Positions 1 through 64,000 of a DNA stretch of 64,000 nucleotides are shown here, piece after piece. The notes below the pieces were generated by a model. It worked only from the letters and a program-made list of their open reading frames with translations. It did no database searches and was not told where the DNA came from. A program made the position numbers and the translations under genes. The stretch's first letter is position 1. Every line of letters begins with the position of its first letter. Source of the stretch: Eledone cirrhosa (taxonomy: Eukaryota); NCBI GenBank assembly GCA_964016885.1, contig OZ024740.1:85870001-85934000 (forward strand), given 5' to 3'.

Positions 1-255
1 TAATCCATAGTCTTATAAACTCATCAGTGGATGCCCAAATCATATCGATATAAAAATTACATCGACATTAATAGATTAGTGATGGTCTCCTCCAGCGCTA
101 AAGAGACTGCTAGATTCGAAAGGCCAGCAGTCCTTATAAAGATAAGATACACGCTGCCCCCAAGAGGGTAAGGAGAGGTCATCTTAAAATATAAAACAAT
201 ATACACGCTGGTCAATTAAACCTGTTAGGTATTATAACCACGTATTTAAGAACTG

Positions 256-311
<56 letters not shown>

Positions 312-397
312 GAAAAATTGAACAGGGACAGAACAGAGAGGCAGTACGATAAATGTTTATTAAATTCACGCTCAGGAGAGTGGGGGGTAGGTGGGGG

Positions 398-430
398 ACG
401 ATGTTTCGGGCATAAGCCCTTCTTCAGGTG
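398..430 (-). ncRNA. Minimal type I hammerhead ribozyme motif (Penelope-associated), stem I degenerate
   Basis: Minus strand reads cac-CTGAAGA-a-GGGC-ttat-GCCC-GAAA-catcgt. Confidence 0.65.
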
Positions 431-1276
431 AGAAGTGTGTGGGAACAGAGTTCAAAAGGTGTGTAGGGGAGTGGTGGAGAGACATATAGCGAAGGGAAAC
501 GGTGCGAATGAAAAATTAACAAATAAAGACAAAAAATATAATAAATAAAAATAAAGCATGATCAAAATACAAGGAAAGAGAAAATTTAAAAATAAAGGCA
601 TGATCAAAATAAACTGAAATTAAAAGGGGGGTAAACAGGTGGTGGAAGATGTGGGGTGAGTAGGGGTGGTGGCGGGTGGAGTGGGGAGAGGGAGACGAGG
701 TGTCCGAGCAGTGAGGGCTGAAGGTGGTGTGTGTGGTTAGGTGTGCGTGTGTGTGTGTGTGTGTGTATGTGAAAGTGAGGGTTGGGGGAAGAACGGGGTT
801 GCATGTTCAGGAAGGTGTGTGTGGGGGGTGTTTTTGTGGGTCGGAGTGTCTGTGCGTGTGTGTGGATAGGGGGGTGGGGGGAGAGGAATCAGGAGGCTGA
901 GGGTGTAAATATGTGGTGGGAAGCACGTGTGTGTGGTTTAAGCGTGTTGTGGGTGTGGGTGGCGTGTGGATAAAAAAAATTTTTGTTGGGGTGTGTGTGT
1001 GGGTGAGTTATATAGGTGATGGTGTAAGAGGATGGTTGAAAAGTTGGTAAGTTACACCGATGTTTGGAGATTTTGGTTAGAAGTCAAATTCGCGTGTGGG
1101 TAATCCAAGAAGCGGTGGTCGGAAGAGGAGAGATGTGGGGTGCGCGCGCAACAGGAAGTGGTCAGCAGTGGGAGTGCTGTGGTCAGTTGGTGCTGAGAGG
1201 TGGTGGGAAGGGCATAGCAGCAGTCGGCGGAATGGTAGGGAGGCGAGGATGGGTAGGTGTGAGAGTTGGAGTGAGG

Positions 1277-1319
<43 letters not shown>

Positions 1320-1805
1320 TAGTAGGGGTGTTAGTGGGATGAGTGAGTGTGGAGCGGGGAGAGAAGGGTGTGTGTGGTTCTATGGAGGGAGTGTGGTGTA
1401 CTGGTGTGTGTGTAGTTTGGTGAAGAGGTGTTAGTGGGTATTAGTATACGGGAGGTGGGGAGGGGTGGAATGCAGGTGTGAGTGGGGGTTAGTGGGGGTA
1501 GGGTGTGTAGAGTTGGTGGTGTACGAGGGTGTGTGGGTACGTGTGCGTGGGGTTGGAGGGTGTTAGTGATGTTAGTTGCGTGTGGGGTGGGTGGTGTAAG
1601 TGGGTGCGTGTGTGCGTGTGATAAGGAGGGGGAGGAGGAGAAGAGGGGAGGGAAGGGATGTTAGTATGTTAGTTGGGGAAGGGTGGTCAGATGAGGGGTG
1701 GAGTGGAGGTGTTAGTATTGTTAATGTGGGGTGGGCGGTGAAAAGGAGGGGTGTGTTAGTGGTGTTAGTGGGGGATAAGTGTGGGGGGAGGGGGGCGGTC
1801 GAACG

Positions 1806-3227
<1,422 letters not shown>

Positions 3228-3632
3228 AATAAATATATATATATATATATAAAACAAATTTATTGTTCTACATGGCTGAATACATTAATTGTAATATGAG
3301 TTTTTCGAATATTAATAATAATATTCGATTCGTTTGCAAACAACCTCTTTAAGCCATGTCAGTAGAATGAACCTTTTATTCTTGCTCTTGTGTTGGCATG
3401 TAAACAGAACTGCAGGCACTAATGTTTCTGTGTGATTACCCTTCATCAGTACAGTATACTGTTTACCTACCAACTGTCAGAGATAGTGAAAAAAATTTAT
3501 ATACATAAATATACTTTCTATATATAATATATATATGAAGTAATTCCATCGGAAAAGTCTAGGAAAAGAGAGTGCTCTATGTAGGCAACAGAGCTTAATT
3601 ATTATTATTATGTAATAAACATAAGGCAATTA

Positions 3633-3692
3633 TTCCATTTACCAGTGGTTTCTTAAAAGCAAAAGGTTTTGCTTTCAATCATCAGAACGGAA
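3633..3692 (-). ncRNA. Type I hammerhead ribozyme (inverted copy)
   Basis: Exact reverse complement of the motif at 3804-3863. Confidence 0.85.
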
Positions 3693-3803
3693 AAAGCTGG
3701 TTTGTTTATTGAATTTGGATTACAAAACCAAAAAATCTTTTGGATTTGTAATCCAAAAAATTTTTTGGTTTTGTAATCCAAATTCAATAAACAAACCAGC
3801 TTT

Positions 3804-3863
3804 TTCCGTTCTGATGATTGAAAGCAAAACCTTTTGCTTTTAAGAAACCACTGGTAAATGGAA
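3804..3863 (+). ncRNA. Type I hammerhead ribozyme
   Basis: ttccgtt-CTGATGA-ttgaaagcaaaa-cc-ttttgcttttaa-GAAAC-ca-c-tg-GTA-aatggaa. Stem I is 7 bp, stem II is long, stem III is short and near-palindromic. Predicted cleavage after A3856. Confidence 0.88.
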
Positions 3864-3948
3864 TAATTGCCTTATGTTTATTACATAATAATAATAATTA
3901 TAATATATATACCTAAAAATATATGGGCATATATATAAAAATATATAT

Positions 3949-4034
<86 letters not shown>

Positions 4035-4057
4035 GCATATACATACGCATACATACA

Positions 4058-4091
<34 letters not shown>

Positions 4092-4483
4092 CGGGTTTCG
4101 GTTGTATTTGCAAATATAAATTGACAAGAAATCAATTCTTGGGATAAAATAACATCGTGTACACACACACATATGTATATATGTATTATATTCAAATTGC
4201 TCTGGGACTAACTTTCTTTTTTATGCTTACAAATCTAAATAAATGAAGGTAGTATGCAATCCAAGACAAAACTATGTTAAATAGTTCATAATATATGCGG
4301 AAGCACGTGAGCATAGTTATCGTTATCATAGATATAAAGATAATTTTTCCATCGCTCTCTCGGGAAGTTGCCTGAAGTTATCTCCCTTATTTATAAGAGT
4401 TGTGAATAAAGAAAATTGTGTACGGCATTCAGTACACGCCTGCGCACAGCACACACACACACACACAGACACACACACACAGG

Positions 4484-4602
<119 letters not shown>

Positions 4603-4769
4603 AAACACATTAGTACTAGCATTATGATAGGTTCATGATAGGTTGGTAAATGAAAGCATTCACAATACGTTTATGTATCATAAACACACGAGAGACTCGC
4701 TATGAATGTTTAAACCTACAGTCATATCTCCCATTAAACTACTCTTAGCGAAAATTCGTTTCCATGTTG

Positions 4770-5130
4770 GTTCTGTCTATTTTATGGCTGGTTGGTATTC
4801 TGATATAGTTGTAATATATGGCCCATGACTAGGAATATTATGAGAAATATAGATGCTTTTGAAATGTGGGGCTAACGCTGGATATTGTAAATTCTTTGCA
4901 TGGACAAAGTGAGGGATTCTCAAGTGGTGAACAAGATGCAACTGGATGGCCGGACCGATACTGCTGCGAGATATTACGAGACAACAGGACATATATTAGG
5001 CGGTTATGCTGAGAGGAATTTGGATAGACTTGTCAATACTACAGCGTCTGAGAAGCTGAAACAGGCCGCAAACAAATCATTTGCTTTGGTTACGCAAAAA
5101 TGGATAACAATAAAATCATTGAGGTGGAAA
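4770..5130 (+). pseudogene. Degenerate LINE (RTE-like) 3' fragment
   Basis: Eroded 'FEM....L.I.' and 'GHIL' peptide remnants typical of the region after the RTE RT domain. Weak. Confidence 0.35.
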
Positions 5131-5469
5131 ATACGGTTAAAGATAGAAAATGAATTGTGTATCGCATATCTGTTGGCCATGGGACATGACAATGCATGTT
5201 GCACCCCCCCCCACACACACACATCTATCTATATATGTATGTTTATATATATATATATATATATATACAAATAAACTATAGAGTTATTAACTCATATATA
5301 TATAGTCTGTCCGGGAGATGAAATGGTTATTGATATGGTATGTATGAGAAATCTTGTAAGAAATCTTGTAACATCCCATATGATTCAGGTTGAATGATAT
5401 ATAACATTTGTGGTGTAATCTACCCTAGTAATTTTAGACACGGGTTGACTGTGTTTACTTCTACACATA

Positions 5470-5566
<97 letters not shown>

Positions 5567-5599
5567 CAGTAATAGTTTGGTAAAATGATCCAAGGTATA

Positions 5600-6277
5600 G
5601 AACAACTCAAGTCCGTAGAACGAGTTTTGATATAATTATTAAGGTGAGTCTCTATAACGGCGCCATACCAGAAACGATCTTCAGATACCCAAATAAAAGA
5701 AACATTACAAAATTGGTGGATAAAATATGGCAGCTAAAAGATAAAAACATAGACTTCTCCATCAAATGGAAGATACTGGAACAATCTCGACCATATATAA
5801 ATAGGCTCAAAGACTGCAGGTTATGCAATGACGAGAAATGATGAATATTGAATAATCTCCACAACAGTAATAAATCCCTTCACACACGAACAGAATTTCT
5901 CTCGGGATGTTCTTATGTATCTAAACAACTTTTAAAGAACTGGCCTCCTTTGTATTTAATATTGGTTTTTACCCCCCCTCACAAAAAAAAATTGTATGCT
6001 GCACACAAAAACAAGATCGTATAGGACAGAACAAAGGAGTGGCACAAAATAACAAATTTGTCACTGAGGAGGTCACAGTGTGACGAAAGAGCTTTGACAA
6101 TAAACAAACAACCATCCGGTTATTAAACCAAACAACTGGAAATTTGTAATAAATTGAAGTGAAAACCAAGAGGTGATTGTGTTTTTATTGACAGCATGAC
6201 CTTCTCAAAATATAACAATATCTGTCTCAACACACGTTTCCAGATAAGAAATCTTGCAAGAGAAACAGAAACGCGAA

Positions 6278-6278
<1 letters not shown>
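5600..6278 (+). mobile_element. Penelope-like 3' remnant (GIY-YIG C-terminus plus 3' region with hammerhead)
   Basis: Peptide IWQLKDKNIDFSIKWKILEQSRPY...CRLCNDEK resembles PLE endonuclease C-termini. It is followed by an HHR and AATAAA and bounded by (TA)n. Confidence 0.7.
6058..6100 (+). ncRNA. Minimal type I hammerhead ribozyme
   Basis: ttgtca-CTGAGGA-g-gtcac-agt-gtgac-GAAA-gagctt-tgacaa. Stem I 6 bp, stem II 5 bp, tiny stem III; AATAAA overlaps the 3' end. Confidence 0.82.
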
Positions 6279-6362
<84 letters not shown>

Positions 6363-6621
6363 TATGGTGGCTGCCAACTCGTTTTCGAGTACGGCCACTG
6401 CTTTATATCCGTGTAGGAGAACCCTTACCGATGCGCTGAACGAGTGTGACTTTTTAGTCCAGCCAGCGACTTGAAAACTCTGGTACAGACACTACACTTG
6501 TGACAATTATTGACACATAGTGCTGAGCTCATGGTACCATGTGACGACAAGTGCAGAGAGATCTCCATTATAAAGCAATGCCTGTGCCGTGAAGCTTTTA
6601 TAGTGAGCAAAGGCACTGCAC
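6363..6621 (-). mobile_element. 3' tail of an RTE-derived element encoding a C2H2 finger remnant; the empty-site counterpart of the Gypsy target
   Basis: Peptide CSVCTRVFKSLAGLKSHTRSAH. Near-identical in reverse to 9212-9315 plus 14924-15076. Confidence 0.8.
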
Positions 6622-6696
6622 ATATATATACATGTATATACACATATATATACATGTATACATATATATACATACATAGATACATACACACATATA

Positions 6697-6732
<36 letters not shown>

Positions 6733-6964
6733 GTATGTATGTATACGTACATACATATATGTATACAGACGTACAGTAGCATGTATATATATATATATAT
6801 ACATATATATACATACAGGCACACATATATATATGTACGTATCAGTTTACCGAACATTTATTATAATGTTCGCTTTGTTCGTTTGTAAACAAACGGACAG
6901 CCTGATTTACGCCGTACAGTGTTCAGGCAACCACGTCACCTTTTTGTTCAACACTGACACAGGA

Positions 6965-7007
6965 ACGATGTACTAGTTTCAAGCTTGTTAGTTATCGTCA
7001 GCACCGT
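6965..7007 (-). ncRNA. Minimal type I hammerhead ribozyme (inverted copy)
   Basis: Reverse complement of 7128-7170. Confidence 0.72.
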
Positions 7008-7127
7008 ATACCCTTCTGCCAGATAGTTGAACGTTCGAAAGTATATACTTTCCTTATGAAAATTAACGTTAATTTTCATAAGGAAAGTATATACTTTCGA
7101 ACGTTCAACCATCTGGCAGAAAGGTAT

Positions 7128-7170
7128 ACGGTGCTGACGATAACTAACAAGCTTGAAACTAGTACATCGT
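7128..7170 (+). ncRNA. Minimal type I hammerhead ribozyme
   Basis: acggtg-CTGACGA-taactaacaagctt-GAAAC-ta-GTA-catcgt. Stem I 6 bp, palindromic ACTAGT stem III, weak stem II. Confidence 0.75.
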
Positions 7171-7454
7171 TCCTGTGTCAGTGTTGAACAAAAAGGTGAC
7201 GTGGTTGCCTGAACACTACGGCGTAAATCAGGCTGTCCGTTTGTTTACAAACGAATAAAGTGAACATTATAATAAATGTTCGGTAAACTGATACGTACAT
7301 ATATATATGTGTGCCTGTATGTATATATATGTATATATATATACATGCTACTGTACGTCTGTATACATATATGTATGTACGTATACATACATACTTACAT
7401 TTAAGTAAGTGCCGTACTAAGAGTGAGAAATGAAATTTCGTTTCATTCTATTCC

Positions 7455-7521
<67 letters not shown>

Positions 7522-7537
7522 CATACATATATACATA

Positions 7538-7598
<61 letters not shown>

Positions 7599-7650
7599 AA
7601 AATAAATCGAAAATGCAACTGGAGTCTTTTTAAGAATATTTATATATTTC

Positions 7651-7686
7651 CTCTACCGGTTTCACGGTTCTTATGCTTTTCAAAAG
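7651..7686 (-). ncRNA. Degenerate hammerhead-like motif with U3-A8 core variant
   Basis: ctt-TTGAAAA-gcataagaaccgt-GAAAC-cg-GTA-gag. Same repeat family as 35497-35532 (shared downstream aaaatgcaactggagtct). Confidence 0.4.
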
Positions 7687-7770
7687 TAAAATTGATATGT
7701 ATATACTTATATATATATATACACACACACACACACTCAACCCCACCCCCAGTACACACACACACACACA

Positions 7771-7868
<98 letters not shown>

Positions 7869-8707
7869 CAACTTTTTATCTTTACCTCTCTGTTAATCTC
7901 GACATGTCAATAATTATCTATCTATCTATCTATCTTCAATATGATGATTAAGCCATTAGAAAGAATTTATGATGTTAAATTAATGGTATTTATGGAAGCA
8001 AGAATTGCAGAAACGAAAGAATTCAATTGAAATAATTCTAAGTTTTGTGGAGTATTGAAAGCAGTAGCCATTAAGTACGAACATGGTCTCATTTCATGCG
8101 CTGCTGGACAAGTGCTTTCTTAAGATTGATCAACTTAGGATATTCTGAAATTGTTTGCTTGTCAAATAGGACCCAAAACCACCAATGCCTTGAGTGCTGG
8201 AGTGTAACATGATTCACTTTCTTTTGTTGTATATTATAGGAGAAGTCGGCCAATTTAAGCTAATCAATTGACCGCTTGTAGAAGATGCATTAGTTCTTTC
8301 CTGACAATCCATTTACATTTTAAATTCGAATAAGGTATTTTAATGTAAAGATAGCAGTAAAGCTACTTTTCATATAAACTTTGTACGTGTTTGCGGTATG
8401 GAAAGATACATCGGTTTCTCCTACTGAATAGCACCAAATTACAATATTGGTCGTATCCACACCAAATAATGACTTTCCCCGTCAAAAGATCTACCTCTGG
8501 GAAATTCATGTATTCAAATTTATGCCATACCTGTTCAACATTTTTTCAATGTACGTGTAGAGTTCGTATAAATTATAACTTTATCTAAATATACGTTTTT
8601 CTGTTCTAGTAGTTTTATCTTTCAAGTTCTTACCAATAAGTCGGTTACTAACCCCCATATCAGAACATACTCATTGAAATTTGGTAAACATCTACGGAGT
8701 TGTATCA

Positions 8708-8738
<31 letters not shown>

Positions 8739-8860
8739 TGTATGTATGTATGTATGTATGTATGTATGTATGTATGTATGTATGTATGTGTGTATGTGTG
8801 TATGTATGTATGTATGTATGTATGTATGTATGTATGTATGTATGTATGTATGTATGTATG

Positions 8861-9315
8861 TCAGGTCACCAGCTGGTGCTATTGGTAACATGTATCCCAG
8901 TACAACCTGACTCATGGTCGGGTCGTTGGCGACTAAACTGGCAACCCCACCAAGGTTTCTTGGTGAGGAGGGTGACTTTGGAAATCCTGCCGGACTAAAA
9001 ACAAAACCTGTCAAAGGGCAAAGGAGCTCTTAAGAGTCAATGGTCATCGTAAATCACCGGGAGAGATGACCCCTTAGCCTTTGTCAAGGCAGAATTCTAG
9101 GAGAAGGAAAACTCTGATATAACACCTGCAACTCTGATGGTATCCAATGATGTTGACTTGTTCTTCTTTTTGGTAAATATCATCTTGGTTAAGAGAGTGC
9201 GACTGGCTTTGTGCAGTACCTTTGCTCACTATAAAAGCTTCACGGCACAGGCATTGCTTTATATCTGGAGATCTCTCTGCACTTGTCGTCACATGGTACC
9301 ATGGGCCCAGCACTA
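8861..9315 (+). mobile_element. 5' part of a short non-autonomous RTE-derived element interrupted by the Gypsy insertion
   Basis: Begins after (TATG)n; its 3' part matches the element at 6363-6621. Confidence 0.65.
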
Positions 9316-9543
9316 TTTAGCAGTATTAGTTGTAGATGTTATCGAGATGCAAGTGACATAATAACAGCAGAAATTAGAGATGAAATATACGTTTATTTTT
9401 TGTTGTAGCACAAACAATGGTGTTGTACAGAGGCTGGTATCTGGCGTGTGATCCGTCGGCTTTCCAGTGGCTGTCTGTCTTTTCTTTCTCTGGCGTTCTC
9501 AACCGGCGTTGTTCTATCAAGGAGCGTGAGGCGTCTTACTACA
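9316..9543 (-). repeat. 3' LTR (TGTAG...CTAAA)
   Basis: Identical by eye to 14599-14826; contains AATAAA on the minus strand. Confidence 0.95.
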
Positions 9544-9769
9544 GTACCTCGAGCCAGATTTTTAAACTATTGAAAATCGATGTCATTACTCACATGTGGA
9601 GTAAGATGGCGAACAATGCAACAAGGGGGAGCTATCCGCTCTAGCAAAAATTGAATCCAGAATAAGGATTTGAAAAATGTTAAAAAAAAAACGACATGCA
9701 TGCATAAAAAAAACAAGGCAAAGAAAAAGCAGAAACACAGAGGCAAAGAAAAGGTGCAGCTAACATAGT

Positions 9770-12700
9770 CTAAATATAGACGGTGCTGCAAAGTTTTTTG
9801 GGCCAGTGGACCCTACGACCTGAACGGGTCGTGGTCTTGTAACGTGGCGATGGTGGTGGTGTAGGGACAGGCGATGATGGTGGATCAGGAACAGTCGTTC
9901 GCTCAACAGGCAAATACGAAGGGGTTCGTGGATCAGGAACCACAGCGTCCGTATCAAGGTGCGCCTGCTTAAGCCTGTCTAATGTAACTGTCACCCTGGA
10001 CCCCTTAATATCTAACGTGAAATGCTTAGCCGAGCGCGCTAAGACACGGTAAGGTCCAGTGTAAGGCTGTGTGAGCGGGGGCTTCACCGTATCATTCCTT
10101 ACAAAGACATGCGTCCACGAGGCAATATCCCTCGGGACAGCAGTCTTGACAGTTTGTTTCCTAGTGTCCATTGGCGGCAAATCCTGGAAATAGGAGCGCA
10201 AACGGGACACGTAGGAAGCGTGATCTTGGGCATCAAGATCGATAGGGGCAAGCATTTGCCCGGGCAACGTCAGAGGGGCACCGTACAGTACTTCGGCCGG
10301 TGAAAATCCAAAGTCGACCTTCACCGTTGACCGAATCCCTAGTAGCACAATAGGGAGGTACTCGCTCCAATGCGCCGAGTCCATTGAGGCCATTAAGGAG
10401 GCCTTCAGTTGTCGGTGAAAACGCTCCACCATACCATTCGAAGCGGGATGGTATGCCGTAGTTCGAATGCGTTTAGCACCAATTATTTTTGACAGCTCGA
10501 GGAAAAGGCTCGACTCGAACTGTCGTCCACGGTCGGTAGTTATTGTGGATGGAACTCCATAATGAGAGATCCATCCAGACACAAGAGCACGTGCTGTTGT
10601 CTCCGCGGTGATGTTTTTCAAGGGGATGGCCTCAGGCCATCTCGAAAAACGGTCAATGACGGTAAGTAGATAAGAAAAACCATCGCTGACAGGCCAAGGT
10701 CCCACTATGTCAATATGAATATGCGAAAAACGCGCATCTGGGTTGGTAAAGGTACCCAGGGGAGCCTTGACGTGTCGATGGACCTTTGATTTCTGGCAAG
10801 CCACGCAGGAACGGCACCAAGCAGCAATTTCACGCCTCATATTTGGCCAGAAAAATCTAGCTGATATGAGCTTTGCTGTGGCAGAAGATCCTGGATGCGA
10901 GATACAATGTAATCCCAGAAACACGGTCCGACGATGATTCTCTGGAACGAAGGGCCTAGGCACGTCCAAAGAGACGTCGCAGAGAATTTGGCCAACTGCA
11001 GTCGACAGAGGCAAGTATTTCATCTCGCAATTCGCAAACTCGGGCGATGTAACATCCATTGACTCAAGGGGAGGCTGATCCGCAGCCAAACGAGTCAGAT
11101 CTATGTCAGAGGGTGACGAGATCGCTGTCACGGGTAAGCGGGACAAAGCATCGGCCGCTGTATTTAGTGAACCCGGAATGTGCTGGATATCACTCGTATA
11201 TTGCGAGATGAAATCAAGGTGTCTCGTCTCTCTGGGCGAGTATTTATCAGCCTTCGCTCTCAAAGCAAAAGTCAATGGTTTATGGTCAGTGAGGATAGTA
11301 AATTGTCTACCCTCTAGCACATGTGAAAAATGTTTCACGGCCAAATAGATGGCTAAAAGCTCTCTTCCAAAGGTGCTGTAGCGCGTCTCAGCAGGATTTA
11401 GCTTTTTGGAAAAAAACTCCAGCGGTTGCTGGTAACCATTGATGTTTTGCTGTAGTACTGCGCCCACGGCGATATCCGATGCATCAACACAAAGCGTTAG
11501 CTTTGCACCGGGTACCGGGTGAGTCAGTAACGAAGCATTAGCCAAAACAGTTTTGGCGTGCTGAAAATCAGCAAGTTGAGTGTCTGTCAAAGAAATATCT
11601 TTGTTCTTCCTCCGACAATTTTTCAAAATTTCTGTCAGGGAGAAAAGCAACTTGGCACAATTTGGCACGAAACGCCTATAAAAGTTAACCAGACCTAAGA
11701 ACTGGCGTAACTGACGTAGTGAGGTCGGTGGAGGCAAATCCTCTATGACCTTAACTCGCTCAGGCCGGGGTCGAATTCCGTCAGCATCGATGACGTGACC
11801 CAAGAAAGTCAGTGACTCAGCACCAAAAACACATTTGGGTGCATTAAGCTGCACGTTATACGCCTTCAATCGGCGGAAAAGAAGATTCAAATGGTGCTTA
11901 TGCTGCTCTGGAGAAGAACTAGCAATGAGCAGATCGTCAATATAGGTATAGACGAAATCGAGGCCGCGAGTAACCTCATCCATAAACCGCTGAAAAGTAC
12001 TAGCGGCATTCCTTAATCCGAACGGCATAGTCAAAAACTCGAAAGACCCAAATGGCGTAACTATAGCCGTTTTTGGAATGTCATTTTTATGGACAGGAAT
12101 TTGATGGTACGCACGAATTAAATCCAGTTTGGAGAATATCTTGCATCCCTGCAACGAAGACGCAAAGTCTTGCAGATGAGGGATAGGATAACGGTCCGGT
12201 ACCGTTATCGAATTCAGGCGTCGATAATCTCCAGTAGGTCTCCAATCGCCATTCGCTTTCGGTACCATGTGCAATGGGGACGCCCACGGGCTCGTGGACG
12301 GACGAATAATCCCCATTTGCAGCATATGATCAAATTCTGATCGTGCTGCTTTGAGTTTGTCCGGAGGCAAGCGACGAGGGCGAGAGAAAACGGGAGCACC
12401 AGTTGTAGATATGAAGTGCTCCGTGGTATGAGTAGGTTCATCAAATCGAAAATTCCCCTGTGTCAGTTGCGGGAACGAGTTCAACAACGCATGGAAAGGA
12501 TCACCGGTGTTAGCAAGAAAAAATATCGGGCTAACCGTTGGAACTCCTGCTGCCTTGCCAACAACAGTTAATCCCGTGATGCCATCAATTAGGCGTTTAC
12601 CACGAAGGTCCACCGTCAATGAAAAATGGTGGAGAAAATCCGCGCCTAGCATCGGATACGGCAAGGCAGCGACAGTAAATATCCATTTAAACTCGCGCCG

Positions 12701-12952
12701 CAGATTACGAAACTGCAAAGGTAACGAGATTTGTCCGAAAGTTCGAATCGGCGAACAATTTACTGCCTGCAACTCAATAGGCGTCTCAGGGGGAGTCTCC
12801 TTCATACAACACACAGGCCATACGGAACAAGCTGCACCTGTGTCAACCAGAAAAGCTCTACCTGACAGCAGGTCCTCAATGAAAAAGTGGCGGTTAGATG
12901 TTGTTTCGCAGAGCGCACTATCCGCCGTTAGTGACTCTGGTCGTCTTTTCCC
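9770..12952 (-). CDS. pol: Gypsy Pol polyprotein (protease, RT, RNase H, integrase), uninterrupted
   Basis: LVDTGA, PWASPL, YRRLN, MPFGL, YIDD, VDAS, TDHKPL, ADALSR, HHCC zinc motif, HIDIVGP, TDRG, NGMVER, GPY. Confidence 0.97.
12914..12952 (-). promoter_or_regulatory. -1 programmed ribosomal frameshift signal at the gag/pol overlap
   Basis: Slippery heptamer G GGA AAA in gag phase (12946-12952), followed after 6 nt by the hairpin cagag-t-cacta-acggcgga-tagtg-cg-ctctg. pol is in the -1 frame. Confidence 0.8.
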
Positions 12953-13708
12953 TCGTAAGCACAAGGAGGCCTACAACGGGCGGCTTTTTTACCATATCTT
13001 TCATGGTAATAACAACATGTTGTTCCTGGTGTGTTGGAAGGGCTACGGTGGCGAGAAGTTGAATAACGTCGTGAGCGGCTCCTCTGCCGTCCAAAGGACC
13101 TGAATTCCGTGCACAACTCCGCCATTTGACGAGTCATGGCTTCCATAGTTGTGATTAATTTGTCATCAGACGCTGATGAGCGTGATTGAGGAAGAGAAGA
13201 GGAAGCAACGTACTTTGGCTTCGAAGTGTCTCTCTTCGTCACCTCTACAATTTTGTCAGCAGAGACAGCAATGTGATCCAGGGTATTCACCTCTAGCATA
13301 TGGGCTAGGATCGCCTGTACCTCTTGAGGTAGGCGAGAGAAGAACAATTGCTTCAGGAAAGGGCTATCCTGATCTTGGGAATCGCTCAAATCCCGCAAAT
13401 GCCGGAGAAAAGCGGTAGGGGTCCTGTCACCTAATCGTTCGTCCTCGATCAGTGACCGAAAACGACTCTCTACCGACTTACAATTCCTCCTCAAAATCTC
13501 GCCCTTCAAAAACTCATACGTCAAGTCAGAGGGGGGGGGGGTCTGTAATTAGGTCTTGGACCGAATCTGCTAGATTAGGGGGAAGGCCGCTAATCAGTAC
13601 AGCGAGGCGCTGGTCAGATTCGGTCTTACAGACCGTAAAATACGCCTGTAACTGGGCAAACCACATCTTAGGTTTTCCAGTAAAGGCGGGCAAATGTGGT
13701 ACATTCAT
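12928..13708 (-). CDS. gag: Gypsy Gag, split by a frameshift at a homopolymer run (about 13530-13541)
   Basis: [48 protein letters not shown] and the C-terminal [18 protein letters not shown] knuckle. Confidence 0.9.
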
Positions 13709-14580
13709 GTCAACTTTTAAAATTAAAACAAATATATATACCTATATATCGAAAGAGCAATTAATGCACCCTTGTACAGTGAAAAGAGAACAGCCAATAT
13801 TGAGAAAATGTTAAAGGGCAAAAAGAAACAGACATTCAAAACATAAGGAAATATTCAAAATACATAAAATACAGATATATATCTTTAAAAAAAAATTTTT
13901 CCTTCAACGTCTGTCCCCTCGCGTTGCCTCAACGAACCAGCCAAATCAAATAAGGTAAAAAAAAGAGGAAGAAAAAAATGTTTTTTTTTTTTTAAAATAT
14001 ATCCGCGTTGGATATCAACAAAGGTAGCCAGTGGCTAAAAATCCCTTAGAAAAAGGTAAGGCATGTATATCCCCATGCGGGGCAGTTATGTTCACAAAAA
14101 AAAGTTTAGTCTCTTCTCTCTTGATCAGTCATGGAACACATACGCAATTCAAAAAATGTGTCCGTTACAAAACTGGGAAGGAACGCAACGCCACCTTGGA
14201 AAAATACACTTTTTTCTTTTTTCTTCTGTAAGTTGCGAAAAAGTTGGCAACGGAAATGGAATATTCAAGTGAATAAAAAAAAGTCGCTCTAAATTATCGA
14301 CACGAATGAATCGTTTTGATATTTCCGATGTGTGGTGGTCTGCGTCGGTAAGGCTATGAAGCTGCCACTCACTATTCCCTGTTTTGGTCAGTGGTTAAAC
14401 AATGTTGTCGCTGCTGCTGCTGTCGTTGTTGTTCTCGAGTGTAGCAAAAAGTTTATGAAATACTACTAATTTTTCGATAATTTTAAAAGGATTATTTTTT
14501 ATTTTCGCAAGATGCGAAAAAAAGGGCCGACAATGTGGCAATAAAAGGTCAATTGATGAAAAAGAAGGGCTGCGTTAAAT

Positions 14581-14597
14581 TCTTACGTCGGTCACCA
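14581..14597 (-). promoter_or_regulatory. Primer-binding site, tRNA-Trp-like
   Basis: TGGTGACCGACGTAAGA starts 1 nt after the 5' LTR. It resembles the complement of the tRNA-Trp 3' end (TGGTGACCCCGACGTGA) with two C missing. Confidence 0.7.
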
Positions 14598-14598
14598 C

Positions 14599-14826
14599 TT
14601 TAGCAGTATTAGTTGTAGATGTTATCGAGATGCAAGTGACATAATAACAGCAGAAATTAGAGATGAAATATACGTTTATTTTTTGTTGTAGCACAAACAA
14701 TGGTGTTGTACAGAGGCTGGTATCTGGCGTGTGATCCGTCGGCTTTCCAGTGGCTGTCTGTCTTTTCTTTCTCTGGCGTTCTCAACCGGCGTTGTTCTAT
14801 CAAGGAGCGTGAGGCGTCTTACTACA
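14599..14826 (-). repeat. 5' LTR
   Basis: Direct repeat of 9316-9543, adjacent to the PBS. Confidence 0.95.
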
Positions 14827-15076
14827 CCTTTGCTCACTATAAAAGCTTCACGGCACAGGCATTGCTTTATATCTGGAGATCTCTCTGCACTTGTCGTCAC
14901 ATGGTACCATGGGCCCAGCACTATGTGTCAATAATTGTCACTAGTGTAGTGTCTGTACCAGAGTTTTCAAGTCGCTGGCTGGACTAAAAAGTCACACTCG
15001 TTCAGCGCATCGATAGGGGTTCTCCTACATGGATATAAAGTAGTGGCCGTACTCGAAAACGAGTTGGCAGCCACCA
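14827..15076 (+). mobile_element. 3' part of the RTE-derived host element, including the 97-bp duplicated target
   Basis: 14827-14923 equals 9219-9315. The remainder matches 6363-6515 in reverse and ends in (TATG)n. Confidence 0.85.
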
Positions 15077-15142
15077 TGTATGCATGTATGTATGTATGTA
15101 TGTATGTATGTATGTATGTATGTATGTATGTATGTATGTATG

Positions 15143-15290
15143 TTCTTCTGGTTTTATAATTCTATAAATTTTTACCAATAGAGAGGAAGTCGGTTTATAC
15201 CATAGATACAAGACTCTCTCATGGAATTTACACAACATTAACTAGGTAGATATGTCTGCATGCATTAACTAGGTAGATATGTCTAACATT
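15143..15290 (-). repeat. Dispersed repeat matching the sequence at the 3' side of the R4/Dong-like fragment at 24030-24150
   Basis: Shared ttcttctggttttataat...ggaatttacacaacat.aactaggtagat next to (TATG)n. Confidence 0.6.
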
Positions 15291-15552
15291 GCGACACCAC
15301 ACTAATATATTTCACTATCATTTGATAATGCATAAAAATGCTGAAACCGGTAATAGACAATAATTAAATAGATAAATAGATAAATAAATGCCATTATTAA
15401 ATAATAAATAAATCAACTAATATCTTAACACTTCACACAAAGTAAAACATTTCGTTTTAATCATTTTCTAACCCAGAAAAGAGAGAGAGAGAAACAAAAA
15501 AGGAAAAAAAAAATTTTTTCTTCCTAATAATCGTCTCTTTCTCCCTGTTTTC

Positions 15553-15710
<158 letters not shown>

Positions 15711-15895
15711 GAAAATAAAATTAATGTAAACAAAACGCCAACAATAATTCAGGTATATAAGTGACTATACCATCAAGACGAAAAATATTTAATGTAAGAT
15801 GAGGGAAAAAGTAACACAATCTTAATTCAAAACAAATCAAGAAGAAAAAACCTTTCATTAAACTTTGTCCGTCAATTTGTGGAAAAACTACAAAT

Positions 15896-15976
15896 GCACT
15901 ATATAGTCTTTAAAAGACCATTTCACGAAACTTTTCAGTGGGGTTAGTCACGGTTGGAGTCGATCTTCAGTAATAC
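15896..15976 (-). ncRNA. Type I hammerhead ribozyme with full stem III
   Basis: gtatta-CTGAAGA-t-cga...tcg-t-GAAA-tggtcttttaaagacta-TA-tagtgc. Stem I 6 bp (2 GU), stem III about 8 bp, stem II weak with a long loop. Confidence 0.62.
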
Positions 15977-16303
15977 TCAACACATTAACTAAAACCACTG
16001 CTAAAATACCGACCCTCTAGCGATACTGCCAATCCACCGCCCTTCGATAAAATCGATAAAATAATAATACACCAGACAAGTACTGGATTTGATACAGCCG
16101 ATTATTCTCTTTCTGAATATTTCTGGCCGTAAGCCTATGTTAGAAATTATTATATGTCTATCATTCATGGATTCTGAACTGCCGATGGAATTGTATGTCC
16201 ATTGGAGTGACATACAGTGTGTCTTGATCAATTTAAACACGCAAGAAGTTATCCTTCTCCAGGGCTGAACTCAGGTAAATTTACGTATAAATAATATATA
16301 TCA

Positions 16304-16351
<48 letters not shown>

Positions 16352-16352
16352 G

Positions 16353-16393
<41 letters not shown>

Positions 16394-16427
16394 CTCTCTA
16401 TATATATTTATGTGAGTGTTTGTGTGT

Positions 16428-16540
<113 letters not shown>

Positions 16541-16651
16541 TATATTTTGTACTCCTGAAAAAGGCTAAAGCTCGACACGTCGAACTTTCCCCTTTTTCAT
16601 ATAAAGCGTGAAACTACTGAGACATTTTGAATTCCTTTTGTCGTTTCCTTG

Positions 16652-16718
<67 letters not shown>

Positions 16719-16732
16719 TGTATGTATATATG

Positions 16733-16804
<72 letters not shown>

Positions 16805-16811
<7 letters not shown>

Positions 16812-17549
16812 CGTAAAATAAGAAAATTATAAAAATTAACTTACTTACTAAAATTTCACTCCAAGTAAGTTAATTTTTATAATTTTCTTATTTTACGTCT
16901 TTCATATAATTGTTCTGCATCCCCTTGTATTGAACCACAAAGTTACTAAGACAAAACCTATATATTTGCCAGCATAGGTATGCATCCGTATATATATGTT
17001 GGTAGATATACTAATTCTTTATAATTATCTCCAAATTATTTTGTTGAGCAAAAATTTGCCAAAACTACTACTATGGTTCATAGTAATAGTCAGGCTACTG
17101 TCTTATTAGCACCCCACTCCTCACTGATTGACCTCGATGTCACGTGATTGATTCTTTTGAATTTGCCACCGACCAGTAGGCAGTGATTTTTTCAATGTCC
17201 TGGAATTTAGTCCTCGCTTGCTTTTTTCCATCCACTGAATTATTTTTGTATAAGTTCCCTGTGTCCACGCATTGCCTGGGAACTTAGCTGAGAATAGACC
17301 TCCCTGATGACGAAAGGATTTTTCTCCATGTTGTTCCATTCGGAAACCATGTTTATTCCCTTTCAGAAACTAATTAGTTGGAGTGAAATTTTAGTAAGTA
17401 AGTTAATTTTTATAATTTTCTTATTTCACGTCTTTCATATAATTGTTCTGCATCCCCTTGCATTGAACCACAAAGTTACTAAGACAAAAACTATATATTT
17501 GCCAGCATAGGTATGCATCTGTATATATATGTTGGTAGATATACTAATT

Positions 17550-17553
<4 letters not shown>
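16805..17553 (+). mobile_element. ORF-less partial-tandem element (533-bp unit) with short 5' inversion and hammerhead (retrozyme or non-autonomous PLE-like)
   Basis: 16864-17020 is repeated at 17397-17553. 16805-16863 is an inverted copy of 17379-17437. Flanked by (TA)n. Confidence 0.85.
17300..17383 (+). ncRNA. Type I hammerhead ribozyme with extended stem II
   Basis: ctcc-CTGATGA-c-GAAAGG...CCTTTC-a-GAAAC-taatta-GTT-ggag, with palindromic AACTAATTAGTT. Confidence 0.8.
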
Positions 17554-17607
<54 letters not shown>

Positions 17608-18659
17608 TATATAAACGGAAAAGATAAAATTTCATTTCTCATTCTTAGTACGGCTGTTACTTAAATATAAATATGTATACGTACATACATATATGTATAC
17701 AGACGTACAGTAGTATGTATATATAAATACATACATGCACACATATATATGTACGTATGGATTCACCGAACATTTATTATAATGCTCGGTGTGTTTGTAA
17801 ACAAACATCCCGAATTATGTATACGTACATCGATTGTGGGGCCCGCAGGGGCAGGTAGCCCCCTTAAGCCTCTCCCTTCGACTTATCTATTGAAGTTCAC
17901 ATTAACACTGTATTAGTACCTGATAACTATTGAAGTTTACGTTCGATCTTCGTTTTCACTTTCAAAACAACAATCATCGTCGGATGAAATTTCAGAAAGT
18001 TAAACATCTGATTCATTTGAAGATAAATCACTAATATTATATTTTGTTTCTTGTTCATTTTGAATGTCGTCGTGTGTAAAAACTTGAAAGTCGGTATCGC
18101 TACTTTCACAAGCCATGTCGATACAAACAAAAAATCTGTTCTACTTTCAACGTTAAAAAAATATGTATTGTTTTAAGTTGTTTCACTATATTAAGTGGTA
18201 ATTTTCGTGGTCAGGCTCTAATCTCGCAGTAATCTGAGAATTGACGAGATCTTGATGACGGTATTGTTTATTTTTAGAACGATATTTAAGTGTGGGTGTT
18301 ACGGCGGTTTTGGGCGGTTTGAACAAATGAAGGGGAAATAATTTCGGCCGGTTTGAACACTAAAGGGTTAAATGAGGTTTAGTTAATGTGTTTATGGTCA
18401 TAAGGTTCCAGTTTATCATGCTGTTAGTTTTTCGGCCATTTTTGCCTGTATCCTTTCAAGGGTTAGTTCTTACTTTGCATTGCTCCTAACTTAAAACCTG
18501 AAATTTGACTGGTACACAAAATCTTGCAAAACATACCCACTTTCTCAGACCACGTAGATTTATCACATTTTTTCACAATTTATATCAGTTTTTTTTTTGC
18601 TTAATTAAACGTTATTTGTCCACTATTTATCGTTCTCCCTGGTTAATTTTCTAAAAACA

Positions 18660-21600
18660 ATGTTCCCAAGAAAAGAACTCTCATTGGTCGATTATCTAAT
18701 GATGCAAGTAGGTCTAAGCGAAGGCGTCTCACCAAAGATGTAAATGCGACTGCGATCAGGCTCTAACAGAATGCTATGCAGACGGCAGCTGCAAGAGAGG
18801 AGGAGGATGACTGTCGGCGTGAACTTCGACGGAACAAAAGTGCTGCCGCGACTGCTGCTGCTCGCGCACGAGAGGATGAAGGACGACGTGCCGTTCGACG
18901 AAGCAGGGACGCCACTGCCACTGCTGCTGAACGAAATACTGAAACCATAGAACAATGACGTGACCGACTTCTGCAAAGTGAACAGCGGCGATCATCGTTA
19001 CATGGAATTTCTAGGACTTGCAATTCACGATGGTTGTTGAAGGCCTTTAGCTACGACTCCTCCTCCGACTACGCCGTCCATGCAGATATTCAAATTGGGG
19101 AAATGACCTCTACTTGCCACTTTTGTCGTACGAAAATGTGGCCAGCGGAGACATCGAATGTGCTGTTCAAACGGTAAAGTTAGACTACCTCCTATTCACG
19201 ACCCTCCAGAGACATTGCAACTCCTTTTGACAGACACAACGGAGGAATGATCGAAGTTTCTGCGTAATATCCGCCGCTACAATTCCGCGTTTCAGATGAC
19301 ATCCTTAGGAACGTGGGTTCATGACAACTTTCAAGGTCCAGGGGCAGATCTACCACTTGATTGGTTCTATTCAGCCTCTGGCAGAAAAGGATCCTCAATT
19401 TCTTCAGTTATACTTCGTTGGAAACTATCAGGAGCAGGCAGAGAGGCGAAACTCTATTTCGTCCGAAACTAACATTGGAACCATAATAAAACTTCAAGAA
19501 ATGCTTCATGACAAAAACAGCTATGTTCGCAGTTTCAAGTACGCTTTAGAAACAGCCACCGACGAAAACTTTAGTGTGGTCATACATGCTGACCGAAGGA
19601 CATCTGGAGAACACGCTGGTCGGTTCAACGCACCAACATGTAATGAGATTGCTGCAGTTATTTGTGGTGAACAGCACAACAAGAGATATATCATTCTAAA
19701 GCACCGAGACAGCACATTACAGCGTATCAATGAGATACACAGGTCCTACGATGCACTCCAATCAACGCTATTTGTCAACGGCGAAGACGATACCATTTCG
19801 GCATTCCTCAACATTCGGCAGGCAATGGTGAGGCACATCTTAGGAAAACTGTCGCCTGCATGGATTTCTACGCTTTCCGATTTATGGTAAGGGACAATTC
19901 TCGGGACCTTTTCCAACAATTTGCTGTTGATATGGCCGTTAAAATGGAGTCCGAGAGATTATGGTTCATTAAATAAAATAAAAGAAACTTCGATCTGAAT
20001 GCTACATTCATCTACGCGATGGAATTAACAACGACGTATCCCCAGACAATTTAGGGCAAGTGTGTATTTTGCCTTCAACGTTCACAGGGGGACCCCGATA
20101 CATGCACGAGAGGACTCAGGACGCCATGACTTAAGTACGACATTATGGGCGCCCCGACCTTTTCATAACGTTTACATGCAATCCCAAGTGGAAGGAGATT
20201 CAACCGAACTGTTCCACGGTCAAGCGCCAAGACACAGGCACGATCTCATAGCAAGAGTGTTTCGCCTGAAATTATCCAAATTAATGGATTTATTAAAGAA
20301 AAAACAGGTTTTGGGCCTGTCAGGTGCGACATGTACACGGTTGAATAGCAGAAACGAGGGCTGCGGCATGCCCATATCTTGATTTTGTTGGTTACAAAAA
20401 TCAGTTCAAACTACATCGACAAATTCATTTCTGCCGAACTACCTGATCTGTCGATTGACAAGGACCTCTTCTATATAGTCACAGTAAACATGGTCCATGG
20501 TCCTTGCGGACATGGACTCAATATGAAGTCCCCGTGCATATACGACGGAAAGTGTACAAAACGACATCCCAGACCGTTTGTACAGGAAACACAGACTGGC
20601 GGTGACGGATATCCGTTGTATAGGCGCAGGAGACCTGAAGACGGTGGGTTCACAGCAAAAGTTGGTGAACGCGAAATAGACAACAGCTGGATAGTGCCAT
20701 ATTGCACCCTCCCTTTGAAAGCGTTCAACGCCCATATAAACGTCGAATTTTGCAACTCAGTAAAATCAATTAAATACGTTTGTAAGTACGTAAACAAGGG
20801 ATCGGATGCTGCCATCTTTGTTCTTCGTTATGAAAACAGTAGAGACGTGGTATCTGACTACCAAGCAGGCCGATACATTAGCAGCAATGAAGCCTTTTGG
20901 TGCGTGTTTAGCTTCCCACTGCACCAACGACACCCCGTCCTTAAACAACTTGCCGTTCACCTTGAAAACGGTCAACGGGTGTATTTCAATGATGCAACAG
21001 CTGCTCAGCTAGCGATCTCACAGCTTTTTAAAAACTTTGTCAACACGACGACTTCGCTCGAACTCTGCTGTATTCTGAAATACCGTCTTACTATACATGG
21101 AACCGGACACAATGACTACGAAGGAAGGTAGGGCAAGAGGTGGTTGGACATCCAGGCATCAAATTCGACAATTGCCTTGGGCTAGTTTATACGGTCCACC
21201 CTACCCAACACGAATGCTTCTACCTGCGACTTCTGCTTCATGAGGTAAGAGGGCCGACTAGCTTCTCATCTGAGAACTGTCGATGGATACGCCTGCGGAA
21301 CGTACAGGGAAGCCTGCTTGAGGCGTGGACTTTTAGAAGATGACGCACAATGGGATGCAACCTTGACAGAAGCTGCCATCTCACAATCATCCAGTAGTCT
21401 AAGAGCACTTTTTGCTATCCTCTTGCACGTCTGTGAATTGAGCGATCTTTACTCTTTATGGCAAAAGCTTAAAGATGATTTCGCAGACGAATATAGGCGT
21501 CTCGCTCAATTGCAATCTCAAAACATAGATGTCGGCTTTTCAGACGCTATATATTACAGAGCTGTGATCAATATAGAAGACAGAGTGGCTTCAATGGGCG

Positions 21601-23102
21601 GAGATGTCTTGGATAAATATGGGCTTCCGCAAACACTTCGAAATGCGCCATCTGACATTCCAAACGACATTACACGTGAAACGTCATATGATGTCGACGA
21701 ACTCAAAAGGTTTGTTGAAGAGAATGAACCAAAACTTCTAATGGATCAAAAACAAGCCTACAACATTGTCGTTGTTTCCATCCGTAATCGGGGAGGGGGT
21801 ATATTCTTCCTGGACGCACCTGGGGGCAGGGGTAAAACATTTGTAATCAAAATTTTACTCGCTGCAGTGAGGCAACACGGAAACATCGCATTGGCCGTGG
21901 CTTCTTCCGGCATTGCAGCAACTTTGCTGCCTGGTGGCAGGATGGCCCATTCTGCCTTCATTCTTCCTCTCAACGTGGCATCATCTGAGACACCCACGTG
22001 CATCATCAGCAAGTCTTCCGTAAAAGCGCTGGTATTAAAGCGCTGCCTACTAATTGTTTGGGACGAATGCACAATGGCCCACAGGGCGGCTTTCGAGGCA
22101 TTAGACCGATCACTCAGAGACACCAGGGACTGTCAAGAACCAATGGGAGGTGTCACTTTCCTGTTATCTGGGGACTTCCGACAGACTCTGCCTGTAATCA
22201 CAAAAGGTACGCGGGCTGATGAGGTTGGTGCATGCCTTAAAGCCTCCCCACTTTGGCGTTATGTAAGAAAGCTGACGCTTACAACAAACATGAGAGCACA
22301 ACTGCAAGGTGATGAGACATCAGCTGGTATTGCTGCTGCCATATTGTTGTTGGGAGATGGCAAAGTCCCACTCGACGGAGATGGTACAGCGGATCTCACA
22401 AGGATTTGCAGATGTGTTAAGTCAATTGCTGAGTTACGGACGTCTGTTTTTCCTAATCTTGAGGAGAACTACACAAATCAAGAGTGGTTGTGTGAACGTA
22501 CAATATTGGCTTCGAAAAACCACATAGTTGGAAGCATCAATGAACAGCTCATGCTGTGCTTGTCTGGAAACCTGCACGTCTACAAGTCCCTTGACTCTAT
22601 GGCTGATCCGGACGAAATTGTTAATTACCCCACAGAAATTCTTAACTCCCTAGACCCTCCCGGATTGCCACCACACTTACTGCGACTTAAGAAAGGTGCC
22701 CCTGTCATGCTCCCCGGAAATTTGGAATCCCGAAGGCTTTTTAACGGCACGCGTCTGGTCATCCAAAAGGCGATACCTCATGTTATTGAGGCAACAATAC
22801 TTACAGGATGTGGTAAGGGGGATACTGTCTTCTTCATACCAAGGATACCTCTCATTCCATCCGGTAAAGACATTTCTTTCACATTCAGAAGGCTACAATT
22901 CCCTCTCCGACTCAGCTTCGCCATGTCAATTAACAAATCATAGGGTCCGACGCTGACGGTCGTAGGGCTTAATTTAGAAGAACCGTGCTTCTCCCATAGT
23001 CAACTATATGTTGGTTGCCCTCGAATGGGGAGCCGACATAACCTATTTGCTTTTGCAGATCGCGAGAAAACCCAAAATATAGTCTATAAGGAAGTTTTGT
23101 AG
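18660..23102 (+). pseudogene. Helitron RepHel (HUH Rep plus Pif1 helicase) with multiple frameshifts and stops
   Basis: FKVQGQIYH, PQFLQLYF, PDLFITFTCNPKW, QKRGLRHAHI, MVHGPCG, KYVCKYVNKG, DAPGGRGKTF, VWDECTM, GDFRQTLPV, NGTRL, FAMSINKS. Confidence 0.95.
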
Positions 23103-23504
23103 GCAGCCCATCCGCCAACAGGTAATCGCTGTTTTTTTTTTCGTATAAGTGCTTACATTTGCAGTATCCGTGTGCTATTTTTGTCCCTTTGAAAATACCA
23201 CGTACGCCTCTAAGGTTGCTTTTGCTATACGTTATAAATGTTCAATGTCTCCGTTTTCCGAATTTATATGTTGTTATTACGCTTTGCTATCGATGTTCCG
23301 TAGTTTTAATCTAATTAATCTACTTTTCCCTAAATCTTATTTTCACATTTTTTTTACATGCCAGCGTGATCTTGCCAAGGCCATTTTTGTGGCCACCGAC
23401 TGTTACATACATGCTTTTCTAGGTTACAATCTCAAATAACAAGCAAAGCAAATTCGACACACCAAAGTGGTGTGAAGGACTTCTTAAGAGCCACCACCTC
23501 TAAT

Positions 23505-23870
23505 CGGAGTCGTCTTTGCTGACAGCTCTGCCGCTGAGACTTTTAAGAGTGAACGATCCAAGGCCCTGAGAGTTTAAATTGTTACCATCGGATTCATCTT
23601 TGCTGGCAGCACCGCCGCAGAGATATTTCAAAGTGAACGTTAAAAGTTCCTCTTCAGGGGCACCAAGTTTAAATTGTTACCATCGGATTCATCTTTGCTG
23701 GCAGCACCACCGCTGAGATATTTCAAAGTGAACGTTAAAAGCTCCTCTTCAGGGCCACCAACTATAAATTGTTACCATTGGATTCGTCTTTGATGGCAGC
23801 ACCGCCGCAGAGATATTTCAAAGTGAACGTTAAAAGGCCACCTTTAGTGCCAACACCTATAATTGTTACT
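23505..23870 (+). repeat. Subterminal Helitron minisatellite, about four units of 95 bp
   Basis: aaattgttacc recurs at 23576, 23671 and 23766, with diverged flanking units. Confidence 0.9.
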
Positions 23871-24029
23871 TCTATAGTCGTGTTTAACGGAAGTCTTTCG
23901 GTTCATTTGAACGACTACTCCATTGAGAGTTATACCGGCTAACGCCGGGTACCTCTGCTAGTTGCAGATATAAACCTGAAGCTACAATCCATATGATCTT
24001 ACTTAAGTGTATGTATGTATGTATGTATG

Positions 24030-25607
24030 TTCTTCTGGTTTTATAATTTCAGTTTTACCAATAGAGAGAGAGAGAGTCGGTTTCTAACATAGACACAACA
24101 CTCTCTCATTGGAATTTACACAACATCAACTAGGTAGATTATGTATGCACGTCTGCATGCATGCATGTGTAGATATGGATGTTATTGTATGTGTGGATGT
24201 GTATGTTTTGAGTTGTATGTGTGCATGTGTATATGCTTTGTATCTGTACATGTGTATATGCAGTTATTAGATGCAAAATGTTTGGAATGTTTTACATATT
24301 TTTACTGTTCCATTAATGGCCTGTACTTGTAATTTCCTAACTAGTTGTGTTCCTGTGAAGCCTAGCTTCTCAAGATTTGTATTGAGGCAGTTACTAACAT
24401 ATCCCAGTGCCCCAATAACCACAGGCATAAATCTGAAGGTGTAATCAGGGTGGAGTATCTGCAGATTTTTCATCAGTTCTGCATAAATATTCTCCTTTTC
24501 GCTAATCTTTGATATTATATTGGCATCTGTTGGGCAACTAACTTCTACTACTGTGCATGCTTTCTTCTCCATGTCCCATATCATAATATCTGGTCTGTTA
24601 TGCCTGCATTTTATTGGGGTTTTTACTGGAACATTCCACCAGTACTCTTTCATATTATGTATATGGATGTCTTCCACATTGCTGTAGCTTTTAATGTGTA
24701 TATTATCGGGGCTATCTTTTCTACGGATTGCATTGTACAGTGTTTTGGCCACTACATCATGCCTCATGGGTAGATAGCACCGCGATGTTATCTTTGGACA
24801 GCTGCTGATGACATGGGTGAGATCTTCGATGTTAATTCTGCAGAGTCTGCCATTGTTATCACATCTAGGTGTTTTGCCTGCATCCCTATCTCTTTTGTGA
24901 ATCAGGTATTTCGTGCTAATCTCCTGTTCTTAGATTGCAAAAGCGTATCCTTCAAAGTGGGAGCCAATATAGCAGTTGTTGGTCCAAGATAGACTACTTT
25001 CCTTATCTATATTACTTTCACTCTGGAGCATCCTGGCAACGTATCCATGCATGATTTTTTGCTGATAAGCATGCAGTTTTTCATCCATGGATTCACTGCG
25101 ATACTGCTGAGCGACTTCCCTGGGTGTGAGTTTTTGATTATCACACAGGGAATATCTTCCGAGGAGTTCCTTCCCAACTCTCATGATCTTATCTGTTTCA
25201 TGCAGATAGACTTGCTCGAGAGACGGGCTCCTACGCTTCGAGGTTCGTAGATGTCGGAGGGATATAATGCGACATTCAAATGCTGTCTGGACTGATGTTA
25301 GGCCTCTGCCTCCCTGCCTACGTTTCAAGTAAAGGCGGTCTATGTCAATGTTGATGTGGGGTTTCCAGTGTTGTTTAGTATTTTTCAATTTCTAACATCA
25401 ACTGCTCGGATTTTGTCTATCGTCCAATTGAGTATTCCAAACATTGGTATTAGGACAGGTACAGCAAACACATTGTGAGCCACTGTTTTGTTTTGCGCAG
25501 AGAGTTCCGATGACCAAATCTTTCTTAATCGGGTGTAGTATTCCCTGGTTACCCGTTCTTTATTACAGATACCATTATAGGATATGTTCTCATCTATCCC
25601 CAGATGA
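24030..25607 (-). mobile_element. 5'-truncated R4/Dong-type (REL endonuclease) LINE fragment
   Basis: DIDRLYLKRRQGGRGL, CRLC, RHD, RPDI and EVSCP motifs; frameshifted. Confidence 0.88.
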
Positions 25608-26271
25608 GAACACACATATATATATATATAGATGGAAAACGAAAAATTAGTGATGCATCGGAACTCAATTTATTGTGTGTTACAATTGTTTCCCCGACGA
25701 ACAGCTTGAGGTGCGATCCGTGTGTGGATCTACCTGACTCTAGACTCTCAGGTTCCTCGGACACGTCTATTGATTTCGGATCATATCCTCTTTCTGGGGT
25801 TTTCTGGCCCTACAAACACATATCGTCCACCTACATCCGCTTTGCGCGTCCTTGGGTTGGTCACTGGTTAGTGACGTCAACATTATTCTGACCACTTGTA
25901 GCAGCCCGCTGACCGCCAGGGCGTGAGCTGTCACTCACCCACAGCCCCGTCTGCCTAATTACTGCTGTTTGTCAGCTCACACACATACACACACTTACAC
26001 ACACAGATACTGACAGATACATACAGAGTAGCTTATGTATTACGTTCACACACAGATATAGTCACACAAATATACGCATACATGCACACAGAGAGGCACA
26101 CACGCACACACGCGCGTATACACAGACACACACACATACACGCATATATACACACACGTACGCATCCTTACGTACACATACACATAGACTCACAGATATA
26201 TATACACATACATACATTTACGTATACACATCTGCACATCTGCACATACATATGCATACATACACACATAC

Positions 26272-26304
<33 letters not shown>

Positions 26305-26353
26305 TGCCCACACACACGTATACACACATACGTCTACATACATGTATACATAA

Positions 26354-26519
<166 letters not shown>

Positions 26520-26524
26520 GCACA

Positions 26525-27134
26525 CATATACCCTAATAGATTTTCCCCCCTGCACGTGTGCACACCGACTCGCACATATATTCTTACACATATGTATATA
26601 TCTATGTACACACATCTACACATAAAAAAATATACAAAAAATACATGTAAGAAAAGTATATAAAGATACACATTGGGTTGTACATGCAGACGGAGTTGAT
26701 ATTATGCTGCCAACGTGGATAAACCCGCGCATAGACACCCCAAGCAAGGCTACATATGGGGAGTTCATGGTATTAACGTAAAGGGTATGCCCTCACCGTA
26801 TATAGGACGGCGGACCTTATATGGGACTTGAAAGACAACGGCACCACGTATGATCTCAACTGGAGTATCGTTCAACATTCAAATGCATATTCGGTTGGAA
26901 ACAGGCATACCCTTTACATTAATACCATGAACTCCCCATATGTAGCCTTGCTTGGGGTGTCTATGCGCGTATTTATCCAAAGTGTATCTTTATATGCGTT
27001 TCTTACATGTATTTTTCTATATCTTTTTTATGTGTGTAGATGTGTGTACATACATATATACATATGTGTAAGAATATATGTGCGAGTTTGCGTGTGTGTG
27101 TATGCACACGTGCAGGAGGAAAAATGTATTAGGG

Positions 27135-27141
<7 letters not shown>
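26525..27141. repeat. Inverted repeat (about 240-bp arms) enclosing a PLE endonuclease remnant of about 110 bp
   Basis: 26525-26790 is approximately the reverse complement of 26903-27141. The spacer encodes LKDNGTTYDLNWSIVQHSNAYSVG. Confidence 0.8.
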
Positions 27142-27190
<49 letters not shown>

Positions 27191-27244
27191 TAAAAAAATA
27201 ATGAATAAAACAATGAAACAGTTCCTTATATTAAACAAAAAAAG

Positions 27245-27397
27245 TTCATTATTTAACGATCGTTTCTAGGACATATATGTGTTAGAATTGGTATGCATAT
27301 TCAACAGATCTATGTACAAAATTATACAAAATTATACAAATTATCAAATATAATATACATACCAACACATACATATGCCGTCTTCAGAAATAATGAA
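27245..27397 (-). ncRNA. Type I hammerhead ribozyme with a stem II insertion of about 110 nt
   Basis: ttcattattt-CTGAAGA-c-ggcatatgtatgtgttgg...ctaacacatatatgtc-cta-GAAAC-gatc-GTT-aaataatgaa. Stem I 10 bp; palindromic AACGATCGTT. Confidence 0.78.
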
Positions 27398-27766
27398 ATA
27401 TATTTATTAATAATAACAACAATTCAAAATTACAGGTCTGTTTGGGAACAGAGTTCAAATTGACCAATGAAATACACAAAATATATCAAGAAAAATACAG
27501 CTAGGTGTGTGTATATATGTAAGTAACTTCGCTCACAGATATGCATAAAAATATATGTTCACATGCATACGCATGTCGAAAAAAATGTATGTAAATACAA
27601 AAATTCAGGGCTAATGTCTCTGTATGTTTATAATCTACAGATAAAATACACATACGCATATAAACATATATAGATTCATATATACACACATATATATACG
27701 CACATTCACACACACACGCGCACATACACATAAATATACACATACCCATGAACATACACACACACA

Positions 27767-27809
<43 letters not shown>

Positions 27810-27919
27810 GTATATATTATTATTATAACTATATGGATATTTAGGCACACACATAAACACTGCTACATATATTTTTACATCCAAATGCAGAAGTGGGTAA
27901 GGGGTTCAGTAATAACTAA

Positions 27920-28500
27920 GGATGTCATGGAACTGCCTATTTAAAAATGTATCTATAAATTTAGAAATAAAAAGAAATCAAAATATACTCATACATAAAA
28001 TACATACCGATATACATATAGACTTAGATGCTACACGTGGTGTCAAGTTTCTTACAGGTATAGTTGTTTCAAGGCACTGTTCGACCTGGCTGCTAGGAAG
28101 TCTAACAACATAGCGACATGTAGCACGTGTTGTTGATTCCATGTTTGTTGTGAGGGACTTACAATTAATAATATTCCTCTTATTTTTACGTTCAACAAAC
28201 GTCGCCTGTTGGCGTAATTGTTTCGCTGTGAAATAATTTAGCTCTGGGTGCATTTCGTCCCAGTGTAGCTTCATTCTATTCATATAGCCAATGGAGGGAT
28301 TGTTTTATTTGCCATTTTATAACAATTAAATAAATCATTATTAAGTTCGCAACTCCAAGTGAAATACGATTTATAATTTCGGTTTCTTCTGTAGCTACAA
28401 CTGAATAAAGTTTGATTACCTTCCTTGTTATTTGTCTTCGATACTTCCTTAATTTTGTTGTTGGTGTTGTGTTCAGCCATGTTGTTTGTAGCAAATCCTT
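27920..28500 (-). pseudogene. N-terminal fragment of an R4/Dong-type LINE ORF
   Basis: MNRMKLHWDEMHPELNYFTAKQLRQQA resembles MQRLKTLWNSKHPELDFSPKHLNEQA of the 46739-48112 ORF. Confidence 0.65.
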
Positions 28501-28796
28501 GTAAAATGAATTATGTATTTAGTCGGATATCTCTACGAATTCGAATAAAAGGTGTCTTCAGAAGGGATAGTTAGAAGAATAACCAGTTATTCAACCTGAC
28601 TGAAGTTGTGGCATTACTGTCGGAGATAGTATTCATCTTAAATTTAATAAATAGTCTCCCACGCCAAAATATGCGACCGATCGCGTTGACTGTGTTTTGT
28701 ATGTATGTATGTATGTATGTATGTATGTATGTATGTATGTATGTATGTATGTATGTATGTATGTATGTATGTATGTATGTATGTATGTTGTATGTA

Positions 28797-29565
28797 TGTA
28801 AGAAATTAGAGCGTTTCCTTCAGATGTGTCTCAGGCGGATCCATACCGTTCACTGGATGGACCACATCAATGATGTCGAGATTTTGGAAAGCTCTATGTG
28901 TGACAGTATAGAAGCTCTTGTGCTTAAGCAACGACTCCGTTGGAGTGGTCACTTTGCCAGGATGAAGGATTCTAGAATACCAAAACAACTCTCTTATGGA
29001 GAGTTGGTTAAAGGAAAACGACCGCCACATAAACCAAAACAGAGGTATAAGGATTCCTTGAAAGCCTCTTTGAAAGACGCTAACATCTCTGCTGATACCT
29101 GGGAAAATATTGCTGCTGATCGTAATAAATGGAGAAAGACTGTATATGAGGGAAAAGTTGCCTTTGAGGCATCTCGAATCGCATACGAGAAAGTAAAGCG
29201 GGATGTGAGGAAGGGCATTGCTGTTGCACTTCCAGACGACGAGAGTCCTCCTATGGTGATGACATGCAGCGTATGTGCGAGACTCTGCCTAAGCAAAGCT
29301 GGACTCGAAAGTCATCTTCGCAAGTCATAAAGTAAGACCAGTGGTTGACTACCAGGCTGCTGTTGGAGATGCTACTCATCATGCTTGCCAAACATGTGGT
29401 AGAGAATGTAAATCAGCAGGAGGGCTCAAGCGACATGCAAAAGTACATGAACTCCAACCTCAGCCGACTATTCCCAGTGAATGTTTTGGTTGTCGACTCT
29501 GTGCAAGACATTTTAGATCATTGGCTGGGCTAAAAAGCCACATTCGATCGCAGCGCTGTTAGTTG
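28797..29565 (+). mobile_element. 3' fragment of an RTE-clade LINE with three C-terminal C2H2 zinc fingers
   Basis: RLRWSGHFARM, RIPKQL.YGEL, RYKDSLK, DRNKWR, then CSVCARLCLSKAGLESH, CQTCGRECKSAGGLKRH and CRLCARHFRSLAGLKSH. Confidence 0.88.
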
Positions 29566-31460
29566 CTATCGTGTGTGTGTGTGTGTGTATAGCTATGTTT
29601 ATGTGTGCGCGTGTGTGTGCATATATATATGTATATGTATTTTATTATTGTTGTTATTATTATTATTATTATTGTTATTAATGTATATGTGTGTATGTAT
29701 ATGTATATGTGTGTATATATGTATATGTATGTGTGTATATATATATATTTCTTTTTTTTTATTTATTATTTTTTTAATGTATGTATGTATGTATGTATGT
29801 ATGTATGTATGTATGTATGTATGTATGTATGTATGTATGTATATGTGTGTGTGTGTATGTGTGTGTGTGTGTGTGTGTAAATCAGAATGGATTCAGTAAA
29901 AACCAGTTAGACTATTATTCACGAAAGCACTCGATACTTGGGGTAGTAAAGTGGGTAATATGAAAAATTCGGGATTCCGGCTCCTGCCGTTTCAACAGCT
30001 AGATCCAAACTCAGAGTTCGGATCTAGCTGTAGAAAACTAAAACGTCGGCGTGAAGAGATAATAAATTTATTTGCTTTGACATATGTTTCCGTGTCATTT
30101 TATAATATACAGAAACATATGTCAAAGCAAATAAACTCATACCCTTTTAACGCTGACGTTTTATTTTTCTTGGTGTCATACATGCTTATATTACATTATA
30201 TATATATATATATATTGTAACTCCAATAATAATAGGTGTGAACGTGAATGTGCACTTTGGGAACTAGATCTGCAAACTCCTCATCAATGATACGTAGATA
30301 ATTTACCAATCTAGTATTTTTCTTGCTACAGACATTGAGTTGGTCGCTGAATTCTACATCGGAACCTATTTTTAATGAGTGGTCACAAACAATAATATCA
30401 GGCTGGTTGTACGCTAAGTTGATGGTGGTTTATTTTTTAAGAATCATCAGATTCAACATATTCCTCTATATTTGTTATTTTTATCTTCCATAGTGAATTC
30501 CAGATTGTTCTGGTTACCACAGCATGCGTCATGGGAAGCAGTAAAGAGAAGACATTATTTTACGGTTGGCAATAATATGGCTAACATCTCCGGTCTTTGT
30601 TGTTTTGCACAACCTACCTTTATTGTCAACTGATGACTCTCGTCTTTTGATATAGTTTATAGTTTTCGATAGAAACGATTAGAGCTGAAGACAATGTAAG
30701 TTTGGGTGTGGGCTTGAGTGAAAGTGGTACACAATTACTAAGTCTAAATGTTCTCCGAAACTTTATTTATTGACTTAATCAGAGTAGAAAGAGCAACACA
30801 CATTATCCTCTTCAGGGGTTGAGAGATGCTAGAAGGATGAAATGATGCTATCCTTACACAAGTGTTTTGCTTTAAAGCATCCGACCTGTGTTAAACTACA
30901 CAAGAATAGGAATAGTTCCTCGTGTGGATTTGGAAAAGGATACTATCCTAAAGTAACACCTGCAGAATTTAACCAGAATCTGCGTAACTACGATGTAAAC
31001 GTCTTAAACCTACTGACATATTTACCCATGTTATCTATGGTCATTTAAAAAGCAATATTTCTTTCACATTACAGCGCTGATTCACAAGACAATGTAATAA
31101 GAAATTTCTAATAGCTTCCCAGATTAAAGCAAAATCTTTAGAAAGCATCATAAGTATTTTATTAAACTATAAATAATACCTTGTTTCCATAGATTTGGAT
31201 CGGTAGCTATATTATAATGTCGACAACCGACTTTAGTTAATGTTAGACTTTTTCTTCAGAAGGGACGTACGGGAAATTACACCGGAAGTATTATGTTGAA
31301 ACAAAGAAAAATCTGTCTGAAGACAAAGCTTCGATACAACCAAATAAATATATCATATCTACAGTTACATTTAAAAATATTAAGAAACTGTAGGACAAAA
31401 AACCTATTTTATCTTACTGAATAACATTCTACGGATTTTAGTCTTCAAATTTATTATTAT

Positions 31461-31515
<55 letters not shown>

Positions 31516-31739
31516 TGTATTGAAGTAAGTGAGACTGTCACTACTCTAAAACAATAGCGTAAGGTCTTCGAAATGCTTTTAATTAAGCATACAGTGTATT
31601 GCAAAATACACTGTATATACATTCATATATATATCGCTATTTCAGAGCACCGATTCTAATTTTCAATTTCTGAGGTACTTCTCACAATGTATGGTACCAC
31701 AACTTCGTGTCACTAACTCTCCTACTCAATGCTAACTGG

Positions 31740-32660
31740 GATTATGCAGTTGCAGTGTATATCTTTACTGAATTCGGTAGTGAATGCACATTGGGCTCGA
31801 TTTAATCAACTTTCTCCTTTCTTTTGAATGCGTAATTGATGTTCGCTTCCCAACGGACAGTAAGCCATCTTCACCACAAAACGAGGTCGGCTATTTTGGT
31901 GGTAAAAGGGGGAAAGTGGTATTTGCCATTCAGGACAATTGAAACCTTCCAAACCCCCTCCCATTTTTGGTCGATCTTTCTCTTGCAGTATTCTCCTTCT
32001 TTACAAAAACTTCATGTTGCTCTTCTCCACTACTTGTATTCTAACCTCTTCGCCTTCTCTTCCACTACATCAACCAATACACTGAGCACCAGATTATTCT
32101 GGCATGTGTATCTCTTCTTCAGGCCTAGTGTGCAACTGGAGAGTATGTCCCATCATTCCGACCTTCCAGCATTTTCACAGGCCACTGTTTTACTTTCCAA
32201 TGTTTTAGGTTTGATTATCTAAGGACTCCTAAAACCAGTCAAAATATGTCATAAACGAGTGTAGTATATATGAATATATACTACCAGTATTGCCATCACA
32301 GTTCCTACACAGCATTTTGAACCAGTATATAAATCCTTGATGACTGAGACAAACTTGGGTGGTATATATCATAAGCTCGCATGATGTTCTATAAGGATGG
32401 TCTGTGTAGGCTATCAAGTGTTCTAAGTAAAGTCAATGAATGTGACGGCAGGGGTATTTGGAATACTTTGTATTTCTTGATGATGTGTCGTAGAGTAAAT
32501 ATTTGATCGTCACGGAAGCATTTGGGTTGTTGTTCACACATGATATGATCGACTGCTTCTTTCATTCGATTCAGGATAACCTTGTAGTACAACTTTCCTG
32601 GTATGCATAGAAGTCTTACTCTCCTCCAGTTGTCACATTCTGCAAGATTACCCTTTTTGC
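31740..32660 (-). pseudogene. Heavily degraded RTE-type RT fragment
   Basis: Remnants such as KKGNLAECDNWR and YYKVILNRMKEAVD...DQIFTLRHII. Confidence 0.65.
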
Positions 32661-33110
32661 TCCATTCTTCCAGTCCTCCGGTGCCTCACCTATATTCCAG
32701 ATCTGGTTGTATAACTGGCACATCCTATATAGAATATATTAGTGAACGACTTCATTTATACCATAAACGTGGTTTTGTCTTTGCGTGTATTTGTTCTCAT
32801 CGCACCACATAACGACGTTTTATCTACGCTTTTTTTCCGTTCATTGCCAGGGAACGTCTTCACGAACCAAAGTATCGTCTTCCTGTTTTCCTTCAGTTGC
32901 AATGATTTTTGAAATTTTTACTTCTGCGTTCACAGATTGATTTTTTTAGTTTCAGAAGATCCCGTTAAGGGTGAAAGCATCGATTCTTTGCTTAAACTTT
33001 AATATGTTATTTTAATAAATATTTGTTCTACGGTTCTTATATATTTGATATATATTTATCTTTATCGAGCCCTCTTTGGATTTTAGTCTCCAAATTTATT
33101 ATTATTACTA

Positions 33111-33590
<480 letters not shown>

Positions 33591-33607
33591 ATATAATATA
33601 AATATAT

Positions 33608-33704
<97 letters not shown>

Positions 33705-33928
33705 TAATTTAATATATCAAATAACATAAGCGCACAGATGCACGCCCATGCCAGCAAATACACAGGTTATGTCATAGTACCTAGGTGGTTCAATGCAGGA
33801 GAATGCAGAACAATAATATAAAAGACGTAAAATAAGAAAATATTTTTCAAAAAAATTTTAAAAATTATTATTATTTTTATATGAGCCGCCAGTGTCCGCG
33901 CATTGCCTGGAGACTTAACTGAGAATAG

Positions 33929-34010
33929 ACTCCCTGATGACGCAATGAATTCTCGACAGTTGGATTACGTAACTGTCTTTATCCCATTGCAGAAACTAAT
34001 TAGTTGGAGT
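33929..34010 (+). ncRNA. Type I hammerhead ribozyme with extended stem II
   Basis: actcc-CTGATGA-c-GCAATG...gacagtt..aactgtc...CATTGC-a-GAAAC-taatta-GTT-ggagt. Confidence 0.82.
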
Positions 34011-34486
34011 GAAAATTTAAGTAAGTAAGTAAAAAATTTTTTAAAAATTTTTTTGAAAAATATTTTCTTATTTTACGTCTTTTATATTATTGTTCTGCAT
34101 TCTCCTGCATTGAACCACCTAGGTACTATGACATAACCTGTGTATTTGCTGGCATGGGCGTGCATCTGTGCGCTTATGTTAGTTGATATATTAAATTATC
34201 TATATTTATCTCCAAATCACTGATTTGTCGAGCAAACTTGCCAAAACCACTTCTAAAAAAATTTTTTGGGGTGTTAGTAGGCGTCAGTCATCTTACCATC
34301 CCATTCCTTCTAACTAGCCTCTGTGTCACGTGATTGATTCTTTAGAATCGGCCATTTGACCTGAAGCAGTGAGAATTTCGGTACATAGAATCCAGTCCTC
34401 GCCAGCTGTTCGATCTACTGAATTATTATTATTTTTATATGAGCCGCCAGTGTCCGCGCATTGCCTGGAGACTTAACTGAGAATAG

Positions 34487-34568
34487 ACTCCCTGATGACG
34501 CAATGAATTCTCGACAGTTGGATTACGTAACTGTCTTTATCCTATTGCAGAAACTAATTAGTTGGAGT
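34487..34568 (+). ncRNA. Type I hammerhead ribozyme (second tandem copy)
   Basis: Same as 33929-34010 with one C>T change that leaves a G-U pair in stem II. Confidence 0.82.
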
Positions 34569-34635
34569 GAAAATTTAAGTAAGTAAGTAAAAAATTTTTT
34601 AAAAACTTTTTTGAAAAATATTTTCTTATTTTACG

Positions 34636-34692
<57 letters not shown>

Positions 34693-34698
34693 CATATA

Positions 34699-35277
34699 CC
34701 TCAGCGAACTAACCATATTCACTGAACCAGAACAATTCTCCCATCCCATTTCTCTTGACCATTATCTTTTGCTTGTCATAAAATTCTCTAAAAAGGCTAC
34801 AGAATAGATTTCCAAATACGGGCGCAAAATTTAATGAAAACTTGTTCACGTGACAGCCATAATTTCATTTATAACCAATCAAATTATGTTTATTAAAAAA
34901 CACCCTTCGTGAGCTCCTTTTTTTAAGTAAAAAGAAATTCACCCCCCCCCCCCACACACACACACACACAAGCACACAAATAAACATACATATCTTTACA
35001 TTCTTTATTTCAATAGAAAATCTGAATTCCGACACCCCAGCGAACTAACCATATTCACTGAACCAGAACAATTTTCCCATCCCATTTCTCTTGACCATTA
35101 TCTTTTGCTTGTCATAAAATTCTCTAAAAAGGCTACAGAATAGATTTCCAAATAAGGGCGCAAAATTTAATGAAAACTTATTCACGTGACAGCCATAATT
35201 TCATTTATAACCAATCAAATTACGTTTATTAAAAAACAGCCTCCGTGAGCCCCCCTTTTTAAGTAAAAAGAAATTCA
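34699..35277. repeat. Direct duplication of about 240 bp
   Basis: cagcgaactaaccatattc...aagaaattca at about 34702-34941 and 35038-35277. Confidence 0.9.
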
Positions 35278-35496
35278 AACACTCATATATGAAAAAAACA
35301 ACCTGTGCCCCCCCCCTTGTTTGTGAAGAACTTTGTAACGCGAACTGGCGCGAAATTTATTATAATTGTTGACCAACCAATCAAATTACTTCTCTAAAAA
35401 CCTGGCCTTTCGAGCCACTTTTTTCCATATAAAACAAGTAACATTCAAAGACCAACCAGATGTGAGAAAAACCACAGACCATCCATCTCAACTCTA

Positions 35497-35532
35497 CTTT
35501 TGAAAAGCAGAAGAACTGCGAAACCGGTAAAG
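35497..35532 (+). ncRNA. Minimal hammerhead-like motif with U3-A8 core variant
   Basis: ctt-TTGAAAA-gcag-aagaa-ctgc-GAAAC-cg-GTA-aag, with palindromic ACCGGT. Confidence 0.55.
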
Positions 35533-36757
35533 GAACCAAATAAATATATATATTTTTTTTAAAATAAGACTCCAGTTGCATTTTCGATTTCATCTTTTTT
35601 TCTTCTACATACATATATATATATATACATATATATATACACACATATATATGTGTGTGTGTGTGTGTGTATGGGTGTGTCTGTGTCATTGTCATTCTAT
35701 AGAATGCCAGCATCTTGTAGCAGTACCCAACTATAAAGACTAGTTGTTGCCAATCTTCACACATGTACATGGAAGTAGAAAGTTAAATTTTCATGTTATA
35801 AATCTTCCAAAATTAGTTTTTATGTGGAGACAGTCTGTATAATTCTGTTTATTTTGACTTTGAATAAGCTGGGATTTCTTTTAGAAAATTCCATTGTTTA
35901 TGTGCTGGGATCTACGACTTCAGGACACACTAATGTAAATCATGATTTCATTGTGAATATTCTAAAGATCCACACTGGAAATATTAACAATGCCGAAAAA
36001 CAACTGATATATGGATGTAAATTTACTATAGGAAACTTTCATATTTCATTGTTGAATTCGCAGAAACTGCTGCTTTTTTATCAAAAGAGCATTTACAACT
36101 ATGGTCTCTTTGACGCCTCTGTTGCACGCAATGAACAGTACATATAACCAGGTATTACCCCCCCCCCACTCCCTCAAAGAAAATCTTATTCGTATAAAAT
36201 TGTTATGACAATAATTATTCGTATGAAAGTGCTGACAACAATTATTTGTATAAAACTGCTCTGATCAAAGAATATCCCATCAGAAATTTTAAAATATGGC
36301 AGCTGGAATGTTTCTCTTTCAAGAAAACAATATCCGTTGTACTAACATTTCAATACTTGACAGGATTGTAGAGGAATTCTGGTACATAAATATCAAATCA
36401 TTCAAGCTCTTGGCATCAGCCAGTTGCTTCTACAGAAATGGACATATTGGCAGTCGCTAACTCTAAAACAATGTCTAGAAAACAGAACAGGATTACGATC
36501 TTCCCGGATTGTTGCATGTTATTACAGAGACTGCATCTGCTAAACAACAGCAGTAGAAAAATACATTAAAAATGTGCTCAACATAGGTCTTTAAACAAAA
36601 AATCAACTCGAATTTGTAAGAGTTAGAGTAAGCAAATAAAATCGGCATAAAAAGCAGTTATGGCTGTGTAGTTAAGGATTTCATTTGGGCAATAGTCTCG
36701 GATAACTAACGTCATGTGAGTGAAATTTGGTTGATGGAAACTGTGTGGAAGCACATC

Positions 36758-36903
<146 letters not shown>

Positions 36904-36918
36904 TGTGTGTGTGTATGT

Positions 36919-36968
<50 letters not shown>

Positions 36969-37599
36969 TGTGTGTGTGTGTGTTCTGCAAGTCACTTAAC
37001 CTAGCGGTTTGCCAAAAGTGAATGGCAAGATAAGTACCAGGCATTAAAATATAGATACGGGGATCGATATGGTCGGCTAAATCCTTGAAGTCGGTGCCCC
37101 AGCAAAGCTGCAAGACAATGACTGAAACAAGTAGAAGAATGACAACTTCATACAAATACTTATTCATACTACATTCCATTCCTAAGTTTCATGCCACGAG
37201 AGCGATGTCAAAAGATCTAATTGTCTTTAGTACCATAAATGTGATGTAAGTAGAGTTTTAGATCACTTACAAAATGTATCTTCTTCTTTTCTATTGATGA
37301 AAGTAAGATGATTTGGTATTCTGTAATCAATTGAGAAACAAATAGTAAACTAAATTCATTTCAAATTCCTACACCATAGCAACAAAACAGAACAATCATC
37401 CCCTTCAGATACTCCTGTAAATATCAAATTCCAAATTCTAGTTAAGACTGTTGCAGTGTTTCAGTTCTTAGCGACAGCTGCGTGAAGCATATTAAATCAG
37501 TCTTCTAAATGTATCAACTCTACAATGTGCAACACCTCTAATGAAATATAAAAGAACGATAAATTCAAACTCTTGATTATATTCTAGCTTTATTTGTGG

Positions 37600-38410
37600 G
37601 TTGTGAATAAGCTGAATGGACAAAATGTCTTGCGTTACTGGATTTATTCTTTATGTGTTGGGTCAAATCCGACCGATGCCAAGTTTGTCTTTCATTATTT
37701 TAGGATTGGATTAGCAGAGTCGTTAGACAAATGCTTAGCAGTATTTGTTATGCCTCTTTACGTTCTGAGTTCAAATCCCACCGAGATCAATATTGCCTTT
37801 CATTCCCTCTGGGTCGATGAAATAAAGTACCAGTAACGCATTAGGGTCGATTTAATCGATGTCTCCCTACCCCCAAATTGTTGGCCTTGTGCTTAAATCA
37901 GAACCAAGGGCAGTGGATTGGCAATATCATTAGAGCGTCGGACATGTTTTATGGCATATAATTACGTCCATTTACATTCTACGTTTAAATTCCACCGAAG
38001 TTACTTTTGCCTTTCATCCTTACGTAGTCGATAACATCGATTTTCCCCTCCCTCGAAATTGTTGACCTTGTGCCGAAATCAGAAACCATTATTTTAGGAT
38101 TGTATTGACAGAGTCGTTAGATGGTCAGACGAATGCTTAGCAGTATTTGATACGCCTCTTTACGTTCCGAGGTCAACTCCCACCGATGTCAACTTTGCCT
38201 TTCATCGGGATCGATAAAACTGGTGTCAATCTAATCGGATTCTCCCCACCTTCAAATTGCTGGTCTTGTGCCAAAAGTAGAAGCAATTACTTTAGGTTGG
38301 ATAAATGGAGTGTCAACTGTGGTAGACTAACGGTATTGTTAGAACGTCTCTCTTTATATCGTCTTTTTTGGCTTCCGTGCATGTTAAACATATCCACGGC
38401 CGGACTTTAT
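37600..38410 (+). mobile_element. Head-to-tail array of 4-5 diverged SINE copies (about 190-bp unit)
   Basis: Recurring gttcaaatcc.accga (B-box-like), tttgcctttcat, gtcgataaaa and ggccttgtgc..aaatcagaa. Confidence 0.75.
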
Positions 38411-39199
38411 TCCACCACATTACACACGGAAGCTTTAAGCACAACCCAATCTGTTGAAAACATTAAAAATAACTGCTTTCTTCCCACCAGCCTCGGAAGC
38501 CCTGAAAAAGTTTATAACATTGTTCTTTTTCCTGACTAATCGATGAAAAGATTTTGTTAGGCTTCCATTGGAAGGCTTTGCCTTTAAGAAAAATAGCCGT
38601 ACACTGTATGCTCTCCACCTGATCAAGAGTATTCCAGCTTCCTCCATCCTATGATGTTTTAGAATACATTAGAAATGCATTATCTAATGTGTATATCCTT
38701 GTTTAATGTGCGGTAGTTTAATTTGAGTGGATTTAACTACGGTTCCGAGCACGAAAAGGGATAGAATAGTAGTTTCATCATTGGAGCAAGTTTGTCCTTC
38801 ATGGTGTTTGCTTTGCAGTGGACCTCGAGAGACAGGGTTAAGCAATCTGCATACAGATTATACCTGACATTTAGGTATGTTACAGCTATGTATTTCATTG
38901 ACATATGTGTTTCCTGTTTCTTAACTAGTGCTGTCTTTACAATCTAATTAGACAATCTCAACGTCCTCTTAACTAAGGAAGCACGTTGATAACTGTCTGT
39001 CAGTCGAATTAGAATTTGTTTTTTTGCAGTATATAGTTAGAAGCTATCTATACTCTCTCTCTCCCTCTCGCCTTCTTGCTCTCTTACTCATTCACTGATT
39101 TATACACACACACTCGCTCTCTTACTTTTATCCTTCAAATTCCTTCAGCGTGGAAACAAAGCTTCTTCGTTGGAATCAAGAGATAAACGATGGATTTAG

Positions 39200-39265
<66 letters not shown>

Positions 39266-39267
<2 letters not shown>

Positions 39268-42200
39268 AAGGCGGGTAAAATTCCCGAGATCCATGGACGA
39301 GTTCTCTCCAGCGGTCTCTGTCCCTCATTATCGCTGCCATATCCTGCATCTCCAACAGACCAGTGTCTGTCCTTAGGGCATCAACATATGTTAACCTTGG
39401 TCTTCCTCTTCTAGTGTGTCCATGTAGGGGCTCCCAAAGGAGCACTGAGTGCAATGTCAACTCTGGATGTCGGTGAGCATGTCCAGCCAACCTCAGTCTC
39501 CTCTGTGTCACTTTTGAGCTGACTTTTGGGATGCTCCCATACAGCTCTGAGTTTTTCATCCTCAGTGTATACTGATTAATGTTCAGAGCCATCCTCAGCA
39601 TTCTCGTGTAGCACCCATCCACCATCTGAGTGAGTCTCTTGGTCAGTGTCCAAGTCTCAGACCCATACAGCAGCACAGACTCCACTGCAGCAATGAAGAG
39701 GCGGATTTTCAGGTATCTACGAAGGTCCGACTTCCACACCGATCTCAAGCTGTGACACGCCGCCCAGGCCTTGCTCTTCCTCCCAACCACATCATCTTCC
39801 GTATTCCCAATCTTTGCTCCCAAATACAGGAAGTCCTCAACCAATTCCAGCGGCTTCCCGCCTACATTAGTGATCCCCTCTGGCTTCTCAACATTCTCCA
39901 CCAGATATTTTATTTTAGTCTCATTCATTCTCAGCCCCACACTCATCGACACAGTCTCAACCTCCCGCATCAAATCCTCTGCCTCCTTCACTGTATTTGT
40001 CACCAAAACTATGTCGTCGGCAAATTCAGCATCCGATACCTTTTTCGCCCCAACTCTCCTGCTCTGAGCCGGTGCTACAGTAAAGCCAGTGTCCTGGTAT
40101 TTCTCCAGTGCAAGGCGCATACAATAGTCAACTACGATGATAAAAAGGTAGGGAGCCAATGTATCTCCCTGGAGCACTCCAGCCAGTATCTCAAAGAAAT
40201 CTGTCATCCCATCAGGTGTAATGACTTGGGCTTTGGTGTTGGTGTAGAGCAGTGATATCAGGTCCACTATCCTCTTGGGGATTCCATAAGCCTGTAAGAT
40301 CTTCATCAAGCAGTAACGGTCCACAGAATCAAAGGCCTTCCTAAAGTCAATGAAAACCATGACCGCAGGAAGGCACTTTGCTCTAGCTCCCTCTAATATC
40401 CTCCTCAGCATCAGGATGTGACTGGTGGTTGATCTACCCTCTCTGAAGCCGTTCTGGTTGTCCCTGAGCTTCTTCTCCATCTCAGGCTGGATCCTGTTAA
40501 GAATCATCCTGTTGAGGGTCTTTGCCACAAGTGACGTCAGTGAGATCCCCCGGTAGTTGTTGGTGTTAGAGAGATCTCCCTTCTTTGGCACTGGGACGAT
40601 GTTACTGATCCTCCACTGATTCGGGGCAACTCCTTTCTCCAGTGCCCCGTTACAGAACCCCAGGATGATATCATCAAAATCACACCTCTTCATCACCTCT
40701 GATGCCACTCCATCCTCTCCATGAGCCTTGCCCTCCTTGATCTTCTTCTTGGCTCTCTGAAGCTCCTCTCTGGTGAAGGGCTCTGTCTCAACACCCAGTC
40801 CCTCAAACAGCCGCCTGATCTCCCCACTGCTCTGGGCTGTGGAGGGTGGCTCTCCTAGTAGGGTCCTAAAATGGTCTAGCCATTTCCTCTTCCTATCCTC
40901 GGGCCCCGTTCCCTGGATCTGACTCGAACACCTTTTCTTCCTCCCTGTGATCTCGTTGATGATCATCCAGCTCTTCTTACATCCAGATCTGTCAACCGCT
41001 CTCTCCACACTTCTGATCTTCTCTATCAGTGCCTCCTCTCTGACCTCAGTGTAAGCGGTACAGAGCTCTTCCCTCATCACCTCCACAGTCTCCATCCTCT
41101 CCTCCGTAGGATCAGCATAGAATTGGTCCCTGGCAGCTTTCAGGTGTTCTCTGGCTGCACACACTTTTGGGTTTGCAGAGCTGACGTGCTTCCCTTTGTT
41201 CTTTTTCCTCGGCACCAGGGTTTCACTTGCTTTCGCCACTGCATTGGTGAAGTGCCCGTACCTCCTCAGTCCATCCAATCTCTCTCTCCTCTGACTCTCC
41301 ACACAGAGCACTAAACCTGTTTCTCACTTCCACTGTGAACCTCTCCTGTAGCTTATCATCTTCCTTGAAAGCTCCCCAGTCATAGATTGTTCTCCGGGGC
41401 TGAGCCTTGCTCTTTCTTAAGCTCACGCGGACCTCACTCATAACAAGCCGGTGGTCACTACCCAGTGTACTGAAATAGCTGTATGGTTCCGTGTTCAGAA
41501 CACTATTCCGCCACTTTTTCCTCACCAGAATGAAATCAATCTGGGACTTGGACAGGTGCATATCTGAGATGTAGGTCCACATCTTCCCCAGATTCTTCCT
41601 AAACCTTAGGTTGGTTGCCATCAAGTTCGCCTCCAGCAGGGTGTCTCTCAGTAGTCTTCCATTTCAGTTGGTGTTGTTATGGAAGTACCAGCAAGGATCT
41701 TCACTGCCCTCCTTACTCAGATGTGCATTGAAGTCCCCCAAAACAAGCAGGATATTGTGTGCCTGAGTGGTGTTGACAGCCCCACACACCTCCTCATGGA
41801 ACTCCTCGGCATTCACATCACTGTCCCTCTCGGTTGGACTATAGGCTGAGATGACTGTCAGTCTTGGGTTTCCATTGAAGGTCACCCTCAACACTCGCGG
41901 GGAGATAGGCATTATTTCCCTCACCAACAGATTGGTTTTTGCACTGAACACAAAACCCACTCCTCCTACTGCAGCATTTGTTGTGTTCTTCACTGCCGAT
42001 GTAGTGATGAGCTGGCTCTTCCTCCCGATCATCACACTCCTCACGGGCTCATCGTGTAGAATCCTGTGTTCTTGGATCGCAAGTATCTGTATACCACTCT
42101 CCTCGAACAGATGTCCCAACTCCTCTCTCTTCTCCAGCGTTCGAATAGTCCTCACATTCAAAGTGCCCATTTTGATGGCTCTTCTGCAGGACAAAACTGC

Positions 42201-42386
42201 ATTCTTTATATTTGTCTCAGAGACAGCTGATCCATCATCCACTGGCCCTCTCTGTGGCTCTAAGCCAGCAGAGTCATAACGACCAGGGTGCTCCTTGACA
42301 GTGTAATTAGGGGCTCTAACCCTAGTGCTGTTAGATCGACTCTCCATATTTCTTTTCAATGGCTGACAATACCTTACCGGCGCCAC
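39266..42386 (-). pseudogene. APE endonuclease plus reverse transcriptase (frameshifts near 41664 and 41280)
   Basis: GTLNVRT, QEHR, YSPT, GDFNAH, IDFILV, SDH; YRGISL, QNGFR, IDFRKAFD, GVLQGDTLAP, FADD, FLYLG, RLRLAGH. Confidence 0.95.
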
Positions 42387-42560
42387 TCGAATAAGGTAGT
42401 TATTTAACCCATAAATGGAGCCCTAACAGGTACTACCACCCCGGGCCAGGACAGACCTGGGAGTCATGACAACTAAGGGGTAACTCCACATTCCCCACAT
42501 CTCCTGAACTCCCGAACTGGAGCCTTGCCACTGGATGTAGTTTAATGTCATACCCAGGAC
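39266..42560 (-). mobile_element. Full-length RTE/RTEX-clade LINE inserted in (TA)n
   Basis: A structured 5' leader, then a single APE+RT ORF with two frameshifts. Both ends abut (TA)n. Confidence 0.92.
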
Positions 42561-42575
42561 ATATATATATATATC

Positions 42576-44245
42576 AGAATAAAAATAGACCAAGAGATAA
42601 AATGTCCTCATCAGTAGTCTGCTGATTATCGTTGGTATTTCGACGCATTAAAGACTAGATACCTAAAATCAGTGCGAGCGATAACTCAATTAAGTTATCG
42701 GGACAGTGAGAAAACAGAGGGAAGGAAACAAACACATGGTAGTATGCAACGTAAAGAGAGGAAAATAGAGACAAGTCAATGAATCTTGTGGGCTTAAGTC
42801 CGACAAATAAAATTGACGAGGAGAAATAGACACGTCCGAGCCGCGAGAAGATTGAGAGAGGAAAGAAATTCAAGAAGGTCAGACGGGAGGAAGTGAGAGA
42901 GGGGGAGAAGCAGAGAGGGGGTGAGTGAACGTGTGAGGAAGGGGCCAGCCGAGAGTGAGTGACCAGCAACGGGAGATGAGGAAGGCAAGAGGTGAAGGAG
43001 AGAGAAAAGGTGATAGATAACTTAATTGAGTTATCGCTCGCACTGATTTTAGGTATCTAGTCTTTAATACGTCGAAATACCAACGGCAATCAGCTGACTA
43101 CTGATGAGGACATTTTATCTCTTGGTCTATTTTTATTCATATGTTCATGTTCGCAACAACGCCTCACGCCATTCTTCATTCACATATTTTTTCCCTTCAT
43201 GTGGTTCGTATTTTTTCTGTCCCTTTACTGCTATCACCTTTTCTCTCTCCTTCACCTCTTGCCTTCCTCAACCCCCGCTGCTGGTCACTCACTCTCGGCT
43301 GGCCCCTTCCTCACACTTTCACTCACTCCCTCTCTGCTTCTCCCCCTCTCTCACTTCCTCCCGTCTGACCTGCTTGAATTTCTTTCCCTCTCTCAATCTT
43401 CTCGCGGCTCGGACGTGTCTATTTCTCCTCGTCAATTTGATTTGTCGGACTTAAGCCCACAGGATTCGTTGACTTGTCTCTATTTTCCTCTCTTTACGTT
43501 GCATACTACCATGTGTTTGTTTCCTTCCCTCGGTTTCCCACTGTCACGATAACTTAATTGAGTTATCGCTGGCACTGATTTTAGGTATCTAGTCTTTAAT
43601 GCGTTGAAATACCAACGATAAACAGCAGACTACTGATGAGGACATTTTATCTCTTGGTCTATTTTTATTCATATGTTCATGTTCGCTCAACGAAGCACGC
43701 CATTCTTCATTCACATATTTTTTCCCCTCGCTGTGGTTCGTATTATTTTCTGTCACTTTACTGCTATTACCTTTTCTCTCTCCTTCACCTCTTGCCTTCC
43801 TCAACTCCCGCTGCTGGTCACTCACTCTCGGCTGGCCCCTTCCTCACACTTTCACTCACTCCTTCTCTGCTTCACCCCCTCTCTCACTTCCTCCCGTCTG
43901 ACCTGCATGAATTTCTTTCCCTCTCAATCTTCTCGCGGCTCGGACGTGTCTATTTCTCCTCGTCAATTTGATTTGTCGGACTTAAGCCAACAGGATCCAT
44001 TGACATGTCTCTATTTTCCTCTCTTTACGTTGCATACTACCATGTGTTTGTTTCCTTCTCTCTATTTTCCCACTGTCCCGATAACTTAATTGAGCTATCG
44101 CTGGGACTGATTTTAGGTATCTAGTCTTTAATGCGTCGAAATACCAACGATAATCAGCAGATCACTGATGAGGACATTTTATCTCTTGGTCTAATTTTAT
44201 TCATATATTCAATTTTGGAACAACGCATCACGCCATTCTTCATTC

Positions 44246-44247
<2 letters not shown>
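42576..44247 (+). mobile_element. ORF-less tandem repeat (532-bp unit, about 2.3 copies) with a 5' inverted copy of about 440 bp; retrozyme-like
   Basis: CTGATGA at 43101, 43633 and 44165 (period 532). 42576-43015 is an inverted partial unit. (TA)n flanks. Confidence 0.9.
43052..43114 (+). ncRNA. Candidate hammerhead with reversed strand order (also at 43584-43646, 44116-44178, and on the minus strand at about 42601-42663)
   Basis: Consensus GGTAT-C-TAGTCT-ttaatgc-GTC-GAA-ATACC-(13 nt)-AGACTA-CTGATGA-g-GAC. Confidence 0.6.
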
Positions 44248-44310
<63 letters not shown>

Positions 44311-44524
44311 ACATTCTTCAGGTTATCTAAAAGAAATTCTCTCCACTGGAGAGAACATTGGTTTCCAACGCAGAAGCAATAGCTATTTCAATGGAAATTA
44401 GACAACGTTAACTAGGTAATTTATGGATGCGTATATCCATATGTATACATACTTGCAGACCTATGTTTATTCCACGAAATTCATTTGGGGAATCTTGTAT
44501 GTATATATGGTGTATGTATGTTAT

Positions 44525-47500
44525 ATCTCTTTCTCTTAATTTCGAGTATATTATTTGACCGGCCACCTTCCTGGTGGCAAGGTTGTAAAAGAAAAGAAAT
44601 TGTCATCCCTTGAATCGCAAGAATGTTTTGCAAATTTTGAAGGTGCCAGCTATCGCACCCATTTGTAGACTATGAATTAGGGAGCTGCGCTTTTTGTCCG
44701 CAAATCCAAGTTCAGTCATACTTTGGTCCAAGCGGGTTGGTATATAACCCGTAGCTCCAATAATGATGGGTATGAAGCTAAAGGTGTATCTTGGATACTG
44801 GATTTGTAAACTCCTCATCAATGGTCCGTAGATGTCCTCCTTCTCCTGTATTTTTCTGACAACGTTTACATCAAGTGGGCAGCTGATCTCCACAACAGAA
44901 CACGTTTTAATGTGTGGTCCCAAACAACAATATCAGGCCGGTTGTGCTTTAATTTGGTGGCAGTTTTTATTTTCAGGTTCCACCAGTATTCCTTAGTGCC
45001 ATCTGTCTCAATATATTCTTCCTCGTTTGTTGTTAATTTTGTTTTCCGAAGTGCGTTCCAGATGGTTCTAGCTATCCCATCGTGTCTCATGGGGAGGTAG
45101 TAGCGAGATGACATTCTTTCGCAGCTGGCAACAATGTGGCTTACATCCTCGATCTTTGTTTTACATAGCCTACATTTATTGTCAGCTGCTGGCCCTCCTC
45201 ATTGGTGCAGCAGATATTTGGTAGGGAGTTCTTGTTCCTGTATTGCATAGAGATATCCCTCAAGGTGTGATGTCATAAACTTGTCGGAACTCCATGCCAG
45301 GCTTTTTGAGTGGTTTATCCCCTCTATGGTCTGTGTTTTACGCCTCAAGTATCCATGCACAACTTTTTCTGTAAATTGGTCAATTTTTTTATCTTGTTTG
45401 AACATTGAATAGGATCTTCCGATTTCTCTGGGTGAGAGATTTATATCAGGCTTTATTCCATATCTCTCCTCCAGATCAGTCGCTATTCTAATGATATTTT
45501 TTTTTTCATGCTCATAAACCTGGGCAAGATGGTTGCCAACCTTTTTCCTCTGATGAATGTGTTGCTTCAGTGTTACTATCCGGGTTTCATATGTTATTAA
45601 TATTGATTTTAGACCCCGGCCACCTTCCTTGCGTGAGAAGTATAGCCTATCCACATCACCATTGATGTTAAAGTTCCCAGTAACATTGAGAAGTTTTCGA
45701 GTTCTAACATCCATCTCACTTAGTTCTTGCAATGACCAGTTCAGCAGGCCAAATGTTGGCGTTAGAATTGGCACAGCATAAGTATTGTGGGCAATGTATT
45801 TGTTGTATGCTGACAGTTCTGATGACCATATTTTCTTTACTCTTCTGAGGTATTCTGTTCTGGTTCTCTCCTTATTTATGGGTCCATCATATCTGACATT
45901 CTCATCCTGTCCAAGATATCTGTAGTTGTCACCTGACTGAAGAGGTTGTATTGTCAGGCCGTTCATCTCTAGATTTCTAGAGGAGAGCACAGCTCTTCCA
46001 CGTTTTACTGCCAAATATGCACACTTGAACTCACCAAATTTCATTTTGATGTCGGTTGAAAATTGTGTAATGAGGTCCAATTGTTTCTTGATGTCATTGA
46101 TATTTGGCCCATACAACTTCAAGTCATCAACAAAGAAAAGATGGGAGATACTTCTGGGCCCACTTCTTTGTCCACCTTGTTTCCTGAGTAGGTAAGATAG
46201 TGGATTCAGTGAGAGAACGAAGAGTAGCACTGACAAGCTATCACCCTGAAAGATGCCCTTCTGGTAATGTATCTTATCAGTCTTAACTTGCTCCTTCTCA
46301 CCTCTAAGGATCAAATTGGTGTACCAGTTCTTGGTCAGGCGTTCAACAGCAGCTACCAATGGTTGTGGGACTTTAGCTAACTGTAAAGCCTTAATAATCC
46401 ACCCATGAGGTACACTATCAAATGCTTTTTGATAGTCCAGCCACACCACAGTCATGTTTCTGCGATTATTTGTTGTTTTTTCCTGAATCATTTTGTTAGT
46501 TAGTAGGTGATCTATGCAACCCCACACCTCCCTCTTTCCACCAGCTTACTCAGGTGTTATGATGTTGTTGGTAGTACGGTGATCCTGTAAGAACAGGTTA
46601 AGGCACCCAGTATATAATTTATACATGATGTTTTGGCAGGCTATTGGGTGGTAATTTTTAGCAAGGGTGGTCTGGCTATTTTGGGGAATGAGGAGAGTAG
46701 TGGCAGTTGATAACCATCTGGGCAGTTCTTGTGTGCCTTTAATGGTTTCTGTAAACAGCCGTATGAGATCTTGCCGATAGAAAGTGAAATTCTTCAACCA
46801 GTATCCTTGTAATGAGGTCTGGGCCTGGCGATTTCCTATTCGACATTTTCTCTAGAGCTGTTTCCAGTATTGACCCATCTATGACATATTGTTTTATCTG
46901 GACATGTTGGCAGTAGTCCTGTTCCAGTTCTTTTAGCCAATTAGCTTGTCTGTTGAATCCGTCATCCGTTTCCCATACAGATCTCCAGTAGCTCTCAACA
47001 TGTTCTTTTGAAGGGGTGTCGTTTACAGGGATTGAGCTGTTGCCACCGAAGCTGCGATAAACTGATTTAGGATCTCTGGCAAACAATATATTTAGCACTT
47101 GTCGTTTATGTGCTGTTGACTTATATTTTAGTCTTTCTGTTGTAGTTGTGAGTTGTTGTTTCAACTGGTGTAATTTGGAGTTCAAAGTTTTATATTTTGT
47201 ATCTCCAAATCGTCTCTCTAACTTTTTCTTTAGGTCTTCCTGGTGTCGTGTGAAGTTGCTCTCTATGTTGCATTTCATAACTACTGCGATGTGTGAGATA
47301 CTTCGTCTTAGGGACAACATTTTGGATTTTAAATTTCGCATCCACGCTGGTTCAGGCTTTCTGTTTGTATCTTGATTGCGTGGTTTTAGATGTGTGTTAT
47401 ATGATAGCAATGTGACAGCTGAAACATATAACAAAATATTAAGCGTTTCAAATGTCGTTTCTACACCTTTAGATCGTATAGCCTTCAGATAATTGCCAGC

Positions 47501-48747
47501 TATTTCATTCACCGCTTCCAATTCCAATTTAGTGGGTTCTTTACTGATTCTGGTGTTGTATGGTCTGTCACTCACATTAAGGCTGTGTATCTCTTGAAAC
47601 ATATCGTTCCATGTCACTTTTAGGGTGTCCACAAGTTTTTGGTGCTCTGTTTGTTCAGTAGAGTCATGAATTTCAGCCTCGTTGTTGATGTGGTGACAAT
47701 TACTACTAGAGTCAGCTGACCTTTCTCGCTGTTCTTCAGTGGAAGTGGGATGGATTTCAGCAAAATTGTTGGTGAGCTGTTCACTGTTAGATTTAGCTGG
47801 CCATTCTCTTTGTCTGTCAGTGGAGGTGGGGTGGTTGTCTACAAGGGCTGTATTTGTAGTATCACTCAATTCCGTTAGATGTATCAATTTACATCTAATG
47901 ATACGTTTTGCCTGTTCATTTAAATGCTTTGGAGAAAAGTCTAATTCTGGGTGTTTGGAGTTCCATAAAGTTTTTAGCCTTTGCATAAAACCGAACTTTT
48001 GGGGTTCAGATTGTTTGTATGCTTCATATAATACTTTGTTAAGCTCGTAGCTCCACTGTATACAGCGGTTGTAGTTGCGATTTGGTCGAAGGAGACTTGT
48101 ACTTTTTGCCATGATGAGTTCGTCTATTCACTAATATTTCGTATTTATTTTTCAAAATAGTCGATGATCTTCTTTAAAAGTTTCGACAAAGTTCTGTCAG
48201 AATCAAATTTAAAGTTATTCACAGCTTGGGTAATATTTCTTTTCAGTTAGTTTTTAATTCTACAACTGTGTTTTAAACGTTGTTCCGGAATCGTTTGAAT
48301 CGAGAACAAAAAGATCCGTTACTCAGTATATTTCTTTATGAATGTAACATAATATAACAACGCTGTATTTATATGTTAAAGTTTATGTATCATTCATATA
48401 AATAAGTGTTCTACAACTTATTCACAACATATTCACAGTTCAAACACTTATATTTTTGTTTCTGAATCGAAAACGTTACTTTTATATTCCTTTATAAATG
48501 TAATATAACAACGTTGCATTTATATGTTAAAGTGTATGTATCGTTCATATATCATAAGTGTATGTATCGTTCATATAAATAGGTGTTTTACAACACACTT
48601 ACAGTTCAAACACTTATGTAGAATTATTGTATGTAATCTTACTGCGTAATGTAGCTCAACTTTTTCCAATATATGGTATGTTGCCTTCATGTAAGCCGTA
48701 ATTACACACGTCCGATTATCGGACACTGACCACAACGGTCGCCATTT
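44525..48747 (-). mobile_element. Near full-length R4/Dong-type LINE (RT plus REL endonuclease) in (CATA)n
   Basis: 5' UTR of about 630 bp, a broken ORF 48112-44603 and a short 3' UTR ending in catacatac. Confidence 0.92.
44603..48112 (-). pseudogene. RT-REL polyprotein, disrupted
   Basis: KSPGPD, YHPIAC, WLDYQKAFDSVPH, GIFQGDSLS, FVDDLKLY, YRYLG, CRLC, RHD, RPDIVVWD, EISCP. Confidence 0.94.
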
Positions 48748-48854
48748 ATGTATGTATGTATGTATGTATGTATGTATGTATGTATGTATGTATGTATGTA
48801 TGTATGTATGTATAAATGTATGTGTGTTTTGGTTGTATTACATTATAAATGGCC

Positions 48855-49070
48855 GTGGATTGGTAGAAATGCTACAGCATTAGACAGCATGTTGTTCGGC
48901 AGAGTGGTGTGGTTCTTTACATTCTCAGTTCAGATCCAGCTGTGTTAGCTTTGCTTCTAATCCTTACGGAGTTGATAAAATAAAATACCAGTAGTGCAGT
49001 GGGGTCGATTTAATCGATTCTCCCCTTCCCTGATATTGTTGCCCTTGTGCCTAAATCAGAAACCATTATT
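48855..49070 (+). mobile_element. SINE copy, same family as the 37.6-38.4 kb array
   Basis: gttgataaaataaaataccagt...ggggtcgatttaatcga...ccttgtgcctaaatcagaaaccattatt. Confidence 0.7.
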
Positions 49071-49171
49071 TTATAAATTTATACCATTAGAGAGAGAGAG
49101 AGAGAGAGAGGGAGAGAGGGGGAGAGGGGGGGGGCGGTTTCTAATATAGAAACAATTTAGCTCTCTCTCTC

Positions 49172-49237
<66 letters not shown>

Positions 49238-49361
49238 GTCTGTATGTCTCTCTTTCTCTCTCTGTTTGTCTGTCTCTCTCTCTTTTTCTCTCTCTGTATA
49301 TAGGTCATAGACACCCACACATATATATATATATATATATATACACATGCACATATATATG

Positions 49362-49412
<51 letters not shown>

Positions 49413-49566
49413 ACACACACACACACACATATATGGGCTTTCCAATTTCATTTTACATTATATACACGTCTGTGTATATTTTAATTATTTAAAAATTATA
49501 AAGTGAACATGATTTTAAAAAGAATAGTTTTAAGTGAACATGATCCAACGGGTCACGGATGGTCTA

Positions 49567-49636
<70 letters not shown>

Positions 49637-50010
49637 AGTGTCTATGGTGCGAGGACCGAGAAAATCATAAATCAGGTATTAGATATCTCCTCTGGTTTTT
49701 ATCAGAACACAAACGAACAGAGTGAATATGAAAGGGAAAGAAAACTGTTTGCCCCAAAAGTCCTGTATATTATACAAAGTAAACAAAGAACCCAACTTTT
49801 TAATGCATACTTATATTCATACATGCATGCATACATTCATTCATACATACATACATATATTTATACATACATGCATTTATATATACATACATTCATATAT
49901 ACATATGTTTACACATACATATATTTATTCATACATACATACATATGTACATAGGTAGGTACGTACGTACATATGTACATAAAAACATACATACATACAT
50001 ACATACATAC

Positions 50011-52417
50011 AAAAAAACAACAACAAAGAATCGCAGAAACATGACGGTGGTGTGGCTGGACTATCAAAAAGCATTTGATAGTGTACCTCATGGGTGGATT
50101 ATTAAGGCTTTACAGTTAGCTAAAGTCCCACAACCATTGGTAGCTGCTGTTGAACGCCCGACCAAGAACTGGTACACCAATTTGATCCTTAGAGGTCAGA
50201 AGGAGCAAGTTAAGACTGATAAGATACATTACCAGAAGGGCATCTTTCAGGGTAATAGCTTGTCAGTGCTACTCTTCGTTCTCTCACTGAATCCACTATC
50301 TTACCTACTCAGGAAACAAGGTGGACAAAGAAGTGGGCCCAGAAGTATCACCCATCTTTTCTTTGTTGATGACCTGAAGTTGTATGGGCCAAATATCAAT
50401 GACATCGAGAAACAATTGGACCTCATTACACAATTTTCAACCAACATCAAAATGAAATTTGGTGAGTTCAAGTGTGCATATTTGGCAGTAAAACGTGGAA
50501 GAGCTGTGCCCTCCTCTAGAAATCTAGAGATGAACGGCCTGACAATACAACCTCTGCAGTCAGGTGACAACTACAGATATCTTGGACAGGATGAGAATGT
50601 CAGATATGATGGACCCATAAATAAGGAGAGAACCAGAACTGAATACCCCAGAAGAGTAAAGAAAATATGGTCATCAGAACTGTCAGCGTACAACAAATAC
50701 ATTGCCCACAATAGTACCTAACGCCAACATTTGGCCTGCTGAACTGGTCATTGAAGAACTAAGTGAGATGGATGTTAGAACTCGAAAACTTCTCAGTGTT
50801 ACTGGCAACTTTAACATCAATGGTGATGTGGATAGGCTATACTTCTCACGCAAGGAAGGTGGCCGGGGTCTAAAATCAATATTACCAACATATGAGACCC
50901 GGATAGTAACACTGAAGCAACACCTTCAACAGAGGAAAAAGGTTGGCAACCATCTTGCCCAGGTTTATGAGCATGAAAAAGAAATATCATTAGAATAGCG
51001 ACTGATGTGGAGGAGAGATATGGAATAAAGCTTGATATAAATCTCTCACCCAGAGAAATCGGAAGATCCTATTCAATGTTCAAACAAGATAAAAAAATTG
51101 ACCAATTTACAGAAAAAGTTGTGCATGGATACTTGAGACGTAAAACACACACCATAGAGGGGATAAACCACTCAAAAAGCCTGGCATGGAGTTCCGACAA
51201 GTTTATGACATCACACCTTGAGGGATATCTCTATGCAATACAGGAACAAGAACTCCCTACTAAATATCTGCTGCACAAAAGAGGAGGGCCAGCAGCTGAC
51301 AATAAATGTAGGCTATGTAAAACAAAGATCGAGGATGTAAACCACGTTGTTCCCAGCTGCGAAAGAATGTCATCTCGCTACTACCTCCCCATGAGACACC
51401 ATGGGATAGCTAGAACCATCTGGAACGCACTTCGGAAAACAAAATTAACAACAAACGAGGAAGAATATATTGAGACAGATGGCACTAAGGAATACTGGTG
51501 GAACCTGAAAATAAAAACTGCCACCAAATTAAAGCACAACCGGCCTGATATTGTTGTTTGGGACCACACATTGAAAACATGTTCTGTTGTGGAGATCAGC
51601 TGCCCACTTGATGTAAACGTTGTCAGAAAAATACAGGAGAAGGAGGACATCTACGGACCATTGATGAGGAGTTTACAAATCCAGTATCCAAGATACACAT
51701 TTAGTTTCATACCCATCATTATTGGAGCTACGGGTTATATACCAACCCGCTTGGCCCAAAGTATGACTGAACTTGGATTTGCGGACAAAAAGCGCAGCTC
51801 CCTAATTCATAGTCTACAAATGGCTGCGATAGCTGGCACCTTCAAAATTGCAAAACATTCTTGCGATTCAAGGGATGACAATTTCCTTTCTTTTACAACA
51901 TTGCCACCAGGAAGGTGGCCGGTCAAAAAAAAATGTACTCGAAATTAAGAGAAAGAGATAAACATACATACATACATACATACTGGAAACAGCTCTAGAG
52001 AAAATGTCGAATAGGAAATCGCCAGACCCAGACCTCATTACAAGGATACTGGTTGAAGAATTTCACTTTCTATCGGCAAGATCTCATACGGCTGTTTACA
52101 GAAACCATTAAAGGCACACAAGAACTGCCCAGATGGTTATCAACTGCAACTACTCTCCTCATTCCCCAAAATAGCCAGACCACCCTTGCTAAAAATTACC
52201 ACCGAATAGCCTGCCAAAACGTCATGTATAACTTATATACTGGGTGCCTTAACCTGTTCTTACAGGATCACCGTACTACCAACAACATCATAACACCTGA
52301 GTAAGCTGGTGGAAAGAGGGAGGTGTGGGGTTGCATAGATCACCTACTAACTAACAAAATGATTCAGGAAGGTGGCCGGTCAAAAAAAATATACTCGAAA
52401 TTAAGAGAAAGAGATAA
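50011..52417 (+). mobile_element. Rearranged second copy of the R4/Dong-type LINE (downstream block + tail, then upstream block + short tail)
   Basis: 50011-51962 matches about 46480-44525 in reverse. 51980-52370 matches about 46870-46480 in reverse. 52371-52417 repeats the 3' tail. Confidence 0.9.
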
Positions 52418-52875
52418 CATACATACATACATACATACGCATATATATATAGAAGTGATTTTTCTCTGGTTGATTTACTATCGGTTTGTTTCTCTGCCCT
52501 ACACCTGCTCTTTCATATTCCAATTGGTATATTTTCTAAATCAATACCAACCAATTAATCCCTGCATGCATCCATCCATTTTTCTTGCATGTCTATCTAC
52601 CTATTAATCTGTCTGTCCATCTGTCTTTCTACCTACCCACGTTCCTGTGTAATATCTATATATCTATCTATCTTGATAGAGTAAGACACGCTTCACATCG
52701 GCTCCGCTATTCCATCGGGATTTACCCTTACTATAGTAAGTACCGGATAAATTTTCCAGTGCAACACATTTGGAACACTAACCCCTGTTATTTAGGGAAA
52801 CATTTTTGCATTTACCCCCTTTTTAGGGGGTAAAATAAATATCTATTTTTGCCGAAAAATTTCTTTCTTGGCAGC

Positions 52876-54717
52876 ATGGCGGAAAAGATGGCAGACATGT
52901 CTGCCATTAGCTGTGCCACGCCCCCCAAGTCTGAAGAACAAAAAATAATTACAACAAAATTAGACAACGAAACAAACAAGGAAAATGAAAAAACAAATGT
53001 TAAGGAAAATGAGCAAACGGAAAACAAACAAACAGAAAATAATACAAATAACAACAGGGCAACTTTCGCCCAGAAAACAAAACAATCCATAACATACACA
53101 CCAATTGACTTAACTGCCGCCAGAGAAAAACTGGCCGAAGCGAAAAAACAAATAGTCTTGGGGGAGAACGGAATGTTTTCCATTAACTCCCCCCCCCCCC
53201 AGAATTCAAGAAAGCCAGAACAGAGAGCACAGTTCTCTTCAGAACTATACTGAACCAGACAAGAAAGCCAGCACAGCCCAGCCAAATGGAAATAGAGTTG
53301 GTCCTAAAAGACTATATGAAGAATATTCTCTTCATACGAAAGGACCGACTCTATGGCAGCATTTCGGTCCTAACAAAAGATAAGGAAACGGCGGAGAAGC
53401 TTTCCCTAAGCCCACTCTCATCGACAACATACAGCTTCTATCCCTCCTACATGGGTAGAAGAACACAGAGAGTAAAAGTAAAAACAATGCTGCCCACAAT
53501 GGACTTCTGGTGGGCTATTGCTGGCTTCATAGACATGGGCGAAGACACAATGCTGTCAATGGGGAAGGCAACTGGAGATGCGTTCCTGGGAATGGGCCTC
53601 GACATACTAGTCCAAATGAGGCCCGAAAGAATAGCACAAATCCCGGATCGCATCTGGCTGGATGACCTTACCCCAATAGATATAATTGTAGAGGGGAGAA
53701 GACCAGCATGCTATTTATGCATGGAAAGGGGACACGTTAAGGCTAACTGCCCGAAACGTATCCCCCAAAAAGGACTATTGCCCACACCCACCACAAACAG
53801 TACACTAACATCACCCACCTCCAAAAATACACTAATACCACACACAGCAAACAAAATACAGACACCACCAACCACAAACACAACACAAACATCACCACCA
53901 CCAGCACCAAACACAAGCACGACACAAAAATCACCACCACCAACCACAACACAAACATCACCACCACCATCACCAACCACAAGCACGACACAAACATTAC
54001 CACCACCACCACCACCACAAAACCCATTCCAAACAAATAATTAAAAAAACAGTAACAAATCTACCCCTCCCGCAAAAAAAAACAACTACACAACACGTCC
54101 CTCCCACCTAGCGCTGAAGAGTTTCCCCCAACTTCTGAAGAAGAAGGAGGAGAAGCCTTCAGACAAGTTAAAAGAATAAAAAGAAAACACACACCCAGCA
54201 CACCACAAATAACCCACACACAAACACCAACTCCAATCAAAAACACCCCACCCTCAACAAACAAAAATAAATCTGCGCCTCCCCTCTCCGAAACATTGAC
54301 AGCATCACAAAAAAAGACGTTGCAATACACATATATAAATAAAGAAAACAAAAAACTGGTTAAATTAATAAACAATAACCCTATGGTGCAGACCGAAGGG
54401 CCAAACTTTATCTCAACAGAGAACTTCACCCATTTAAAAATGATAAAGGTCCCTCTGGACCTTTATCGTTCCTTAAAAGAACAATTTAGACGGGACGTGA
54501 GCCCCCCTGTTTAAAACCGTTAAATCGCGTCCTCTTGAAAGATTTCCCCATAACCGCCCTTCTTCCTGACACAACTCCAAATACCCCAACCCCACCACAC
54601 ACGGGTACCCCCACACCACCACAAAACATCCCTCCACCCAACACACCTGATGCCATGGAAATTACACAACCCGGAGAGGTAGGTGCTTTTCTTTCTTCAC
54701 TTTCAACACCAAAATAG
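52876..54717 (+). pseudogene. Tx1-type ORF1 (Gag-like), disrupted, with Pro/Thr-rich low-complexity tail
   Basis: TFAQK, VEGRRPACYLCMERGHVKANCP; frameshift at the C-run near 53190. Confidence 0.8.
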
Positions 54718-54722
54718 ATCAA

Positions 54723-57700
54723 TTGAGAGTTGGCTGTTTGAACGCGCGTGGCCTGGGCTCAGCTTGGAAGCAAGCAAAGCTTCTAAATGACCTCAGGTCA
54801 CAAAGTATAGATGTGATGGTTGTTTGCGAGAGTCGGATCAGCAGCGTGAGACAGCTGGCGCCCGCCTTCGATGACTTTGAGATGCACGCATCTCTCTGTC
54901 AACCCAGAGGCGGGGGGGGGGGGGGGGGGTTGCCGTACTGCTGGATAAACGTCTGGCTCTCGACGTACAGATTGTTCACTCGGACCCGGGGGGTCGATTA
55001 CTGGTGCTGGACGTCGGAGGCGGTGAAGGCGGGGCTTTCAGACTGGTCGGTCTTTATGCCCCCTTCGGGGCGGAAAGAGCCGACTTCTTCCAGCGTCTGG
55101 AGACTTTTCTAGGAACGTCGCGTTCCCTGCTTTTAGTGGGGGACTGGAATGGAATCCTAGATGCGCGTTGGGACTATGCAGGGGCATGTCCCGATAGAGG
55201 GGGGTGTAGCAGCCTAAAGGGGTTACTCGATCGATTCGACCTGGTCGATAGATTTCGACTAGATTGTCCAACTGCGCCAACCTGGACCTGGGCAAACCGC
55301 AGTGGACAATCTAGATCGTACCTAGATAGGTTTTTGGTTAGGAGTAAGGATAGGGACGTATTTAGTTGTCCAGAACTGATCATGGTTGGCTATTCAGATC
55401 ACAAATTAGTGACCTGCGTGGTCAACCTTGATAGAACGCATAGACAGGGTCCCGGTTACTGGAAGATGAACTTGTCCTTGCCGGCAAAGAAAGATTACAG
55501 GAACCGGATTAGTAGCTTAGTTAAGATGCGGTTGACGGGAGCGATCGTCAACAGCAGGTGGTGGGTATCTCTAAAGAGAGAGATTAGAGTAAGTTCGATA
55601 GGTTACAGTAAGGAACTAGCGGCAAATAGAAATAGGAAGGAAAGGGAGTTAACATATAAACTAGAAGAGGCGATTAGGAGCGGAGACGTGGCCAGAGTGT
55701 TAGCGGCGAGAACGGCGTTGAGCCAGTTCTTTGACGCGAAGCACGAAGGCTGCGTTGTCCGAAGTAAAATACGTGCTTTAGGAAACGAGGGGACCAAAGC
55801 TGTTAGCTGGGCCCGCGTGACAGAAGCCAAGAGTGGGATTAAATCCACCATTCGGTCTTTGCGAGACCAGGATGGACGGGTGATCCTTGAACCTGAGCGG
55901 ATGTGCGAGGCCTTTCAAAGGCACTTTGTTCGACTGTTCGGAGGGGGCGGGGGGCCGGACGGGGATGTGGACTTCGGTCCATACCTCGACGGTCTACCGC
56001 GTCTTTCGAGGGGTGAAGCGGAGTGCTGCTAAAGGCCAATCACAGCCACTGAAATCGGGGAAGCGCTCAGCCAATGCAGCAGACGCAAATCTCCGGGTCT
56101 CGATGGTCTACCATACGAACTTTATTTAGCTATGCCGGTCTTGTTCTCCGAACTCCTCGAGGTTGTCTATTGCAACTGGCAACAGAACCGGAGAATTCCC
56201 TGTTCTGTGACCAAGGGCGTGGTCACGCTAGTGAGGAAGGACGAGAGCAAAGGGGACGACTTAAGTAACTTTAGGCCCATAACTCTGCTAAATGCAGAGT
56301 TACAGATTTTGGCCAAGGTGTTGGCGAAGAGGTTGGCGCTTGTGGTGGGTGGTTTGGTGGGAGACGCGCAGACATGCGCTATCCCGTCCAGGTCCATTCA
56401 CGACAACCTCCACCTCATGCGATACATCGTAGAGAGGGTTGGCAACGAACCCGGCTTTGGTGGGGCCCTGATCAACTTGGATCAATCTAAGGCGTTCGAT
56501 AGGGTCGACCATGGTTACCTGGATGCGGTGCTAGCGGCGGCGGGCTTCGGACCCGTTTTCAGGGGCTGGATTTCTGCCATGCACAGTGGCAACATCTACT
56601 CTAGGATTAAAGTAAACGGCTACCTCTCGGAGCCGTTTCAAATCACCCGGTCCATCAGACAGGGGTTCCCCCTCTCCTCCCTTCTGTACGTATTGACTCT
56701 CGAGCCACTGCTGCGGAAGTTGGAGTTGCTGCGGGGCATACCCCTGGAACCGGGATTGCACAAAGCGGTCTCGGCCTATGCCGACGACGTAACAGTAATG
56801 GTGGCGGACGCCTCGGAAATCGGGGCGATCGCCACCCTACTGGAGGAATACAAAAGGCTGACGGGGACTAGGCTGAACCAGGACAAGTCAGTCGGTTTGC
56901 AACTCGGAACGTGGAGGGGCAAACCGATGCCGTTAGACGGTGTCGTCTGGCGGTGGACGGAGGGTCCGGTGAAGCTGCTCGGGGTCTGGTTCGGACCGGA
57001 CCTCCAGGTGGAAAAGAATTGGGGCGAGGTGACGAGCAGGGTGTTTGCGCTGACCCAGAAGTGGGCCAAGTGCAAACTATCACCGAAAGGTCGGGCGGAG
57101 GTGACGAACGCTTACATAGCGTCCGTCATCTACTACCGCCTGACCGTCGTGCCTTGCCCCAAGGAAAAGCTCACCATCATGGAACGCATGCTCTTCCAGT
57201 TCCTCTGGAAGAAGCGGCCTCCCATGGTGAGGAGATCCATCTGCTGCCAGCACCCTTCGAAAGGAGGGCTGGGTATGCCGTGGCTGTTGATGCGTAGGCA
57301 CGCATTGAGGCTACGGCATCTACAGGTATTCCTCAACGGTCAGCCAGTGTGGGCCCCGTTTGTGAGGCGAGCCTTCCCACAGCTCGTCTCGCTCACAGAA
57401 CTGCAATCCTGGGTGAAGCAAAGACCGAGAAAACTGGGCAACTGGCACACCGAGTGTGCCCAGGCGCTCACGGCTATCTGGCAAGCGGACCCGACTATCA
57501 GTGGAGAATCCACCTCGACATTCTATAGAGGGTTGGTGGCTAGCAAGGGCAACGACACCCTTGGAGAGTCGCTAGGCATGGAGGAGGACGAACTGGCCAG
57601 CCTGTTCGGTAGAACTTTCGGCCCGGGACCCATGGACAACTTCCAGAGGTCCCTAGCCTGGCAGTGTTACCGGGGGGCTCTGCCCGTTCGAGAAAAGCTC

Positions 57701-58159
57701 TACAGACACGGGCGCCCGGGCAGGGATCCCGCGAAAAAGATCTGTCCCAGATGCGTGCGCGACGAGGAAACCGTTGCGCATGCACTGGTACAGTGCCCGG
57801 GCGTTGCCGATCTGTGGGGCTACGTCGAACGACTGCTGTCGCGTGTGGCGCCGATTCGATTAACCGCCGAGTCTGTGGTGAACATCAAGCCGCCTCCTCC
57901 CTTCAGAAATGAAGCAGAGGCGGTCTTTCTGTGCGTAATAGCCATGATGAAAGAGGTTGTGTGGTGGACGCGCCTGAAAGGTCTGAGGTCGGGTGACTTT
58001 CTCTCCGGCCATCACCTGGTTTACTTCTTCCGATACCACTTCGGAAGAAGGATCAGGATGGAGAGAGAAGTGCTTGACCCCAGACAGTTTTATGAAAGGT
58101 GGGTGAAAGAAACGAGAATGGCCCGTGTAAATGGGCCTTCTCTCTACATTGTTCTGTAG
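54723..58159 (+). pseudogene. Tx1-type ORF2 (APE + RT + zinc motif); frameshift at the G-run near 54920 and stop at 56030
   Basis: CLNARG, YAP, GDWN, SYLDRF, SDH, KSPGLDG, FRPITLLN, DQSKAFDRVDH, AYADD, KGGLG, CPRC...ETVAHALVQC. Confidence 0.95.
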
Positions 58160-58387
58160 GTGAAGAAGTGAAGAGGAAAGGGGGAGCGCCTCCTCTCTGG
58201 GCTTCCCCCGCGAAAAGAGTTGCACACTTTTAGGGGGTATGTGCAATCCCCAACACGCCCCCTCCCTTTTGAGGACTTTTTATTGTTATATTATTATTGT
58301 TATTCCTTTTTCTTTACTCGATTTATGTAAACTCCCCCACTGTGTAAATGTCCCCTTCTTTTGTGCCCTCGTGGCAAATAAATAGAA

Positions 58388-58448
<61 letters not shown>

Positions 58449-58545
58449 CGTACCTACCTACCTACCTACCTACCTACCTACCTACCTACCTACCTACCTA
58501 CCTACCTACCTACCTACCTATCTATCTATCTATCTATCTATCTAT

Positions 58546-58662
58546 ATTCCCTTTTGAGGTTATTTTCGATTATTTTCATGTTACACCCTTTTTACTCGAT
58601 TATATGTAAACTCCCCCTTTGTATTTGTCCCTTCTTTTTATGCCTTTATGGTAAATAAAGAA

Positions 58663-58663
<1 letters not shown>
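58546..58663 (+). repeat. Isolated Tx1 3' UTR fragment between (TCTA)n tracts
   Basis: Matches 58263-58388 (tgtaaactcccc...tgtccc.ttctttt.tgcc...aataaa). Confidence 0.8.
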
Positions 58664-58708
<45 letters not shown>

Positions 58709-58709
58709 A

Positions 58710-61700
58710 TCCTCAGTTAACTAAAAAAAAAGAGGCACTACTGCCAACACCCAAAACAACAACACAACCACCACCACCACCACAACAACAACAACAACAA
58801 CAACAACAACACGCAAACACAACCAAAACACAGAACAACAAACCAACCTGCAAGCACAGTGCCACCCAACCCCACTCCACCTAAACCCACTGCAAAAAAC
58901 CCCACAAACACAACAGCTCCCCAAAACATACCCCTTCCAAATAATACAGACAGCACAACGGACGAGGCCCCCACATCATCACCAAGTGATGATGAGGGAG
59001 AGCCTCTCCGTTCGAAAAGAAAGAAGAAAAGACACCACAAGAACAAAAAAACAACAAACATCACTACAAACATACAACCACCAACACAAACAACACAAAA
59101 TTACAACCCCCCCCCGTCCCGAAAACAAAACCACGCATTCACTCCAAACACAAACACCTACAACAAAACGAAAGCTCCCACAAGAACAACAGACAAAAAA
59201 CCATCGCATAGATAGATATCGACTAGATTTTCCGACTGTGCCACTGTGGACGTGGACTAATCGCATCGGAACATCTAGATCGTACCTAGATAGGGTTCCA
59301 GTTAGAAATAAGGATAGGGATATGTTAAGCTGTCCACAAATGTTCATGGTTGCCTATTCAGATCACGAACTAGTGACCTGCATGGTCAACCTTGATAGTA
59401 CCCATGGAGAAGGACCCGGCTACTGGAAGCTGAACTTGTCGTTACCGACATGCAAAGCCTACAGTAGACGGATTAGCACTTTAGTTAAACAGCACTTGAC
59501 AGGGGCCATTGTCAACAACAGATGGTGGTACTCTCTCAAGAGGGCAGTTAGATTAGACTCGTTAGTTTTTAGTAAAGAATTAACGTTAGATAGAAACAGA
59601 ACCGAGAAAGAACTGGTAGATAAAATAGAAGAGGCAATTAGAAGTGGCAACTAGCCAGCGTGCTAGCAACGATAACGGCCTTGGACCAGTTCTTCGACGC
59701 AAAGCACGAGGGCTGCGTTGTCAGAAGCAAAATACGTGCTGTGGGAAACGAGGGAGCCAAAGCTGTTAGCTGGGCCCGAGTGACGGAGGCAAACAGTGGC
59801 AACAAGTGCACGATTCGGTCTTTGAAGGACCAAAACGGACGCGTGATACGTGAGCCGAAGCAGATGTGTGAGGCCTTTCAGCGGCACTTTGTTCAGCTGT
59901 TCGGGCAGGGCGGCGCGCCGAGAGGAGCTATGGATTTCGGTCCATACCTCGACGGCCTACCGCGACTCTCGGACAGCGAGGCGAAGTTCTGCGAAAAGCC
60001 GATTTCAGCCGCTGAGATAGGGGATGCGTTGAGCCAATGCGGCAAACGCAAATCTCCAGGTCTCGACGATCTACCCTACGAATTTTACGTAGCAATGCCG
60101 GACTTATTCTCCGGTCTCCTGGAAGCGGTCTACTGCAACTGGCAACAGAACGGGAGAATTCCCAGTTCTGTAACCGGGGGCGTAGTCACACTAGTAAGGA
60201 AGGACGAGAATAAGGGGGATGACATAGGCAACTTCCGGCCCACAACTCTGATAAACACAGAGTTACAGATTTTGGCCAAGGTGCTGGTAAAAGGCTGGCG
60301 CTTGTCGTCGAGAACCTGGTGGGAGAAGCGCAGACATGCACAATCCCGACCAGGTCCATACACGACAACCTCCACCTCATGCGATACATCATAAAGAGGG
60401 TAGGGTGTAAACCCGGCTTCGGTGGGGCCCTGATCAACTTGGATCAGTCTAAGGCTTTCGATAGGGTTGACCATCGTTACCTGGATGCGGTGCTCGGGGC
60501 GGCAGGCTTCGGACCCGTGTTCAGGGGCTGGATTGCTGCAATGCATAACAATAACATCTGCTCAAGGGTTAAGATGAACGGCTACCTTTCGGAGCCGTTC
60601 CATATCACGCGATCCATTCGACAGGGATGCCCTCTCTCCTCCCTTCTGTACGTATTGACTCTCGAGCCACTACTGCGGAAGTTGGAGCTATTGCAGGGCA
60701 TCTCTCTGGAACCGGGACTGCGAAAAGCGGTGGCGGCCTACGCCGACGACGTGACAATAATGGTGTCGAGCGCTTCGCAATTCGAGGAAGTCGGCACCTT
60801 ACTGAAGGAATACGAAGGTTCACAGGAGCGAAGCTGAACCGGGACAAGTCCATCGGTTTGCACTTCGGATCGTGGAGAGGCAGACCGATGCCTTCCGATG
60901 GCGTCGTCGGACGCTGGACGGAAGGACCAGTAAAGCTGCTCGGGGTCTGGTTTGGTCCGGACCTCCAGGTGGAGATGAACTGGAACGAGGTGTCGGCCAA
61001 GGAGTTTGTACTCACCCAGAAGTGGGCCGAGTGCAAACTATCCTTGAAAGGTCGAGCGGAGGTGGAGAACACTTTTATAGCGTCCGCCATCTACTACCGC
61101 TTGACCATCGTGCCTTGTCCAGCCAAAACGCTCGCCAAAATGGAGCACGCGCTCTTCCAATTCCTTTGGAAGAGGCAGCCTCCTTTGGTGAGAAGATCCA
61201 TCTGCTGCCAACATCCTTCCAACGGAGGGCTGTGGATGCCGTGGCTGACGATGCGCAAACACGCGCTCAGGCTGCAGCATCTCTACGTATTCCTCACCGG
61301 ACAACCGGTGTGGGCTCCGTTCGTGAGGCGAGCCTTCCCACGACTCGTCTCGCTGACCGAGCTGCAGTCCTGGGTCAAGCAAAGACCGAGGAAAATGGGC
61401 GACTGGCACATCGAATGTGCTCGTGTGCTCACAGCCCTCTGGCAGGCGGACCCGGTGATCAGTGGAGACTCCACTTCGTCATTCTATAGAGGGTTGATCC
61501 AAAGCAAGTGCGACGACGCGCTCGGTGAAACTCTAGGCGTAGAGGAAGACGAACTGGCCCCTCTGTTCGGTAGGAGCTTCCCCTCGGGACCGATGGACAA
61601 CTTCCAAAAGTCCCAGGCCTGGCAGTGCTACCGAGGAGCTCTACCAGTTCGAGACAAGCTCTACAGACATGGGCGCCCGGGCAGGGACCCTGCAAAAAAG

Positions 61701-62360
61701 ATCTGTCCGAGGTGCGTGCGAGACGAAGAAACCGTCGCGCACGCATTCATACACTGCCCGGGCGTCACTGACCTGTGGGGCTATGTAGAACGACTATTGT
61801 CGTGGGTGGGACCAATCCGGTTGACCACCGAGTCCATTGTCATGATCAAACCGCCACCCTCCTTCAAAAACGAAGGAGAGGCGGTTTTCCTTTGTGTGAT
61901 AGCTATGGCGAAAGATGTTGTATGGTGGACAAGGTTGAAAGGGCTGAGGTCAGACATCTTTCTCTCCGGCCAACAACTGATTCTTTTTTTCAAATACCAC
62001 TTTGGAAGAAGAATGAGGATGGAGAGAGAGGTGCTCTACCCCAGCAAGTTTTATGAAAGGTGGGTGAAAGTGGCGAGAATGGCCCGAGTGAATGGGCCTT
62101 CTCTCTATATCAGCCTGTAGGTTGAGGAAAAGGAGGAGGAGAGGAAAGGAGTACAAACTCTTCGTACTCCTGGAGATGAGGGTTGCACATTTTTTCGGGG
62201 GTATGTATTACGCATATGAACTGTCTCCCCCTATTGGGGGAAAATGGACTAATTTTTTAAATTGCATTTGTGATAACATTTTACACGTTTTTATTGTATG
62301 TAAACTTCCCCCTTTGTATTTGTCCCCTTCTTTTGTGCCCCTGTGGCTAATAAGGAAACA
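58710..62360 (+). mobile_element. Tx1-clade LINE copy 2: 5'-truncated, internally deleted (ORF1 joined to mid-endonuclease near 59205), frameshifted
   Basis: ORF2 peptides are paralogous to copy 1 (SYLDR, DQSKAFD, AYADD, RVNGPSLY). Ends in (TCTA)n. Confidence 0.92.

Positions 62361-64000
<1,640 letters not shown>

Follow-up and report, generated by a model that had tools for sequence, protein, structure and literature searches.

Structure of the insertion

The window analysed here is a stretch of 64,000 nucleotides from an Eledone cirrhosa chromosome (GCA_964016885.1, OZ024740.1, positions 85,870,001 to 85,934,000 of the forward strand). Between two (TA)n tracts it holds a non-coding insertion in which three direct copies and one inverted copy carry hammerhead strands in the order UC, GAAA, CUGAUGA, as the initial annotation of this locus had claimed. 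The features are as follows (window coordinates):

42561..42574, plus: left (TA)n flank, target
42577..44246, no strand assigned: whole non-coding insertion, an inverted 5'-truncated copy and a direct partial tandem, 2.3 units
42577..43016, minus: inverted copy, stopping 81 nt past its own predicted cleavage site, without the 40-nt tail
42608..42678, minus: permuted hammerhead of the inverted copy, with the family-majority sequence; cut predicted after C42658; core 42614-42608
43037..43107, plus: permuted hammerhead of copy 1, C17 at 43057
43039-42, plus: copy 1, upstream stem II strand
43043-48/43088-93, plus: copy 1, interaction (fourth) helix
43049-51/43082-87, plus: copy 1, kink-turn positions, 2b A lost
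43052-56/43077-81, plus: copy 1, stem III
43058-63/43095-100, plus: copy 1, stem I
43068-73, plus: copy 1, 3' strand of stem II
43074-76, plus: copy 1, GAA
43101-07, plus: copy 1, CUGAUGA
43058..43589, plus: putative 532-nt monomer between predicted cleavage sites 1 and 2
43547..43568, plus: hairpin upstream of the motif, described as a near-palindrome in the initial annotation, kept with other sequences in sister families
43569..43639, plus: permuted hammerhead of copy 2, C17 at 43589, C11.1 changed to T
43590..44121, plus: putative 532-nt monomer between predicted cleavage sites 2 and 3
44101..44171, plus: permuted hammerhead of copy 3, C17 at 44121, with damage to stem I and to the upstream stem II strand
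44203..44246, plus: 3' tail of about 40 nt, found at the direct end but lacking at the inverted one
44248..44306, plus: right (TA)n flank, target

The direct copies are spaced by 532 nt (CTGATGA at 43101, 43633 and 44165), and the (TA)n flanks, the 5' inversion, the partial tandem and the damaged stem I of the third copy are all as first described; the cleavage predicted after C43057, C43589 and C44121, which would release 532-nt monomers, likewise holds in coordinates and unit length. Only the inverted copy matches the family majority throughout the motif. Every direct copy has at least one change in a stem or at a conserved position: copy 1 is altered in stems I and II and at the kink-turn A, and copy 2 combines the C11.1 change with one change in the fourth helix. 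No match to a Penelope-like element (PLE) protein was found in the element, and the 532-nt unit has no ORF with an N-terminal GIY-YIG and a reverse transcriptase (RT). An Rfam scan of the window gave no hammerhead match at E<=1, and pseudoknot-free folding of monomer and dimer was uninformative.

The window holds other mobile elements. A second non-coding family (17304, 33934 and 34492) carries a conventional type I PLE-style hammerhead, with a long stem II loop and a palindromic stem III, and likewise occurs as a partial tandem with 5' inversion and (TA)n flanks. At 1806-3284 (minus) lies a canonical PLE remnant with RT and C-terminal GIY-YIG, followed by a conventional hammerhead-like core at about 427 (minus). 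The insertion lies immediately upstream of a LINE-like endonuclease/RT remnant (39266-42422, minus), and no link between the two was seen. Further elements, named from their ORF translations, occupy 9770-13548 (minus), 19309-22943 (plus), 44497-52370 and 54651-62120, and include a Gypsy-like pol of 1066 aa, a Helitron-like helicase, an inverted non-LTR pair and Tx1/L1-like ORFs.

Genome-wide families and covariation

The window family is dispersed in the 3.0-Gb genome and young, its best matches being 94-96% identical. A reversed-order search of the genome, as the initial annotation had proposed, returned 61 matches with a tight core pattern against 0 for the reversed control; a loose order-only pattern without pairing requirement returned 2116 against 134, both figures being inflated by overlapping matches per site; and an order-only pattern without G after the core returned 251 against 88. 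From the matches listed (100 per pattern) we chose 28 representatives by eye. Alignment A1 comprises the 18 of like spacing, which are related to one another; those with other spacings (A2, C, C2, H, D1-3, F1-2 and N4) were left out of it.

Pairing in A1 covers 75.4% of cells, against 59.4% in shuffled alignments and 29-44% with slid partners, and the 82 double-change cells (31 in shuffles) were reached in 0 of 500 shuffles. Stem I is 83.8% paired with double changes at all 6 of its pairs, stem III 84.4% with double changes at 3 of 5, and the fourth helix, the 10.x-side strand of which lies upstream, 83.3% with double changes at 5 of 6; the visibility of stems I and III was one criterion in picking the A1 rows, and that of the fourth helix was not. 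Stems I (TAGTCT/AGACTA) and III (GGTAT/ATACC) are thus present in the register first proposed, and covary. The core (CUGAnGA, GAAA and UH) is intact in 28 of 34 family copies; since the catalytic positions belonged to the search patterns, their conservation across families is partly selected. The pattern controls and the A1 covariation rule out a chance origin, and a decayed conventional hammerhead is ruled out as well, because the stems covary and no GAAA/UH follows CTGATGA within the 3' end of the element.

Several observations concern individual families. Family B (L032-L035), with a unit of about 620 nt, is the commonest split-SGC family among the order-only matches listed. In the linker between stems I and II, A1 column 45 (window 43067) is A in 17 of 18 representatives, a possible tertiary contact; a UUAAU linker recurs in cnidarian Naiads in the available part of their published sequences. 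Family E (L041-L043) and L051 were dropped for want of a cleavage block pairing upstream; L041-L043 carry CGAAA...CTGAGGA near 4000 in a 3-4 kb repeat and are probably no ribozymes. Family K was dropped as another layout, as judged from the listed rows. At C1:110428784-110428833, and in many of the no-G-pattern matches listed, CUGAGGA comes immediately after GAAA, a hairpin and C, without an intervening stem I; this abundant family is possibly a type II-like or trans-acting hammerhead relic.

Relation to published permutations

Eckert, Friedrich, Weinberg and Weinberg (2023; PMC10085705) divided the hammerhead into blocks S, G and C. According to the available text of that study, type SGC cleaves in vitro at the corresponding position and requires stems I-III as well as a fourth, interaction helix; 583 SGC sequences came from metatranscriptomes and two CSG sequences from metagenomes; none came from the genome of a known organism except one bacterial GCS candidate; CUGAnGA was assumed to be inseparable from its adjacent stem strands; and a geometric difficulty was remarked on for directly linked helices. 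The strand order at our locus had been put forward as a candidate new topology, which it is not: judged by its sequence, the window motif is of the non-circular type-SGC order, already published.

The window element and type SGC (HRIMA-1 and variants) share the order S, G, C, the full core, the short link between stems I and II, and a fourth helix that connects the stem I flank with the stem II flank. They differ in that the published stem II begins directly after CUGAnGA, whereas the 5' strand of the window element's stem II would lie mostly or wholly upstream of the cleavage block; in that a kink-turn-like loop connects both strands of its fourth helix to stem III; and in that the published examples are metatranscriptomic, whereas the window element resides on an animal chromosome. 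With the 10.x strand placed upstream, the fourth helix would join the same flanks as the SGC interaction helix, and the motif would correspond to an opening of the SGC circle at A9/G10.1 or immediately behind it. Type CSG is a circular permutation of the same circle; the window element is not CSG.

Neither published SGC descriptor, each with an undivided block C, matches any of the 28 representatives; with stem II dropped and position 7 left free, 7 of 28 match. Descriptors that miss all 28 would explain why a RefSeq search missed the class. Our literature search, which reached few subscription papers, found no paper tying permuted hammerheads to Naiads or animal genomes; the 2023 study is cited by one 2026 paper, in passing only as far as its accessible text goes, and a metagenome pattern scan gave 0 matches.

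Location of stem II

Stem II had been drawn as GAC/GTC. These pairs can be formed in the window family, but they are not conserved across families, and their covariation is at chance (44.4% paired vs. 45.2% shuffled in 18 representatives). Scored at a minimum of 5 of 6 pairs, 8 of 28 representatives offer the pre-GAAA strand a partner directly 5' of the fourth helix, compared with 1 of 28 downstream and with 0 of 28 and 1 of 28 in control windows (Wilcoxon p = 0.001 vs. one control and 0.027 vs. downstream, the rows being non-independent). In the fixed A1 register this upstream stem II is 51% paired, and its outer three pairs are not above shuffles (51/500 on the covariation score); we attribute such modest support to register shifts among families and to the decay of old copies. 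Duplex energies in the window family are similar, −3.6 kcal/mol for GAC/GTC and −4.9 kcal/mol for the upstream pairing; sister family B cannot form GAC/GTC (+0.5 vs. −6.5 upstream). It appears, as far as pairing patterns can tell, that most of stem II is drawn from the strand upstream of the cleavage site. The window family's stem II is weak (4 upstream pairs and 1-2 downstream), and is likely a hybrid of upstream CGCA/UGCG and post-core GG/UC.

A kink-turn signature between stem III and the fourth helix

The CTGATT/AATCAG helix exists and covaries; first taken for a stem III extension, it corresponds instead to the stem I-II interaction helix of type SGC. A 3x6 loop separates it from stem III in A1 (n = 18), with G at position 1b in 16, A at 2b in all 18, A at 1n in 14 and G at 2n in 14 sequences. 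All four kink-turn positions are present in 10 of 18 under strict scoring and in 12 of 18 with U allowed at 2n, where composition predicts about 0.5% per sequence; none of these positions was part of any search pattern. The arrangement is that of kink-turns including Kt-23: a 3-nt bulge, then G.A and A.G, then U.U. The window family has U at 2n, giving A.U at 2b-2n, and the available text on Kt-23 reports that A.U at 2b-2n still folds as a k-turn (PMC2790904); a k-turn is reported, in a source likewise seen in part, to bend the duplex to about 50 degrees (PMC5061560). Unlike known kink-turns, the present one is proposed inside a natural hammerhead, from sequence positions.

Such a kink-turn would let the monomer fold, since it would turn the fourth helix round towards the outer ends of stems I and II and allow the RNA to close. 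As an interaction-helix equivalent reached through a kink-turn-like loop, CTGATT/AATCAG does not by itself favour a multimer, for which it had been cited. The upstream near-palindrome, cited likewise, is present but folds as a hairpin, the variable loop of which is non-palindromic in sister families. In families C and F a bulge of 5-6 nt takes the place of the 3x6 loop; in family D and in an ostracod Naiad, stem III and the fourth helix form a nearly continuous helix of 14-15 bp that would be hard to bend in a monomer. These variants leave some room for a dimer, which is weighed below.

Permuted hammerheads at published Naiad 3' ends

In the available parts of Craig et al. 2021 (PMC8557442), Naiads are said to lack canonical hammerheads, some are labelled 'HHR_core' or 'HHR_half_core', and core halves are noted 'on either side', fitting no descriptor. 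Reading the consensus ends by eye, where line breaks may hide matches, we find permuted hammerheads at the ends of 18 of the 54 published Naiad sequences. The split-SGC layout is seen in 10 entries, some named from file order: one Clytia, three Acropora, two in the Morbakka part, one Darwinula, two Octopus and one further in the cephalopod part. An octopus Naiad consensus (supplement part 24) ends in the layout of the window family, its stems being perfect, and the 3x6 kink-turn loop of that family recurs in the octopus entries. Upstream stem II sequences of 4-6 bp differ among Naiads (GACACC/GGUGUC, GGCUCC/GGAGCC, GGCCCC/GGGGCC, GACGCC/GGCGUC and GGGGAG/UUCCCC), and several Naiads have no G after CUGAnGA yet have a 6-bp upstream partner. 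Eight passages matching 8 nematode Naiad entries contain complete type-CSG hammerheads with an interaction helix.

By eye, no core was found in three bivalve Naiad 3' ends; two core-less bivalve ends (supplement part 21) share another conserved, apparently structured motif. In the accessible portions of parts 16-19, CUGAnGA with a helix flanking it occurs at several arthropod Naiad ends, in an arrangement not readable by eye except in one ostracod entry.

Insertion anatomy and candidate helpers

Copies of the family vary in their 5' ends and show 5' inversions and partial tandems. The 3' ends run into (TA)n in 25 of 29 cases and fall into two classes, 81-85 and 116-132 nt past the predicted cut site and thus about 40 nt apart. 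The same (TA)n targets, partial tandems, 5' inversions and 30-40 nt tail are described for Naiads in the available text of PMC8557442, which also reports (TA)n targeting by other PLE clades. Unlike Naiads, the window element is non-coding, and we found no contiguous Naiad ORF in the Eledone genome loci examined; its link to Naiads therefore rests on the common ribozyme layout and the insertion anatomy.

Metazoan non-LTR retrozymes, as presented in the accessible parts of PMC7229834 and bioRxiv 10.64898/2026.07.22.740005, likewise derive from PLE ends and consist of tandem units, non-coding and a few hundred bases long, each with a single hammerhead; the present unit is a non-coding tandem of just this kind. 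They are defined and searched by type I hammerheads, whereas the window family has the order S, G, C, a non-circular permutation. The initial interpretation was right in that a Penelope-like or retrozyme-like repeat carries a non-circular hammerhead-like fold; the connection to Naiad retrotransposons had escaped it.

The genome contains long open PLE frames, and canonical PLEs are abundant and partly intact. Among 20 long-frame GIY-YIG loci, the set covered by our motif scan (the 30 short loci L052-L081 lie outside it), the endonuclease is C-terminal wherever the domain order is readable, and none has the SGC motif; where a hammerhead lay nearby, it was type I-like. Of 6 matches to a Naiad peptide-motif pattern, 1 was a true remnant. 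The 42 matches to Naiad remnants were all found to be old and broken, and none of the 40 distinct loci checked downstream has a contiguous motif; one has the motif behind a (TA)n, and the remnants are fragmented. Conversely, no Naiad ORF was found within 2.5-3.6 kb upstream of the motif at any of 23 old-family loci. A 15-nt block containing GAAA is common to one old family and, by eye, the available sequence of an octopus Naiad end.

Discussion

Our analysis suggests that the repeat is a non-autonomous Penelope-like (retrozyme-like) element, most likely mobilised by Naiads, with a self-cleaving SGC-order hammerhead that folds as a pseudoknotted monomer, and we hold this reading, with all its parts taken jointly, to be somewhat better than an even bet. 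The locus would be transcribed through, and the RNA would fold as a multiply pseudoknotted monomer: stem I would keep CUGAUGA on the cleavage strand, and stem III would keep GAAA there; stem II would come mostly from the strand 5' of the cleavage block, with G10.1 and G10.2 after CUGAUGA probably giving the first 1-2 pairs; and the kink-turn would bend stem III back, after which the fourth helix could reach the outer ends of stems I and II. A cut after GGUAUC would then trim read-through transcripts and free 532-nt units from tandems, and a Naiad-type PLE protein would copy the RNA into (TA)n sites, starting from 85 or about 125 nt beyond the cut. Several points weigh against this reading: the family is young whereas the Naiad remnants found are all old and broken, stem II is weak, and PLE hammerheads are often weak, dimeric or protein-assisted according to the available text of PMC4209133 and PMC11167929, and one of nine Xenopus retrozymes cleaved (bioRxiv 10.64898/2026.07.22.740005, likewise in part).

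The strongest competitor, to which we give a minor but appreciable share of probability, is a domain-swapped dimer, in which stem III and the fourth helix of one unit make up a rigid arm that, on the model of dimeric PLE hammerheads, passes CUGAUGA and the upstream stem II strand to the strands bearing the cleavage site and GAAA in the next unit, so that cleavage would require a tandem. PLE and metazoan hammerheads are often dimeric (PMC4209133, as far as available), partial tandems are common in the window family, the nearly continuous arm of family D and the ostracod Naiad would suit such an exchange, as would the geometric difficulty seen by Eckert et al., and by reasoning a symmetric antiparallel form closes at any arm length. 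However, the kink-turn signature lies at the exact joint in both the window family and the octopus Naiad and removes the geometric need, and stem III has no conserved palindrome.

The identity of the helper is a separate question. The ribozyme could be as proposed and the element be mobilised by a canonical PLE with a C-terminal endonuclease rather than by a Naiad, given that the long open PLE frames here are canonical, that Naiad remnants are all broken, and that (TA)n targeting extends beyond Naiads. We regard this as unlikely, because the SGC motif sits at Naiad consensus 3' ends, as read by eye in the available supplement, and at none of the long-frame GIY-YIG loci.

It is also unlikely that the fold is conserved for a role other than cleavage, as a protein-binding or reverse-transcription-start structure at a Naiad-type 3' end. 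The fixed distance of the motif from 3' ends and the split, weak stem II would fit such a role, and in the accessible text of PMC11167929 insertion of an anole PLE in vitro did not need hammerhead cleavage and no reads ended at the site. Against it, the register of UH to stems I and III is exact despite turnover of all stem sequences; H is C or A, never G, in copies unanchored by that rule; and nematode Naiads, in the entries available, retain complete CSG hammerheads. The remaining alternative, an ordinary type SGC with GAC/GTC as stem II after one extra G and an incidental upstream pairing, can invoke an extra nucleotide at that place in the HRIMA-1 descriptor (PMC10085705, available text) and the similar duplex energies in the window family, but is very improbable in view of the chance-level covariation, family B, the descriptors' failure on all representatives, and the Naiads that lack the G.

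Beyond the single locus, a wider proposition, again taken as a whole, seems to us on balance probable: far from being a rarity of viroid-like RNAs, hammerheads in non-circular permutation would be what much of the Naiad clade, together with its non-autonomous derivatives, ordinarily carries as 3' ribozyme. Nematodes would have type CSG; cnidarians, an ostracod and cephalopods would have an SGC circle whose opening lies within the core, at A9/G10.1 or beside it (a seventh arrangement, outside the three-block rule), and which is kink-turn-folded in some lineages. These ribozymes would cleave, and would number hundreds to thousands per animal genome.

If this holds, it would close a gap, since Naiads, which are dominant in many invertebrate genomes, have been reported without canonical hammerheads, a fact that had weakened the idea that PLEs need them. 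It would also move non-circular permutations from anonymous metatranscriptomes to animal chromosomes, at high copy number and in several phyla, and would add an arrangement excluded by the three-block model. The constructs are short and testable, and the split layout would explain why standard descriptors and Rfam miss the class. In addition, the CSG, hybrid and fully split forms would provide a related series in which the origin of ribozyme permutations may be studied.
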